Below, piece after piece: positions 1-64,000 of a DNA stretch of 64,000 bases. A program made the position numbers and the translations under genes. The notes under the pieces were generated by a model, which worked only from the letters and a program-made list of their open reading frames with translations, ran no database searches and had not been told where the DNA came from. Within the stretch, counting starts at the first letter, position 1; each line of letters starts with the position of its first letter. The stretch lies in IMG/VR virus record IMGVR_UViG_3300008262_000042, positions 64,803-128,802 of that record. One strand, given 5' to 3'. Origin of the DNA: a virus. Its lineage: Duplodnaviria; Heunggongvirae; Uroviricota; Caudoviricetes.

Positions 1-1396
1 AGTTATCGTAATTAGTTGCTTCACTTACTACTTCACTAACATTTTTTGCATATCCTACTAGATCGATTACAGCGATATTATCTCCTCTTTCTTGTGCTAA
101 AGCAACAATGCTTGCAATTTGAGAAGGCGCATTTTGACTTGTTAGACCAGGTGCAAATATTACATTAAATCTGTAAGCATCTTTATTTTCTAAAAGACTA
201 ATTGCAACGTTATAGTCTGATCTTAATAGACCTTGAATATTGTTAGCAGCGATGTCTGTAGATACAGATGGAATGCTTTCGAAAAGATTTAAAGGCGCTT
301 GATTATAGCAACCATATAAAGCTCCAACAGCTCCACTGAATGATCCATTTACTGAACCTGAACCTACCATAGGTAGATAATTAAAGTATTCAGATTTAGG
401 TTGACCAGTTGAATCGAAGTAATTAGGTGTTGAGTAGTTAACTTGTTTTACTCTAACATACTTACTTTTAACAGGATAGTTACCTGTAGTTTGTAGATAG
501 TAATCTCCGTTTTCATCTGCAACTGCAGTTTCAACTTGATCACCTATTACGTATGCGATATAGTTACTTTGATTTGGATCTAATGATAAGTTAGTCCAAG
601 TTTCTAATATTGTTTTGTTGTTTGTGTAATCATCTCCTCTACGAACGATTAAGCTAAATAATCCAGATCCAGAGTTTGACGATACTACTTCCCATCTTAC
701 GTTTGCGTTAGATCCACTTGGAAGAGCGCCGTTTGTTACAGTTCCACCAGAGTTATTCATTACTTCACCTACAGATATTGTTTCAAGAACAAAAGATGCT
801 GCGTCTGTACCTCCAGAGAAGTTAACTGTAGTGCTTCCTGAAGTATAGAAGTAAGAATTTGCTACTGCTCCTTTTACTGTAGTAACAAAAGTTACATTTG
901 GCGTACTAAATGCAGATGCTGAAATACCTGTAACAGCATTAATAGAACTTGTAGCTCTATTGTAAACGTCTTGAGGTGTAGATCCAGAAAGAGTTATTGA
1001 TGTTCCATTTAAGTTAAGAACATAAGATGCTGCGGCTGCATTAGTTAGATTTAACGTTGCAGATGCAGTTGTACTAAGGAAAGATGGTACTGATGCCGTT
1101 GCTGATGTATATGAACCAGATGCTACTCTAGTAACTATTAAAGAGTCTCCTCCTTGTTCAAAATAGTTTACAGCTGCTAAACTTGTTAAGTACTCATAGT
1201 TTGATCCACCTGATACAAATGAAGCTCCGAATATAGCTTTATAATCTGAATACGAAGTAACAACTGTAGGTTTATTTACTTGTCCTATTACAGTTGGTCC
1301 TACTAATGCGGCTCCTACTTGTACTGGTCCTTGGGTTATTGGTGATAGATCGTTTTCTTGTGAAAAAACGCCTGGGGAAATTAACACTTCACTCAT
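1..1396 (-). CDS. gp18: Tail sheath protein (partial, runs off window start)
   Basis: Not in the ORF track. Manual translation from the ATG at 1396 gives MSEVLISPGVFSQENDLSPITQGPVQVGAALVGPTVIGQVNKPTVVTSYSDYKAIFG, the typical sheath N-terminus (SPGV..E.D; A.VGPT..G....P..VTSYS). Confidence 0.9.
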   Translation of the reverse strand, partial: MSEVLISPGVFSQENDLSPITQGPVQVGAALVGPTVIGQVNKPTVVTSYSDYKAIFGASFVSGGSNYEYLTSLAAVNYFEQGGDSLIVTRVASGSYTSATASVPSFLSTTASATLNLTNAAAASYVLNLNGTSITLSGSTPQDVYNRATSSINAVTGISASAFSTPNVTFVTTVKGAVANSYFYTSGSTTVNFSGGTDAASFVLETISVGEVMNNSGGTVTNGALPSGSNANVRWEVVSSNSGSGLFSLIVRRGDDYTNNKTILETWTNLSLDPNQSNYIAYVIGDQVETAVADENGDYYLQTTGNYPVKSKYVRVKQVNYSTPNYFDSTGQPKSEYFNYLPMVGSGSVNGSFSGAVGALYGCYNQAPLNLFESIPSVSTDIAANNIQGLLRSDYNVAISLLENKDAYRFNVIFAPGLTSQNAPSQIASIVALAQERGDNIAVIDLVGYAKNVSEVVSEATNYDN

Positions 1397-1418
1397 TATA
1401 TATTAGTTTTATCTATCA

Positions 1419-1426
1419 ATAAATAT
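1419..1426 (-). promoter_or_regulatory. ATATTTAT upstream motif (candidate late promoter) for tail sheath; representative copy
   Basis: The same 8-mer lies on the coding strand upstream of starts at 2079, 12296, 16271, 21764, 22542, 25407, 27615, 29478, 33846, 37275, 41472, 45217 (minus) and 52146, 55773 (plus). Confidence 0.65.
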
Positions 1427-1444
1427 GCAAGATTGCATCAAAAT

Positions 1445-1693
1445 CTATTTAGTAAACTCCCCAGTCTCTACATTTATTGAAATAGTTCCGTACTTATCAG
1501 TTAGCTCTTTTAGTAAATCTTGCTCTTTTTGTTTTGTTTCTATTGCAGATTTTTTAAGCTGATCTACTTGGTTTTGTATAATGATTTTTTGGTATTCTAA
1601 CTCTCCTAGTGCGCTTACTATTTCTATAGTATCTTTTTGTAATAGTTGTAGTCTACCTAGTTCAGATTCAGTTAACTTAGTTGTTTCTGACAT
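1445..1693 (-). CDS. Small coiled-coil protein upstream of tail sheath
   Basis: 82 aa with heptad pattern, ending KYGTISINVETGEFTK; function unknown. Confidence 0.75.
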   Translation of the reverse strand: MSETTKLTESELGRLQLLQKDTIEIVSALGELEYQKIIIQNQVDQLKKSAIETKQKEQDLLKELTDKYGTISINVETGEFTK

Positions 1694-1694
1694 A

Positions 1695-2036
1695 TTATTT
1701 TGTACTTTTTGGTGTAACTTTTTTCTTTTTTGCTTTTGTTGTAGCTTTCTTTGCAGCTTTTTTAGTAGTAGTTGTCTTATTTTCTACTAATGGTATTAAT
1801 ACTTCTGCTGCTTTAGTTTCTTCAATAGGCTTTTCTTCTATTAAAGGTTCTAATAACTTAATAGCTTCATTTTCAGATGATAGTGGTTTTTCTTCTAACT
1901 CTGGATAATAAAACTCGTCTGGGATATTGTTAGTTGGTTCTTTAGGGTCTTCGATATTTACAAAGGGTCTTTGTTTGATTTGCCAAACGATAGCCGCAGC
2001 TATAAAAACGAAGATACCAATTAAAACATAATCCAT
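1695..2036 (-). CDS. Membrane-anchored protein with Lys/Ala-rich tail
   Basis: N-terminal hydrophobic helix (YVLIGIFVFIAAAIVW), acidic/Pro linker, basic tail KKAAKKATTKAKKKK. Confidence 0.7.
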   Translation of the reverse strand: MDYVLIGIFVFIAAAIVWQIKQRPFVNIEDPKEPTNNIPDEFYYPELEEKPLSSENEAIKLLEPLIEEKPIEETKAAEVLIPLVENKTTTTKKAAKKATTKAKKKKVTPKSTK

Positions 2037-2106
2037 AATTTTTCTTTTTTAATTTTATTAATGTATAAATCTACAATTATAAATATACGCATTTTTTAAA
2101 AAACAC

Positions 2107-3012
2107 CTATTTTATAATATTTTTTATAACTAATGAATCATTTTGAATGCTATTACATCCAAAGGAGTTAGGTCCAATCCACCAAATACCCTCTCTTGTA
2201 TATGATACGCCCATAATTGGAGCTATTGTTCCAGAGCCCGGATTGTACTCAGACTTGAATGCACAAGCAGTATCATATAATGCTTGATGATATAGTCCTA
2301 TAGTATGTCCTGATTCGTGGCTTATAGCTTCTCCTATCTTTTTTTGACTATATCCAAGCAACTTGCTGAATACAAAAGCAGGCACATCAACTCCCCATTT
2401 TATTGATTCTACGTATGCAACACCACCTGCTTGATTAGAGTACCACGAATTGTTTTCTGTTACAATTATTCTTTGTCTTCTTAGCGGACTTGCATTGTTG
2501 TATACAGTGGAATCGGTTGTTATTGTTATATTGAAAAATTTGAAGTCTTTTTGTACTTCTAGTAATATATTTGCTATTTCAGTTGAACTAAGACCTGATG
2601 GTGTACAATAAAAATAATTTCCTCCATACCAATAGGGTGTTTGTACATTAGCACCATCAAAATCTATAAATAATGTCCAAGTTCCTGTTATTACTGTTGA
2701 TGGGAATGGACTTGAATCACATGCGTCTCCAATACCGTCTTTATCGCTATCTTTTTGATCTGGATTGAAAACTCTTGGGCAGTTGTCTTTTGTATTTGCT
2801 ATACCGTCTCTATCTCTGTCTGCTGATATTCTACCTTTTACATACTCAGGTAATATTTCATCTTGCCTACTTGTGTAGTTGTAGTTCCCTTTTTCAAAAT
2901 CACATATTTGGATTTCTCGATTTGGTTTTTGATTTTCCTCTATTAATGCAGGCGTTTTTTTGCAAGTAGCAAACAGTGTTATTGCGACAATAGTAAGAAT
3001 CAAATATCTCAT
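2107..3012 (-). CDS. Lipoprotein metzincin protease with thrombospondin type-3 repeats
   Basis: Lipoprotein signal ending LFATC-KK; [32 protein letters not shown] (TSP3); [11 protein letters not shown] (HExxHxxGxxH); Met-turn APIMG. Confidence 0.8.
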
Positions 3013-3455
3013 AGTCCTAGAAATTTAATTATTTTTTGTGTAATTTTATACCAAACCCACCATCCAATAGCTCTAACAACAAAGTATCTAACGTAGTTAT
3101 CAAGCTTATTTGAGTTTGTTATGTTGGTCCAAAAAAGCATCTCTTTGTCTACTTGCTTTCTTGTCATATTGTGATCTCTTATAACGTATAGCCTATCATG
3201 TACTAGATAACCAAATAAACCGTCATTAAAAGGTCTTACTATGCTCCACAGCCACTTTGGTACAGTTGACATATCATAAACAAATCCTCTTGGTATTGTG
3301 TATCTTCTTCCTGTACTTAGTGTTACACAGATCGGTTCTGTGATCTTCCAATACTTCTCACTCTTATCTGAGTATACATATGATTGATGTATTAGATCAT
3401 CAGATAATAGCTGCTCTACTACGTTATCTTTTGTTATGAAGTTTGTTCGTTTCAT
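3009..3455 (-). CDS. DUF1353-like phage protein
   Basis: [15 protein letters not shown]...[15 protein letters not shown] pattern recalled as DUF1353 (VP.GF.TD.AS.P / HD.LY). Confidence 0.7.
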
Positions 3456-5287
3456 TTCTTGAATGCTGTTAATAAATATCCGACTATATCTACTGTTGAT
3501 ATGTTTCTTAAACGCTGTGCAAACGGGTCTGTACTTGTTTGGATTTCGTTTGATAGTGATTCCATGCTTAGGATAGCTGACCCAGTTGTATTGTCTATTA
3601 ATACACCGCTTCTAACGTCTTGCGGTGAAGCCATTCTTAATGTACCTGTGTTTCCAGAACCAGGACCGTATGTTGTTCCAAATCTAACGTTTGATGCAGA
3701 TGGTAAATTAGGGAATGTATCTACAGAATATAAAGTTCTATCCTGACCCCCAAAGGTAAAGAATCTTGCTTGTGTTGTTGCAGTATTGTCTAAAAATAGA
3801 TTTTGACAGTATATTGCTTGTTTACCGTTTACGTTTACTATGTTGCCTGCTAGGTTTACTACTGCAGATGCGTTTGTAGATGATATACCGTTTGCTGTAG
3901 CTGATGCTATTACAGAGCCGGATACATTTATGAATATGGCTGATGTGGATGAGATTGCGGCTGCAGCGCCTTGTGCTACTACTGAGCCTGATACTATAAC
4001 TGGGGCTGTTGTGCTAATACCTGCTGCTGCTGAGCCTGATACATCACCTACTATAAAGATTGGTGCTGTAGAGTCTATAGCAACAGATGTTGTTCCACCT
4101 ATCACATTTCCATTCACCCTCATACTAGTGCCAGAGAAAAGAACTCCTTGTATATCACTACGTATTTGTCCACCGGTTATATTACCAGTTATTGTTAATA
4201 TTCCTGCAGTTTGTGATATCCCCCTATTACCACCTCCACTAGCATTAGAACCACCTATTACATTGCCTATAACAATAGTGTTACCATTATTAGATGTAAA
4301 CGCTTCATTACTTGCAATACCTCCATTCTGTTGTGTACCTCCGTTTAGATTTCCAATTATCGTAATGGTACCTGATGATGTTTTTGATATACATTTTGTT
4401 GTGGACGCTACAGTACTTCCTCCTAATCCATTAAAATTACTTCCGGTTATATTAAAATTACAATTACCTGAGTGGAGTATTAATACGTCGCCATTTGATG
4501 CTCTTGGCGTAACAGCTCCACCTAGGGATAATGAGACACTTCCCGTAGTAGCTGTTACTGTTATTAAGTTAGTTGCACCTGCTGATAGCGGTGTTGCTGA
4601 TGTTACGCTACCTGATATGCTACCACTGTTAAAGTTGAATGAGCCTCCTGCTGATATGGCTATTTTGCTAGCTTCCCATAAAGCTAATTCAGCAAGCTGT
4701 ACCCAAACCATACTATTAGTTGCTGTTATGTTTAATCTATAATACCTATAGGCTGTTGTATTTGATAATATAGATGAGTTATAAACAGCATTTGAACCTA
4801 TACCTGTACCCAATGTTACGCTGTCTAAAGTAGTCCATGTAGAACCATCATTACTTCCATCAAACGTCCATACTCTAGGATTTCTATTACCGTCTGATGT
4901 TCCGTAAATGCTATATGCTTTTATTATTCTCGCATCAGCTGCTGAAAAATCAAATGTTAATGTTGCAACTCCGCTTGCTGCACTTGAAGTTCCCCAAAAA
5001 TCTGAAATAACTCTATTGAAAGCTAACCATGCCGCCCCTCCTACTTCGTTTGTGGCAGATGCTGCATAGGGGCTTGGTGTTGAATTACTCGTCATTTGTG
5101 GTGTAGCTACAGCGCTTAGTGAAAAAATATTGTTTAAACTAGTCACTACAGTACTAACATCCATGTTTACAGTAAAACCATTCGTAAATACGTCATCCGA
5201 CCCAGTCGGTATGCCTAATATAGCACCATCGTTCCATGTTGATGTACTACTAAAATTACCACTTGCTACTGCCCATCTTACTGCCAT
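3452..5287 (-). CDS. Tail fibre/adhesin paralogue 1 with F5/8-type-C (discoidin)-like domain
   Basis: 611 aa. N-cap MAVRWAVASGN..STWN, discoidin motif (PRVWTFDGSNDGSTWTTLD...YRYYRLNIT), Gly-rich I.GN..GG repeats, conserved C-terminus. Confidence 0.75.
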   Translation of the reverse strand: MAVRWAVASGNFSSTSTWNDGAILGIPTGSDDVFTNGFTVNMDVSTVVTSLNNIFSLSAVATPQMTSNSTPSPYAASATNEVGGAAWLAFNRVISDFWGTSSAASGVATLTFDFSAADARIIKAYSIYGTSDGNRNPRVWTFDGSNDGSTWTTLDSVTLGTGIGSNAVYNSSILSNTTAYRYYRLNITATNSMVWVQLAELALWEASKIAISAGGSFNFNSGSISGSVTSATPLSAGATNLITVTATTGSVSLSLGGAVTPRASNGDVLILHSGNCNFNITGSNFNGLGGSTVASTTKCISKTSSGTITIIGNLNGGTQQNGGIASNEAFTSNNGNTIVIGNVIGGSNASGGGNRGISQTAGILTITGNITGGQIRSDIQGVLFSGTSMRVNGNVIGGTTSVAIDSTAPIFIVGDVSGSAAAGISTTAPVIVSGSVVAQGAAAAISSTSAIFINVSGSVIASATANGISSTNASAVVNLAGNIVNVNGKQAIYCQNLFLDNTATTQARFFTFGGQDRTLYSVDTFPNLPSASNVRFGTTYGPGSGNTGTLRMASPQDVRSGVLIDNTTGSAILSMESLSNEIQTSTDPFAQRLRNISTVDIVGYLLTAFKK

Positions 5288-5290
5288 ACC

Positions 5291-5674
5291 TTAAAATCCT
5301 CCATTATTAAATCCGGTTAACAATGAGCCAACGGTATCAACCGTAGCTACGTTTCTTAATCTTTGTGCATACGGATCAGCACTAGCGCTTATTGCAGCTA
5401 GGAAATCAGCTGCCGTTAGTGATTGTCCTGTTCCAACTGTGTTGTCTGTTAATACATTTACCCTCACATCGGATGGTGATGGTACAACCATGCTACCTGA
5501 GAGTACGTTTGATGGGCCGAATAGGCTACCGCTTCTAACGTTTGCCGGTGTTGGTTGGTTGGGGAATGTATCTGCAGAGTATAATGTTTTATCTTGACCG
5601 CCTGGTGTGAATAGGCGCCATTGTGTTGTTGCTGTGTCTGAGATGAATAGGTTTTGTGCGAAGATGTATCCCAC
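5291..5674 (-). pseudogene. C-terminal fragment of frameshifted fibre paralogue 2
   Basis: 127 aa (GTG start) aligning to the C-terminus of 3452..5287 (QNLFISDTATTQ..TLYSADTFP vs QNLFLDNTATTQ..TLYSVDTFP). Confidence 0.75.
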
Positions 5675-7127
5675 CGATTGTTGATGATGCTACTACTGTA
5701 CCAGTGACTGTGAATGTTAAGCTAGGCGTACTAGTACTAATTGTTGCACCCGCACCTATTGATCCCCCGGTAACATTACCTATTATGGTAGCGTTATTGT
5801 TCGTTACAAGTCCACCTCCTGCGCTTCCAACTACATTTCCGGTTATACTCACTATGCCTGTTGCATTAATACCATGAGCACCACTTCCTGCTCCTCCAGT
5901 CACAGTACCTGTTACGCTGCCTGATGTTCCTGTGAAGTTGATGCCGTGTGCACTAGTAGCTGTTCCGCCTGTTATATTACCTATTATTGTGAATTGGGAG
6001 GATGCACCTGTTAGTACTATTGCTGGTTGTGCTTGTGCTGTAACATTTCCTGTTATTGTTACATTTCCGGCTGTTTGATTTATACCGTAACTAAGACCGC
6101 TTATGGTACCGCCTCTAACATTTCCTATCACCACAGTATTTCCATTTGTTGAGTTTAATGCGTGTAGGGTATTCTGGTTACCTCCAGTAGAGCCGATTAA
6201 ATCGCCTATTATTGTTATTGTACCAGTTGATGACTTAGATATACAATTTGTACTTGTTACTGATATTGTGTTAACAGCATTGAATATTGTTCCGTTTAAA
6301 TTAAAATTGCAGTTGCCTGAATGGTTAATTAAATTAGCAACACTAATTGCAGGCGCAGTCACAGCACTTCCCAAACTCAACGTCACAGTACTACCCGTCG
6401 CAGCAGTCACCTGTATTAGGTTAGTTGCACCTGCTGATAGTGCTGCTGTGGTTGATGTTACACTGCCCGATATACTACCGCTGTTGAAGATGAATGAGCC
6501 ACCTGCTGCTAGTGCTGCTGTGCCTCGTTCGTAGAGTTCTATCTCTGCTACAGATGTACTCACGTTTCCACCGTTAGCCGATATGTTCAACCTATAGTAC
6601 CTATAGCCTACTGAGTTACCTATAGACGCTACAGAGTAGTTTCCACTCGCTACAATTGCAGATGCTTGTGTAACAGTGTGTAAGACAGTCCAAGATGAGT
6701 TATCGTTGCTTCCTTCTAATGTCCAGTTTCGAGGATTTTGAACTTGAGTTGAAGAACCGAAAACTGTATAACCGTCTATAACAACAGAACTGCCACTACC
6801 AAAATCCATCGATATCCAGCCTGACATACCTGTACCAAGCGCAGTTGTTGTGGTATTTCTATCAAATGCTTGCCAAGCAGATGCAGCAAAACTTGAAGCA
6901 GCAACATATGGACTGGGTGCTATGTTTGATGTCATTTGCGGTGTAGCAATAGTCCTTGCTCTAGCTGTACTATTCAAACTAATAGCAGTAAATGACTGAT
7001 CAATATTAATGTTATTATTATTTGCCCATATATCATCAGAAGCAGTAGGAAACCCTAACGATCCGCTATCGTTCCATATTGCTAAATTGCTAAAATTACC
7101 TGATGCTACTGCCCATCTTATTGGCAT
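5589..7127 (-). pseudogene. N-terminal part of frameshifted fibre paralogue 2 (discoidin-like domain)
   Basis: 512 aa paralogue of 3452..5287. Homology stops at VVASSTIGGI and is followed by an off-frame tail HLRTKPIHLRH... Confidence 0.7.
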
Positions 7128-7130
7128 ATC

Positions 7131-7436
7131 TTATAATCCTTTACCGTTTATGAAATACTGTATTGCTCCCATTATTTGTGATACTGCTTGTCCTAGCACC
7201 ATATCACCTTCATCGATATCTTTAAACACATCTAGATACACTACGTTCTTAGCTTGATCGTCTAAGAATTCAAAGCCACCACCGTCTGCTGGATCTACTT
7301 CTCTATATGGTGTTAGCTTTAATGCTATTGAACCACCAATATAGTCTTCCACTAGCGGTGAAACAGCTAAGTTTACGCTTAGATATGGATATGTGTGTCC
7401 GTTTTGGTTGATTGGTTGTGTTGATGTTATTGGCAT
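7131..7436 (-). CDS. Hypothetical protein in fibre island (possible fibre chaperone)
   Basis: 101 aa, tightly packed in the operon; no motif recognised. Confidence 0.6.
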   Translation of the reverse strand: MPITSTQPINQNGHTYPYLSVNLAVSPLVEDYIGGSIALKLTPYREVDPADGGGFEFLDDQAKNVVYLDVFKDIDEGDMVLGQAVSQIMGAIQYFINGKGL

Positions 7437-7442
7437 ATAATA

Positions 7443-7724
7443 TTATTTATCTTTTAATCTTGCTTTACCTGTTCCTGATTCTAATAATCCTTCTTCTGAC
7501 CATCTTTCGTAATCTTCTATTTCATCTGGTATGCTGTCTACTATTTTTACATCTTGTCCTCCCATAGCCCAGCTCATTCTTAAAATTGTTTTACCATGTA
7601 CACACTCGTCTAGATTGTACTTAATCATAGAGAAATATTCATAATTCTCATCATAAATATGATACTCGATGCAACTGAATGCCATTGCTCCTCTGCCAGT
7701 TGAAAATTTTGCTTTTAATGCCAT
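7443..7724 (-). CDS. Hypothetical protein in fibre island
   Basis: 93 aa, co-oriented and tightly packed. Confidence 0.55.
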   Translation of the reverse strand: MALKAKFSTGRGAMAFSCIEYHIYDENYEYFSMIKYNLDECVHGKTILRMSWAMGGQDVKIVDSIPDEIEDYERWSEEGLLESGTGKARLKDK

Positions 7725-7744
7725 AATAATTTGTTTTTAGTTTA

Positions 7745-8047
7745 TTATGAATATATGGTAGAATGCCTATTGTCCCAAACAGCATTTGATGCTGATGCTA
7801 CATTCACAGCACCTGACTGCGAAACAAACAAGCGTGTTATGTTCCAAACAGGATCTGATGTTACTGAACCAGTAAACGCTACACCTGCATAAGCGAAGCT
7901 TCCACTTGAATCGTACAGTCTAGTTGGATATATTTTGTTGTCGATGTAGGTACGTGTAGCACGCTGTGATGCTACTAGATAGTCACTATTTGCTGTCATC
8001 TGTGTATCTACATCTACCGCTATTCCTCTTGTTGTTCCTTGTGCCAT
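7745..8047 (-). CDS. Small virion-type protein, paralogue A
   Basis: Shares MAQGT start and YAG.A..G....D.VW.ITRL..S.SG.V..A.A.N..W.NR.S.IYS with 11266..11499. Confidence 0.7.
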   Translation of the reverse strand: MAQGTTRGIAVDVDTQMTANSDYLVASQRATRTYIDNKIYPTRLYDSSGSFAYAGVAFTGSVTSDPVWNITRLFVSQSGAVNVASASNAVWDNRHSTIYS

Positions 8048-8055
8048 AGTTTTTA

Positions 8056-9390
8056 CTATAATAAATATGAAGCTATTTGAGCGCCTGTTGTGCCAGTAGT
8101 TGATACCCTAGCTAGGCGATAACCAATACTCCCTGTTTCTGTCATTTGTGATAAGTCTCTACCCCACACTGCATTTTGCAGTTGTGCTGCAGTTAATACA
8201 GCGCTGCCTGTTGTATTATCTGTTAGTGTACCAGCTATTACTGCTGTTGCAGGCGGCATTTTAAGCGATCCTGATACTGTGCCGTCTGCGTATGTTGTAC
8301 CTTGACGTATGTCTGATGCTGATGGGTAGAATGCTAGGCGCTCTGGTGAATAAAGTATTATGTCGTTGAAATCCCAATATGTGTTTGCATCTGCTGTTAG
8401 TACCATATCTACACATTGAACGGCCATCGTGTTATTTGTGTTGATAAACGGTCCTGTGAAGATGTTTGTTGCTGCAGCGCTAGTTGAAACAACCGCCGGT
8501 GATGCAGAGTTTGCAGTTACACTTCCATTAATTGTTAGTAGCGTGTTAGATATTGAATACACCGATGGTCCTCCAGAACTAGCGGTTACGTTTCCTGTTA
8601 TTACATTGGTAGATGCCGCTGTAAATATTACAATACCTGTTCCTCCAATGATATTTCCATTTACAGTCAATAGTATACCGGCCTGTAAAAATATACTAGC
8701 ATGAAGTGATGTAGAGGTAGCAAAATAAAAGACACCGGGCGCATTAACAGCACCGTTTACGGTTAAATTACCTCCAGTTATTCTAATCATACTACATGAT
8801 CCACCGCTATTAGTAATACCTCCACCTAATATACTATTAATAACACCGTTTATAATAACGTCCCCAGCTGAGGATAGTATTAGATTAATAACAGAGAATC
8901 CTGAAGAGCTATTATTGAGACTTAGATTACCGTTTATTGTTAAAGTGCCGTTACCTGTTTTACTTATCCCAGAGTATCCATTTGAGTTACCACCAACTGT
9001 TGTAAGAGATAAACTAGGCGCTGTAAGTATTACATTACCATTACCTGTAATATTGATATTGATAATACCTACAGTTGTTGAAAATATAATTGGATCTACT
9101 GATATTAAGGTTGCATCACCACTGGCATTTGCAAATATTATTGCATTTGTTGTTCCGAAGGTAACGCTTGTCACATTTCCTATAACACCTGCTGTATTAA
9201 AATTAAATACGCCTCCTATAGTACCACCGCTTCTTTGCGTATTTCTTATTGTAGCAACAGTAAAGCTTTCATCTACGTTCAATGTCTTACCATCAGCATA
9301 CACATCATCTCCAGCAACAGGTTTTGTTCCTCCGTTCCAGTTTGCGGCATTGCTCCAGTTACCGTTTGCTAAAGGCCATTTATCAGGCAT
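8056..9390 (-). CDS. Tail fibre/adhesin paralogue 3 (no discoidin domain)
   Basis: 444 aa. Same N-cap (W.LANGNWSNAANWNGG..P..GDDV) and C-terminal PS.SD.R.G.TYA.G...G.L..P motif, but lacks the W..GSN..W / YYRLN module. Confidence 0.7.
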   Translation of the reverse strand: MPDKWPLANGNWSNAANWNGGTKPVAGDDVYADGKTLNVDESFTVATIRNTQRSGGTIGGVFNFNTAGVIGNVTSVTFGTTNAIIFANASGDATLISVDPIIFSTTVGIININITGNGNVILTAPSLSLTTVGGNSNGYSGISKTGNGTLTINGNLSLNNSSSGFSVINLILSSAGDVIINGVINSILGGGITNSGGSCSMIRITGGNLTVNGAVNAPGVFYFATSTSLHASIFLQAGILLTVNGNIIGGTGIVIFTAASTNVITGNVTASSGGPSVYSISNTLLTINGSVTANSASPAVVSTSAAATNIFTGPFINTNNTMAVQCVDMVLTADANTYWDFNDIILYSPERLAFYPSASDIRQGTTYADGTVSGSLKMPPATAVIAGTLTDNTTGSAVLTAAQLQNAVWGRDLSQMTETGSIGYRLARVSTTGTTGAQIASYLL

Positions 9391-9395
9391 ACTAC

Positions 9396-11264
9396 TTACC
9401 TCCCAGCTAATGCTGCTATTTGTGCACCAGTACTAGCTATAGTGGCGCTGTTACTTAATCTTGCTCCTATTGTGGATGATCCGGTTAAGCTAGTTACCGG
9501 AGTATTCCATATTTCGTTTGATACATTATAATTCGATGATATTAGTGTTGCACTACCTGTGTATATGTCTACCGGTACACCAAACGCTACAGATGATGTA
9601 GATGGTACAATCATTGTGCCTACCAATGCACCTGATGCATATGTTATGCCTTGTCTAACATCAGACGGTGATGGTACCCCTGATATTAGGTCTGTGCTAT
9701 ATAGTGTTTTGTTAACTGATACGCTCGGTGACGTAAATGTCCAATACGTAGCACTACCTGTTACTATTGTTAGTTTTGGTCCATAGAATGGTTGTATGCC
9801 TGTTGGTCCTGTGATGAATGGACCCGTGAGGCGGTTGGTGGCTGATGTTGATGTTGATGATATACCTACTGCACCTGAGCCGCCAGTTACTGTACCATTC
9901 ACATTTAGTACTGAAGCACCTGTTAGTGAGATGCCTGATGCTGCTCCGCCTGTTACAGACCCTGATACGTTCAGTGTTATGGCTGTTGCTGATGATATGC
10001 CTACGGCTGAAGCGCCATTTATACTGCCTGATATATTTACTGTTGGAGTTGAAGCTATATTAATAGCAGTTGCGGCAGTAGCACCTGAGCCACCTGTCAC
10101 TGAGCCAGTTACTGTTAATGATGTGCCTGAAAAATTGATACCGTGGTTTGTTGCAGTGGGGGAACCGCCTGTTACATTTCCTATAACAGTTAAACTTCCC
10201 GCTGTTTGAGATAGTCCCATATGTCGGGAATTACTATTAACCAAACTTCCAACTATATTACCTATAATGACTGTGTTTCCATTATTTGATAATAAGGCAT
10301 AACTGTCATTAAAAGTAGCACTATTAGTTATTCCTAATAGATTACCTCTCACTGTAATAGTTCCTGTTGATGTTTTATTAATACAGACTGCATTTGTAGT
10401 AGCTCCTCCTATAAAACTACTTCCAGTAATAATAAAATCACAAGCGCCTGTATGGTTTATTATTTGTGATGTAACGAAATTTAAACCTGCTATATTTGCG
10501 AATGGCGCACTAATATTCACAGTACCGGTAGTTGCTGTTACTGTTATCAAGTTAGTTGCACCAGCACTAATACCAGCAGCAACGCTAGCAGATATGCTTC
10601 CGCTATTGAAATTGAATGCTCCACCTGAGAAGTTTCCTGCGCCTGAGCCTGTTGATTCTGTTAGTTCGAGTTCATTTACTTGAGGAGAAACTCCTGTATT
10701 CGTCGTTAAAGTTATGTTTAACCTATAAAACGTATACGATAATGGGTTTGCTAATATTGCACTTGTATATACAGCGCTTGCTGCAAGAGAAGCTGTTACT
10801 GTATCTAATACTGTAAAAGTTATATTATTATTACTTCCTTCAAAGGTCCATTGTCTGGGGACAGCATTACCGGAATTTGGCATCCTTATAGCATACCTTT
10901 TAATATTTCTTGCTGTTGGAAATTCGTATGTTAGTATGCCTATATTAGCTGTATTACTTGCCCATGTTGTATTTGTATTTTGATCAAATGCTCTCCAAGG
11001 CTCAAATCCGCTTTGGAACGAACTAGCATATACAAATCCACTTGGTGTAGCATTACTTGTCATTGGTGGAGTTGTAATGTTGTCTACTATAAGCGGTGTT
11101 GTAGTACTGTTTAAGCTTTTAACACTTACACTTTGATCCATATTGACAGTATAGCTATTTGTATACACGTCATCCTCACCATTAGGAAATCCTAATTCGT
11201 AGAAGCCATTCCACGTTGAGCCAGTTGACCAGTTACCACTTTGTATTGCAAACCTTATTGCCAT
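9396..11264 (-). CDS. Tail fibre/adhesin paralogue 4 with discoidin-like domain
   Basis: 622 aa; PRQWTFEGSNNNITFTVLD...YTFYRLNIT; same N-cap, linker and C-terminal motifs as the other paralogues. Confidence 0.75.
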   Translation of the reverse strand: MAIRFAIQSGNWSTGSTWNGFYELGFPNGEDDVYTNSYTVNMDQSVSVKSLNSTTTPLIVDNITTPPMTSNATPSGFVYASSFQSGFEPWRAFDQNTNTTWASNTANIGILTYEFPTARNIKRYAIRMPNSGNAVPRQWTFEGSNNNITFTVLDTVTASLAASAVYTSAILANPLSYTFYRLNITLTTNTGVSPQVNELELTESTGSGAGNFSGGAFNFNSGSISASVAAGISAGATNLITVTATTGTVNISAPFANIAGLNFVTSQIINHTGACDFIITGSSFIGGATTNAVCINKTSTGTITVRGNLLGITNSATFNDSYALLSNNGNTVIIGNIVGSLVNSNSRHMGLSQTAGSLTVIGNVTGGSPTATNHGINFSGTSLTVTGSVTGGSGATAATAINIASTPTVNISGSINGASAVGISSATAITLNVSGSVTGGAASGISLTGASVLNVNGTVTGGSGAVGISSTSTSATNRLTGPFITGPTGIQPFYGPKLTIVTGSATYWTFTSPSVSVNKTLYSTDLISGVPSPSDVRQGITYASGALVGTMIVPSTSSVAFGVPVDIYTGSATLISSNYNVSNEIWNTPVTSLTGSSTIGARLSNSATIASTGAQIAALAGR

Positions 11265-11265
11265 A

Positions 11266-11499
11266 TTAGCTATATATTACACTAGCTCTATTGCTCCATG
11301 CTACGTTTTGTGCAGTAGCTGTTGCAACAGAACCAGAATCACTTATTGTTAATCTTGTTATTGACCATACACTATCACTTTCGGATGCACCTGAGTTGGC
11401 ATATCCTGCGTATTGCGTTACACTGCTTGTTCCGTCGTAGCGACGTGTAAGTGTGTTTGCAAACGGTATTGATGTTGTTGTAGAAGTTCCTTGTGCCAT
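11266..11499 (-). CDS. Small virion-type protein, paralogue B
   Basis: 77 aa paralogue of 7745..8047. Confidence 0.7.
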   Translation of the reverse strand: MAQGTSTTTSIPFANTLTRRYDGTSSVTQYAGYANSGASESDSVWSITRLTISDSGSVATATAQNVAWSNRASVIYS

Positions 11500-11502
11500 T
11501 TA

Positions 11503-11832
11503 TTATGTTGTTGTTACTTCTTGTCCAAATAAATTAAATGAGCTTGATACTGATGAAGCTACAGTTACTACGTCTGTAGCAGCCATCGTTATACCAAACG
11601 TTGCTGCAAAGGTATCGTTAGCTGGTAGCGATACATTCTTATAGATGTAGTGTTTATCTTCTATAGCAGATCCACTTACTCTGATAGCTACATCGAACGT
11701 TCCTGATCCCGCAGTTAGGTTTGCTACTGTGAGTGTTGATACTACTGTTTGTTTCAATGCAGGTACAGTGTATAAATCTACTGCGCTACCTGTTGATACT
11801 ATCTGTCCTAATACTTTTGCTACGTTTGGCAT
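11503..11832 (-). CDS. Small beta-rich virion structural protein
   Basis: 109 aa all-beta pattern (LYTVPA..TVVSTL.VAN...FG.E) typical of small fibre-associated phage proteins. Confidence 0.6.
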   Translation of the reverse strand: MPNVAKVLGQIVSTGSAVDLYTVPALKQTVVSTLTVANLTAGSGTFDVAIRVSGSAIEDKHYIYKNVSLPANDTFAATFGITMAATDVVTVASSVSSSFNLFGQEVTTT

Positions 11833-11836
11833 ATTG

Positions 11837-12253
11837 TTATCCTCCCATTAATAGGAATATTTGTTGAAAATTGTCGTTTGATGCACCACCACCTATTGCT
11901 GATGATGCGGTGTAAAAGAATTGACCGGATGATGTGTTGTACATTATCACGTGTCCAGATCCAGTTCCATCAGTTACGCCGTTTACTGTTAGTGATCCGC
12001 TTATTGTTGTGTCAGTATTTACTCTAAATCCATTATTCGGTGATATAGATGCAGATACTGATCCTGATGATATTTGGGATAAGTTTAGGCCTACGATACC
12101 TGATGCTGGTATGTCGTATAGGTTTGCTCCTGAGCCTGAGAAACTAGATGATACAGATTGGGCTACTATACGTTCTGTGACGTTTAATGAGCCTGTTACA
12201 GTGGAGTTATTTAGCGCAATTATACCGTTGCGCGCTACGAATTCATTAGCCAT
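11837..12253 (-). CDS. Fibre-associated protein
   Basis: MANEFVARNG N-terminus, S/G-rich, ends QQIFLLMGG. Confidence 0.6.
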   Translation of the reverse strand: MANEFVARNGIIALNNSTVTGSLNVTERIVAQSVSSSFSGSGANLYDIPASGIVGLNLSQISSGSVSASISPNNGFRVNTDTTISGSLTVNGVTDGTGSGHVIMYNTSSGQFFYTASSAIGGGASNDNFQQIFLLMGG

Positions 12254-12309
12254 GTTTTGTATTTTAGTTTTCCCTATCCAACCAAATACTCAGTAATAAA
12301 TATGTTAAG

Positions 12310-12807
12310 TTAGATAAAAGTGCCAAGCATTTTTACAGTCCAACCAGATGATAATGCGTCAGCATTTACTTGAATATCGTTACCAATAAGCGTTGCTGTG
12401 AAAGATATATCTAAAGTATTTCCTATGTCTGTTGTTGATACATCTGTGTATACTACTGGTAGACTATCGTTCCATACAGCCATAAATTCACCTGCTCGTG
12501 CATTTGTGCTCTTATGTATTGTATATTTTCCAAAGAATGCTGTATAGGAACCAGTTGGTGTGCTGTATATGTTGTTTGATCCAACAATAGTTGATAATGC
12601 AGACTGTACGTTTGTTGCTGTACCATCTATATGTAGTGTACTGGTTACAGTAAAGTTGGAGCTGCTTTGTGCATTTATAGCATTTATAGCATTAGATGAT
12701 GATACAGCCCATGAAGCAGTACCATACAGGCTTCCGGAGAAAGCAACTGCTGTTACCGTATCTTGTACGCTAAGCGAAGAGGTTACTATGGGTTGAAATA
12801 TTCTCAT
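12310..12807 (-). CDS. Fibre-associated protein
   Basis: Contains the FSGSLYGTASWA connector shared with the larger fibres. Confidence 0.6.
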   Translation of the reverse strand: MRIFQPIVTSSLSVQDTVTAVAFSGSLYGTASWAVSSSNAINAINAQSSSNFTVTSTLHIDGTATNVQSALSTIVGSNNIYSTPTGSYTAFFGKYTIHKSTNARAGEFMAVWNDSLPVVYTDVSTTDIGNTLDISFTATLIGNDIQVNADALSSGWTVKMLGTFI

Positions 12808-12808
12808 T

Positions 12809-15800
12809 TTATGCTATCTGTGTTACTGTTGTTATTATTGATGGTATAGCTGGTACACTTCCTGCAGCTGCTACTGCTCTAAATATAGGCGCATCTGCGT
12901 CGTATAATTTCATCACTTCAAAATAATCTCCTGCACTAGCACTTACTACATGATTTAAAGCCAGATAGTGATACTCTGCTCTTCCTTGAAAGAAAACTGT
13001 ACTATTACTAACATTAGTTCCATTTTTTCTTAGCCATAAATACACATTTGTAGTAACATTAGTAGTTATCTCAACAGTTGTTGTTGCTGTTATATTGTAT
13101 ACTCCACCGTGTGGGATGGTAATTCTACTTCCGCTTACTATATTAACTCCTTGTGAATATACCGTCGTATCATAGTTAAAAGATGATGTTACGTTTACAC
13201 TTCCTGATTGTGATGTTGTACTGCTAAACTGACCGTAGTTGTATTGCTTTGTACCGTTTACATAAAATCCATCGTTTAGATTTAATACTGATCCTGAGTT
13301 TAATGTTAATGACCCTGTTATTACTGTATCACCTACTTGTGTAAGTGTACCTACGTGTGTTAGCGATCCGCTAATATACCCAAATGATCCAGTTGCTGCA
13401 TTAAATGATCCACTACCTAATAGTTGCATACCACCAGCTGATAGTAATATATTACCTCCTACATTTGAAATAAGAGTTGATGGGTTACCAGGCACATCTG
13501 ATTCTATACTGATTGATCCTGATTTTACAAATATGTCTTTCCACGGATTAGTTGCTGATCCTAAGCTAAATGAACTAGATACTGCTGGTATAATACTTCC
13601 GGCCATACTCACGCTGCCAGATATACCAACGCTACCAGTAAATACAGCGGGGCCTATGTTGGTAAATGTAGATGAACCTGATATTGTAAGTGATCCAGTT
13701 ACGCTGTAACTTCCTGTTAGTGCTTTTGAATTTGTCCAAAGAGATGCGCTATAAACCAATAGATCACCGTTACTCTCTGATGTTGTTCTTACATCATGTA
13801 GCTCTGTTAATTCAAAACCGTTTACTATGTTTACATAGATAACGCCTGTGGTAGCATTGTTTACTACTACAACACCTAATCTAACTTCGTGTAATGGAGC
13901 ATCAGGTGCTACATCTGTAAAAGTACCACTAGATGATAAAAATAATCTACTACCAACAGCTATACCGTTTGTGTTTATATTTGTTATTAACCCATTTGTT
14001 ATAACGTAGCCGTGTCTATTACCACCAGAGCCTGATATTGTTGTTGCTGCGAATCCTATTGTGCTTGCTGATGATGGATCTATTTCCCAGCTAGCTGTAG
14101 CTACTGTAGGTGTATTTCCTTGAGCTCCGTTTATATACACTATCTTACCTGCCTGTATATCCGCTCCTGTATTATTGTAAACTCTAACAACATTCTGATG
14201 TCCAACGTCAATACTGAAGTTGGGGCTTTCAGTATCAAGCTGCAATGTTTTTACTGTATCATCCCAATGTACACGACCTTCTAAATGAGATGGGTTAGTT
14301 GTTGTATTAAAATCAATATAATCTACTGTTGAGATTGATCCCGATACTACTAGATTTTGCGAATATGACGCTGTTTGAGCGTATGAAGCGCTTAGTGCAT
14401 TTAAAGTGTATGATGCTGTTGTAGCAAATGATGCTGTTCCTAATAATGAACCAGTAGCACCATTCACTAAAATCATACTACCGCTTATTGTTTGTGTACC
14501 TCTAAATATATTAGAACCAGTAGTCGCTAATGATGCGCTTTTAGCTACAAATATAGGATCTGTCTCAGCATAATAAGATGCCGTGTCTGCGTATGTAGCT
14601 AATAAAGAATATGAAGATGATAATGCATTTCCTGTTACGCCTCCAACAGATGCTATTGCAAATCCACTTTCTAAAGTTGGGAATGTAATTATTGCACTTG
14701 CAGTATCTATTAGTTGTATTGATTCTGGTATTACTTGATTATAATTTGAATCAAATACATTTATAATTGGAGTTCTAACGCCTAGATTATGAGTGAAATT
14801 CCAAGTATTTGAGTTACTAAATGATTGTGTTACATTAGAACCAGATAATATTGTTACACCTCCTACTCCAGTAGCAATCACTGTTACATTACCTACTCCT
14901 GTCGATGGTATTAATGATACTCCAGATCCTGCTATAAGTTGTGTTACGCCTCCGTTTGCCGCTATACCTGCTGTTTGTGCATAGCCAGCAAAGTCTGAAT
15001 TAATTGCATGAGAGGATGATATTATATTTTTAGCCCAACTAGCAGTTCCTTCTAAGCTACCTGTTAAGTTAGGTGCGTTTAATCTTGTATTAACATCAAC
15101 ATCGTTAGACGGTGTTATTGTTACAAGCGGATTTATACTAGAACTATTGAATAAATGTAGATTATATCCATCATTTATATTTCCTATCCACATATCATGA
15201 CCATGCGAATAGAGATAAGAATCATTTGCATCACCCAAGAAACCAGCATAGTTCTGGCTGTTGATACCCATGTCAATGTAGTTGTCTAATTCACTACCGT
15301 TATTGGCAGTTGCAACTACATCTGATGATGCGTTTGGTCCTTGGTTTGTATTTTGAATGTTTAGCTGTAGATAGTTATCTAAGTTACCTTTACCACTTAT
15401 TACATTAATTGATGATGTGCTCGGTTGCCAAACATATAAAGCTTCAGGATTGGCTTCTGTTGCTGCATCTTGGTTTATGATAACAGTTGAAGAGCCTGAT
15501 TGGTATAATGAACTTGTTGCTAGTGTTGTATCTGTAATAAAATAAGGTATATGCGGTGCTTTACCACCTAATATATTTGACGCTGTTGCAGCATTAGTTG
15601 CATTTACGGCATAGGATGATGACAGAGCATATGAAGCACTCACAGCATTTAAGACGTAGCTAGCAGTTTGAGCTAGTTCTACGTAAGAGGCTGTGTTTGA
15701 ATACGATGCACTTACAGCGTTTAAAACATAAGAGGCTGTACTGGCGTATGATGCACTTTGTGCTTGTTGTATATAACTTGCTGTCTGAGCTAACACTACG

Positions 15801-16216
15801 TAAGACGCTGTTTGTGCATTTTTTACATAGCTTGCTGTAGCTGCGGTTCCTAGTAACGACCCTGTGAAAGAGCCTGTGAATGATCCGGTGTTGTATGATG
15901 ATGTAAAAGCATTAAAGGATGCTGTTGTAGCAAATGTACCTGATACTGCTGTAAAGACTGGGTCTGTTTCGTTGTAGTTTTGTGCCCAACTAGCCGTTCC
16001 TTGTAGAGAGCCGGTAAATGTACCCCTAAAACTTCCTGAAAATGAACCAGATGAAAGCCCAATTGGTACTACTTCAATCCCACTAGAACCTGATTTTTTC
16101 ATATAAGCCAAACCATCATATGTATTAAGTGCTATCTCACCAAAATCAATAGATTCTGTTGTGGGAATTTTGCCTGGTACGCCACTACGACGTAGCTTAA
16201 GATACTGGTTTGACAT
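12809..16216 (-). CDS. Long tail fibre protein
   Basis: 1135 aa. N-terminal LKLRRSGVPGKIP....FGEIALNTYDG resembles the T4 gp37-type N-terminus; TASY repeats; WNFTHNLG module; C-terminal C1q/TNF-like beta domain (GVYNI...WLRKNG...AGDYFEV). Confidence 0.8.
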   Translation of the reverse strand: MSNQYLKLRRSGVPGKIPTTESIDFGEIALNTYDGLAYMKKSGSSGIEVVPIGLSSGSFSGSFRGTFTGSLQGTASWAQNYNETDPVFTAVSGTFATTASFNAFTSSYNTGSFTGSFTGSLLGTAATASYVKNAQTASYVVLAQTASYIQQAQSASYASTASYVLNAVSASYSNTASYVELAQTASYVLNAVSASYALSSSYAVNATNAATASNILGGKAPHIPYFITDTTLATSSLYQSGSSTVIINQDAATEANPEALYVWQPSTSSINVISGKGNLDNYLQLNIQNTNQGPNASSDVVATANNGSELDNYIDMGINSQNYAGFLGDANDSYLYSHGHDMWIGNINDGYNLHLFNSSSINPLVTITPSNDVDVNTRLNAPNLTGSLEGTASWAKNIISSSHAINSDFAGYAQTAGIAANGGVTQLIAGSGVSLIPSTGVGNVTVIATGVGGVTILSGSNVTQSFSNSNTWNFTHNLGVRTPIINVFDSNYNQVIPESIQLIDTASAIITFPTLESGFAIASVGGVTGNALSSSYSLLATYADTASYYAETDPIFVAKSASLATTGSNIFRGTQTISGSMILVNGATGSLLGTASFATTASYTLNALSASYAQTASYSQNLVVSGSISTVDYIDFNTTTNPSHLEGRVHWDDTVKTLQLDTESPNFSIDVGHQNVVRVYNNTGADIQAGKIVYINGAQGNTPTVATASWEIDPSSASTIGFAATTISGSGGNRHGYVITNGLITNINTNGIAVGSRLFLSSSGTFTDVAPDAPLHEVRLGVVVVNNATTGVIYVNIVNGFELTELHDVRTTSESNGDLLVYSASLWTNSKALTGSYSVTGSLTISGSSTFTNIGPAVFTGSVGISGSVSMAGSIIPAVSSSFSLGSATNPWKDIFVKSGSISIESDVPGNPSTLISNVGGNILLSAGGMQLLGSGSFNAATGSFGYISGSLTHVGTLTQVGDTVITGSLTLNSGSVLNLNDGFYVNGTKQYNYGQFSSTTSQSGSVNVTSSFNYDTTVYSQGVNIVSGSRITIPHGGVYNITATTTVEITTNVTTNVYLWLRKNGTNVSNSTVFFQGRAEYHYLALNHVVSASAGDYFEVMKLYDADAPIFRAVAAAGSVPAIPSIITTVTQIA
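15640..15850 (-). repeat. In-frame TASY(V/I/A)xxA tandem repeats in long fibre
   Basis: Protein TASYVKNAQTASYVVLAQTASYIQQAQSASYASTASYVLNAVSASY...; boundaries approximate. Confidence 0.8.
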
Positions 16217-16379
16217 ATGTCAGGTATGGATTAGTATGTACTAATATTATGTATAGCTATGTAGCTAGTAATAAATATGCTATTAATGTGTTCTCTCTAT
16301 ATTTGCTGCCAAGTTCCTATCCAAATAAACATTCCTATCTTTATTTTACCGTTTCTGTTAAATACGTAAAGTAAACCGC

Positions 16380-17825
16380 TTATGGTGGAGTTACGGGGAT
16401 GAGGGATGCATATGTCCAACCTGTTGCTCCATTTCCGGTGAATACATAAAATAGGTTGTTTATTGGATCTATAAACATAGAACCAATCTTAGGATTTAAA
16501 GGAAATATTATTCCGCCTTGAGAATCATTGCACGGTATCATTATCGATCCACTTCCGTTTGAATCTACATCTACTGTGAAGCCATCTTTTCTAGAAGTAT
16601 CATCTAATCCTATACCTACTACGAAATATGATGTGTCGTTGTTGTGTTGGTTATATTGGCCTGATACGTGTTGGTATGAACCTGATGCGATAGTTCCTTG
16701 TCCTTCTGCATGTGAACCGAATCCTATGGTTACTGCTCCTGCTCCTTCTGCATGAGAATAATCTCCAAATGCCAAAGCGCTGAGGCCCTCTACATGGGAA
16801 CTATCGCCTATGGCCATAGTACTAGAGCCTTCTGCATGTGAACCCACGCCTATAGCTTGTGTTAATTGTCCTTCTGCATGCGAATATGATCCTGTAGCTA
16901 GCGTTAAATAACCTTCAGCATGTGAATAAATGCCTGATGCTACAGCCCCTGTACCTTCTGCATGTGAACCTTCACTCCTAGCCCTTGTAAGACGACCTTC
17001 TGCATGTGACCAGTTAGCGCTCGCGGTAGTCAAATAACCTTCAGCATGAGAATAAGCGCCTGACGCATATGTCATATTGCCTTCTACATGTGATCCCTCT
17101 CCTATTGCTTGTGTAGAGTTTCCTTCAGCATGGGAATAGTCTCCTATTGTTTGTGTACTATAGCCTTCTGCATGTGAGTAACCTCCTATTGCTTGTGCGC
17201 CCCAACCTTCTGCATGTGAAAAACCGCCTATCGCTTGCGTAACAATACCTTCAGCGTGTGAGTAATTTCCCATTGCTTGTGTACTATTACCTTCAGCATG
17301 TGAGTAACTTCCCACTGCTTGTGTACTATTACCTTCAGCATGTGAGTAAGAGCCTGATGCTACTGTGTCTGTTCCTTCAGCATGTGAATAATCGCCAGAT
17401 GCAACTGTATTAGATCCTTCTGTATGCGAATATGCTCCTATAGCTTCAGTTGTATACCCATGTTGTAGGCTTTGACTTTCATATATATATTTAAACGCTT
17501 CACTGCCAAAGAGAGTACTTCCACTATTAAATTGAATTTGAGTATCAGATCCGCCTGGTATAGCTGGACTACTTGGTGCCCAAGAAGCTGATATAGCAAA
17601 GCTAGAAGTACCTCGTAATGAACCAGTTATACTAATGGCATTTAAGCTTCCAGATATATCTACAGATCCACTTAAAAGAACACCATTATTTTTAAGATAT
17701 AATCCGCTAGCGCTTCCACTACCATCCGTAATATTTTTAAAAGCATTAGTTACTAAACCATTATCGTCTGTTTTTAACAACGATTGGTATGTGTCTTTAA
17801 TTTTTTGTCCAGTTAATGATGACAT
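16380..17825 (-). CDS. YadA-head-like repeat fibre/adhesin
   Basis: 481 aa with 18 consecutive 14-aa SH(A/V/T)EGxxTxAxGxY repeats (Hep_Hag/YadA-head type beta-roll). Confidence 0.8.
   Translation of the reverse strand: MSSLTGQKIKDTYQSLLKTDDNGLVTNAFKNITDGSGSASGLYLKNNGVLLSGSVDISGSLNAISITGSLRGTSSFAISASWAPSSPAIPGGSDTQIQFNSGSTLFGSEAFKYIYESQSLQHGYTTEAIGAYSHTEGSNTVASGDYSHAEGTDTVASGSYSHAEGNSTQAVGSYSHAEGNSTQAMGNYSHAEGIVTQAIGGFSHAEGWGAQAIGGYSHAEGYSTQTIGDYSHAEGNSTQAIGEGSHVEGNMTYASGAYSHAEGYLTTASANWSHAEGRLTRARSEGSHAEGTGAVASGIYSHAEGYLTLATGSYSHAEGQLTQAIGVGSHAEGSSTMAIGDSSHVEGLSALAFGDYSHAEGAGAVTIGFGSHAEGQGTIASGSYQHVSGQYNQHNNDTSYFVVGIGLDDTSRKDGFTVDVDSNGSGSIMIPCNDSQGGIIFPLNPKIGSMFIDPINNLFYVFTGNGATGWTYASLIPVTPP
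16674..17429 (-). repeat. 18 x 42-bp coding tandem repeat
   Basis: ccttc(a/t)gcatg recurs every 42 bp, in frame within 16380..17825. Confidence 0.9.
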
Positions 17826-17841
17826 AATCTTATATAATTAT

Positions 17842-18144
17842 TTAATATTCTCCTAAATCTATTGTGTCAAAACTACCGCTATCTCCAAATGTATCTACGC
17901 CTTCTATAGTTATTGATCCAGTTGTATATACACTTGATGTTACATATGTAGATCCATGTATTACAAAATCTGGTATATTTGCTCTGCTACCTTCCCAAGT
18001 ACCTAATGCTTCATTCCAATTTTGATCAACATCTTCCCAATTTTGTAAACCCGCAGGAGTTTTAGATCCACTAAGAATTAACTGATCATTATTAGCATCA
18101 TAATGTAAATTGGATAATATTTGTTTTAATTTTAGTTTTGCCAT
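17842..18144 (-). CDS. Hypothetical protein
   Basis: 100 aa, co-oriented in the structural operon. Confidence 0.6.
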   Translation of the reverse strand: MAKLKLKQILSNLHYDANNDQLILSGSKTPAGLQNWEDVDQNWNEALGTWEGSRANIPDFVIHGSTYVTSSVYTTGSITIEGVDTFGDSGSFDTIDLGEY

Positions 18145-18145
18145 A

Positions 18146-19402
18146 TTATGCCCATTTTCCTATTCCTACTATTTCATCAGTTTCTTCAAAAGTATATTGT
18201 AATATAACTGGATCTATCACTAATGTTGATACTCCACTAAATTGTGTGAAGCTTACAATAGCTGTCTTTTCTATGAATTGACCATTACAGAAAAACGTAA
18301 AGTTATCAACAGAAGTTGCCGGAAGACCTGTTGGTGCAGTAAGCCAAATAGCTGGAAACTCTATTGTTGTTTCATTTATAAATGCGCCTTCTTTTTGCGT
18401 ATTTGTATTTAAGTATGTTACTGTTGTAGGATCCACGCCTTGATTTTGTGTTATTTGTATTACAGTATTTGTAGAATCTGCAGCAATAATATTCGATAGT
18501 TTCTTAGATGAGCTTCTTTTAGCAACATCTAGATTTTCTATTGGTGAATTTGTTGCTTCTAATCCAAAAACAACTTTTGATACGCCATAATATTTATTAG
18601 CGTTTGCTAATTTTTTATTTATTGTATCAGGTATTAGATAACCATTTAAGGTTATATTAAAATTTGTTTTTATTAATCTATCTTCACCTTGCGCATAAGT
18701 AGTTGTATCAGTAAAAGTTTCAATAGAGCTATAAAATTGAAATCTATTTGGATCTCCCCAATAAGCTCTGGATGAAAAGTTTAAAGCTTCTATTACTTTA
18801 TCCATTTGTTCTACAAAATGTGTCCATACTACACATTCATATTCTATAGTCACATAGTCAGGGGTCACAACTGCTATGTATTCTGTTTCTGGACTTCTAT
18901 TAGAAAGCACTGAAAAATTACTATAGAAATTTCTGTTTGAATACTTTTTTTGAAATAGTTGTAAATTGTGAGCTAGGTTACCATCTAATTTAAACCCTAA
19001 ATCTCTATTTTGAGTAACGCTATTTCTTTTAAAAATCAAAAGTGGAGCCATTAGCTTCCCTTCCTTATCTCTATAGTATCCGTCTGCTTGAAAGTTTTTC
19101 CAACTCTCAGCATTTCCATACATTATAGGAATATTAACTTTTGTATTATTTTGTATAACATATAGCTTTAACACATTATTAAAATAATGCATAACAGCTT
19201 CATCTATGTCTTTTATTCCAATAGAAAAATCTTTATCTAATTGGTCGTCTGAAGATATTTGATATGCTCTATTTATTTCAGGTTGTCCAGATTTTTTTGG
19301 TTCAGAAAATACTTTAGTGGGGTCAGTATATCCACTAACATATGGCTCCGATAAAGAAGTCATAAATTCTCTGCGTGATCTTGCTCTGGTTCCTTGATTC
19401 AT
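18146..19402 (-). CDS. gp15: Tail completion/sheath terminator, gp15-like
   Basis: IPIMYGNAESWK...PLLIFKRNSV resembles the gp15 VP..YG.KEK...PRMSF pattern; adjacent to gp14/gp13-like genes. Confidence 0.6.
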   Translation of the reverse strand: MNQGTRARSRREFMTSLSEPYVSGYTDPTKVFSEPKKSGQPEINRAYQISSDDQLDKDFSIGIKDIDEAVMHYFNNVLKLYVIQNNTKVNIPIMYGNAESWKNFQADGYYRDKEGKLMAPLLIFKRNSVTQNRDLGFKLDGNLAHNLQLFQKKYSNRNFYSNFSVLSNRSPETEYIAVVTPDYVTIEYECVVWTHFVEQMDKVIEALNFSSRAYWGDPNRFQFYSSIETFTDTTTYAQGEDRLIKTNFNITLNGYLIPDTINKKLANANKYYGVSKVVFGLEATNSPIENLDVAKRSSSKKLSNIIAADSTNTVIQITQNQGVDPTTVTYLNTNTQKEGAFINETTIEFPAIWLTAPTGLPATSVDNFTFFCNGQFIEKTAIVSFTQFSGVSTLVIDPVILQYTFEETDEIVGIGKWA

Positions 19403-19893
19403 TATAATCTATTTTCTTTTATACCTAATACATCAGGACTTGTTAAGTGAGTTGATAGTATTATAGAGTATGAATCACCAAAATTTTGTAATCCACTCTC
19501 ATAAGAATATTCGTTATCTTTACCAACTATTAATTGGTTTTCATTTGTATTATCTACTTGATAATATGATTCATTGTACATTATAACATCTCCTACTTCA
19601 GGGACTATATTTGCTTGTACTAAATGATATTTTAAAAATCTAAAAGTAACATCTCTATCTACATCAACTCCAAATTCTTCTTTTTTAAACGTAAAATCCC
19701 CTCTTTCTATAAGGCAGTTTATTAATACTGGTCCTACATAATATTTAGTTTGACCTTCACCATATACATTTATTTTTGTATCATTTAACATCACTTTATA
19801 ATACCCGCAATTTTGAGATATTATATTTTCTAATAATTCTCTTGATATGCCAGTAAAAGTGCCTATATCGCGTCTTGATCCAAAAAGTGCCAT
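19402..19893 (-). CDS. gp14: Head closure/neck protein, gp14-like
   Basis: NVYGEGQTKYY..FGVD..PEVGDVIMY pattern and synteny. Confidence 0.65.
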   Translation of the reverse strand: MALFGSRRDIGTFTGISRELLENIISQNCGYYKVMLNDTKINVYGEGQTKYYVGPVLINCLIERGDFTFKKEEFGVDVDRDVTFRFLKYHLVQANIVPEVGDVIMYNESYYQVDNTNENQLIVGKDNEYSYESGLQNFGDSYSIILSTHLTSPDVLGIKENRL

Positions 19894-21059
19894 TATATTA
19901 TAAATATTGGTATTGGTATTTGATTTAAGGTATCATTTAAAGATTGGTTCTCAGATTGCTTTCTTTCTAATTGAGATCTTCTACTCATGTCTTCTAAATC
20001 AGTTCTAAGTTTTTCTCTTAAAGAAGTTTGCGCATCTTTACCTTTACTTACTAAATCATTTGCATTTAAAGTAACATCAGCTCCAGGTATTGGAATATTA
20101 TTATACTTACCTCTAATTAGTCCTAATAATTCTGAAGCTAATGCTAAAGTGTATTCATAAATCCATTGTTTTCCTGGATAATTTATTTCATTATAAGTAA
20201 TAGTACCATAAGGCACATTTGAAGGATTCGTTACTAAGCCTGAATTAGTTCCATAATAACTACTTGAGGCGATATTAGATGATTCACTTCTTTTACTATA
20301 TTGGAAATAAAGCATCATTCCATCAACCTCAGGTATTGGGAATATTCTTAATTTGTTATTCACTAATTCAAAAGAAAAAGCAGATCTTCTAACATGATTT
20401 GACATCTCGATCTCTTGTATTCTTTGTATGTCCCAATAAATCGGAAATAATACAAAGTTCAAACCAGGAGAATAACTCGCCCATCCAAAATTTTCAGTAG
20501 CGCCTTGATAGTTTATAGATCCACCTATATATGGATCATAGTATTGATTAATCGCAGGATTTGCTTCGTAGAATACTCTCTTTATTTGTATTCTATCTGT
20601 TGCGCTCATACTAGCTGAAGCAATCGCCCACTCTTGTAAATCATAAACTTGTTTATTTTTAGTCATGTAAAGAGATCCTGTATACCATTCTATATTACCT
20701 CCAACGCCTGCTGCTTCTCCATAATCATCTGCTATAGCAATAACATTACTTAAAGATGGAGTAACAACTATATTATTAAGTTGCGTATTAGTAGGTGATC
20801 CCTCTAAACTTAGATAGTTATCTTTTATTTTGTGTTGATACACTTCTTCTGCATAAACTGATACAGCTTCTTCAAAACATGCGTAAATATTTAGATCATC
20901 TAATTCAACGTCCATTACGCCATACCCTAATTTTCTCGCAACAAAATTAGCAACTTTCGGGCCGTCTGCCTGAAATCTTGCATCGTTATCATAAAATCCA
21001 AACGGAGTACTACCAGATATTGGTATAGGAGTTCCGTCATATATGTTAGGGTTACTCAT
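19893..21059 (-). CDS. gp13: Neck protein, gp13-like
   Basis: RKLGYGVMDVELDD..IYACFEEA and WIYEYTLAL..ELLG..RGKY..IPIPG.DVTLNA match the gp13 terminal motifs. Confidence 0.8.
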   Translation of the reverse strand: MSNPNIYDGTPIPISGSTPFGFYDNDARFQADGPKVANFVARKLGYGVMDVELDDLNIYACFEEAVSVYAEEVYQHKIKDNYLSLEGSPTNTQLNNIVVTPSLSNVIAIADDYGEAAGVGGNIEWYTGSLYMTKNKQVYDLQEWAIASASMSATDRIQIKRVFYEANPAINQYYDPYIGGSINYQGATENFGWASYSPGLNFVLFPIYWDIQRIQEIEMSNHVRRSAFSFELVNNKLRIFPIPEVDGMMLYFQYSKRSESSNIASSSYYGTNSGLVTNPSNVPYGTITYNEINYPGKQWIYEYTLALASELLGLIRGKYNNIPIPGADVTLNANDLVSKGKDAQTSLREKLRTDLEDMSRRSQLERKQSENQSLNDTLNQIPIPIFII

Positions 21060-21070
21060 TATTTATTTTT

Positions 21071-21745
21071 TTAATCTCTATGATCGTTATATATTTTTAA
21101 AATCTCTTCAACTATTGGATCTCTATGGTTTGTTTTTAATGTAACTACAGAAAATCCAGGTACTAGTGTTAGGTTATTGCATATAAAAGAAAAACCAGAC
21201 TGTTTTCTATCTTTTAAATCAACTTGTGCTGTATCTCCACAAATAATCATTTTACTTCCTTCACACAATCTACCTAATATTAGTTCCATTTGTCTATGAG
21301 TTATATTTTGTCCCTCATCAACAACTACACAACATTTAGATAAATTTCTACCTCTCATAAAAGCCACGGGTATTACCTCTATATTACCTTCAGATATTTC
21401 TTTATCTATCTTTTCTTTGTTATATAACCTATACATATTATCATAGATAGCGGCAGTATATGGTGCAAGTTTAGCATCTTTATCTCCAGGCATAAAACCT
21501 AGTTCTTCTCCTGAAGTAACTGCTGGTCTTGTTAGAATTATTCTTTCTACTTGTCTAGTAAATAAAAGATCTAATGCAACCTGTGCCGCAACCATCGATT
21601 TACCAGAACCTGCTCCACCTTTTATAACAGTTATTTTACTATTTAAAATAATCGCTTTAGCTGATTTTTGTTCTTCGTTTAATGTAACTTGAAATCTTAT
21701 TGGATTTTTAGGCTTTCTTTTTTGTTGACTAGCTTGATTTTCCAT
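21071..21745 (-). CDS. phoH: PhoH-like ATPase
   Basis: Walker A GGAGSGKS, IILTRP, ELGFMPGD, FMRGR, VDEGQN, GDTAQVD. The start is more likely MENQ at 21745 than the track start at 21784. Confidence 0.92.
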   Translation of the reverse strand: MENQASQQKRKPKNPIRFQVTLNEEQKSAKAIILNSKITVIKGGAGSGKSMVAAQVALDLLFTRQVERIILTRPAVTSGEELGFMPGDKDAKLAPYTAAIYDNMYRLYNKEKIDKEISEGNIEVIPVAFMRGRNLSKCCVVVDEGQNITHRQMELILGRLCEGSKMIICGDTAQVDLKDRKQSGFSFICNNLTLVPGFSVVTLKTNHRDPIVEEILKIYNDHRD

Positions 21746-21912
21746 TGTGTAACTGTGTTTGATATAAATATGCAATGACTGCAAATAAACTAAAAATAGT
21801 TTAGCTCTCCCAAATCACACCAGAAGCTCATTATCAGTCTATTTTTTTACCTATATGTTATACTTAAGAAGAAATAATACATTAATCTAGAAGCTTGGGT
21901 GAGTCTAGGCAT

Positions 21913-21938
21913 AAAAAAGGCCAGCTTACAGGCTGGCC
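21913..21938 (-). terminator. Intrinsic terminator downstream of GIY-YIG gene
   Basis: GGCCAGC (21919-25) / GCTGGCC (21932-38) stem, followed on the minus strand by T6. Confidence 0.8.
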
Positions 21939-21958
21939 AATTTTATTTAAACGGTTTA

Positions 21959-22528
21959 TTATTTTAAAGTAGAGAATTTTCCATCATTTGATCTTTTTAG
22001 TTGTCTATTTTTTAAAAACTCTCTTCTATTTTCATATTTAATTTTACCTTCATGTTCTCCATATTTTTCTATAAACCAAGGAAGAGAAAACCGACCTTTA
22101 GCTTTTTCTTTCTGTAATTTAATAGTCTTATCTGAATGGGATTTGCCATACATACCATTATTTTCTCCGCACATTATTTCGCTCATATATTGTTTAAATT
22201 CTAAAAATTCTCGAGAATCTTTTTTACCTATCCAATTATTACCACCCACATTCGTATTTTCTGTCATATTGTATCCATTTCTTATGCTATTGTATTTAAC
22301 TATATATTCATACTCCATTGCTACTATTTCGTCTAGCGTATTAGCTTTTTCTAAGACTTCTTTTTTTATATTATCCCAACCATATTTTTTTATAGCCCAA
22401 TACAATTCGTGTTTAGTTTTTTTATTAGCTTTGTGTTTATGTGTAGCCAACCTTTGCTCATAGTCGTTAGTTCTTCCTACATAGTATTTTCCATTTGGGA
22501 ATGTAAAAAGATATACGCAATATTCCAT
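21959..22528 (-). mobile_element. Free-standing GIY-YIG homing endonuclease (NUMOD3-like C-terminus)
   Basis: VYLFTFPNGKYYVGRT...R...H; EYEYIVKYNSIRNGYN; GENNGMYGKSHSDKT. Confidence 0.85.
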
Positions 22529-22569
22529 AGAATTCTTTATTATAAATATGTGAATTTTATGGATACTAT

Positions 22570-22599
22570 AAAAAAAAGACCCAAATTAATGGGTCTTTT
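22570..22599 (-). terminator. Intrinsic terminator after major capsid gene
   Basis: AAAAGACCCA-6 nt loop-TGGGTCTTTT with an extended T-tract on the minus strand. Confidence 0.85.
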
Positions 22600-22622
22600 C
22601 GTTTTAGTATATGGTGTTAATA

Positions 22623-24260
22623 TTAGATAACATTTGTATCTGCTACTACAACTAAACCATAAAACTCCGGCCTGATCATTGTCATCGCGTAACGAGTCAT
22701 GATACCTTTTCTTGGAGTGAAGGTATTAGGATCGTACACAAGAGGAGTCATGATCAACGGAACATACGGAGAGTAAACGGCACCACACTCAAGGAACTGA
22801 TTACCACGGAAACCTAATAGGATTACGTTTTCAGTCATGTATGGGTTTTTGTATACTTTGTAACGGCTATTTAAAGCACCGATTTTTTGTACACCATAAG
22901 CATACTTCATTGTATCAGCAGCTCCGTCTGTATCAGCAGCAAATCCAGGGATCGATTCAAGGATAGTTGCAACAGTTGGAGATACTACCATGAAGTTAGC
23001 ACCGCCACGTAAAGTACGTTGGTGGATGATGTTAGATACTTTTTGTAGTTTGATACCAAGAGTTTGGAACCAAGTCATTTGAGTGTAATATACACCTGCA
23101 GTATTTGAAGTGAAATCAGTTGCAGCTGCATTAATTTGGTTACCAACCTTAGCTGACCAATACTCAACAGTAGGTGCATTACTGATTAGCATATCCATTA
23201 CTTCAAGATCGATCTCAAGAGAGATGTGCTCAGAAAGGATACCTGTTAATTCAGCTTCAGCATCAAGAGATTGATAAGCATTAAGATCTTGTGCAAATTC
23301 AGGAGTCCATTGTGCTTTTAACTTACGAGTCTTAGCAGAGATGGTTTGGCTCTTCATTTGAACGTTGATCTCAGGGATAACGATTGAAGTTGCAGATGCA
23401 GCGTTAGGCACTGAAGGAAGACCAGTTCTATCTTCGAAATCACCACGTGAGTTGAAGTCTGTTTCCTTACTGTAGAACACTGTCCAAGCAGTACCAGCAG
23501 CTTCAGCTGTAGATGCAGTTACGAAGAACTCGATATTAGCTCCGTTTACTTTTGTAAAGTTTTGTAAAACTTTAGTTCCAGTTGTTGTGAAATTTGAACC
23601 AGAAGTAGGAATGAAAGAACGTACAGCATCTAAATCAGGAGTTAGTAAATTACTGTAAGCTATAGCTACCTTTTTAACTTGACCAGCAACGTAAGAAGCT
23701 GAAAGATCTGCGTTAAAATCGATATCTGCATAAGAAGCAGAAGTGATAGTTGCAGTTCCAGACGCGCTAAATTGGTTAAGTGAATAACCGAATTTACCAG
23801 CGCCATAAAGACCACCAGCAGCTAAGTTACCGAAGTTAGCAGAAGGAGTACCATAAATAGAACTACCTGTAGTGAATGGAGTTTTCTCACTTCCGTATTG
23901 GAAATCAAGATAGAATACTAGACCAGCAGGAAGATTCATAGGTTGTACAGAAACGAATTCTTTAGATGCGATCTGACCCATAATCTTACGAACTAATGGA
24001 AGAGCAACGCCAGCCCATTGTTCACCTGTTCCATTACCACTCCAAGTAGAACCCCCTTGGTTTGTGTTTGTAGTTTCTACTACTAATTGTTTAGCTTGGT
24101 TCTCAAGCAATACTGCCATGCTTTTTTGATCATAATCATGAAGACCTTCTAGAAGTCCAGATTTTGCCCACTTTTTCGTTAGTCTGGCTGATACACCGTC
24201 TTGACTAGCGAAGGCAGTTTGAGCAGATTCGCTTAAAAGCGATTGTACTAAGTTTGCCAT
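22623..24260 (-). CDS. gp23: Major capsid protein, T4 gp23-like
   Basis: LPLVRK..VSVQPMNLPAGLVFYLDF; AKTRKLKAQWTPEFAQDLNAY.SLDAEAELT.ILSE.I.LEID; YSPYVPL; PRKGIMTRYA. Confidence 0.97.
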   Translation of the reverse strand: MANLVQSLLSESAQTAFASQDGVSARLTKKWAKSGLLEGLHDYDQKSMAVLLENQAKQLVVETTNTNQGGSTWSGNGTGEQWAGVALPLVRKIMGQIASKEFVSVQPMNLPAGLVFYLDFQYGSEKTPFTTGSSIYGTPSANFGNLAAGGLYGAGKFGYSLNQFSASGTATITSASYADIDFNADLSASYVAGQVKKVAIAYSNLLTPDLDAVRSFIPTSGSNFTTTGTKVLQNFTKVNGANIEFFVTASTAEAAGTAWTVFYSKETDFNSRGDFEDRTGLPSVPNAASATSIVIPEINVQMKSQTISAKTRKLKAQWTPEFAQDLNAYQSLDAEAELTGILSEHISLEIDLEVMDMLISNAPTVEYWSAKVGNQINAAATDFTSNTAGVYYTQMTWFQTLGIKLQKVSNIIHQRTLRGGANFMVVSPTVATILESIPGFAADTDGAADTMKYAYGVQKIGALNSRYKVYKNPYMTENVILLGFRGNQFLECGAVYSPYVPLIMTPLVYDPNTFTPRKGIMTRYAMTMIRPEFYGLVVVADTNVI

Positions 24261-24295
24261 TGTTAATTGTTTTTGTTTTTGTTTTTTTATTTTTT

Positions 24296-25312
24296 TTATT
24301 TAATACCAGCTAGAACTTGCCATCTATTAACAAAACTATCAGATTCGATAATGTTATTTTTAGGCGCAACTCCAAGTGATTTTGACGCAAATCCAATAGA
24401 TTCTTTTAGTTGTGATTTTTTAGAGCTAAAAGATTCCTTAAGGGTTTCGTACGTGTTTTTAACTTCAGTTACAGATGCATTTCTGTCAAAAGCTTTAATT
24501 ACCTTAATTTTTTCAGACTCAGTTAAAGATTTAGCTTTGAAGATTTTATTCATATAAAGAAGCTTAGCATTAAGAAGATTAATTTCATTGATGCTTTCTC
24601 TTAAAGTGTTAATGGTTTTTCTAGCTAAATTTAGCTCTTCTTCCATTTTCTTCTTTTCTTCATCTTCTTCTTTTTTGCCTTCTTCAATTTCTTCTTCTTC
24701 CTCAACTTTACCGTAGCCTTCTTCTTCAAGTTCAGCAAGAATTTCATCTAAAGATACAGGAGATTCTTCATCGCCCATTTCTTCTTCTGATCCTTCTAAA
24801 CTTTCTTCACCACCTAATGCGCTAAGATCTGGTGCTTGTTCTCCACCCATTACAGATTGTAGAACTTGTTTTAGATCTCCAAGAGTGATGTCAATAACTT
24901 TAGTGTCATCTTCAACTTCTGCTCCTTCAACTTCTTCTTCGCCTTCTTCATCTTCAGATTCTTCATCTTCTTCTTCAGATTCTTCTTCTTCGGCTTCATT
25001 AAGACTTTCGTCTTCTTCTTCCTCTAAAGCGTCAAGTTCAGCTAGAATTTCGTCTAAAGTAGCATCAGTTACTTCTTCAACACCTTCTTCAGTGTGTTGC
25101 ATTCCTTCCTCTTCGTATCCTTCTTCGTAAGTACCTTCTTCAATTTCTTCTTCGATACCTTCTTCGAATTCTTCGGAAAGTTTTAAACGCATCATTTCTT
25201 GAATTTTTGGTTCGATAGCCTCTTGTAAAGTGGCTTTTGCTGTTGCGATTGCACTAGCACGAACTGCTTTTGCGTCAAGAATCGCTTCTTTGTACAATTT
25301 GTTTTGTTCCAT
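24296..25312 (-). CDS. Prohead scaffold/core protein
   Basis: Very acidic coiled coil between protease and major capsid genes, with many (L/I)xE sites; ends FVNRWQVLAGIK. Confidence 0.85.
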   Translation of the reverse strand: MEQNKLYKEAILDAKAVRASAIATAKATLQEAIEPKIQEMMRLKLSEEFEEGIEEEIEEGTYEEGYEEEGMQHTEEGVEEVTDATLDEILAELDALEEEEDESLNEAEEEESEEEDEESEDEEGEEEVEGAEVEDDTKVIDITLGDLKQVLQSVMGGEQAPDLSALGGEESLEGSEEEMGDEESPVSLDEILAELEEEGYGKVEEEEEIEEGKKEEDEEKKKMEEELNLARKTINTLRESINEINLLNAKLLYMNKIFKAKSLTESEKIKVIKAFDRNASVTEVKNTYETLKESFSSKKSQLKESIGFASKSLGVAPKNNIIESDSFVNRWQVLAGIK

Positions 25313-25444
25313 TTTTTGTTTGATTTTTAATTGCTTATTAGTAGATTATGAAAAGCAATATGAGGATTTTTTATTTAGCGCAATAGTGGGATTCGCGCAT
25401 TTACCAATAAATATGTAAGTTTTTGGTAAAATTCAAAAAAACAT

Positions 25445-25467
25445 AAAAAAACCTCCTGAAAAGGAGG
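25445..25467 (-). terminator. Intrinsic terminator after prohead protease
   Basis: CCTCCT-GAAA-AGGAGG stem (25452-25467) followed on the minus strand by T7. Confidence 0.75.
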
Positions 25468-25487
25468 CTATACTTTATTTTTTATTT

Positions 25488-26120
25488 TTAATTTAAACAA
25501 CAAACACCAGACATTTCGCATATCAGATCTCTCATTATTAAATTCGCTTTAGAGTATTTGTTAGGATTTTGTGTAGTATACTGATAAGATTCATTTATTC
25601 CTGATACGTGAGGTCTCATATAAGCTCCATAAGTACTAGGCTGAGATACGAAATCCCAACATATGATATTTAGATCGTCTTCTACTTTTACTAGTCCTTC
25701 ACCGATAGGCGTAACTGATCCCATAGCTCTTGACGATATACCTACGGTTATTTTATTTAAGAATAACTGCGCTAGTATATTACCTGATGGTGTTGGAAGT
25801 ATCTCTACTTTTCCATATAAATCTTTTCCTTTCCACCAAAGCTCTAATATATTATGAGATACATTTTTAAGATTTATTATTTCACTCTCTGGATGATCTA
25901 ATTCTCCTAACGCCCTATTTTCTGATATAGGACCCGCAATATATTTTTCTACTTGAGAATATAATGTATCGTATGGATATATTCTTCTATTTGCGTTTGG
26001 TTTATCGCAAGCTTGCACTAATCCAGTAACAATTATGTTTCCAGCTCTCGCTTGAGTAGATTCTTTTAGTACATTAATTGGTTGGAATAATGAATAATCT
26101 ATTAAGAGTTGTTTCGTCAT
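25488..26120 (-). CDS. gp21: Prohead maturation protease, gp21-like
   Basis: NANRRIYP, ALGELDHP, INLKNVSH, TPSG, GISSRAMGS, WDFVSQPSTYGAY. Confidence 0.95.
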   Translation of the reverse strand: MTKQLLIDYSLFQPINVLKESTQARAGNIIVTGLVQACDKPNANRRIYPYDTLYSQVEKYIAGPISENRALGELDHPESEIINLKNVSHNILELWWKGKDLYGKVEILPTPSGNILAQLFLNKITVGISSRAMGSVTPIGEGLVKVEDDLNIICWDFVSQPSTYGAYMRPHVSGINESYQYTTQNPNKYSKANLIMRDLICEMSGVCCLN

Positions 26121-27610
26121 TATTGTATTTTATTTACCTTAACTGATTTTGCGCCTTGAGACTTTAGTTTATTAACCATTGATTGACCTTTTCCGGGTTG
26201 AGTAACAGCTAAAGTTATATCATTGCCTAAATTATCTTTACCTGTAATTTGTTCTATTGCTTCTAGCATTTTTTTTGCTTTTTCTTTATCTTTTATTTTA
26301 GATATTCTCTCAAAAATGCTTTTAAGTTTTTCTTCAGATGTTAATTCAGCTTTTTTAGGTTCGCTAACTTCTTCTTTTTTTGTTTGTAAAGTGTCTCCAA
26401 AACCTTTCATACTATCGAATTTTGTATCTCTAGTAGCTTTATCGATTACATTTATTTGAAAATCTTTTAAAGATCCATCTCCTAATTTTACAGTTAAAGT
26501 TCCGCCTATGACATCATCTACTATACCTATTCCATCAGGAGTATGTACTTCTGCACCTTTTACGTAAGTATGCATCATATTCTCTAATAAAGAAGATTTT
26601 AATATGCTTAATACGTTTTCTTTTATAGAAATATTACCTATTTTCATAGATTTTTTCTTTTGAAGAAATTCTTGATAATCTTCTGGAGTAAAATATGTAA
26701 AGCGCGCTGAACCTACTTTAATATCCTTTACTTTAACGATTTTTCCTGCATTTACAGCTCTATTTATCATATAAACAGCACCTTGTAATACTTTATCTTT
26801 ATTATTACCATAATTATAGCCTGTTCCATAAGCTTTTAAAGCTAATTCTTTTGTAGTAATACCAGGATATTTTTTAACAAAATCAACTATATCCTGCATT
26901 TTAACTTGATTAGCACTATATTGTTTAGTTGGTAAGTGTTTATAATCAAATGATCTAACATCTTCTTTTATAACCTTTTCAGTTCCAGTAACGCCTTTAT
27001 CTTGCATTACCTTTACACCTTTTGGATTGCCTTTTTTATTCTCTTTCTTTGATGCTTTTGTATTAGCTTTTTCTGCTTTGAATCCTTTGGGTTTAACCAT
27101 AGCATTCTTCTTATCTACTAACTCTTGCTTAAGTTCTTTAGTTTCAAGATCTTTATCAGTCTTATCAACTTCTTTTGCATTTGATGTTACTAGATCTTCG
27201 TAAGCTTTTGGATTCTTTTTTAATTTTTTAGCAACACGAGTTTTAACCTTATCAATAGTAGTATTATCAAAAGTCTTTTCTTTTTTTAGTTCTATCTCTA
27301 TGCCTTTTTTAACTGCGTATGGAGACATACGATCTAATATTTGTTCTGTATCAAGCTTATGCGCCTCTTGTAAAGGTTCTTTATCTTCATATAGACGCGC
27401 ATCAAACATAGCGCCGCTAACCTCTTTAGTTAATTCTTTAGTTTCATTCTCAGATACTAGTCGTTTGCCTTTCAATATATTTATAGCATCATTAAAAGAA
27501 GTTACAGGACTAATAAATTGCGGAAATTGTCTACGAGCTTCTCTAATAAAATATTCGCGGGTAGTTTTACCTTCTTGTAGTTGTTGATAGAGTTTAGTTA
27601 TGTTTATCAT
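26120..27610 (-). CDS. Multi-module head-associated protein (winged-helix-like and KOW/SH3-like modules)
   Basis: Modules separated by LQE/VSE/LQE/IKE/LLE sites; IVDFVKKYPGITTKELA..LVNAGKI-type wHTH; GAEVHTPDGIGIV KOW-like segment. Confidence 0.6.
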   Translation of the reverse strand: MINITKLYQQLQEGKTTREYFIREARRQFPQFISPVTSFNDAINILKGKRLVSENETKELTKEVSGAMFDARLYEDKEPLQEAHKLDTEQILDRMSPYAVKKGIEIELKKEKTFDNTTIDKVKTRVAKKLKKNPKAYEDLVTSNAKEVDKTDKDLETKELKQELVDKKNAMVKPKGFKAEKANTKASKKENKKGNPKGVKVMQDKGVTGTEKVIKEDVRSFDYKHLPTKQYSANQVKMQDIVDFVKKYPGITTKELALKAYGTGYNYGNNKDKVLQGAVYMINRAVNAGKIVKVKDIKVGSARFTYFTPEDYQEFLQKKKSMKIGNISIKENVLSILKSSLLENMMHTYVKGAEVHTPDGIGIVDDVIGGTLTVKLGDGSLKDFQINVIDKATRDTKFDSMKGFGDTLQTKKEEVSEPKKAELTSEEKLKSIFERISKIKDKEKAKKMLEAIEQITGKDNLGNDITLAVTQPGKGQSMVNKLKSQGAKSVKVNKIQ

Positions 27611-27621
27611 ACTAATAAATA

Positions 27622-27750
27622 TTATCTACCTTGTCCACGATACGCTTTTGGACGAGGATTATGTTTGTTATAAGATTTTTGAGCGCTACCTTTTTTTCTT
27701 TTACCGAAACTTATTTTTTTAGCGTCATTGCTACCTTTTGCCTTTGCCAT
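27622..27750 (-). CDS. Small basic peptide ending YRGQGR (42 aa)
   Basis: Below the ORF-track cutoff. Manual translation: MAKAKGSNDAKKISFGKRKKGSAQKSYNKHNPRPKAYRGQGR; fills the gap exactly. Confidence 0.8.
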   Translation of the reverse strand: MAKAKGSNDAKKISFGKRKKGSAQKSYNKHNPRPKAYRGQGR

Positions 27751-27751
27751 C

Positions 27752-28606
27752 TTATTTTATGCTTTTGTATTTTTTGTATATTTCACTAATCGATACTTGT
27801 AATTTTTCCATCAACCTATTTGTATGACTCTTATACTCTTGCAATCCTAACTCCTCTTTCATTGTTTTTACATAATCAATAACCTTCTCTGCTTCTCCTA
27901 ATTTTTTTCTAACTAGCTTCATAGCTTCATGCATTTGTTGCTCCTTACTTCTAACGCTAGTTTCTTTTTTAAAGCGATTATAGTTTTCGTCTATTTTTAG
28001 TATTTTTTGTGGGCCTTTTGGCTCTGAGGGTCTTACTAAATCAGATTCGTGATACATTCCAGATTTCCCGTTTTTAAATTGTATTTTGTACATATTAGAC
28101 TTTTCATCTATCGCATCTATTGTTCCTATCTTATTATATTGAATGGAACCTTTTTTTGTTACTCTAACTTCATCTCCAACGTTATATCGTTCATCTGCTT
28201 CATTAACATTCCATAAATCACTATATTGGAATCCGCCTGTATCTTTAGTATGACCAGCTCTGAATCCTTTTACTGGCTTATATCCTGATAAATCATCTTC
28301 TACAATAATATTGTTTTCTTTGATGTCTCTCATATATCCTTTAGCAGAATCTTGATCAGATGAACTTAGTTTAGCATATGCTGCGATAATATCATCTTTT
28401 CTACGAAGACCTCTTTTAAACTTTTCAAATTCATTTTTAAAATCTTGTAAGGTAATCGTATCGATTCTTTCTGAAACGCCCTTATACTTTTTTTCTGGAA
28501 CGTTTAATGATGGCTTATAGGCTTCTCCAGATCCAGTAACACTATCTTCTTCTATTTCTTCTCTTAGTTTTATAGTTGCAAATTGGTTATTGAATGTCTT
28601 ATTCAT
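27752..28606 (-). CDS. Head-associated multi-module protein with KOW/SH3-like segment
   Basis: IKLREE leader; YNVGDEVRV..G.IDAI...YKIQF KOW-like segment; C-terminal coiled coil. Confidence 0.6.
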   Translation of the reverse strand: MNKTFNNQFATIKLREEIEEDSVTGSGEAYKPSLNVPEKKYKGVSERIDTITLQDFKNEFEKFKRGLRRKDDIIAAYAKLSSSDQDSAKGYMRDIKENNIIVEDDLSGYKPVKGFRAGHTKDTGGFQYSDLWNVNEADERYNVGDEVRVTKKGSIQYNKIGTIDAIDEKSNMYKIQFKNGKSGMYHESDLVRPSEPKGPQKILKIDENYNRFKKETSVRSKEQQMHEAMKLVRKKLGEAEKVIDYVKTMKEELGLQEYKSHTNRLMEKLQVSISEIYKKYKSIK

Positions 28607-28610
28607 ATTA

Positions 28611-29456
28611 TTATTTTTTTAAAATATCAACCAATTCAACATACTGTAATATATTTGAAATTACTTCGTCTTTTATAGATTCGTTTTGCTTAATTGGCTT
28701 AAGTAGTTTAATAGTTTCATTAAGCCTAATTTTTGTAACTTGATCATCAATTGACTCGTATATGGTCAAAAGTTCAGACTTTATTTCTTTGATTATTTTA
28801 TTTAAGTAAGCTTTTAAAGATTCTGTTTCAGATACATTATTAATGTATTCTTTTAGAATTTCTTTTTGTTTAGTAGAAAAGTTAGCATACTTTGTATTAT
28901 ATTTTTCTACCATTAGTTTATATGCTATAAGCCTAATCTCTTTATCCTCTTTCATAAACTCTTCAACTATCGTTGCGCTGGCAGTTTTGTTCTCAATTCC
29001 ACCTTCCGTTATATGCTCTAGGATATTAATTTTATTTAATAGAATTTGTTTAGTATCTACTTCTTTATTTTGATTAGACTCAAATATAGTATATATCGCA
29101 GCGTAGATTTTATAATTATCTATTTTAGCTTTAAAGAAATTATCTATATCATAGCTTCTTTTAATCTCTTTTATAAGATTATACTTTTCTCTATTTAGCT
29201 TATTATTATCTAATTTCTTTCTTTGCTCTAGTATTGTATTAATATACATCTCTGCTTTTGCTTCAGAAAGTTTTTGAGTAGTATTGAATGTCGAATACAA
29301 TGCATACTCTTTTCCCAATTCTGTGTTAGTAAAATACTTTTTTAGTATTTTAACTGATACTGAATCTTTGTTTTGTATCAAATCTGCGGTGGTTTGTCTA
29401 ACTAATAATTCAAACAAGATCGCGGGATTTCGATATTTACTGTGCTTTATGCGCAT
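28611..29456 (-). CDS. Conserved-looking head protein next to portal
   Basis: IKHSKYRNPAILFELLVRQ N-terminus, helical, directly downstream of the portal gene. Confidence 0.6.
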   Translation of the reverse strand: MRIKHSKYRNPAILFELLVRQTTADLIQNKDSVSVKILKKYFTNTELGKEYALYSTFNTTQKLSEAKAEMYINTILEQRKKLDNNKLNREKYNLIKEIKRSYDIDNFFKAKIDNYKIYAAIYTIFESNQNKEVDTKQILLNKINILEHITEGGIENKTASATIVEEFMKEDKEIRLIAYKLMVEKYNTKYANFSTKQKEILKEYINNVSETESLKAYLNKIIKEIKSELLTIYESIDDQVTKIRLNETIKLLKPIKQNESIKDEVISNILQYVELVDILKK

Positions 29457-29493
29457 ATTTGTTGTTATATTCTACCTATAAATATATAATTAA

Positions 29494-31416
29494 TTACTTA
29501 GAATCGTCTAATATGTTTTTTTCATCTAAAACACTTGGAGATTCATACAATTTTATTTTTCTATTAAAATTTAATGACTCTAGCATCTTTTTATTTTTCA
29601 TATACTCACTCATAGTTCCTTCCATAGCTAATGGTCCTCCTCTATAAGTGGGCTTTAAAGCATCTTCACCCGCATTTGGTTTAGCTTTCATATCATAAGC
29701 ACCTAATGGATCTCTTCCAAATGGACTATCATCAGTTTTTATTTTAGACGCTTTTGTTGAAGGTCGACCTGGAGATTCATATTGATCTTTTGGCTTAGTT
29801 TCATCATATCCAGTAGGAACGTTTAATGACATATCTCCTTTTCCTCCATATAAACTAGCTAATTGGTGAGGCGTTCCAAATGCTTGACCTGTTTCAGAAG
29901 GATCATTTCCTTCTTCTGCAATTTGTTTAAATCTAAATGCTCTCTTTTGGTCTTCTACGATCATATCTTCTAATTCACTATATTGATCTTCAGAGAAGTG
30001 GAATACTTTATCATATATATAATCTTTAGGTAATAATTGACCTTCCATCGCAGCTTTAGCTAATTCAATCTTTTCTTTAAATAAAGCAACGCGTTCTTGA
30101 TCATATATGATAGATGGATTCGTAAGCGAAATTGTAAAATTAGCAGCTGATTCGTTTGTGTAACCATGCGCGTATAAATGTACTAATCCTATCTTTGTTA
30201 ATTCAGATATAATGATTTTTTGTATACGTTCAATAGTTCTAGCAAATCTAATATCTTCAGCCGCTAATGTTGCTTTACCAGTTAAATCTTTTTCATATCC
30301 CATAAATGCTTTAGGCACTTTAAGGGCAGCAAATAGCTTTTCTCTAAAATAAGTAACGTCTTCGATACCATTATAGTCTAAACCTTTTGCGGTTTCTATT
30401 TTTGTAGTTTGGTCATTTCCTCTAACTGGTATTACGAAATCCTCTAACATATTTTGTACGTTATACTTTAGATTGTAATTTCCAGTATTTGGATCAATCA
30501 AAGGAGTTTTTTTCATCTTATTCATCATCCTTTGAATGTAATTTTCTACTTCTGCAGGAGGTATTGCTCCAACATTAACATAGAATACACGTCTTTCTGG
30601 AGCTCTTGCTATTCTATGAATTAGCATCGCATCTTCGATAAGCGTATATTGCTTAAACAGTTTTCTAGCAGGTTCTAAGTAAGATCTACCATAAGGCAGA
30701 TAATTTACGTCTCCTGCTAATCTAAAGTGAGCAATTTCGAAATTATCAAAATAAATTCCAGTATCTTGATTATTAAAAGCAGAACCATATCCAGTAGTTG
30801 ATGCAATCGCTGCATTTGGATCGTACTTAAATCTAACTTCACTTGGGTTTTCAGGATTAAAACCCTCTTGTCTAACTATATTATACGCTGAGAATGGTAT
30901 TACATTGTATACTCCAAAACCTTCAGCTATTTCTAATTTAAGATAGAAATCTCCATATTTGCACATGTAACGTATCCATGACCATAGAGAAAATTCTATA
31001 TTTAAAATAGAATAATATAGGTTGTATAAAATCTTTTGTATGTTCTCATCAGAAGATCTAATTTGTAATACTTCCCCTTGTTCATTTTTTAATGTACACT
31101 CATCACATATAATATCTAAAGCAGATGCTACAATTGCATCTGTGTCCATAGCATCATAGTCTGCGTATATTTGAACTCTCGCTGATTGATAGTTTTGAGC
31201 AAGATTCATATTAACACCATACGCAGTAGACGTAGTGTATACTTTATGAAATCTATCGATTATACTATTAGTCTGTATTACACCTGATGTTTGTATTTTA
31301 TCAGTGTCAATGACTTTTACCATACCTCCGCCTTCATTTCTTATGATAACGTCAGTAGAAAATAGTCGTCTTAGTGAGCTAAATAAATTAGCTTGTGGTT
31401 TTTTTTCTTGTTCCAT
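29494..31416 (-). CDS. gp20: Portal protein, gp20-like
   Basis: Y.DYDAMDTD..VASALDII.DE; GRSYLE.ARK.FKQ..LIEDAMLIHRIARAPERRVFYVNVG.IPP; EDFVIPVRG...T.IET..G. Confidence 0.95.
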   Translation of the reverse strand: MEQEKKPQANLFSSLRRLFSTDVIIRNEGGGMVKVIDTDKIQTSGVIQTNSIIDRFHKVYTTSTAYGVNMNLAQNYQSARVQIYADYDAMDTDAIVASALDIICDECTLKNEQGEVLQIRSSDENIQKILYNLYYSILNIEFSLWSWIRYMCKYGDFYLKLEIAEGFGVYNVIPFSAYNIVRQEGFNPENPSEVRFKYDPNAAIASTTGYGSAFNNQDTGIYFDNFEIAHFRLAGDVNYLPYGRSYLEPARKLFKQYTLIEDAMLIHRIARAPERRVFYVNVGAIPPAEVENYIQRMMNKMKKTPLIDPNTGNYNLKYNVQNMLEDFVIPVRGNDQTTKIETAKGLDYNGIEDVTYFREKLFAALKVPKAFMGYEKDLTGKATLAAEDIRFARTIERIQKIIISELTKIGLVHLYAHGYTNESAANFTISLTNPSIIYDQERVALFKEKIELAKAAMEGQLLPKDYIYDKVFHFSEDQYSELEDMIVEDQKRAFRFKQIAEEGNDPSETGQAFGTPHQLASLYGGKGDMSLNVPTGYDETKPKDQYESPGRPSTKASKIKTDDSPFGRDPLGAYDMKAKPNAGEDALKPTYRGGPLAMEGTMSEYMKNKKMLESLNFNRKIKLYESPSVLDEKNILDDSK

Positions 31417-31423
31417 ATTATTA

Positions 31424-33019
31424 TTATAATAACCAAGTTAAGTCTTGATCTCCAACATTACCATCGGGTAATTGAAGTTTCATACTCCATTGATTATAAT
31501 TATCGTGTATAAAGTTTTGTGTAGGATATTGATTGCTTGTATTGCTTATATTATTTATAGAAGCAGCAGTTAGGCTATCCATAGTTTTTCTAAATCTTAA
31601 AGATGTTTCTCTTAAGTACATTCCCATTGAGAATGACATTACCAAATCATCATTATAACCTTGCATCGCTTGTTGTTTACCATTTTTCCATATAAATACT
31701 CTAAGCTCTTCTAATAATCTTATAGATCTTATAGTTACTACTTTATTTTCTATAAAGTCTCTCATTTTATCTATAGCTATTGGTCTAGTTTTTTGACTCA
31801 TAGTGAATCCTGGAACTAATCCTGATCCTCTATCAAACTTATCAATATACTTTTCAAATGAGCTATCAGCTTCAATTCTATGTCCATAATGCATATTGGG
31901 ATAGCCTTTTTCAATTATGCTTTGTATAACGTCCCAACCAATATTTGCATTTTCAACTACTAAAAGAGCTTGATTATACTCATTCGATATAGATAATAGT
32001 ATATTTGCATATTCTCTTGTATCTATTTGTGCTTTATATTCTGCTACTTGAGTGAGAGTTTCTACGTCTATAACATGAAAAGCAGAATAGTCTGATCCAT
32101 CTCCTCGAGCAACGTCAGCTAATACAACATAGTACCTAACTGGATCAGGATATTCCCATATCCATAAAGATTTATCCATACCTCTACGTTCTATAGGGTC
32201 TGAGATCATATTCATTTCATACCATGTCAAAATCTCTGGTTCAATTACGCCCGCGCCTGATGTTGCGAAATCACAATCACACTCTTGAGCTGCATTTCTA
32301 ACGCCTAATTCTTTTGTTTGTTGTTCTCTCCACTCTTCATCTCTTTCTGGATGTACTGTCCATGGTAGAGATATTGGTAAAAATCTATTCTCTCTTTTTT
32401 GAGCTTTTGTGTAAGTTTTGTGAAACCAGTTTCCTATACCATTAGGCGTAGATAATGCTATACATCTACCACCTGTAGCAAGAGTTTGTTGAGCCGCTGT
32501 AAATATTTCTTCGATTCTATCAATAAATGCAGCTTCGTCTATTACTAGTAAAGATACAGCTTCAGAACGAGTTGCATCACCAGCTGCAGATACAGCTTTT
32601 ATTTGGGAGCCATTTGTTAATCTTAAACTAAGTCTATTATCTTCAGTATGACCTATTTTTAACCAAGTAGGTAGATTTTGGTATGCAAACCTTACTTTGG
32701 TTACCATGTTTTTTGCAGTAGATTGTGTAGTAGCGACTACGAGTACGTTTTTATCTTTATTAAAAAGCATCAACCATAGTGAGTAAGCTGATACTAGCGT
32801 AGAAATCCCTAACTGTCTAGATTTATTAATTACGCAATATTCATTACCTTGAAAAAGCAATAATACTTTTTGTTGGAAATCATATAAATCAAATAACTGT
32901 CTCCCTTTTGTAGGATGTTGGATCATGTAATACTTACGCATAAAGTACACAGGATCACTTGCGCATTTTAAAAATTCTGATTTGATTCTATCTCGTATGG
33001 TTTGTTTGCTTTCTTCCAT
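31424..33019 (-). CDS. gp17: Terminase large subunit, gp17-like
   Basis: LYDFQ, INKSRQLGIST (Walker A), LVIDEAAFI (Walker B), LSTPNG.GNWF, ADVARG.GSDYS, GYNDDLVMS. Confidence 0.97.
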   Translation of the reverse strand: MEESKQTIRDRIKSEFLKCASDPVYFMRKYYMIQHPTKGRQLFDLYDFQQKVLLLFQGNEYCVINKSRQLGISTLVSAYSLWLMLFNKDKNVLVVATTQSTAKNMVTKVRFAYQNLPTWLKIGHTEDNRLSLRLTNGSQIKAVSAAGDATRSEAVSLLVIDEAAFIDRIEEIFTAAQQTLATGGRCIALSTPNGIGNWFHKTYTKAQKRENRFLPISLPWTVHPERDEEWREQQTKELGVRNAAQECDCDFATSGAGVIEPEILTWYEMNMISDPIERRGMDKSLWIWEYPDPVRYYVVLADVARGDGSDYSAFHVIDVETLTQVAEYKAQIDTREYANILLSISNEYNQALLVVENANIGWDVIQSIIEKGYPNMHYGHRIEADSSFEKYIDKFDRGSGLVPGFTMSQKTRPIAIDKMRDFIENKVVTIRSIRLLEELRVFIWKNGKQQAMQGYNDDLVMSFSMGMYLRETSLRFRKTMDSLTAASINNISNTSNQYPTQNFIHDNYNQWSMKLQLPDGNVGDQDLTWLL

Positions 33020-33020
33020 A

Positions 33021-33461
33021 TTACTTTAGCATATACAATACTGCAAAGGTTCCTGTAAGAACACCTATGGTAATTTTAAAAATTGTATTTTTTGCAATTG
33101 TTTTTTTATATTCTACTTGAAGTTGTTTATATTGTCCTCTCCATAAAGAAGCTCTTGACTTTTCAGCTTGTATTAACTGCACATAATAGTCTTCTTTCTC
33201 TTGATAGAATTTTATGATAGTATCTTTAAGAGCGATTTTTTCTTTTGTTAATAGTAATTGTTGGCGAGTTAATTTTAATTCTGCTATTGCGCTATCTCCG
33301 ATGATTAGATCTTTTACTACTCGTTTTGCTACATATCCAGGTAATTTTATTGTATCACTTATAAAATAAGTTACGTTACCATTAAAATCATATACTGGCT
33401 TTGTTTGTGATTTTACAGTTAATGAAAAAAATAAAAGTATTAGTAAAATGCATTTATTCAT
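33021..33461 (-). CDS. Secreted/membrane coiled-coil protein (spanin-like candidate)
   Basis: N-terminal signal-like segment, coiled coil, C-terminal hydrophobic helix. Confidence 0.5.
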   Translation of the reverse strand: MNKCILLILLFFSLTVKSQTKPVYDFNGNVTYFISDTIKLPGYVAKRVVKDLIIGDSAIAELKLTRQQLLLTKEKIALKDTIIKFYQEKEDYYVQLIQAEKSRASLWRGQYKQLQVEYKKTIAKNTIFKITIGVLTGTFAVLYMLK

Positions 33462-33473
33462 ATTATTACGATT

Positions 33474-33833
33474 TTAGTAATTATATCTAATTTTAAAGAA
33501 AGAATCTATTTGACTTGAGTTATAATTATCCGCTTTTTTACTTATTTCATGATAGTATTCTCTAACAATAGTTGTTTTTTCTTTTATGTTATCTATCTTA
33601 TAATCAATATCAGAAATTTCATGTTTCGTTTCTTTTATTAGACTATCATATTTTAGTTGAGCAGCTTCTAATTTTTTTGTACTTTTATCGATCTCCTCTA
33701 ATTTATAATCTAGTATAGAAGTGTCTATAGGTTTTTCAAAAACTACAATAAATAGTAAATATGCAATAGACACTAAAATTATTATGTCTATAATATTTCT
33801 ACTAGTAAATAATGAATTTATTTTATTTTTCAT
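33474..33833 (-). CDS. Membrane-anchored coiled-coil protein (spanin-like candidate)
   Basis: N-terminal TM helix IIILVSIAYLLFIVVF followed by coiled coil. Confidence 0.5.
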   Translation of the reverse strand: MKNKINSLFTSRNIIDIIILVSIAYLLFIVVFEKPIDTSILDYKLEEIDKSTKKLEAAQLKYDSLIKETKHEISDIDYKIDNIKEKTTIVREYYHEISKKADNYNSSQIDSFFKIRYNY

Positions 33834-33858
33834 ATACTTTTATTAATAAATATGTATA

Positions 33859-34332
33859 CTAGCTATATAGCCAATTAGGGATATTTTCTGCTCTATCGTA
33901 TTTTAAACCCTTTATTAGTATCTTATCGTATAGATAAAAGTTTCTATATGCTGTTACAGTATCTACATTTTTATACTCATCAGGCATACATTGTGGTGGT
34001 TCTACAAATGCTAAGTCCGGTATATTTGGTTTATTTTTGTCTAGCCATGCAATTACTGATTCAGTTTTATGAACTTTTTTGTATCTGCGATTGTACTCTT
34101 TAAATATCTCTTTCGCGTGATTTAATAACCATTCGTAGTGATAAATTGATTGTCTAGTCCAAATTGTAGATGGATGATTTACGTGTGCTTTTTTATATGG
34201 AGCTTCATTATCAGTTAACCAATGCGCAGTACACATCATTTGTGCAGACTCTATACCCATTTTTAAAATGTGTTGATCACATAAATCTTTAGCTGCTAAT
34301 ATTGGGTCTTGATGGAGATAAAAAATATTCAT
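33859..34332 (-). CDS. denV: Pyrimidine-dimer DNA glycosylase / endonuclease V-like
   Basis: MNIFYL..DP..AA...CDQH..KM..ESAQM.CTAH; HVNHPST.W; EY..RY.K.H; PPQCMPDEYK..D.V.AYR.FY. Confidence 0.75.
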   Translation of the reverse strand: MNIFYLHQDPILAAKDLCDQHILKMGIESAQMMCTAHWLTDNEAPYKKAHVNHPSTIWTRQSIYHYEWLLNHAKEIFKEYNRRYKKVHKTESVIAWLDKNKPNIPDLAFVEPPQCMPDEYKNVDTVTAYRNFYLYDKILIKGLKYDRAENIPNWLYS

Positions 34333-34342
34333 AACTTTTTTC

Positions 34343-34354
34343 TTAAATATAACA
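34343..34354 (-). promoter_or_regulatory. Extended -10-like promoter of denV-like gene
   Basis: TGTTATATTTAAG on the minus strand about 10 nt above the ATG; similar to the elements at 49459 and 21856. Confidence 0.5.
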
Positions 34355-34382
34355 ATTATTTACTAATCTATATATTTTATTT

Positions 34383-36485
34383 TTATTGTGCTTTTAATTC
34401 TTGTACCTCTATTCTTATTTCAGAACCAGAAAACCTAAATACCAATTTCGTAGAATAATTTTTTTTACCTAATTTAGTAATATATGATAGCATAAAACCA
34501 GCTTGTTTTGGAGAATCTATTAAAGTCATTTTTGTACTACTAGAATCTATATCAACTTCTGATTTTGCATCGAAATAATCAGTATGTCCTATTAGTGTTT
34601 TAGAACTACCAATAACTTTATAAAAACTCGGACTTAAACCAGCTTCAGCTATAGCAAATGCAGTTAAAGCAACGAATGGATTTGTAATCTCTTGTATTTT
34701 TTTATACGCTGGGGATATTTTAGCATTTTTATCTGTCCATTTATCAATGATTAAACTTGCTAATTCATACGTAGCAGTCTTCATAGATAATACTTTTATG
34801 TAATCTTCATTTTCTTTTTCTATCTCTTTAGAAAACTTATTATTATCTTCTGCGCTTACTTCTATTTCATATTTTTTTATATCATCTATAAATTTATCTC
34901 TACTAGTAATAAATGACTTTTTTACCTTCGTTGTAGAATCACCCCCAGTCATTTTATTTTTTAAAGATTTTATAGAAGATTCTATATCATCAAATAATTG
35001 TTTATTTGCTTTATAAAAAGCATCTTCTGATTGAAATTCACTTTTTATATTAGTAGTTTTTATTTTTGATTTTCCTGCTGCTTGAAGTATTGAATTAACC
35101 GATCCATGCAATTTTTTATCTTTTGTTATAGCATTTATATAACTTTGAGATCGTCTTCCACCTCTTTTTGGACCATAATAATAATCTTCAAATCTTGCTA
35201 TTTTTGCTGATATTTTAGCTAAGTCTTTATTATCTGATGTACCATATTTATCATCTGGATTTACATCAGCATCAAAACTATTACTAAATACAGTATTAGC
35301 AAAAGTTGTAGCTTTTCCAGCTTGTGCTTTTTCTTCTTTTAAAGATATAGCTATTAAATCTCCATCTTTTTCAAATTGATGATTTAAACTTGATTTTCCT
35401 ATATTAACAGTATCTGCTTTTAAACAATTTGATATACTTGATTGATTTAATACTAAATAAACGTCGCCTGGACACCAGTTATCAGCTTGTAATGATACAT
35501 TATACTGTTCTTTTATTAATGAAACAGCTTTTTGTCTAATCTTATCAAAGTCTTCATTCCTAATTATTCTACCTTCTGTAGAAATATCTTTATGTATAGA
35601 TGCGGCTGCTGATATAGCGTTTGTTAAAGTGTCTACCTCTTGTCTAGATAAGAAAACATATTTAATATATAAATCTAGATTCTCTGGCATAGATTTGCCT
35701 ACGCCATAGTATTGTTTATTTTTATTATATACTTGAGCTATTTTATCAACTATTTTTTTTATATCGTCTTCTACAATTTGCTCAGCCGCTTGTTTTGTTG
35801 TAACTATAGCGTGTAATTCTTCTATATCTTTAACTAAAGAAGAGTCTTTAAAAACATCATAAAATAAACAAACTAATCCCTCTTTTAAAGAAATTTCATT
35901 ACCAGTATTTGGTCTTTTCATGTCTGTTGCGGCTTCTGTTAATACTAGCTTTTTTAATATATGCTTTAATATTACTGATTCTGCCAGTGTCTCTTCTTCA
36001 CCTCCCGCTTCTGGTGTAGTTTCTGCTGGTTCTGTTGTTGATTCTCCAGCATCTTCAGCTTCTGGACCTTGTTCAGATCCTTCAGGGCCTTTTGTTTTTA
36101 ATGGAGATCCAAATCTTAACAATCTTGCAATAGCTTGCATACATAATTGCTTCTCTCCTGTAGTCATTAGGTAATAATTTTTACCTGATATTGTAGCTTG
36201 ATACGCCTTTTCTAAATACGTAAGAAAGAAGTATTGTCCGTTATGTAATAATATTTTAAATGTTGTTGGTTTTGGAGCAACGATAAATATGGCATCTAAG
36301 TACTCTTTAAATGATGGAGTCATTAATTCACTTAATAACTCATTCAAAGTTACATACTTCTTTAATATAAATCCCATAGGATCTTTTTCAAATGGAGATT
36401 GACTTTGATCTTCTTCTTTTTTAGCATCTTCTTCGTCTATCTCTCTTAATAATATATTTTTTAGTATTAAAGAGTCCATATTCAT
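34383..36485 (-). CDS. Head-associated protein fused to PD-(D/E)xK-like nuclease domain
   Basis: N-terminal ~165 aa domain plus acidic linker, then LVLTE|A and a domain with WCPGDVYLV...IAISLK. Confidence 0.5.
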   Translation of the reverse strand: MNMDSLILKNILLREIDEEDAKKEEDQSQSPFEKDPMGFILKKYVTLNELLSELMTPSFKEYLDAIFIVAPKPTTFKILLHNGQYFFLTYLEKAYQATISGKNYYLMTTGEKQLCMQAIARLLRFGSPLKTKGPEGSEQGPEAEDAGESTTEPAETTPEAGGEEETLAESVILKHILKKLVLTEAATDMKRPNTGNEISLKEGLVCLFYDVFKDSSLVKDIEELHAIVTTKQAAEQIVEDDIKKIVDKIAQVYNKNKQYYGVGKSMPENLDLYIKYVFLSRQEVDTLTNAISAAASIHKDISTEGRIIRNEDFDKIRQKAVSLIKEQYNVSLQADNWCPGDVYLVLNQSSISNCLKADTVNIGKSSLNHQFEKDGDLIAISLKEEKAQAGKATTFANTVFSNSFDADVNPDDKYGTSDNKDLAKISAKIARFEDYYYGPKRGGRRSQSYINAITKDKKLHGSVNSILQAAGKSKIKTTNIKSEFQSEDAFYKANKQLFDDIESSIKSLKNKMTGGDSTTKVKKSFITSRDKFIDDIKKYEIEVSAEDNNKFSKEIEKENEDYIKVLSMKTATYELASLIIDKWTDKNAKISPAYKKIQEITNPFVALTAFAIAEAGLSPSFYKVIGSSKTLIGHTDYFDAKSEVDIDSSSTKMTLIDSPKQAGFMLSYITKLGKKNYSTKLVFRFSGSEIRIEVQELKAQ

Positions 36486-36512
36486 ACTTATGTGTTTTTA
36501 CTTTATATAACT

Positions 36513-36974
36513 TTATTCACCTGAGTGGTCTAACTCATGAAATCCTTGATTTGCTTGCTCTATAAAATTTTCAGCGTTAGTTATGTGATCTTGAATCCAG
36601 CCGGGAATGTTTCTTTCCATTCCACCTAATTTATCCATAAGTTGGGAAGCATTACTAACTATTTCTTTTAGACTGCTCATAGCCATCGCTACTTCATGAT
36701 CAGCGCCTTCTTTAATTTCCTCTTTATATGGTGATAGTTGATCAAGCTTTGCATTAGCTGCTCCTAATCTATACTTATTTTTTTGTCCTTTATTAAGAAT
36801 TGGTTGTATATTGTAGCTACCATCATCTTTAATTGCGATGATTTTATGTTTAAGCCCTTTATGTGCACCTACATTAGGAACAACAAAATCTCCAACTTTA
36901 TGATTCTCTGATAATTCTGCCTCTTGTTCTTCTCTTAGTAAGCTTACTAATGATTGTAATGATACATTTTTCAT
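36513..36974 (-). CDS. Head-associated two-module protein
   Basis: LVSLLREE leader; KOW-like KVGDFVV segment; IKE|GADHEVAMA..W.QDHIT helical module. Confidence 0.6.
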   Translation of the reverse strand: MKNVSLQSLVSLLREEQEAELSENHKVGDFVVPNVGAHKGLKHKIIAIKDDGSYNIQPILNKGQKNKYRLGAANAKLDQLSPYKEEIKEGADHEVAMAMSSLKEIVSNASQLMDKLGGMERNIPGWIQDHITNAENFIEQANQGFHELDHSGE

Positions 36975-37264
36975 TTTACTATTAATCTAGATGTTTTATT
37001 TCTTAGTTTTTTAACTTGATCTCTTATTACAATTAGTGGACTATCAGGATTTATGTTAGCTAAAAATTTATAAAGATCAGATAGCTTTTCATACACCTCT
37101 TTTGGATCTACATCATAACTTACATCCCAACCCATTTTTCCAGTACTTGGATCAATATCAGTTAATTTTGTAGTTATTCCTGAATCTGTAGTAGTTTTAC
37201 CTATATTAGTTTTACTAACATCTACGTAAGGTTCCTCTTGTAATATGGTCATTAATTTAATCAT
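36971..37264 (-). CDS. Hypothetical protein with MIKLxxILxE leader
   Basis: Starts MIKLMTILQEE. Confidence 0.7.
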   Translation of the reverse strand: MIKLMTILQEEPYVDVSKTNIGKTTTDSGITTKLTDIDPSTGKMGWDVSYDVDPKEVYEKLSDLYKFLANINPDSPLIVIRDQVKKLRNKTSRLIVK

Positions 37265-37283
37265 CCTACTCTATATAAATATG

Positions 37284-37493
37284 CTAAGATCTATTAGATG
37301 CTTTTTTGAATAAGAAATATAATCCAAGAAATAAAAGCGCAGCGAAATAGAAAAGTAAATCCGTAATTAAGTAAGAATCTGTCAAGTCCATTACTAGTTT
37401 GAATAATATGTCGAAGCCAAGCGGGTTGAAAAACATCGCTAGCATCAGACACGTTGTAGCTACATTGCTTAAGAATTTCGATCTCCAAGTCAT
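37284..37493 (-). CDS. Small two-helix membrane protein
   Basis: Two hydrophobic helices around FFNPLGFDILF. Confidence 0.6.
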   Translation of the reverse strand: MTWRSKFLSNVATTCLMLAMFFNPLGFDILFKLVMDLTDSYLITDLLFYFAALLFLGLYFLFKKASNRS

Positions 37494-37595
37494 TTATTCT
37501 TTTTTGGATTTTACTGTCTTCTTCCATAAATGGATTTTGGTGAATAATATCGCAACTTAGTTTATCGTTTAAATTTTATACAGATAAAGGAAATA

Positions 37596-37889
37596 CTAAA
37601 AAAAGCCGCTAGGAGGAGTTGATAACTCTTCAGGAGTATCATTTCCAAATATAGTTTGAAGAACTAAATCAGAACGAAGCGACGGAAAATCTTTTTCAAT
37701 AGCAGCTCCTAAAGCATCGTAATCTTTATTAGCAATTAAGCTTGAATATTTTTTGGTTATATAATTTATTACTGGAGCCATAAAATCCTCTTCACTATGC
37801 ATCTCCCCCATCATTTCCATATTCCTATCTTCCTTAATAATACCAGCTAATTGCTGCATTCTTTTTGTTTCGTTAAGTTGTTGTTTCAT
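37596..37889 (-). CDS. LAGI-leader protein 1
   Basis: Starts MKQQLNETKRMQQLAGIIKE. Confidence 0.75.
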   Translation of the reverse strand: MKQQLNETKRMQQLAGIIKEDRNMEMMGEMHSEEDFMAPVINYITKKYSSLIANKDYDALGAAIEKDFPSLRSDLVLQTIFGNDTPEELSTPPSGFF

Positions 37890-37901
37890 ATTTTTATTAT
37901 T

Positions 37902-38207
37902 TTATATATGTGATAATGGTCCTCTACCGCCTGCTGGATCTAATTCATCATCCCACATACTATCAATAGCATCGTCTTCATCTGATGTATATGTATCTTC
38001 TATTCCTAGTAAACCATTTAATAATTCTTCTCTATTTGCTAATCCTCCTTCTCCATCAATAACAATAAATTCTTCCATTCCATCTTGTTTCGCCCATTTA
38101 ATAAGATCAGCATCAGACATACTATCATATCTTGATAAATCAGCTCCTTCTTTTAAGATACCTGCTAGTTGCTGCATTCTTTTTGCTTCATTAATATATT
38201 TCTTCAT
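37902..38207 (-). CDS. LAGI-leader protein 2
   Basis: Starts MKKYINEAKRMQQLAGILKE at 38207 (track start 38264 is probably too far upstream, judged from the repeated leader). Confidence 0.75.
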   Translation of the reverse strand: MKKYINEAKRMQQLAGILKEGADLSRYDSMSDADLIKWAKQDGMEEFIVIDGEGGLANREELLNGLLGIEDTYTSDEDDAIDSMWDDELDPAGGRGPLSHI

Positions 38208-38229
38208 ATTTTTATTATTTTGTATATTT

Positions 38230-38487
38230 TTATTTTTGAAATCCATCTTTTGAATACTTCTCAAAATAATCTCTAGCTAAATCAAAAGCCATAATTGATA
38301 TATCATCAGCCATTTTTTTATCAAATGGTTTTCCAATAATAGATTTTAAATACGTATCAATTTTTTTATATGTAGGAAGCCGAAGCCGATTTTTATGTAT
38401 TGGAGATATTACTTCATTTAATTGAGATTGTTTATCAACGCCAGCTAACTCTTGCAGTCTTTTAGTTTCATTAATTTCTTGTTTCAT
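38230..38487 (-). CDS. LAGI-leader protein 3
   Basis: Starts MKQEINETKRLQELAGVDKQSQLNE. Confidence 0.75.
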   Translation of the reverse strand: MKQEINETKRLQELAGVDKQSQLNEVISPIHKNRLRLPTYKKIDTYLKSIIGKPFDKKMADDISIMAFDLARDYFEKYSKDGFQK

Positions 38488-38499
38488 ATTTTTATTATT

Positions 38500-39111
38500 T
38501 TATACTACTTTAATACCAATTTTATTAGCTACTGTTTTAGCAATTCCAATAATCTCAGTAGCTTTAATTCCACCTAATGTAGCCTCTATTGCCTTAATCA
38601 CTGGTGATGCTGGTGATAATATTGTTTTTAATGCAGTACCTGCTGCGAGTGCTAGTATTAATGCAAATATTACTTTTGCGACAAGTTCTAGCTTTTCTTC
38701 ATCAACTTGTTTTTCTTTTTTCCAAAGATTTTCTAAAAATCCAGTATATTTTACTGCTTTTTTTATTATTGTTATATATAATTTTTCCCACTTATGTGCA
38801 AACTTTTCAATAGATTTAGCGATTTGACTTTCATCTTTTTTAGAAAAAGTTTTAACTAAATAATTTATAGATTTCGCTATCCATTCAATTATTTTAGGTG
38901 CGGCTAATAAACCACTAGCAACCATTGCGCCTAAAGCTTCATTTATTTGCCCTTCTTTTTTAGGTTGTTTAGCTTTATATCCTTCTAAAATAGATAAATT
39001 TGATTTTAGAGCAGTATACGCATCTGACATACCTTTGTCTACTTCGCTATCGACTTCTGCTTCTGATAATGTCTCTAATATTAAGTGTTTTACGAAAAGT
39101 TTATTATTCAT
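38500..39111 (-). CDS. Head-associated protein with hydrophobic helices
   Basis: LILETLSE leader (start MNNKL at 39111 preferred over 39129); QINE|ALGAMVASGLLAAP and VIFALILALAAG hydrophobic segments. Confidence 0.6.
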   Translation of the reverse strand: MNNKLFVKHLILETLSEAEVDSEVDKGMSDAYTALKSNLSILEGYKAKQPKKEGQINEALGAMVASGLLAAPKIIEWIAKSINYLVKTFSKKDESQIAKSIEKFAHKWEKLYITIIKKAVKYTGFLENLWKKEKQVDEEKLELVAKVIFALILALAAGTALKTILSPASPVIKAIEATLGGIKATEIIGIAKTVANKIGIKVV

Positions 39112-39122
39112 GTTATATATTT

Positions 39123-39716
39123 TTACCATTTACGACAACTCCAATATCTAGGTGTTGTTCTATCTTTAGCTGTATGACATTTATGCCTTGCTCTAAATGA
39201 TTTTCTTCTTTTTGGGTTACTTTTTTTTATTTTTACGCCTTTTTGTCCAAAATTAACTTTTACAACTTTACCTTTTTTATTTTTTACATATACTTTAAAC
39301 TTTTTAACGTCACCTTTCATAGGCTTACCTAATGGCACTTTTCTACCTTTATATTCAGCTTCAAGCATTAGATTTGACATTTGCTGTATGTACTCTTTTA
39401 AGCACTCAGAACAGAATTCACCTTCGTTTAATTCCTCTTCTAACCCAGCTGCTTGCAATTTATCGTAATAATTTGGATCTTCTGCTAAATGATCTAAGGC
39501 AATTTTTAGTGCAGTCTTCCTATCACTGGTATGTTCCATCTCAACTTCTATGCCTTTCTTTATTTGTTGTAAATTAGGCTGATTTTGTTCATCTATTGGT
39601 ACACAGTTCGGAACAGTCTTTCCATCTTTCTCTTTAGTTCCTATAGGTTCATACCCTCTCCAACATGGATTTTCTCCATTTAGATCTTCGTTTAGTGTAT
39701 TAATAATGCTTATCAC
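39123..39716 (-). CDS. Three-module head-associated protein
   Basis: CW.GY...G.K.K.GK.VPNCVP module; KGIEVEMEHT...IALDHL.EDP.YY.KL (recalled as DUF5661-like); V.KVNFG...RRKSFRARHKC...YWSC..W (recalled as DUF6321-like). Confidence 0.65.
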   Translation of the reverse strand: MISIINTLNEDLNGENPCWRGYEPIGTKEKDGKTVPNCVPIDEQNQPNLQQIKKGIEVEMEHTSDRKTALKIALDHLAEDPNYYDKLQAAGLEEELNEGEFCSECLKEYIQQMSNLMLEAEYKGRKVPLGKPMKGDVKKFKVYVKNKKGKVVKVNFGQKGVKIKKSNPKRRKSFRARHKCHTAKDRTTPRYWSCRKW

Positions 39717-40088
39717 TTATTGTAAATTTATAAGTTTATATTTTGTAGTTTCTATTAATGATACTACTTCATCCACTTGATTTTGAATATATGAATCTTG
39801 GGGTATTTGTTTTCTTATTACTTCAACAAACTTACAAAGAGTTTCAAAATAAGCAACTGCGTTGCCATCTTCTTTTATTGTACCCGCCATATTATATCCA
39901 GTAATTATTCCATAACGACCTTGCCAACCTTCTGCTAAAGCATCCACTAAAGGCACTATATCTTCATAATAAGCTTGAAGTGCTAAATGAGCTGCATGAG
40001 AACCTGGTCCTGTTGCTTGCAAATGATACACATGGGCTTGATTTCTGCTTTGCATCAATGTACCTAATAAAAGTCCTATGTTTTCCAT
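39717..40088 (-). CDS. Ferritin/Dps-like four-helix protein (DUF5856-like)
   Basis: QAHVYHLQ...S.AAH.AL..YYE.I..LVD..AE..QG.YG; NQVDE...LI..T.YKL..L. Confidence 0.7.
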   Translation of the reverse strand: MENIGLLLGTLMQSRNQAHVYHLQATGPGSHAAHLALQAYYEDIVPLVDALAEGWQGRYGIITGYNMAGTIKEDGNAVAYFETLCKFVEVIRKQIPQDSYIQNQVDEVVSLIETTKYKLINLQ

Positions 40089-40100
40089 TGTAATTATTTT

Positions 40101-40469
40101 TTAATATCTTTTGTACCAATTTTTATCTCCACCGTGGTTTTTATCAAATGCTAATAAAAACGATTTTAGTGCTTTTGCTTTTTCCAATGCTTTTGATTGG
40201 TCGTCACCACTAAAATATACTCGTTTTATTTGTGCCTCCAATTTGCCACTACGAATATCATCTACTTTAAAACTATCTCTTGGAAATAAACTTGCAAACT
40301 TAAATATATCGTCCGAAGTTAATCCTGATGCTTTTACATCTTTCATAGCTGCTTGGATTTCTTTTTCATCCTCATATGCAGATTCTGCATTTTTTTTCAT
40401 AAACTTAACAGCACTTGCTAATTTTGAATTTGTTGCGAAAGATTCAGATAATAGGTCTATTAGTTTCAT
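40101..40469 (-). CDS. Hypothetical protein with MKLIDLLSE leader
   Basis: Leader matches neighbours; the remainder is helical and unassigned. Confidence 0.65.
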   Translation of the reverse strand: MKLIDLLSESFATNSKLASAVKFMKKNAESAYEDEKEIQAAMKDVKASGLTSDDIFKFASLFPRDSFKVDDIRSGKLEAQIKRVYFSGDDQSKALEKAKALKSFLLAFDKNHGGDKNWYKRY

Positions 40470-40478
40470 TTATTTATT

Positions 40479-40850
40479 TTAATAGTTTAGTCTAGTTTCT
40501 ATTTTATTTCGTAGCGACTTTAGATTTTGTATAGTGTCATCTATGTCATTCAGCTGTTGTCCGTATCTGTTCGCGTCCTCGTCTGACCAATCTTCTCCTT
40601 TCTCACCAGCTTCTTCTTCCATATCGATAAATAATGCATGTCTTTGTTGTATTGCTGACTTAATATCATCATTTATGTCGATTAATTTATCTTCCAATGC
40701 TTGTCTTTTCTTACCATAAATCCGTTTTTTTGCGGCAGCCTTTTGAGCAGAAAGCTTTTTATCTCTACTGAATTTAGAAGCTCTAGTGGCCATGAGCACT
40801 GGATCATTAAAATCACCGTATTCGTTCATTAGCTCTGTTAACTTTATCAT
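40479..40850 (-). CDS. Hypothetical coiled-coil protein with MIKLTELMNE leader
   Basis: Leader; D.NDPVLM..RA motif; EMEEEA..GE.W.D.DA.RYG..LN. Confidence 0.65.
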   Translation of the reverse strand: MIKLTELMNEYGDFNDPVLMATRASKFSRDKKLSAQKAAAKKRIYGKKRQALEDKLIDINDDIKSAIQQRHALFIDMEEEAGEKGEDWSDEDANRYGQQLNDIDDTIQNLKSLRNKIETRLNY

Positions 40851-41455
40851 TTTTTGTCTTTTTTATCTTCTTTCTTTTCTTCAGCCTTTTTGCTCTTCTC
40901 GATCTTTTCTAACTTTGTTATATAATCATCGATTCTTGTAGCTAAATCAGCAATCGCAGTTTTATGTTCACTAGCAGTCTTTGGATTTTCTTTCATCGCA
41001 TCCATGTGCTCTTTACGCTTCTTCTCAAGCTTATCTATAGCTTTTTTTATCTTCTCTGTAGTAGTACCTTTCTTTTCTTCTAACATTTTTTGACCTTCTT
41101 CGTACTCTTGGCACATTCTTTCAGCCATCATTCCTGCAGAATCAGCATCAGGATATACCCCGTGCACTTGGTCAGGACTTAACTGTAAATCCGATATACC
41201 ATTAAGCGGATTAATTGGCGCTACCAGATTGTCTCTGGTGCAGCCCTGATCAGGTTTCTTAACTACAAACAATTGAGAAATAGATCCATCGTCCATTCCT
41301 TCTTTTTTTGGCTTCGAAGCCATTTTTTCTAGTTCTTTTTCACTAGTATTCTTAGCTATATTTGATACTTTTTTACTCACTGGTTTTGATTCTCCACGTT
41401 TAGCTGATAATGCTGCACCAAATAGTTTTCTTTGCGGTTCGCTTGTCGCTGGCAT
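40847..41455 (-). CDS. Head-associated protein with DUF3008-like N-terminus
   Basis: MPATSEPQRKLFGAALSAKRGE (recalled MPA.S..Q...G...A.KGE family); start at 41455 preferred, 17 nt from the upstream motif. Confidence 0.6.
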   Translation of the reverse strand: MPATSEPQRKLFGAALSAKRGESKPVSKKVSNIAKNTSEKELEKMASKPKKEGMDDGSISQLFVVKKPDQGCTRDNLVAPINPLNGISDLQLSPDQVHGVYPDADSAGMMAERMCQEYEEGQKMLEEKKGTTTEKIKKAIDKLEKKRKEHMDAMKENPKTASEHKTAIADLATRIDDYITKLEKIEKSKKAEEKKEDKKDKK

Positions 41456-41478
41456 AATAATTGTTTTATCTATAAATA

Positions 41479-42051
41479 TCAACCGTTTTCTTCCTTTATT
41501 TTGGTTAACTGTTTTTTTAGTTGATCATATATTTCTTTTTTATTACCACCTTTCCATGTCTCTACATCTCCAGCTTCAGTAATAAAAGACTCGTTTTCAT
41601 TGTACCATGCCTCTAACGCTTGTTCTACATCACCTAAATATACGTTATGATTATTAGATAGTACACCTTTTGTATACTCTTCCCAATTACCGCTTAACTT
41701 TATTTTTTGTTCTTTTTCTAAAACGCAATCAAAGCATGTAGAGTGAATAGCATACATTTTTTTATTCAAATCATTAAGTTTCATTGGTTTATTACAGTTT
41801 GGACAACATAATGGAAGCACTACTAACTTCTTAAATCGATCCATAACAGTTACGGTTTGCTTAATTCCATTTTTTATAGTCCACTTTTTACCGCTTTCTT
41901 CCCAAATATCTCCCTCTTTGTGTTCTATTTCTTGTTTTTGATAACCAGAAAGTACTTGTGTTCTATCACCAGCTTTACCTGTTATGATATTGCGCATTCG
42001 TTGTACGTCTTTTTTACTAAATTCTCTCTTTAAGTTTGATTGTTCTTTCAT
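41479..42051 (-). CDS. Zinc-finger protein
   Basis: CPNCNKPM...HSTCFDC, preceded by HKEGDIWEE.GK.WTIKNG.KQ. Confidence 0.6.
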   Translation of the reverse strand: MKEQSNLKREFSKKDVQRMRNIITGKAGDRTQVLSGYQKQEIEHKEGDIWEESGKKWTIKNGIKQTVTVMDRFKKLVVLPLCCPNCNKPMKLNDLNKKMYAIHSTCFDCVLEKEQKIKLSGNWEEYTKGVLSNNHNVYLGDVEQALEAWYNENESFITEAGDVETWKGGNKKEIYDQLKKQLTKIKEENG

Positions 42052-42066
42052 AACAGTATTTTATTT

Positions 42067-42306
42067 TTATTGTTTATGCCACCAGTCGCAGCAGTATTGA
42101 TTACCTGCATGTGGTATTTTAGCTTTTCCTTTATTCCACTTTAACCAGTATTCATTTTTACACATATTACCATCTTTTATCCAATATTCACAATTAGCGC
42201 ACATTGAGCCGCCAGTTGGTACTTTTAAGCCTGGCTTATGATCATCTGGATATTCAATTGATCCAAGTTTTTTGCTTTCTTCTAATATTTTAGTTAGTTT
42301 TATCAT
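42067..42306 (-). CDS. Small Cys-rich HiPIP-like protein with MIKLTKILEE leader
   Basis: CANCEYW.....C...YCCDWW spacing. Confidence 0.5.
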   Translation of the reverse strand: MIKLTKILEESKKLGSIEYPDDHKPGLKVPTGGSMCANCEYWIKDGNMCKNEYWLKWNKGKAKIPHAGNQYCCDWWHKQ

Positions 42307-43195
42307 TTTTATCTAATGTTTGTAGTATGTGAGAAGTATTTGATTCATTTTCATGTTTAATTCCTATACCACCCATCGCCATCCAAGGTTTTAAATTAAC
42401 TGAATAATCATCTATTAATACAGAATGCTCTATTTCTACTTGAGATTTACCTACTAATACGGTATGCTTATCCCCTGTCTGTTTAAATATTATTTTTTTA
42501 GGTTGTGGATTTAAGTGTTTCTTTATCCATAGCAGCTTTCCTTCTTTTGCAGCTGAAAAATTGCTAGGGCTTGATAGTATGTTTACTCCAAACTTACCTA
42601 TTCTGCTCCAAAGTTTTTCACTATTAGGAAACCATGGCATAGTAGACCAAAATTCTATCCCACCTTCTTCTATAGCATTCTCAAATGATTTTTCTCCTCG
42701 ATCTTGTATGTATTCTTTTGGATTTAAACCAAAGTAGTGATCAAATTGAGCATCAAAATCGCAAAGAACTCCATCCATATCACAATATAACTCATATTTT
42801 TGTAAATCCTCTCTAAGAATAGACATATCTACTCTTTCATATATGATAGGATTGACTTTTCCGTAATTTCTAAGTAAAATTCCAGCTTTTGAGTTAGCCT
42901 CATTCTCAATATCAGACCCAGTTTCACCCGATTCTTGAGTTAATAGTCCATTTTCATTCTGGCTATGATGTACTAATTCATGTGCCAATGTTCTTAATAC
43001 ATCAGCGATATTTCTATTGTTTATATATACAATAATACTTTGTTGAGAAGGTACATATCCACCAAAACTATGATTAGTAGTTGCAAATTTCTTATCAGTA
43101 GTGAAATCTATCTTAGGCGCTTGTTTTATGCCTAATTCTCTATAACAATACTTTAAAAAGTCAGTATAAATCGATATTCTTTGTTGATCTTCCAT
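42290..43195 (-). CDS. Zincin (HExxH) + HAD 5'(3')-deoxyribonucleotidase fusion
   Basis: RTLAHELVHH.Q..E.EAN; then ILRE|D..LYCDMDGVLCDF...ILSSP...K..W..VLIDD...N...W...GG.GI.H. Confidence 0.75.
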   Translation of the reverse strand: MEDQQRISIYTDFLKYCYRELGIKQAPKIDFTTDKKFATTNHSFGGYVPSQQSIIVYINNRNIADVLRTLAHELVHHSQNENGLLTQESGETGSDIENEANSKAGILLRNYGKVNPIIYERVDMSILREDLQKYELYCDMDGVLCDFDAQFDHYFGLNPKEYIQDRGEKSFENAIEEGGIEFWSTMPWFPNSEKLWSRIGKFGVNILSSPSNFSAAKEGKLLWIKKHLNPQPKKIIFKQTGDKHTVLVGKSQVEIEHSVLIDDYSVNLKPWMAMGGIGIKHENESNTSHILQTLDKNDKTN

Positions 43196-43201
43196 ACACT
43201 A

Positions 43202-44254
43202 CTAAAATGATGTACCTAATCCTCTTAAAATAAATGAACCCGTTATCTTAAAGGGCTTATCATATATACTTTTATCTCTTATTACGATGCCCTCTTGTTG
43301 ATCTACGTCTCCAAGTGGACTTTCCATTGATTTTAATACTGAATCGCCTAATTGCATTGTTGCTAGATAGGTAACATATCCATCTATTGCACTCTTGTAT
43401 TCGTTTTTATTTGCTACTAATTTATCTAAAGGCGTTCCATTCTTTATAGCAACAAATACCTGCTTACTTAAAGCATCTACTTTTTTACCATCTGCTAAGG
43501 TTATTTTTACGCCTTTAGGAACTTTAGTAGTTTTTAACCAATCTTTTAAACTTTTAGTCTCTTTTTTATCTTTTGTGTAATTAACTGTGTAAGATTTTGA
43601 TAATTCACTTGAAAAGTTTGGCTCATTTTTAAAAGTAGCTGGTATAGATCCTAATACTTCAAAATCCTTTGACTTAGCTATAGGACCCATCTTTTTTATC
43701 ATCGAATCTAAAGCTTTTTTATCATAAGATGTCTCTTTTGCAGCTCTTCTAGTTGGAGTAACTTGCTCTATTTTTAAAAGACCATGTATTGCTAAGAAGT
43801 TTTTACCATAATCTTGAACATTAGTCTTTCCTGATACATATTCTATATTTAGTAGTATATTTGGATCATTAAGTAGACCTAAAACCTGTAGCTCTTTGGT
43901 TATTTTTGGTAAAGACTCATTAAATATGTCTAATACCTCTCCTCCAATCTTAACCATACCATGACCAGGCGCAAATCTATCTTCTAAGTCAGCTTTAGTT
44001 ATACCTTTTACGTCTAAAGGCTTATTAGAGCCTCTATCCATAACAAATTGTTGTTTTCCGTCTAATTTAACTAACCTAACTGATGCATTTACTCCATCTA
44101 TTTTAACCGATGCGGGATTTTTTTGTAATGATTTTACTGCATATATAAAAGACTTTAGTAACTCATTTCCAGTATTTACTTGAGGTAAATCGAATGGATG
44201 TGCCATATGACCACCAGTTCCACCTTCGCTTAATAAAATTTTAATTAAATTCAT
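43202..44254 (-). CDS. Ligase-like covalent nucleotidyltransferase (DUF6267-like)
   Basis: SVKIDG (motif I), NIEY (III), FLAIHG (IIIa), EGIVIR (IV), FKITG (V); N-terminal LLSE|GGTGGHMAHPFD. Confidence 0.65.
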   Translation of the reverse strand: MNLIKILLSEGGTGGHMAHPFDLPQVNTGNELLKSFIYAVKSLQKNPASVKIDGVNASVRLVKLDGKQQFVMDRGSNKPLDVKGITKADLEDRFAPGHGMVKIGGEVLDIFNESLPKITKELQVLGLLNDPNILLNIEYVSGKTNVQDYGKNFLAIHGLLKIEQVTPTRRAAKETSYDKKALDSMIKKMGPIAKSKDFEVLGSIPATFKNEPNFSSELSKSYTVNYTKDKKETKSLKDWLKTTKVPKGVKITLADGKKVDALSKQVFVAIKNGTPLDKLVANKNEYKSAIDGYVTYLATMQLGDSVLKSMESPLGDVDQQEGIVIRDKSIYDKPFKITGSFILRGLGTSF

Positions 44255-44270
44255 ATTTTTATTTTATATC

Positions 44271-45212
44271 TTAAAGGAAATACTTTTTATAGATTTTATC
44301 CAAATACTGCATTTCTTTATCATTTAGCTTTTTAGCAATTAATTTTTTCCAATTACCAATTTGTATATTTTGAGGTTGCTTTAAAAAATCTAGAATTTCT
44401 GGATCATCTTTTAATTTATTGATAATGGGTAGCACCTCTCTCTTGAATCTAAATTTTTTCCACGCTGTTTTTAAATTATTGAACCATCCTTTAAGAATAG
44501 ATGCATTAGGATCATCCATCCATGTACCAATATCAGCACTTAATATTACTCCACCCATAATAGCTAAAGTTATTAGCCCATGACTAAGATCTTCTTCTAA
44601 TAATTCCATAAGACTTATTCTTTCTTCTTTCATATGAAATTTAGATTTAATCATTTTCTCTATTTTTGGATCATACCAACCAAATATACTTTTAAATTCA
44701 TCTGGTGTTGATTTAGGATTAGATAACACTGAACGTATACTTGTTCCGCTCATCTCTTGTCCATCTGGTGTTTTAAGAGATACGTGAGGAGCTACTATTA
44801 AATAACCATGTTTTGTAAAAGGCTGCATTTTCTTACCTTGTTCATACTTTCTAAAATATCCGGGCGTTCCATCTTTCTTTACGCCTATCTTAAATCTTGG
44901 ATCCTCTTCCATATCTTTTTTACCTACCATAAAAACAATGGCAGTAGTCTCTGGATCATACTTTGAAGTTACTTCTTCTGCTTTATATGGGTTTTTAACT
45001 CTAACAATATTGTCTCCAAATCCATATTTGCTCGCAATTGTAGCTTTTTCTGAAAAGTTTAATGGACTTTTAGGCATTTCTACCTTATCAGAAGTCACTA
45101 TGTAAGAGTTTTCTTTACCAAACTTGTCTTGAAGCCACTTAAATGTAGCGGCATGGTGTCTTCCCATAGGTTGGAATCTGCCTGGATATACAGCTATTAC
45201 TTTATTTACCAT
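44271..45212 (-). CDS. HIGH-superfamily (cytidylyl/NMN adenylyl) nucleotidyltransferase with C-terminal extension
   Basis: VYPGRFQPMGRHH, SPLNFSEK, FMVG.KD, MSGTSIR; extension after LMELLEE with a hydrophobic helix. Confidence 0.75.
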   Translation of the reverse strand: MVNKVIAVYPGRFQPMGRHHAATFKWLQDKFGKENSYIVTSDKVEMPKSPLNFSEKATIASKYGFGDNIVRVKNPYKAEEVTSKYDPETTAIVFMVGKKDMEEDPRFKIGVKKDGTPGYFRKYEQGKKMQPFTKHGYLIVAPHVSLKTPDGQEMSGTSIRSVLSNPKSTPDEFKSIFGWYDPKIEKMIKSKFHMKEERISLMELLEEDLSHGLITLAIMGGVILSADIGTWMDDPNASILKGWFNNLKTAWKKFRFKREVLPIINKLKDDPEILDFLKQPQNIQIGNWKKLIAKKLNDKEMQYLDKIYKKYFL

Positions 45213-45227
45213 ATAAATAAATATACA

Positions 45228-48200
45228 TTAGTTGTGCTTTACGTTTGACTTTCCATTGATTTTATTAACCTCTACATGTGAATCAACTATGTCTCTCATA
45301 GAATCTATATGTGATATAATTAGTATAAACTTAAATTGAGATTTTAAATAATCAAATAGCATTGCCATAGATGATAAATTAGACTTATCTAGAGCTCCAA
45401 AGCCTTCATCAATCGCGATGAAATTAGGTCTAGGCAATGTAGATATTCCAATTAATGATGTTCTAATAGCTAAAGAAGATATAAATTTCTCCATCCCAGA
45501 CGTTAATTCTAATGGCCAAAAGTGATCTTCACTATATGCGATATAGGCGTTAACGTTCTTATCATCAGTTTGTAATACTATTTTAAAATCTACTAACTGT
45601 GATAGTATGTTATTCACCTCTTCTTCTATTTGAGGTATAGTTATTGCTATTAAGTCATGTGGTATGCCATCTCTATGTACCGCCTCTAAATAATATTGAT
45701 AGTGCTTATATATCTCTTCGTATTTATTTCGTTCTTCTATCTTTTGATGTATAGATCTTATAGTATTTTCTAGTACCTTAACATCTATGCTAGTTTTTGA
45801 TATACAATCATCTATTTGGTTTAAACTATCCTCTACTGTTTTTAAATTTAGTTTGACTATTACTAGTTCGTCATTTATTTTTTGGTTTTGCTGAATAGTT
45901 TTTTCTAATCTTTGTCTTTCTTGTAACTTATCTTCTATTTTTTGTATGCCTTGTTTTATTTTTTCTATTGTATCATTTAAACTTATGGATTCTTTTTGGT
46001 ATATTAAATTATTTTTGTTACAGTTATTTAATTGGTTTATTAGACTAGAATATTCGCTTTTTATCGCTTCATTTTTTTTTGTAGACTCATCTAACTTATC
46101 TTTTAACTGACTTTTAGCTATTAATATTTTACTAAGAGCTAATTCATCCTTCTCTATTTCATCTTTTGTCTTAATAGCGTCCTTAACGAATACATTTTCC
46201 ATGCAATAAACGCAATTAGGATCATACTTTAATTCTTTAAGATTTTCCATTTTTTTACGCTTATGTAACATATCACTTTCCATCTTTTTTACTTCTAAAT
46301 TAAGATTGTGATACTCAGTCATTTGAGCTTTTAATTCTTTTTCATCGCTTTCTATTTTTGTAACATCAATTAAGTCTAAACGTTTTTTTATACTGTCTAA
46401 TTCTTCGTTATTAGTGGTTTGTTTACCTTCATTTATCTTTAATTTTACTAAGGTTGAACTAAGTATAGAATTAGCATCATTTTTTCTATCAATAAGCATA
46501 GTCTCATCTATTAGCGACTCATCAACTAATTGTAATTTTGTTGCTAATTGTAATGCTCTATCTGATAAATTTGTTCTATCTTTTACAAGTTTATTACGTT
46601 CTTTTTGTTTTAAGTCTAATAGCTTTTGCTTTTCTTTAATTTCAGAGTCTGCAATAGTTAATTCCGCTTCATAATCTGTTTTTTGGTGATGTTTAAATAT
46701 AGTTCCTGCTTCTTTTGAACTTTCATTAGCAATACTATATAATTCTTCAAATACGCCTATGTCTAGAAACTGGGAAAGAAGATCTTTCCTGTCTTTTTGA
46801 TTCATATCAATGAAGCCAGAATTACCACTCTGAGTAGATAAAGTAGTCAACACAAAGTCTTCATAGTTGCCAAGAAGATTTTTAATATTATTATTAGTAT
46901 CTGTACGCTCCTTGCCATTTAAAGAAGTCTTATTACCTTCTCTATCTAATTGATAAAAATCTACCTCAACTCTAACATTTCCATTTTTTTGTCTTTTTGC
47001 ATTTCTTTCAATAAAATAATCTATACCATTCAATTCAAAGTTTAATTTACAATAAAAAGAATTACTAGAACTATTCATAACTTGATGTCCTCGAGTAGTC
47101 TTAGTACATTTATCGAATATACAATAGGTTAATGCGTCTAATAGTGTAGATTTACCGCTTGCATTAGGCGCAAATATACCATATGTCCCTTCCATTTTTG
47201 AAAAATCTACATGGTTATCTTTTCCATAACTAAACATGTTTTCAAACTCAAAGAATTTAGGCAACCATAGACTATTTCTAGGTATTTCGTTCTTACTTAG
47301 ACTTTTATTTACTTGATCATTTATAGCATATATTATTGATAGTGATTCTTTACTTAATTTATATTTTTGATTTAGATACTTCTTTAATAATAATTTTTGT
47401 TGATCTACAGATCTAAAATCTACGCCTTTTACTTCATTGGCACTACTACTTCTTGCAGAAAAATCACGTATTGGTTTATAAGATAGTTCTACTATATTAT
47501 GATCTTGCTTTATTTCATTAACAATAGTTTTTATAGTAGATTGATCAGTATTTTTGTATTTTATTCGTAAATACAGATTTTTTTGTAAATTAGTTGGTAA
47601 TTTTTCATATATACCATTATTAATCTCTATCGTATAAAAAGCAGTATCATTAACCACCTCAACAAATTCAGAAGATTTATTGTTTAGGTCCCATATCATA
47701 TATCCATGCACTAAATCTTCACCATGGTTTTGTTGAATAAGTGAACCTGGATATGCTATAGTTTTATTTTCATCTAAGTATTGGTGCTTATGTATATCTC
47801 CTAATAGAGTTAAGTCAAAATCGCTAAACATAGAAGCCTTAATGCTCTCAGATTGTAATATAAAGCCGTCTTCGGTTGTCGAATTATTTACTAATCCATG
47901 AAATAATGCTATGCTGGTGCACGTATCTTCAACTTGTCTTTTAGGGTACTTAGAAATCTCATCAAACACAGACCAATGATAGAATTTAACATCTGCTATT
48001 TGAAGTATACCAGAATTTTTAAAGTATACAAAATTATCATTATCGATTGCATTGACTATTGGCGTTAATGCATCCATTCTATGCGCATTATTTAAGTTAG
48101 CGTCGTGATTACCTGGAATCATTAATACAGGCGCTATCTCGCTTAAATTTTTTAATAGATCTTGCACCTCTTGAAATAGTTCAGGACTAACATCAGTTTT

Positions 48201-48392
48201 TGAGTGCACAATATCTCCAGTCAAACAAATAAGATCATTCTCTTTAATCGTTTCTCTTAGTTGATTGTACAAAGTATGAAATACTCGTCTATATTCATCA
48301 TGTCTTTTGTAATTTCTTACATGTATATCAGATATATGAATGATTCTATCTAATTTACTAATCTTTAATTTACATTTTTTTACTTTACTCAT
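45228..48392 (-). CDS. Fused Mre11/SbcD (gp47) - Rad50/SbcC (gp46) recombination nuclease
   Basis: HISDIH, GDIVH, PGNHD, HG, LGDIHK, YPGS; NASGKST (Walker A), CVYC zinc hook, LTSGMEK signature, IDEGFGALD, ISH. Confidence 0.92.
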   Translation of the reverse strand: MSKVKKCKLKISKLDRIIHISDIHVRNYKRHDEYRRVFHTLYNQLRETIKENDLICLTGDIVHSKTDVSPELFQEVQDLLKNLSEIAPVLMIPGNHDANLNNAHRMDALTPIVNAIDNDNFVYFKNSGILQIADVKFYHWSVFDEISKYPKRQVEDTCTSIALFHGLVNNSTTEDGFILQSESIKASMFSDFDLTLLGDIHKHQYLDENKTIAYPGSLIQQNHGEDLVHGYMIWDLNNKSSEFVEVVNDTAFYTIEINNGIYEKLPTNLQKNLYLRIKYKNTDQSTIKTIVNEIKQDHNIVELSYKPIRDFSARSSSANEVKGVDFRSVDQQKLLLKKYLNQKYKLSKESLSIIYAINDQVNKSLSKNEIPRNSLWLPKFFEFENMFSYGKDNHVDFSKMEGTYGIFAPNASGKSTLLDALTYCIFDKCTKTTRGHQVMNSSSNSFYCKLNFELNGIDYFIERNAKRQKNGNVRVEVDFYQLDREGNKTSLNGKERTDTNNNIKNLLGNYEDFVLTTLSTQSGNSGFIDMNQKDRKDLLSQFLDIGVFEELYSIANESSKEAGTIFKHHQKTDYEAELTIADSEIKEKQKLLDLKQKERNKLVKDRTNLSDRALQLATKLQLVDESLIDETMLIDRKNDANSILSSTLVKLKINEGKQTTNNEELDSIKKRLDLIDVTKIESDEKELKAQMTEYHNLNLEVKKMESDMLHKRKKMENLKELKYDPNCVYCMENVFVKDAIKTKDEIEKDELALSKILIAKSQLKDKLDESTKKNEAIKSEYSSLINQLNNCNKNNLIYQKESISLNDTIEKIKQGIQKIEDKLQERQRLEKTIQQNQKINDELVIVKLNLKTVEDSLNQIDDCISKTSIDVKVLENTIRSIHQKIEERNKYEEIYKHYQYYLEAVHRDGIPHDLIAITIPQIEEEVNNILSQLVDFKIVLQTDDKNVNAYIAYSEDHFWPLELTSGMEKFISSLAIRTSLIGISTLPRPNFIAIDEGFGALDKSNLSSMAMLFDYLKSQFKFILIISHIDSMRDIVDSHVEVNKINGKSNVKHN

Positions 48393-49375
48393 GCTCTAGC
48401 TATTATCATTTGCATTTTTTTAAAAAATAGGTCTTCGGATTTTATAGGTTTTGCTTTTTGTAATATTTTAATCATACCATTAAATCCAATCTTCGAAGGA
48501 TCTTTTTCTTCTAAGTTTATGTGATACACATCTTTTCCATAATTGATAAGAGTCTCTACATATTCCATAGATTTTTTAAGTGCATCATTATCCAATACTA
48601 CATAAATAGTTTTTACTTTAGATTCTACTAATTTTTTCATTAACGCCTTAGATATTGTCTTACCAAATAATGGTATAGCGTTTCTTTTTATCGCTATAGC
48701 ATCGAAAGCGCCTTCACATAATACGATTGGTACATCCCAATTAATATAGTATTCAAATCCAATCAATGAATTCTTATCTACACTACAAGCGTCATGTGCT
48801 GACTTAGCTAATTTATCTATAGATCTTGCTACAAAATAATTTAAACGACCATCTAAATCGTATGAAGGTATGATGACCTTATTAGCAAATTTTCCAGTTT
48901 CACAATAACCTATATTGTACTTAATAATATCTAATTTTGACAAACCTCTATCATTTATTAAGTAATTTACTACCTTTTTTTCTAGTAGAGACTTACCTGG
49001 AATATTAATGCTCTTATATTCAATTGGTAGTGCAGCTACTCTAGTCTCTTCTTTCTCATTAAGATCAAACTTCTTTATATTATAATAAGACCTAATCTCT
49101 TTTATAGCTTCTTTTGAAGCATTTGCCTTCTTTAATAAAGAGTCTGGCTTTGTTCCTTTCGTTGCAGGCTCACACGTCCAACAGTTATACTTTCCAGTCT
49201 TAATATTGACAACTAATTTAGGCTTTTTATGATTACAAAATGGACAATGGAATATATAATTATCTTTTTTATCGCGTTTTGCCTTACCAAAACTGTTTTC
49301 TAATACGCCTAATACTAGTTGTTGCGTTGTTTTATCAGAAATGTCAGTATTTATTTTTAGATTTTGTCTAGTCAT
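48389..49375 (-). CDS. DNA primase (Zn-finger + TOPRIM)
   Basis: FHCPFC.H...YNCWTC; LCEGAFDAIA; VVLDND; EKDPS. Confidence 0.85.
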   Translation of the reverse strand: MTRQNLKINTDISDKTTQQLVLGVLENSFGKAKRDKKDNYIFHCPFCNHKKPKLVVNIKTGKYNCWTCEPATKGTKPDSLLKKANASKEAIKEIRSYYNIKKFDLNEKEETRVAALPIEYKSINIPGKSLLEKKVVNYLINDRGLSKLDIIKYNIGYCETGKFANKVIIPSYDLDGRLNYFVARSIDKLAKSAHDACSVDKNSLIGFEYYINWDVPIVLCEGAFDAIAIKRNAIPLFGKTISKALMKKLVESKVKTIYVVLDNDALKKSMEYVETLINYGKDVYHINLEEKDPSKIGFNGMIKILQKAKPIKSEDLFFKKMQMIIARA

Positions 49376-49383
49376 AAGTACTA

Positions 49384-49470
49384 CTAATATAATACAGTAT
49401 TGTTTAATAAAAAAAATTAAAAATATTGTGAAATTAATTTTTTTATATCAATATTATTTGTTATATTAGC
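49384..49470. promoter_or_regulatory. Divergent sigma70-type (early/middle) promoter candidates
   Basis: TATTATATTAG on the minus strand (49384-95) upstream of primase; TGTTATATTAG on the plus strand (49459-69); strand-switch region. Confidence 0.5.
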
Positions 49471-49489
49471 TGTATTAATGTTTTGATTT

Positions 49490-49720
49490 AAGCTCTATAC
49501 CGTAGCTTGGTGAAATTCCATGAGCGAGTTTTTAGATTAAATGGCAACAAAACTACCAGGTGTCTTAATAATATAGCGTCAGGTATATAAATAGATATAA
49601 GTTATAAAACCTAGTTTAATATCGGATAGGAGCCGACGGATAAAACCGCTAAGGGGAACTAGAAATAAAACAAATATTAAAACGGAAAAAAACACAACCC
49701 TTTAAAGCGGGAAGTGCTTA
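49490..49720 (+). ncRNA. Candidate structured non-coding element
   Basis: No start-to-stop ORF of useful length seen; GC-richer than the flanks; tandem CGGATA..CCG hairpins; CCGCT-AAGGG pairs with CCCTT-taa-AGCGG. Confidence 0.3.
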
Positions 49721-49735
49721 TAGAAAAAAAGCTAT

Positions 49736-49903
49736 ATGAATATTGATGAACTAAAAAGTAATTTAAAAGAAGAAGACATAATAATGTTATATTACTACAT
49801 AAGTGAAAATGAAGATGATTTTTCACCTGAAGAGAAAGTAGCATTATTTAATTTATTGTCTGAATTAGATCAAAAACTATTAGATGAAGATGGAGAAGAG
49901 TAA
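49736..49903 (+). CDS. Small acidic protein (55 aa)
   Basis: Manual translation MNIDELKSNLKEEDIIMLYYYISENEDDFSPEEKVALFNLLSELDQKLLDEDGEE; A-rich leader. Confidence 0.6.
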   Translation: MNIDELKSNLKEEDIIMLYYYISENEDDFSPEEKVALFNLLSELDQKLLDEDGEE

Positions 49904-50255
49904 TATTATATTGTACGCATTATCTGCTTGTTCTAAATGTAAAGCTATGGTTGAGTACTTAAATGAGGCTGGAATAGATCATAGATTAATCTTATGTGAA
50001 GATAGCAGCTATAAATGCGATGAAGTTGAAAAAACAACAAATTGCTATATGTACCCTATGATAGACGTTGTAAAAAAGAAATATGTTGATCGTGGAGGCT
50101 TTGGTGTATACATAGATGATCACACTATACTATACTTAGCTTCTAATTATGAAGAGGATTCTAAAAAAATTAAATTATCACAAAATTATACAGGTATTCC
50201 AGTATTAACTCTAACTGAGATGTTAGAAAAATTAAAAAAAGAAATAAAAAAATGA
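49884..50255 (+). CDS. Glutaredoxin-like protein
   Basis: ILYALSACSKCKAM (CxxC)...YPMI cis-Pro motif; start may be 49890. Confidence 0.75.
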   Translation: MKMEKSNIILYALSACSKCKAMVEYLNEAGIDHRLILCEDSSYKCDEVEKTTNCYMYPMIDVVKKKYVDRGGFGVYIDDHTILYLASNYEEDSKKIKLSQNYTGIPVLTLTEMLEKLKKEIKK

Positions 50256-50431
50256 GGTACAAACAACTAATCCAAAAGAAATTGGAAGAATTAAAAAATC
50301 AAATCCATTCTCAATCATCTAGCATCTCTCAATTGAGATCTCCAGAAGAACTTAAGTTTCAACTAGAAAGAATGCTAGAAAAGATACATGAAGTGCAAGT
50401 ATTAATTAACACAGAACAAGACAGCATTTAA
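50252..50431 (+). CDS. Small coiled-coil protein (59 aa)
   Basis: Manual translation MRYKQLIQKKLEELKNQIHSQSSSISQLRSPEELKFQLERMLEKIHEVQVLINTEQDSI; ATGA overlap with the previous gene. Confidence 0.7.
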   Translation: MRYKQLIQKKLEELKNQIHSQSSSISQLRSPEELKFQLERMLEKIHEVQVLINTEQDSI

Positions 50432-50448
50432 TAATTAAAATATAAGTT

Positions 50449-51099
50449 ATGGCAACATTTAAAATGAAATCTCTAACTGAAGATGAGATTAGATCAAATT
50501 TAGAAAGGTTTTACGAGCTAATTGACAAATATATAAGCTCTCCAAGAAAAGAAAAACTAACTCAGTTCTATAACTCCATAGAATTAACATTAGCAACTAG
50601 TCCAGCCTCAAGCAAAATCTCTCATCATAATTGTTTTGCTGGTGGATATGTAGATCATGTTATTAGAGTTACTGAAGCAGCTTTAGTTTTTGATAAAGTA
50701 TGGGATAGATTTAATCAGCAAAAAGACTATACAACTGAAGAACTTGTATTCTCTGCTATTAACCATGATTTAGGCAAACTTGGAACTAATGATCAGCCTT
50801 TCTATCAACCAAATGATGAAACTTGGCAAATAGAAAAACAAGGTACTTTTTATAAATATAATAAGAGCATACCTCATATGAGAATAGCTGATCGTAGTTT
50901 ATACGCATTACAAGAAGCTGGCATTGCGGTTAATGAAACAGAGTTTTTAGCTATTAAATTGCATGATGGCTTATATGAAGAAGCGAACAAACCTTACTAT
51001 ATCACTTACAGTAGCGATTTTGAAATTAAAACAAACCTAGTTTATATACTGCATCAAGCAGATCTTATGGCTAGTAGAGTAGAAAAACAAATAAAATAA
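50449..51099 (+). CDS. HD-domain phosphohydrolase
   Basis: HHNCFAGGYVDHV, AINHDLGK, IKLHDG, LHQAD. Confidence 0.85.
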   Translation: MATFKMKSLTEDEIRSNLERFYELIDKYISSPRKEKLTQFYNSIELTLATSPASSKISHHNCFAGGYVDHVIRVTEAALVFDKVWDRFNQQKDYTTEELVFSAINHDLGKLGTNDQPFYQPNDETWQIEKQGTFYKYNKSIPHMRIADRSLYALQEAGIAVNETEFLAIKLHDGLYEEANKPYYITYSSDFEIKTNLVYILHQADLMASRVEKQIK

Positions 51100-51103
51100 A
51101 AAA

Positions 51104-51373
51104 ATGGAATATATCATAGCATCAGTAGCATTATGGATAATCTCAATTGTAGGGTACGTTATCTACAACTTATACAATAAAAATGTAAAGTTGGAAAACA
51201 TGCTAATTAAACAAGCAGAATTCACATTAGAAATGAAAGCTAACTTAAAAAGATTTAGTGAGTTAGTTAACAAAATAGACTCTAAAATTTGGATTCAATC
51301 CGATCCTGAGTTCATTGAACTATTTGAGAATATAAAAGAAATGCAACAATTAGCGCAACAATACGAAGATTAA
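51104..51373 (+). CDS. Membrane-anchored coiled-coil protein
   Basis: N-terminal TM helix then YNLYNKNVKLE coiled coil. Confidence 0.6.
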   Translation: MEYIIASVALWIISIVGYVIYNLYNKNVKLENMLIKQAEFTLEMKANLKRFSELVNKIDSKIWIQSDPEFIELFENIKEMQQLAQQYED

Positions 51374-51374
51374 T

Positions 51375-52145
51375 ATGGAAGGATCATTAGAGACTATAGA
51401 CGATAGCTTATTGCTCACAAAAAAAGGGCAAATACGTAAAAGAAAACCAAAGAAGAGTAATGATTATTTTACAGAAGAAACTCAAGCAGCTATATTAGTA
51501 TTTCGAGCTAGTAAAAACCAAGATGAAAGGGACAAATTATATAGAGAGAAAATACACTATGCTTTTTATAAGTTAGTTGAAAATATCATACATACATTTA
51601 AGTTTTACTATCTTGATTCTGAGTCTATTGAGGACTTAAAATACGAAGTTATATCTTTTTTATTACAAAAAATAGATTTATATAACGAAGATAAAGGTAA
51701 AGCATATTCTTACTTTGGCACGATAGTTAAAAGATACTTAATAGTTTATAATAAAAAGAATTATTCTAATAAAGTAGCAAAAGTAGAAGTAGAAGAGATT
51801 GATAATGAAAACAAAACAATTGATTCTCTTATTTATGAAGACTTTAGTTCAGAAATAGATACACAAAAAGTTGTAGATGAGTTTATAAATTATGTAGATA
51901 CTAATATGTTCGAACTCTTTAGTTCAGAAAATGATCTTAAAGTCGCAGTTTCTATAGTAGATCTATTTCAAAAAACAAAAGATGTTGATGAATTTAGTAA
52001 ACTACTTATAAATAAAAAATTAATATACATCTACATTAAAGAAATGGTTGATGTGCCTACAAATTCTATAACAAAAGTCATTAAGAGATTAAAGACTATA
52101 TATAAGCAAGTATTACAAGATCATATTAAAAAAATGTATTACTAG
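51375..52145 (+). CDS. gp55: Phage sigma factor, gp55-like late sigma
   Basis: NDYFTEET..AI; AFYKLVENII; KGKAYSYFGTIVKRYLI resembles the gp55 region 2 pattern (AF.YFT.I). Confidence 0.7.
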   Translation: MEGSLETIDDSLLLTKKGQIRKRKPKKSNDYFTEETQAAILVFRASKNQDERDKLYREKIHYAFYKLVENIIHTFKFYYLDSESIEDLKYEVISFLLQKIDLYNEDKGKAYSYFGTIVKRYLIVYNKKNYSNKVAKVEVEEIDNENKTIDSLIYEDFSSEIDTQKVVDEFINYVDTNMFELFSSENDLKVAVSIVDLFQKTKDVDEFSKLLINKKLIYIYIKEMVDVPTNSITKVIKRLKTIYKQVLQDHIKKMYY

Positions 52146-52163
52146 ATATTTATATAAAAAGCT

Positions 52164-52523
52164 ATGGAATTAGAAAAAATAGTGTTTGCTGATAAAAAAA
52201 TTTCTGATATTATAGAAGACGTGTATAATAAACAGAAAGATCAAGAGCAAGCAATTAAACAAGAAGTTGAACGTTTATCTTCTTTTATAGAAGGAGCTGG
52301 TGATGCTATTGTTATTATTCCTCATATAAAAGAGCTTTTTGATACTAATGTAAAAAATAATGATGTTCTTTTAAAGATATTACAATTATTTAAACAAAAT
52401 TCTGAAGCTAAAAAAGCAAGCGATCAAGATTCAGATTTACTATCTGAAAAAGATATACAGCAATTATTCGAAGAAGTATCATCAATAAATGTGCCTGTAA
52501 ATCAAAAAAAATTACCTGAATAA
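52164..52523 (+). CDS. Hypothetical helical protein
   Basis: 119 aa, preceded by the ATATTTAT motif. Confidence 0.65.
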   Translation: MELEKIVFADKKISDIIEDVYNKQKDQEQAIKQEVERLSSFIEGAGDAIVIIPHIKELFDTNVKNNDVLLKILQLFKQNSEAKKASDQDSDLLSEKDIQQLFEEVSSINVPVNQKKLPE

Positions 52524-53431
52524 TGGCTCAATACTATTATGGACAAAGTTCTAATCCTCAATCAGGGAAAAGCAAAGGTTCAGGCTTTATAATAGGTCGT
52601 GTTAAGAGCATTGTTTTAAGTAAAAATAAGTATGATGGTACTCCTAATGAAGAGTATAAAAACCCAAAAGATTTAGGAAAAATAACCTATGAAATATTAT
52701 ACACTAATATAAGTGTAGGTAAATCAAACGTAGCATTTGAATCAGCGTATCCTATATTTAGTTTTATTAGACAATATCCATTAATTTCAGAGATAGTATA
52801 TATAGTTCCAGGTCCTAGCTCAAATCTAAATGAATCTTTAGATAGACAAGAATATTATTACTTTCCTCCTTATTCTATTTGGAACTCTTTAAATCATAAT
52901 GCTTTTCCTAATATGGAAGAGTATGCAGAAACTTTAAGAGAACTTTATAATAGTGATGAATATAGTAATAAGTTAAGAGATGCTGCAGATTTTCCTAGTT
53001 TACCAGTTGGTATCACATTTAGCGAAAATACTAACATTAGAAGTTTAAAACCATTTGAAGGAGATACTATAATTGAATCTAGATTTGGTCAATCCATAAG
53101 ATTTAGCAGTACTATATTGGCTTCTAAAACTCAGAATCCATGGTCTAATTCAGGAGCTCCTGGTTCTCCAATAACCATAATCAGAAATGGTCAAGGTCAA
53201 CAAAAAAGTAAAGATTACTTTGAACAAACAGTAGAAGATATTAATGTTGATGATTCTACAATATGGATGACATCGGGTCAAGAAATAAATATAAAAGATA
53301 TATCAAGTTTTCCATTAAAGTCATTTGGTATAACTGCTATAGAATCTAAATCTGTAATTAAAAAATATAGTGTTGCAACTAGCAATAGTGCGACTAGTGC
53401 TGCTTCTCAAGATATTGCTAATTTAAAATAA
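52523..53431 (+). CDS. Baseplate hub/spike N-terminal OB-fold protein (gp5-like)
   Basis: IGRV..IVL...AYP.F..IRQYPLISEIV; PFEGD.IIESRFGQSIRF..IIRNGQ...EDIN.D.S.IWMTS. Confidence 0.55.
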   Translation: MAQYYYGQSSNPQSGKSKGSGFIIGRVKSIVLSKNKYDGTPNEEYKNPKDLGKITYEILYTNISVGKSNVAFESAYPIFSFIRQYPLISEIVYIVPGPSSNLNESLDRQEYYYFPPYSIWNSLNHNAFPNMEEYAETLRELYNSDEYSNKLRDAADFPSLPVGITFSENTNIRSLKPFEGDTIIESRFGQSIRFSSTILASKTQNPWSNSGAPGSPITIIRNGQGQQKSKDYFEQTVEDINVDDSTIWMTSGQEINIKDISSFPLKSFGITAIESKSVIKKYSVATSNSATSAASQDIANLK

Positions 53432-53440
53432 TATTTAATA

Positions 53441-53881
53441 ATGGATTATAAACCTAAATTTCCATATGATGGTAAACAAGTAATAGTAGCTTCTGATAGA
53501 GTACACTTACTAGCAAAAACAGATTCTGTATTTTTATTTGCAAAACAATCAGTTAGTTTATCGTCAACAAATACTGTAAATTTAGATGCATCTAATGGTA
53601 TTATATTACAATCTCCAAGTGTTAAGTTAGGTGATGTTAATGCTAAAGAAAGAGTTATTTTAGGAGATACATTTGTAAAAGAGTTAAAAGAGTTTTTATC
53701 GTCTTTAATAGCAGCTAGTGATTTTTTAATGAAGGTTTCAGCTGGAGCGACAGCACCTACTAAAGAATTAGGTTCTAGTATGACGTATATAGCTTTATTT
53801 GGTAAAAATGTCAATATAAATGCTACTAATTTAAAAGAAAGACTTGATTCTACTCTATCAAATATAACACGTACCGCGTAA
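53441..53881 (+). CDS. Baseplate spike C-terminal-like protein
   Basis: YDGKQVIV.SDRV.L.AK.DS..L.AK..V.LS...I.L.SP.V.LG..A.E.VILGD beta-repeat pattern. Confidence 0.55.
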   Translation: MDYKPKFPYDGKQVIVASDRVHLLAKTDSVFLFAKQSVSLSSTNTVNLDASNGIILQSPSVKLGDVNAKERVILGDTFVKELKEFLSSLIAASDFLMKVSAGATAPTKELGSSMTYIALFGKNVNINATNLKERLDSTLSNITRTA

Positions 53882-55758
53882 TGTCATTAAAAGAAACATA
53901 CTCAAATAGTTTAAAATCATATTTTAAAAGTGACGCTAAAGGATTAGAAGGCTTGATTCTAAAAAGCTGTCTTACTGTTATGGATCTTAGTGAAGGTATG
54001 AACACTATTTTTTATGGAAAACCTTTAACTAGTGCTAGCTTTGCTAAAAATACTAGTAGACCTAAAAACCCATTAGACTTAGGAATAATACCTATCTTAG
54101 ATAAAATAGTGTCTGTAAATTACTGCGATATAGTTAATTATGCAATAAGTAATATACCTGTTGCGTCTAGTTTTGATCCAAATAAAAAACCTACAGACAC
54201 ATTTGGACTTGTTAAATGGAATTTTCAAAATACCGCATTTACTGTACAAACAGAAATAGATAAGTACTATAGAAATTATACAGATCCCAATAATCCAGAA
54301 AGTAAAAACGCTCTATTTAATTTAGTGAATGATGTTAAACATAATTTTTCAACGTTTACAAATAAAATTAAAAAAGACATAGATAGTCAATCATCGACTA
54401 CTCCACAAATTCCCGGAGATATTGCAACACTTGCAAATATTGCTACCCCTGAACAGTCTATTGATTTACTTATTACTACATTTCCAGTATTAAAAAAAGT
54501 TGGTAGCTACGTAAATGATAAAATTAGTTCATATGAAAAATTTACTGACTATAGACAAATACCTAGTAGTGATTTACAAAAAATCATAAATAGCGTAGAT
54601 AAAATACGAGAATATTGTGTATTAATACAAGCGCTTAATACACCAGCATCAGTAACAGCTGCATTAGGTGCACTTGGAGTAGGAAACGCTCTTAACGAAT
54701 CTATAAAAAGGATTCAAGATATAATAAATCCAGCTCAAGCTATACCAACATTAAAAAAAATAGTGAATGCGTGTGTAAAGATACAAAGAATTTGTACAAA
54801 TATATCTACTATAATAAGATTTGGTCAATTAATTATAACATTAGCTACTACTTTAGTAAAAGTATTTAAAGCGATAATAACATTTTTTAAGGTTAGTCCA
54901 ATCCCAAACTTATATACAACTAGTGGTATAACAACAACGTTTTCTACAATAACAGAAAAGTTAGAAAAACAAGGTGTAAATGGATTTATAACTAGATTAA
55001 ATCAAGTAAATATACTTTTAGGTTTAATAGTAAATTTATTAAATACGTTAATACCTATTCTAAATGATGTTATTGCTAAGTTAAACCTATTAATAGCTAA
55101 TTTACAAGCATGTAATAGTCTTAATACATTAGACGAGACGGGTATAATCAATCAATTACAAAAAGTATCTAGCGATTTAAAATCTACTGTAGATTCATTT
55201 AATAAGTTTTTAGAAAATAAACAAACTAATGATAAAGTAAAATCAAGAAATAATCAATTTGGAGAATATACTATTAGCATAATAGAAGAAGAAGTTGTTG
55301 ATGAAACGTTTACGCTTAGAAGAAGATACGGTGTTGCTTTAGATAATAGAGGGATAAAAATACTGCAATCAACTCCTACATTTGCTTCTGATGACAATAT
55401 TATACTACAAGAAGTAAAACAACTATTATCAGCAAAAAATTTAGTAAAAGCAAAAATAAACGTATATTCGTTAGAAGAAGAGGATGCTATTAATGAGTCT
55501 ACTGCATATCTGTATGATGATAGTATTAATTGGGATAATATAGAAGTAGGTGGTTATTCATTAGATTCACCAAATAGTAATACAGAGAGTGATGATAATC
55601 TAGGTCTAAATGCATTCTTAAATAGTATTAAAGGTAGCAATAGACTTAGACGTAGAATGAGAAAAATGATGGAAAAAAATAAAAATAACTTACAATCTAA
55701 CTTAAGTTCGACAGATCCATCAGGAAGATTATCAAATAATATCGCTAGTAGAGTATAA
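53881..55758 (+). CDS. Large helical protein in baseplate cluster
   Basis: 625 aa, amphipathic/hydrophobic helices, RRYGVALD..G motif; function unknown. Confidence 0.55.
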   Translation: MSLKETYSNSLKSYFKSDAKGLEGLILKSCLTVMDLSEGMNTIFYGKPLTSASFAKNTSRPKNPLDLGIIPILDKIVSVNYCDIVNYAISNIPVASSFDPNKKPTDTFGLVKWNFQNTAFTVQTEIDKYYRNYTDPNNPESKNALFNLVNDVKHNFSTFTNKIKKDIDSQSSTTPQIPGDIATLANIATPEQSIDLLITTFPVLKKVGSYVNDKISSYEKFTDYRQIPSSDLQKIINSVDKIREYCVLIQALNTPASVTAALGALGVGNALNESIKRIQDIINPAQAIPTLKKIVNACVKIQRICTNISTIIRFGQLIITLATTLVKVFKAIITFFKVSPIPNLYTTSGITTTFSTITEKLEKQGVNGFITRLNQVNILLGLIVNLLNTLIPILNDVIAKLNLLIANLQACNSLNTLDETGIINQLQKVSSDLKSTVDSFNKFLENKQTNDKVKSRNNQFGEYTISIIEEEVVDETFTLRRRYGVALDNRGIKILQSTPTFASDDNIILQEVKQLLSAKNLVKAKINVYSLEEEDAINESTAYLYDDSINWDNIEVGGYSLDSPNSNTESDDNLGLNAFLNSIKGSNRLRRRMRKMMEKNKNNLQSNLSSTDPSGRLSNNIASRV

Positions 55759-55786
55759 AAATTAAATCATAAATATTTATATCAAT

Positions 55787-56233
55787 ATGAGTAAACTAGA
55801 TTCTTTTAGAAAATTAATAAGAGAGGAACTTAGAGCAGTTATTAAAGAAGAACTACCTAAGATTCTTAAAGAAAGTGTTATGCAAAAGTCTGACTATAGA
55901 CAACAATTAAAGGAAAAGGTAGAAGGTAAAACAGTGCCATTAACTCTAAATACATCTGTACCAAAACCAAAACCTTCATTTAATACAAAAAATCCATTAG
56001 GTTCTTTATTAAATGAAACAGCTATTTCAATGACAACTGATGATGTTGCTGGTTTTGCAAATACGCAAGGTGGATTTATGGAAGGAATGCATCAAAAAGA
56101 AGCATCAGTTGGTTCTGTAGATGCTATGCTTGCGAGTGCTAAAAGAAGTAGTGCAATAGAGATGGTAGAAATAGATACAGTTCCAGATTTTTCTGGAGTT
56201 ATGAACGCGATGAAGAGTAAAGGCTTAATATAA
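55787..56233 (+). CDS. Hypothetical protein with LIREE..VIKEE leader
   Basis: MSKLDSFRKLIREELRAVIKEE; LLNETA site. Confidence 0.65.
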   Translation: MSKLDSFRKLIREELRAVIKEELPKILKESVMQKSDYRQQLKEKVEGKTVPLTLNTSVPKPKPSFNTKNPLGSLLNETAISMTTDDVAGFANTQGGFMEGMHQKEASVGSVDAMLASAKRSSAIEMVEIDTVPDFSGVMNAMKSKGLI

Positions 56234-56643
56234 TGGCTTACGGACTAAAACAAATATCTCCTATAGACCTTAAACCGTCTACCGCTATTGGCGTAAAACT
56301 ACCATTTTCTGCGGGTAATGTATTCACTAGCGTATATACAACAAAAGAACAGACTAAATATAACTTAATAAACTTTCTTTTAAGTGATCCTAGAGAAACA
56401 CCATTAGTTTTATTCGGTGCAGGTTTAAGATCTTCATTATTTGAGCAGATAACTAGTGATTCTTTAGATGAATTAGAAATGTCTATTACATCTAAAATAG
56501 AATCTAATTTTCCTAATGTAGTTATTAGTCGATTAAGTGTAAGTGGAGATCCAAGTACTTTAGCAATAACAATAAATTTTAGTTATACTTTAAGAAATAC
56601 TAATGAAAATGATAGTATCATAATAAAAATAGAAAACGCATAA
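56233..56643 (+). CDS. gp25: Baseplate wedge subunit, gp25-like
   Basis: T.EQ.KYNLINFLL.DP.E...FGAGL...LFEQ. Confidence 0.8.
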   Translation: MAYGLKQISPIDLKPSTAIGVKLPFSAGNVFTSVYTTKEQTKYNLINFLLSDPRETPLVLFGAGLRSSLFEQITSDSLDELEMSITSKIESNFPNVVISRLSVSGDPSTLAITINFSYTLRNTNENDSIIIKIENA

Positions 56644-56644
56644 A

Positions 56645-58501
56645 ATGGCCAATAAACCAGATATTAAGTACCTAAATAAAGACTTTAATACTTTCAAAAA
56701 TGATTTGATAGAGTATGCGAAATCTTATTTCCCAACGGTATATAATGACTTTACACAAGCATCTCCAGGTAGTATGTTCATAAACATGGCTTCTTATGTA
56801 GGAGATGTATTATCGTTTTATTTAGATAATCAAATACAAGAAACATATGTTCAATATGCGAAACAGAAAAATAATCTATTCGCATTAGCATATACTTTAG
56901 GGTATAAACCAAAAGTAATATCAGCTGCTATAGCAGAATTAGATGTATATCAAGTTATCCCCGCTAAAACTGTTGGAGGATTAAAAACGCCTGATTTTGA
57001 TTATGCATTGATTATACAACCAGGTATGGTAGTATCTTCTAATGTAAATCCATCTGTTGGATTTTATGTATCTGAAAAAGTTGATTTTAGGGTTTCTTCA
57101 TCTTTAGACGAGACAGAGATTACTGTTTATGAAGTAACTGGAAATGGATCCCCTAATTCATATTTGTTAAAAAAGAAAGCTAATGGAATATCTGGTTTAT
57201 TAAAGAATCAGTCATTCTCTTTTGGGTCAGCTGAAAGATTCCCTACGATAACTATAAATGACACAGATATTGTATCAATTGTAAGCGCCGTAGATTCTTC
57301 AGGCAACACTTGGTATGAAGTTCCATATTTAGCGCAAGATTATATATACAATCCAGTAGCTAATACGTTTTCTAATTACCCAGGAATGTATCAAGATTCT
57401 TATCAAGTTCCTTATATTTTAGAGAAAGTAAAAGTTGATCGTAGATTTACAACTAGATTTACTAGCAATGAATCATTAGTTATAGAGTTTGGTCCAGGTG
57501 TTAATAGCGTTGCTGATGAAGTTATACTACCTAATCCTGCAACAGTAGGAATTGGCTTAACTTCAGGATCTGATACGATTAATACAGCTTTCGATCCTAC
57601 AAACTTTGTAACTACAAAAACATACGGTATAGCTCCATCAAATACATCTATTACATTTACATACTTAGCTGGTGGAGGCGCTAGATATAATGTTTTATCT
57701 AATGAATTAACGGTTCCAAGCAATATTGTAGCAACAGGTATTAATACAACTAATGTTGGAACAGTAACAATAAATAATCCTAATCCTGCTACAGGTGGAG
57801 GTGATGGAGATACGGTAGAAGATCTTAGATTAAATATACAAGCGACTTTTGCAAGTCAAATGAGAGCAGTTACTCAAGATGATTACTTAGTTAAAGCTAC
57901 TTCAATGCCCGCAAAATATGGTAAAGTATCTAAAGCATATATTACAAAAGATGATTCTACATTTGCAAACTACTATAAAGGTGACCCATCAAATAAAGAT
58001 AATTCATTAGTTAGTATGTACGTTCTTGGATTAGATTCTAATGGAAATTTAGCTACTCCAACGAATGCGTTATTAACTAATTTACAAACATATCTTAATG
58101 ACTTTAGAATGATGACAGACGCCATTAATCTAAAATCAGCATATATAATTAATTTAGGTTGCAACTTTGATATTACAATAAGACCAAACTATGTTGGACA
58201 AGATGTAGTAGCGAGGTGTATAGTTCAATTAAAGGATTTCTTCAATATAGATAATTGGCAAATAAATGAGCCTATTATAATATCAGATATTTATATTCTA
58301 CTTGATAGAGTAGATGGTGTTCAAACAGTAAAAAATGTTGAACTAGTAAATAAAACTGGTGTATCTAACGGATATTCATTATATTCATATGATATTAGTG
58401 CTGCAACAGTAAATGGAGTCGTATATCCTAGTTTAGATCCATCTATATTCGAAGTTAAGTTCTTAGATACAGATATTCAAGGTCGTGTTGTTACATACTA
58501 A
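56645..58501 (+). CDS. gp6: Baseplate wedge subunit, gp6-like
   Basis: KDFNTFKNDLI.YAK.YFP..YNDF..ASPG.MFI..ASYVGDVLSFYLD; GG.DGDT.E.LR; Q.RAVT.DDY. Confidence 0.85.
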   Translation: MANKPDIKYLNKDFNTFKNDLIEYAKSYFPTVYNDFTQASPGSMFINMASYVGDVLSFYLDNQIQETYVQYAKQKNNLFALAYTLGYKPKVISAAIAELDVYQVIPAKTVGGLKTPDFDYALIIQPGMVVSSNVNPSVGFYVSEKVDFRVSSSLDETEITVYEVTGNGSPNSYLLKKKANGISGLLKNQSFSFGSAERFPTITINDTDIVSIVSAVDSSGNTWYEVPYLAQDYIYNPVANTFSNYPGMYQDSYQVPYILEKVKVDRRFTTRFTSNESLVIEFGPGVNSVADEVILPNPATVGIGLTSGSDTINTAFDPTNFVTTKTYGIAPSNTSITFTYLAGGGARYNVLSNELTVPSNIVATGINTTNVGTVTINNPNPATGGGDGDTVEDLRLNIQATFASQMRAVTQDDYLVKATSMPAKYGKVSKAYITKDDSTFANYYKGDPSNKDNSLVSMYVLGLDSNGNLATPTNALLTNLQTYLNDFRMMTDAINLKSAYIINLGCNFDITIRPNYVGQDVVARCIVQLKDFFNIDNWQINEPIIISDIYILLDRVDGVQTVKNVELVNKTGVSNGYSLYSYDISAATVNGVVYPSLDPSIFEVKFLDTDIQGRVVTY

Positions 58502-58520
58502 TAGATTTAAAAAGAAATAA

Positions 58521-59621
58521 ATGGCAATATATAAAATATTCTCATCGCAAGACGCTAGTATATATTCTAAGTTCCCCGCTATGAATACAGGACTAGATGA
58601 AATATTAGAAGTATCAGTAAAAAATAGTGAAGATCAAACAAATAGCTTAGTAGCAGGATATGGACCTATTTTATCTGATGACTTAAGAAGATCTATTATT
58701 AAATTTTCTGATGTTGATCTAGACTTAATTAAGCAATACGCTTCAGGATCTTGGAAAACTTATTTAAAACTGTATATTGCTAATGCAGAAAATCTATCTA
58801 CTGATTATACTTTAGAAATAAGACAAGTATCGCAGTCTTGGTCAATGGGTACAGGACACTTTGGAGATTCTCCACAAACTAGAAATGGAGTTTGTTGGTA
58901 TAATACATCTGCATACTATAGTAGTGTTACAGATTGGATAAATCCATCATACTATTTAACTTCTGGTGGTGGATCTTGGACTAATACATTTGCAACTCAA
59001 TCTTTTAATAACGAATCTAGCAAAGATGTTGAAGCTGATGTTACTTCTATAGTTAGCACATGGTTCAATGATTCAGCGCCTAATAACGGATTTTTAATTA
59101 AGCATCCTACTGCGGTAGAAAATAATTCAGGTAGTTATATAGCTATAAACTTTTTTAGTAATGATACACATACTATATATCCTCCAACTCTTGAAATGCG
59201 TTGGGATGACAGCGTATACATTACTGGAAGTTTAAGCGTTCTATCAGATAGCAACTCTGTTGTCACATTAGCTAATAATTTAAGTGTATATAAAACAGAT
59301 ACTACTCTATATAAATTTAGAGTTAACGCTAGAGATAAATATCCAACTAGAGTATTCACCACATCATCTCTATATACTACTAATAAAAGATTACCACAAA
59401 CCTCTTATTGGTCATTAATAGATGCAAAAACTAATGACATAGTTATAGATTTTGATGATAACTATACTAAAATAAGCTGCGATGGAACAAGTAGCTATTT
59501 TAATATGTATATGAATGGATTAGAACCCGAAAGATATTATAAAATATTAATATCTTCTGCTCTACCTTCAGGAGAAAAGGTTGTGTATGATAATGATTAT
59601 ATATTTAAAGTAATTAATTAA
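58521..59621 (+). CDS. Baseplate wedge-associated beta-sandwich protein
   Basis: IF..QDASIYS..P..NTGLDEILE; SW.MGTG; NNGFLIK; FFS.DT.TIYPP.LE..WDD. Confidence 0.6.
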   Translation: MAIYKIFSSQDASIYSKFPAMNTGLDEILEVSVKNSEDQTNSLVAGYGPILSDDLRRSIIKFSDVDLDLIKQYASGSWKTYLKLYIANAENLSTDYTLEIRQVSQSWSMGTGHFGDSPQTRNGVCWYNTSAYYSSVTDWINPSYYLTSGGGSWTNTFATQSFNNESSKDVEADVTSIVSTWFNDSAPNNGFLIKHPTAVENNSGSYIAINFFSNDTHTIYPPTLEMRWDDSVYITGSLSVLSDSNSVVTLANNLSVYKTDTTLYKFRVNARDKYPTRVFTTSSLYTTNKRLPQTSYWSLIDAKTNDIVIDFDDNYTKISCDGTSSYFNMYMNGLEPERYYKILISSALPSGEKVVYDNDYIFKVIN

Positions 59622-59962
59622 TGTCAAAGGTAGATTTAATCAAAAAAGTTAGAGGTGTCAATACTTACACAAAAGCAATTGATACTGAGTTTACTGAGCT
59701 TATTAGTCCAGAGGTTCCAACTGTAGAAGAAGCTGTAACTGTAGAAAGATTTTTTGAGTTATATGATCAATTATTTTTCGATATACCTGTAGAAGGTGAA
59801 ATAAACTCTCATAAGTATATTATAGAAAGAAGTACTCAATATTTAGGCGGTTCTATATTTGATGCAGAAAAAGCAGCTTTAGTAGAAGAAATCAATTCAC
59901 TTAGACAACAACTTATTGAGTTAGGTAATACATTTACAACAATAAATAACATAAGCGCATAA
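59621..59962 (+). CDS. Baseplate-cluster small protein
   Basis: FFELYDQLFFDIP..G..NSH.YIIERS motif; overlaps both neighbours by 1 nt. Confidence 0.6.
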   Translation: MSKVDLIKKVRGVNTYTKAIDTEFTELISPEVPTVEEAVTVERFFELYDQLFFDIPVEGEINSHKYIIERSTQYLGGSIFDAEKAALVEEINSLRQQLIELGNTFTTINNISA

Positions 59963-62900
59963 TGGAATTAGTTAATATTTTTTATAAAGGTGCTGGGGTT
60001 TCATATCAAGACTATAATACGTCAGACGATAATCTTGTAATATCTAACTATATATTCTCATCTTATGGCGCAGTTGATGATACGATAGAGTATGTAATAT
60101 ACGATGAAACTGGTCAGTTTTTAGATATTAATTATGATCTTAAGGATTATAAACCAGAGAGTGATAGCGTAAATCCTGTAACTAATACATATTCTTCTTT
60201 ACAACTAGATCCAAAAAAGAATTTAAGTGATTTAGGATATGACAGAGGTCTATTAAACATACAATATAACTTCTTAAAGAATCTATTTAATTCAAGTTAT
60301 CTAAACAACTACTGGATTAAAGAAATTTCTACGTCTAGAACAGAGTTAAAATTAGCTAGTCAAGTAATAAGTAATGATAGTATAGTTGACGGGTTTAATA
60401 ACTTTCAAACTTATATCGCAAATAAAAACTATTTTGCGGACTTCTATCTAAATTTTGGTTTAAATAGATTAGTAATCGCAAATAATGTTGCTTTATTTAC
60501 CGAAGGAGAAGAGACATTCTTATTAGTAAAACTTTATGAACCTCTTCCAGTAGATTTTAATGTAAAAACAACTTTATGGATTGTTGATAAACTTGCAGAG
60601 TCTGTTAGTTTTGACGTAGATACACAAGTAGAAGCAGAAGAGGTAATATTAGAGAATAAACTTAGAGGACCTAATTTTAAAATTAAAGTATCTGATAGAG
60701 TTGGTCAAACTACTCCATATTACACATATGATGCATTATTTTCTAGTACTGTATCATCATCTATGCAAAAGTTATCTAGCTATTATGATGATAAGGCTAT
60801 AGCTATAAACGTAGATTACACTAATTTTTCTAATTTTATACATTTTTCTAGCGCTGTTGAAAGGCTAAATAACTTTGCATATAAATTAAGATTAATAGAA
60901 GATTACCAAAGTGAATTAAACGAATCTCTAACGTTCACTAGTATGAGCGCTAATACGCTATCTTCGGTAACCCAATCAAATATATTGATTCAAAATAATA
61001 TAGATAATATCATTAAAAAATTCGATACTTACGAATACTATCTATACTATAGTTCAGAATCTTTTGCGTGGCCAAAAAGTACTAGTACTGTACCTTATAA
61101 GTTATATTCAGTGACTTCGTCTGAAGCTATATCTTGGTTAGGATCGGTAGACAGCATGCCAACCAACACTTCAGTGTCTATGTTGTATTCTGCTTCATTT
61201 TACGATGATACGAATAAAGATAAATTATCTAATGCTATTCCTCAATATCTTTTAGATGATCCAAATAATGCTCCATATGTCACATTTATTGATATGGTTG
61301 CGCAACACTTCGATAATATTTGGTTATACTATAAAGACGTAAGCAATCGATATGATTCTAGTAACAACCCTAATACGGGAGTGTCTATGGATTTAGTTGC
61401 AGATTCATTAAGAGCATTAGGTATCAAATTATACACAAATACAAGTGTATCAGATAACCTATATTACACATTATTTGGAGTAAATCCTGATGGATCTTTA
61501 CTACCTCCTACAGGTTCTGAATTAATCAACTCTTATGTAACTTCTAGTATCGATACAATATCTTCTAATGATCTTGAAAAAGAAACATATAAGAGAATTT
61601 ATCATAATTTACCGTATCTCTTAAAAACAAAAGGTACGCAAAGAGGAATAAAAGCTTTAATAGCTTGTTATGGTATTCCAGAAAGTATATTAAGCGTTAA
61701 TGAATTTGGTGGTAATAATAGATATACTGGAAGCGGTATATATGAAATAAATGATGAAAAGATAAATGTAATAACAGCTAGCGCTCAAATACAATCAAAT
61801 CTTTTATATCCTACGACAACATTACAAAAATATAATACCGATTATAGATTAAATACTACTGATATTGAAGTTGGATTTTCTCCTTCTGACGCTATTAATG
61901 CTAATTTTGTATCTTCATCTGGATTTGTTAGTCTTGATCAATTAATAGGAAATCCTGAATACCAAACACTTAGTACATATCCTGCTTTAGAGGAAGAAAA
62001 GAAATCTTATTTTAGTACTTACACATATCCTCATAGCATTTGGGAATACATGAGACTTGTTAAATATTACAATAACTCATTATTTAAAATGATTAAGGAC
62101 TATGTACCAGCTAGATCAAATACATCTACTGGTATAATAATCAAAAGTCATATCCTAGAGCGTAATAAGTACGCTAGGCACGAACCAAGTATGAGCTTTG
62201 ATAATAACCTATCAGAGTCAATAGATATGCTAACCATCAGCGCGGGTGACGCAATGGCGATATTTCAATCTACAGCGTGGTCTAATAATGTAATGACTCC
62301 TTTAGGATTTGCCGCTTATAGTTCTTCACAAGATGTAGAAAAGTATAATGGAGAATTTAGTGGTAGCTTCATACAAGTAACTAATGGAGATGCTATATCA
62401 CAAACAGAATTATCAAAAAATTCTAGTGGATCTTCTCAAAATATACAAATTAACTATGGAGCTATTTATCAAAATGTTAGTTCATCTGTAAGATCAACTA
62501 GGTTTTTAGATTTAGACTACTCTTATGATCAATCGATGCCCGTTAATTTAGGATTGATAACGCAATCTATATCTCAATCGCAAGGTGATAACTATAATAC
62601 ATACACTAATCTATATAATCCTTATGCTCAACTGCAAGATACTAATTATGCTAGCAGGGCATTTACAGAGCCTAGATACTATGGATCAAAGACTATAAGT
62701 AAATTATATAATACTTATACAGGACCTGCAAGAAGTTCAATTGAAGAAACTGCATTTAGTTTTACAGAAACTAATCCTGGTGGTTTAGCGTGGTTTTATT
62801 TTGCAATACAGCCTACAACTTACTCTAATCCTAATATAATAGGATTATCGAATATTCAAGTATATTTAGGCGGATACGGACTAATTAATCCAAGCGATTA

Positions 62901-64000
62901 TACATATTATCCTGATACAGGCACTATAATATTTACTCCAGGAGGATATTTTCCTCCTATACCAACATATATAAGAGTAACCTCTAATGTTGAAGTAGAT
63001 ACATCTTATACAGGAGATAAATCTTATGGTAAAACAGCAGCTATTGATAAAATAAAAAATAGTTTTGCGTATTTAAAAGATATATATACATCATCAATAT
63101 ACTTCCCTGGTAGAAGTAATGCACAAATTAAATACTTAATAGATAGCAATGAAAATGTATTAGATTTAACTAAAAGAAATTCTAATATCTTCGATATTCA
63201 AAACGTATTTAAGAGTGGTGAAAATTGTGATGTAGCATTATTTCAATATGATGAATTGAATCCTTATTCGCAAATATTAGCAAATAATTCAACATTAAAA
63301 ATATATGATGGAGGATTTAGATATTTGCCTATATTACATAATTTAGGCGGAAATATGACGTCTTCTAGCTTTAATTTTGATGATCCAATTACTGTAGAAA
63401 CGCCTTACGTAGAACCCGGAGGGAATTACAATCCTAATGATCCTATTTGGAATGTCTCAAATTGGAGTTTACCTGTTAGATTTTATAATTCTTCAACTCC
63501 ATTTGAATATTTTGGTGCTGTAGTATACTATAATGCCACATGGCCTACAAATGTAACAGCTAGTGTAACTATTACTATGCCACCAATTACACCAGGTACT
63601 GCACCGACTTTAACTACAAACTTAGTTATAACAGCATCTAATTCAGTATATAGCGCAACTAATACCTCTAATGCTATATTTACAGTCACTGCAAATCCTG
63701 GTAGATATAGCACATCTTCTATGTATATATCAATATTGCAGCCAACTGGTTCTGGCATAGTCGCAAGTTCTGGATCTAGTATATCATATACATCACAAAC
63801 TAGTACTACACAAACTTGTTTATATTATAGCACTTCATCAAATCAAATAGTTATAAAGCTATCTGATTATGATAATCAACTTTCTACAGAAGACATTTAT
63901 ACTAATAATCAACCAATATTTGATTCTAATAGCGATTCTACTTGGAAAACATCAAATTTAGTCGGATTAGAGGGAAATTTAGAAAGAGTAGTATACCCGT
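59962..64000 (+). CDS. Large baseplate wedge protein, gp7/P2-I-like (partial, >1340 aa)
   Basis: Not in the ORF track because it runs off the edge. Starts MELVNIFYKG; in-frame LPYLLKTKGTQRGIKALIACYGIP..INEFGG; same frame open at the window end (VGLEGNLERVVYP). Not every codon was checked for stops. Confidence 0.75.
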   Translation, partial: MELVNIFYKGAGVSYQDYNTSDDNLVISNYIFSSYGAVDDTIEYVIYDETGQFLDINYDLKDYKPESDSVNPVTNTYSSLQLDPKKNLSDLGYDRGLLNIQYNFLKNLFNSSYLNNYWIKEISTSRTELKLASQVISNDSIVDGFNNFQTYIANKNYFADFYLNFGLNRLVIANNVALFTEGEETFLLVKLYEPLPVDFNVKTTLWIVDKLAESVSFDVDTQVEAEEVILENKLRGPNFKIKVSDRVGQTTPYYTYDALFSSTVSSSMQKLSSYYDDKAIAINVDYTNFSNFIHFSSAVERLNNFAYKLRLIEDYQSELNESLTFTSMSANTLSSVTQSNILIQNNIDNIIKKFDTYEYYLYYSSESFAWPKSTSTVPYKLYSVTSSEAISWLGSVDSMPTNTSVSMLYSASFYDDTNKDKLSNAIPQYLLDDPNNAPYVTFIDMVAQHFDNIWLYYKDVSNRYDSSNNPNTGVSMDLVADSLRALGIKLYTNTSVSDNLYYTLFGVNPDGSLLPPTGSELINSYVTSSIDTISSNDLEKETYKRIYHNLPYLLKTKGTQRGIKALIACYGIPESILSVNEFGGNNRYTGSGIYEINDEKINVITASAQIQSNLLYPTTTLQKYNTDYRLNTTDIEVGFSPSDAINANFVSSSGFVSLDQLIGNPEYQTLSTYPALEEEKKSYFSTYTYPHSIWEYMRLVKYYNNSLFKMIKDYVPARSNTSTGIIIKSHILERNKYARHEPSMSFDNNLSESIDMLTISAGDAMAIFQSTAWSNNVMTPLGFAAYSSSQDVEKYNGEFSGSFIQVTNGDAISQTELSKNSSGSSQNIQINYGAIYQNVSSSVRSTRFLDLDYSYDQSMPVNLGLITQSISQSQGDNYNTYTNLYNPYAQLQDTNYASRAFTEPRYYGSKTISKLYNTYTGPARSSIEETAFSFTETNPGGLAWFYFAIQPTTYSNPNIIGLSNIQVYLGGYGLINPSDYTYYPDTGTIIFTPGGYFPPIPTYIRVTSNVEVDTSYTGDKSYGKTAAIDKIKNSFAYLKDIYTSSIYFPGRSNAQIKYLIDSNENVLDLTKRNSNIFDIQNVFKSGENCDVALFQYDELNPYSQILANNSTLKIYDGGFRYLPILHNLGGNMTSSSFNFDDPITVETPYVEPGGNYNPNDPIWNVSNWSLPVRFYNSSTPFEYFGAVVYYNATWPTNVTASVTITMPPITPGTAPTLTTNLVITASNSVYSATNTSNAIFTVTANPGRYSTSSMYISILQPTGSGIVASSGSSISYTSQTSTTQTCLYYSTSSNQIVIKLSDYDNQLSTEDIYTNNQPIFDSNSDSTWKTSNLVGLEGNLERVVYP

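Follow-up and report, generated by a model that had tools for sequence, protein, structure and literature searches.

Encapsulins use a short terminal peptide to bring diverse proteins inside an HK97-fold shell, and they do so without a scaffold, portal, or maturation protease and with the peptide retained on the cargo. In herpesviruses, the protease and the scaffold (UL26/UL26.5) have a common C-terminal capsid-binding tail that is removed at the M site. Scaffold and cargo parallels between procapsids and encapsulins have been discussed (PMC13669383). In phage T4, the internal proteins IPI, IPII, and IPIII and the protein Alt carry the CTS MKTYQEFIAE (Mullaney and Black 1996, as reviewed in PMC9026906 and PMC3012670); this CTS is the only part common to the T-even internal proteins (PMC3012670, PMC9026906), and the gp21 protease cuts after L/I-x-E (PMC9026906). 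The scaffold of phage 80alpha and the SaPI1 protein CpmB end in a common C-terminal "helix-and-hook" (RIIK) anchor (PMC5644958; PDB 6B0X and 6B23), with CpmB copying the anchor of the scaffold and competing for the capsid protein (PMC5644958).

Here we describe a large T4-like aquatic phage (179.6 kb) in which the C-terminal tail of the predicted head scaffold recurs at the start of small accessory proteins; we found no report of this scaffold-tail leader motif in the literature. The window is the whole 64,000-nucleotide stretch of this genome that was analyzed, and coordinates are window positions unless another record is named.

The head module and its scaffold

The head module begins with a portal gene of the T4 gp20 family (29494..31416, minus strand; Pfam PF07230 Portal_T4, E = 4e-71) and includes a prohead maturation protease homologous to T4 gp21 (25488..26120, minus strand; PF03420 Peptidase_S77, E = 6e-23; phrog_207, head maturation protease, E = 6e-47) and a major capsid protein of the T4 gp23 family (22623..24260, minus strand; PF07068 Gp23, E = 4e-76). 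All three Pfam matches are above their cut-offs, and a terminase gene is also present in the genome. The major capsid protein matched 2485 T4-type phage records by tblastn, and its conserved N-terminal segment, RLxKKWxKSGLLEGL, resembles LLNKWKPLLEGEGL of T4 gp23.

Between the protease and capsid genes lies an ORF of 338 amino acids (24296..25312, minus strand) that we identified, from this position and from the likeness of its N-terminus to T4 gp22, as a gp22-like head scaffold; none of its 2138 homologues is named or has a Pfam family. The protein consists of an N-terminal helix, a long acidic region, a C-terminal three-helix domain that is highly conserved, a flexible linker, and a terminal tail. 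An AF2 model of its last 110 residues has helices at 2 to 32, 37 to 48, and 53 to 68 with pLDDT above about 90, then a 29-residue low-confidence linker between the three-helix domain and the tail, and it predicts in the tail a helix at 98 to 106 (SFVNRWQVL) with a nonhelical end, AGIK. A profile of the scaffold C-terminus gave no match with a meaningful E-value against solved chains, and [IL]xE motifs are 1.8-fold enriched in the scaffold family.

The tail comprises the last 15 residues, SDSFVNRWQVLAGIK (24299..24343, minus strand), and is directly preceded by an I-I-E protease-type motif (24344-24352, minus strand), the ORF ending in NNIIE-SDSFVNRWQVLAGIK and the stop codon. All 78 related scaffolds examined end in the form I(V/I)E-xDxF(V/I)xR(W/M)Q(K/Q)LAGI(I)K, placed in every case 0 to 5 residues before the stop and 9 to 10 residues past the I-x-E motif, and the same tail is found in distant relatives (an immuto phage, Microcystis phage Mel-JY01, and the 484-kb phage LR756508). 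The MAAYL scaffold tail motif of S-PM2 and a KVP40-like vibriophage has no further copy in either genome, so tail copying is lineage specific and not a general rule of T4-type phages.

Copies of the scaffold tail in the genome

A six-frame search of the complete 179,597-bp genome found the motif R[MLW]Q.LAG[IV] five times against 0.001 occurrences expected from residue frequencies, and 100 shuffles yielded none. One copy is the scaffold tail; the other four fall at residues 10 to 17 of small ORFs, namely three tandem genes in the window and a fourth leader gene outside it (G000:132757-133146; start MKQIINEAKRLQKLAGILTE). The initial annotation had proposed that the C-terminal motif of the scaffold is copied at the starts of the three tandem ORFs and that their leader is the scaffold-tail peptide; the excess of the motif confirms the former, and the constancy of the tail among scaffolds supports the latter.

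Gene A (97 amino acids; 37596..37889, minus strand; start MKQQLNETKRMQQLAGIIKE) carries its leader in residues 1 to 20 (37830-37889, minus strand), which read MKQQLNE-TKRMQQLAGIIKE; its payload is acidic (pI 4.3), no family was found for it in Pfam or PHROG, and it is a 66-bit class match to the leader profile described below. Gene B (101 amino acids; 37902..38207, minus strand; start MKKYINEAKRMQQLAGILKE) has the leader MKKYINE-AKRMQQLAGILKE in residues 1 to 20 (38148-38207, minus strand) and a very acidic payload (pI 4.05, net charge -17), and a metagenomic homologue, P0007, has the same leader. Because all leaders begin with MK, nine residues before the R of the motif, its start was placed at the ATG at 38207, and the TTG at 38264 given in a mechanical listing was ruled out. 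Gene C (85 amino acids; 38230..38487, minus strand; start MKQEINETKRLQELAGVDKQSQLNE), of which P0004 is a near-identical metagenomic copy, combines the leader MKQEINE-TKRLQELAGVDKQSQLNE in residues 1 to 25 (38413-38487, minus strand) with a basic payload (pI 9.4).

A 14-nucleotide stretch, AAAATAATAAAAAT, stands directly before the ATG of gene A (37890..37903, minus strand) and recurs upstream of genes B (38208-38221) and C (38488-38501); the identity of the upstream DNA extends over 14 nucleotides in all three genes and over 16 in two of them, indicating that a 5' cassette was duplicated or homogenized in this genome. No promoter-like motif of their own was seen for the tandem genes, which lie 12 kb away from the head module, a distance that counts against reading them as head cargo.

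The leader in other phages

We built a leader profile of 30 positions and searched it at a cut-off of E <= 1e-3 against proteins clustered at 50% identity, which recovered 820 protein clusters. The leader has the form MKxx(I/L)NE-xKRMQQLAG(I/L)(I/L)xE, with (I/L)xE motifs on both sides of the core, and the consensus MKQQINEIKRMQQLAGIIKE. Among the best 150 of the 820 clusters it begins at residue 1 in 146, and these N-terminal leaders have near-invariant R, Q, L, A, and G; in 141 of them the fourth residue past the G is an E, which has I, L, or V two positions before it. The first (I/L)NE motif occupies residues 5 to 7, and about half of the leaders have a third motif, LNE. The codons of the invariant R, Q, L, A, and G each vary among 2 to 4 synonymous forms (AGA/CGT/CGC, TTA/CTA/CTT, etc.; 33 distinct leader DNA segments), and selection therefore acts on the peptide and not on a nucleotide element.

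What follows the leader is highly diverse: 140 payloads from the best 150 matches form 115 components by BLAST, Pfam families are all but absent among them, and most are small and acidic (median of about 100 amino acids, median pI 4.8). The motif [IL]xE is depleted in payloads (187 versus 226 expected, z = -2.8), as expected of proteins meant to survive the protease, and it is 1.18-fold enriched in the other long ORFs of the genome. The module also occurs internally (P0001, P0008, P0013, and P0026) and at the C-terminus of some proteins, and the internal copies are likewise bracketed by (I/L)xE. In contigs G003 and G001, leader genes lie between the portal, protease, and scaffold genes, the place of genes 67 and 68 in T4, and P0013, which is 765 amino acids long and has two internal modules, is encoded between protease and scaffold. 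These results support the initial view of a portable N-terminal module on unrelated payloads and of T4 gp21-type cleavage motifs at the leader, since (I/L)xE brackets the module and a Peptidase_S77 homologue is encoded; the suggested profile search for payloads in relatives proved productive, in the number of clusters and in placing leader genes inside the head module of some relatives.

This genome has four leader genes, immuto has two, and relatives have as many as eight; among cultured phages, only the immuto Flavobacterium phages carry the leader. Judged from sequence, the scaffold-tail leader is thus far more general than a single genome would suggest, extending to hundreds of uncultured relatives. 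A tailed scaffold was present in four of the five large leader-bearing contigs, and Mel-JY01 and contig G002 have a tailed scaffold without leader genes; tailed phages without leaders thus exist, making the scaffold tail the primary element and the leaders accessory. Leaders almost always have M where about half of the scaffold tails have W, and no covariation was seen between the tail of a genome and its leaders, two observations that count against the reading favored below. An AF2 model of the isolated leader is one continuous helix with no hook, which counts against docking in the same manner as the tail.

Interpretation

We lean toward explaining the leader as a propeptide of the T4 CTS kind that targets the prohead, its core a copy of the C-terminal anchoring peptide of the scaffold, and regard it as a candidate address label. 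The scaffold tail is a putative coat-binding element by analogy with P22, phi29, and 80alpha, and the gp23-type major capsid protein is the favored candidate for its docking partner. The first seven residues of the leader, MKxx(I/L)NE, look by their sequence like a minimal CTS by themselves. During head assembly, the gp22-like scaffold would be tethered via its flexible linker and the terminal FVxR(W/M)QxLAGI(I)K-COOH, with the inner face or N-arm of the capsid protein as the most likely attachment site, as in 80alpha. Accessory proteins with MKxx(I/L)NE-xKRMQQLAG(I/L)(I/L)xE would offer the same peptide, occupy some of the same sites, and become enclosed. The gp21-type protease would then cut behind the flanking (I/L)xE, releasing the payload from the leader, and the same protease would clip the tail off the scaffold body; scaffold fragments would exit, and payloads would remain in the head and probably be delivered with the DNA. 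Binding by tail and leader could not be identical if a free end or hook is required, because the tail is a free C-terminus, whereas the leader chain runs into the payload.

A rather unlikely alternative keeps the address role and changes the partner, with tail and leader docking on the scaffold core (its C-terminal three-helix domain or another core protein) and cargo copolymerizing with the core, an assumption also made for the T4 CTS. T4 internal proteins copurify with gp22, and the CTS has been described as having affinity for the core and not for the coat (PMC9026906); the confidently modeled, highly conserved three-helix domain adjoining the tail would be a possible receptor, and a contact between tail and body would also account for the retention of the tail by every scaffold. 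In the 80alpha scaffold and CpmB structures, nevertheless, the coat anchor is the helix at the extreme C-terminus (PMC5644958), and the 29-residue linker predicted before the tail would suit a tether reaching out to the shell.

The module might instead be a processing cassette, an element that the gp21-type protease docks on or recognizes and that marks (I/L)xE bonds in its vicinity for cutting, the tagged proteins being transient like T4 gp67 and gp68, degraded and expelled. How gp21 chooses its sites is an acknowledged gap (PMC9026906), (I/L)xE motifs flank the module always, internal copies included, and leader genes of relatives sit in the gp67/gp68 position. We nonetheless consider this quite improbable: a protease exosite leaves unexplained why the motif lies at the extreme end of the scaffold, away from its many other cleavage motifs, the payloads are depleted in [IL]xE, and a complement of 0 to 8 payloads per genome, variable in identity, is ill-suited to essential assembly parts. 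It appears highly improbable that the leader has no capsid role and serves cassette exchange as a handle for recombination or expression, or that it is a generic amphipathic helix (for oligomerization or binding of a host factor), its likeness to the tail being convergence in either case. The upstream stretch common to the three window genes makes spread by recombination possible, the leader is modeled with confidence as a simple helical peptide, and the three genes lie outside the head module. Convergence would, however, hardly yield an identity over eight residues in a motif that the genome has at no other place, synonymous variation excludes a purely nucleotide-level element, and the leader occurs in phages with a tailed scaffold and inside head modules; a recombination handle would moreover be compatible with an address function and no substitute for one.

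Returning to the scaffold-derived address label, we tentatively propose a further step: that this clade runs a natural encapsulin-like loading code, in which the shell-anchoring peptide of the scaffold has been copied as a portable, protease-removable module onto >800 protein families that compete with the scaffold for the same sites on the capsid protein, the payloads being premade effectors that enter the host with the DNA and act, for example, on its defenses. If so, one could read from sequence which proteins an uncultured phage injects, and a 13-residue peptide would allow a test of the molecular basis of capsid targeting, which was never solved for T4. The route of the T4 CTS to the prohead has been a question since the 1990s, and here the candidate label is recognizably the putative terminal anchor of the scaffold, so that "affinity for the core" can be recast as a concrete, testable hypothesis of the same peptide, the same site, and competition with the scaffold. 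The 30-position profile also pulls out hundreds of small phage proteins that are otherwise unannotatable, as candidates for virion-carried and possibly injected proteins and as a search set for effectors against host defenses. The use of one docking peptide by scaffold and cargo of an HK97-fold shell would bear on the evolutionary connection that has been suggested between procapsids and encapsulins (PMC13669383), and a short self-removing tag may find use in loading proteins into phage capsids.

Comparison with known systems

The herpesvirus UL26/UL26.5 pair resembles the arrangement proposed here in that two internal proteins have one capsid-docking tail that is clipped by the maturation protease, but there the sharing arises from nested genes and extends to the protease only, with no portable tag on many unrelated proteins. 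The locus does not belong to the encapsulin class, as portal, protease, scaffold, and terminase genes are present and the leader precedes a cleavage motif; unlike an encapsulin, this is a genuine virus head, and removal of the tag is predicted.

The likeness to 80alpha is closer. Both systems have a short amphipathic helix with an invariant small Ala and a 4- to 5-residue hydrophobic and basic end, placed at the extreme C-terminus behind a flexible linker (predicted in our case), although the likeness of GI(I)K to RIIK is a resemblance only, with no sequence homology detected. In both, a second protein bears a copy of the anchor, which in the 80alpha system gives that protein access to the procapsid interior and would do so here. 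The 80alpha mimic is, however, the alternative scaffold of a satellite, with the motif at its C-terminus, and is neither cargo nor freed of the motif by a protease, whereas the copies here lie at the N-terminus with a cleavage motif behind them and stand on many payloads of the phage itself.

The genome has the head machinery of T4 (gp20 portal, gp21 protease, gp22 scaffold, and gp23 capsid), and the initial description of the leader as distinct from the T4 CTS holds for its sequence, which is unrelated to MKTYQEFIAE, and fails for its format, which is that of the CTS. In each case, small proteins of a T4-type phage that are diverse and otherwise unrelated start with a short propeptide, this propeptide ends in L/I-x-E, the motif of gp21 cleavage, and the genes vary in number and content among relatives; likeness in sequence is absent beyond the MK start and the (I/L)xE end. 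For the T4 CTS, a mutant with E changed to D in the cleavage motif was still packaged. The leader differs in its length of 20 to 25 residues and its two or three cleavage-type motifs in a row, in occurring also at internal and C-terminal positions, and in preceding mostly acidic payloads. This acidity counts against the favored reading, as the small proteins that T-even phages package have been described as basic (PMC9026906). Finally, the T4 CTS is unlike the tail of gp22, whereas the core of the leader is identical to the C-terminal tail of the scaffold.

Genome context and the shared peptide

The window belongs to a single virus contig of 179,597 bp with a minus-strand T4-type head module that comprises the large terminase, a portal (Portal_T4; PF07230), three unnamed ORFs, a Peptidase_S77 protease (PF03420; gp21 family), an acidic gp22-like scaffold of 338 aa (24296-25312, minus strand), and the Gp23 capsid protein (PF07068). 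Searches of Pfam and PHROG recovered no family for the scaffold. Among cultured phages, the vB_FspM_immuto phages of Flavobacterium come nearest, with a 73% DNA identity that is confined to the capsid gene. Directly past the capsid gene, an ORF at 21959-22528 (minus strand) has a GIY-YIG-like N-terminus (YLFTFPNGKYYVGRT; judged from the sequence); segD occupies the equivalent spot behind gene 23 in T4. A pyrimidine-dimer DNA glycosylase of the T4 endonuclease V type (PF03013; 33859-34332, minus strand) lies between the terminase region and a 700-aa ORF. The window has one gp23-like gene beside the scaffold, and the relative genome G003 has two adjoining ones (L159:12986-14653 and 14728-16434) that probably encode capsid and vertex proteins.

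The scaffold ends in NNIIE↓SDSFVNRWQVLAGIK (arrows mark putative gp21-type cleavage points; the tail is encoded at 24299-24343), and the initial annotation had claimed that this motif recurs at the N-termini of three tandem ORFs. This is borne out: the minus-strand genes at 37596-37889, 37902-38207, and 38230-38487 encode proteins beginning MKQQLNE↓TKRMQQLAGIIKE↓, MKKYINE↓AKRMQQLAGILKE↓, and MKQEINE↓TKRLQELAGVDKQSQLNE↓ (the middle gene starts at ATG 38207, not TTG 38264), and the leader also heads a fourth gene, outside the window (132757-133146 of the whole contig). The pattern R[MLW]Q.LAG[IV] has 5 copies in the six-frame genome translation, compared to 0.001 expected from composition and none in 100 shuffles. 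An (I/L)xE motif precedes leader core and scaffold tail alike, and another follows the leader core; the cleavage motif of T4 gp21 is L/I-x-E (PMC9026906). The leader proteins had no family match in Pfam or PHROG, and a signal-peptide or lipoprotein reading of the leader was rejected on account of its hydrophilic, charged character.

A candidate phage promoter, (C)ATATTTAT(A), recurs ~15 to 30 nt ahead of many start codons (21745, 22528, 27610, 29456, 33833, 37264, and, for the fourth leader gene, 133146 of the whole contig). It is absent before the three tandem leader genes, which are probably cotranscribed from upstream. A strongly hydrophobic ORF of 69 aa (37284-37493, minus strand), overlapped in another frame by one of 77 aa that may instead be the real gene, lies between the first of these genes and the next gene.

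Conservation of the tail and the leader

In 78 related IMG/VR capsid loci, all 78 upstream scaffolds end in the tail I(V/I)E↓xDxF(V/I)xR(W/M)Q(K/Q)LAGI(I)K, of which R, A, and G are invariant in a 56-sequence alignment; the 56 tail/capsid protein pairs are too closely related for any covariation signal to be parted from phylogeny. Scaffolds of more remote relatives retain the tail as well: those of the immuto phages (SRWQKLAGIIK), Microcystis phage Mel-JY01 (ERMKKLAGIVK), and a 484-kb uncultured phage (SRMQKLADIS). Complete genomes carry 0 to 8 leader genes, and both Mel-JY01 and the relative genome G002 have a tailed scaffold and no leader gene, so the tail is primary and the leaders are accessory. 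A tailed scaffold is present on 4 of 5 large leader-bearing contigs, the remaining one being a half-genome fragment.

It had been proposed that a leader profile would list the payloads of related phages, and a profile built from the four leaders matched 820 proteins among 1.84 billion cluster representatives (E ≤ 1e-3). The leader lies at the extreme N-terminus in 146 of the best 150 of these matches, with the consensus MKQQINE IKRMQQLAGIIKE SQLNE and with R, Q, L, A, and G nearly invariant. Synonymous codons vary at the invariant residues (AGA or CGN and TTA or CTN, among others), and it is therefore the peptide that is conserved. What follows the leader is diverse: 140 payloads fell into 115 BLAST groups (median length, ~98 residues; median pI, 4.8), and Pfam gave just 7 sporadic matches among the best 150 leader proteins. 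Among cultured phages, the 32-aa consensus leader was found in the immuto phages only (host, Flavobacterium sp. LMO8), in which immuto26A_188 and a 131-aa ORF at MW353175:25061 are the candidate cargo proteins; tblastn with a 24-aa leader gave no match, which is attributable to short-query statistics and not to absence.

The payload of the fourth gene had no meaningful match in the ESM Atlas, and a homolog search with it recovered only close relatives and the protein P0151. The latter is ~45 to 52% identical but has a diverged segment (KVRQLVREVLSE) where the leader sits and an added N-terminal extension of 27 residues, so that the leader can evidently decay or be replaced. A metagenomic protein (P0124; 194 aa) carries the module at both ends, as an N-terminal leader (MNNDFKRLQELAGLLTE) and near its C-terminus (KRMQELAGIVKEETEYT).

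Association with head assembly

Leader genes also occur within the head modules of relatives. The gene order in G003 is portal, orf281-like, leader gene, orf284-like, orf496-like, protease, leader gene, scaffold, and capsid, and the relative genome G001 has a leader gene between portal and protease; T4 core genes 67 and 68 occupy the spot where these two genomes have leader genes. On another contig, a 765-aa protein (P0013; L170:6027-8324) is encoded between the Peptidase_S77 and scaffold genes. It has two internal modules, each within cleavage-type motifs (VQE↓MKQNINE↓VKRMQQLAGLLTE↓ and VKE↓MKRLQQLAGILNE↓), and resembles a polyprotein made up of three cargo units. Its first segment contains an HExxH motif (SprT-like; E = 0.15) and its second a DGHHR motif (ParBc_2; E = 0.12); the two matches fall short of the Pfam threshold and serve as leads only.

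The [IL]xE motif is modestly depleted in payloads (187 versus 226 expected; z = -2.8), while it is enriched 1.8-fold in the scaffold family, whose members are not phylogenetically independent, and 1.18-fold in the genome's other long ORFs; cargo that survives the protease and a scaffold made for degradation would give such a pattern.

Neighboring minus-strand ORFs (34383-36485, 36513-36974, 36971-37264, 38500-39129, 39123-39716, 40101-40469, and 40479-40850) have a second, shorter N-terminal leader, M(I/K)(K)L..(L)L.E, exemplified by MKLIDLLSE, MIKLTELMNE, MIKLMTILQE, MKNVSLQSLVSLLRE, and MNMDSLILKNILLRE. The N-terminus of P0013 (MIKLLNIIEE) is of this type too. The format is nearer to that of the T4 capsid targeting sequence (CTS), and two types of address may be in use in this phage. 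The ORF at 39123-39716, beside the leader genes, encodes DUF5661 (PF18905), a domain also found between the portal and protease of a relative (L170:4392-5411); its presence at both loci hints that the 36.5- to 42-kb block encodes head-associated proteins.

Structure predictions and a proposed mechanism

AlphaFold2 predicted the last 110 residues of the scaffold as a confident three-helix domain, a low-confidence linker of 29 residues, and a terminal helix (SFVNRWQVL) with a nonhelical AGIK end. This architecture is the same as that described for the 80alpha scaffold, whose extreme C-terminus, an amphipathic helix of 11 residues plus an RIIK hook of 5, binds the N-arm and A/P cleft of the capsid protein (PMC5644958). 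The isolated leader was predicted as a confident helix over residues 1 to 20, with the hook absent. A PDB sequence search found no relative of the scaffold C-terminus, and the complex prediction for the capsid protein and the last 110 scaffold residues (score, 0.01) counts neither for nor against docking.

From the shared peptide, the flanking motifs, and the head-module context we infer a sequence of further steps, and we lean, with some reserve, toward the leader being a CTS-type propeptide whose favored partner is the capsid protein. Its core would be the scaffold's anchoring peptide; cargo would hitchhike on the scaffold docking site and be enclosed in the head, where a gp21-type protease would cut the flanking (I/L)xE bonds, freeing the payload and detaching the scaffold tail. 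The weightiest caveat is geometric: identical docking of leader and tail is not guaranteed, because the tail's C-terminus is always free and the leader chain runs on into the payload.

The chief alternative, rather unlikely in our estimation, is docking of leader and tail to the scaffold core, the mode supposed for the T4 CTS (PMC9026906). Two further readings carry less weight: we regard it as improbable that the module is purely a cassette for processing, or a protease exosite, borne by transient core proteins, and a leader role unrelated to the capsid seems more improbable still.

Comparison with known systems

The literature search found no publication on the motif strings and no proteomics for the immuto phages. 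A short helix behind a Glu motif likewise closes the scaffolds of T4, S-PM2, pf16, a Campylobacter phage, and the KVP40-like vibriophage CZ01, but with differing sequences. Copying of the tail as a general T4-type trait is contradicted by S-PM2 and CZ01, whose MAAYL tail has no copy elsewhere in either genome. Functionally, the system proposed for the leaders is the internal-protein/CTS system of T4, whose varied proteins have nothing in common but a cleavable address at the N-terminus (PMC3012670, PMC9026906). The suggestion of an addressing code distinct from the T4 CTS holds for sequence, since the two are unrelated, but not for the proposed function, which is of the T4 CTS kind; the T4 CTS is moreover unlike T4's own gp22 tail. 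In SaPI1, CpmB bears the same helix and hook as the 80alpha scaffold and competes for its capsid site (PMC5644958); there a scaffold's coat anchor has been copied onto another protein for capsid-size piracy, whereas here the copying is proposed to serve cargo loading.
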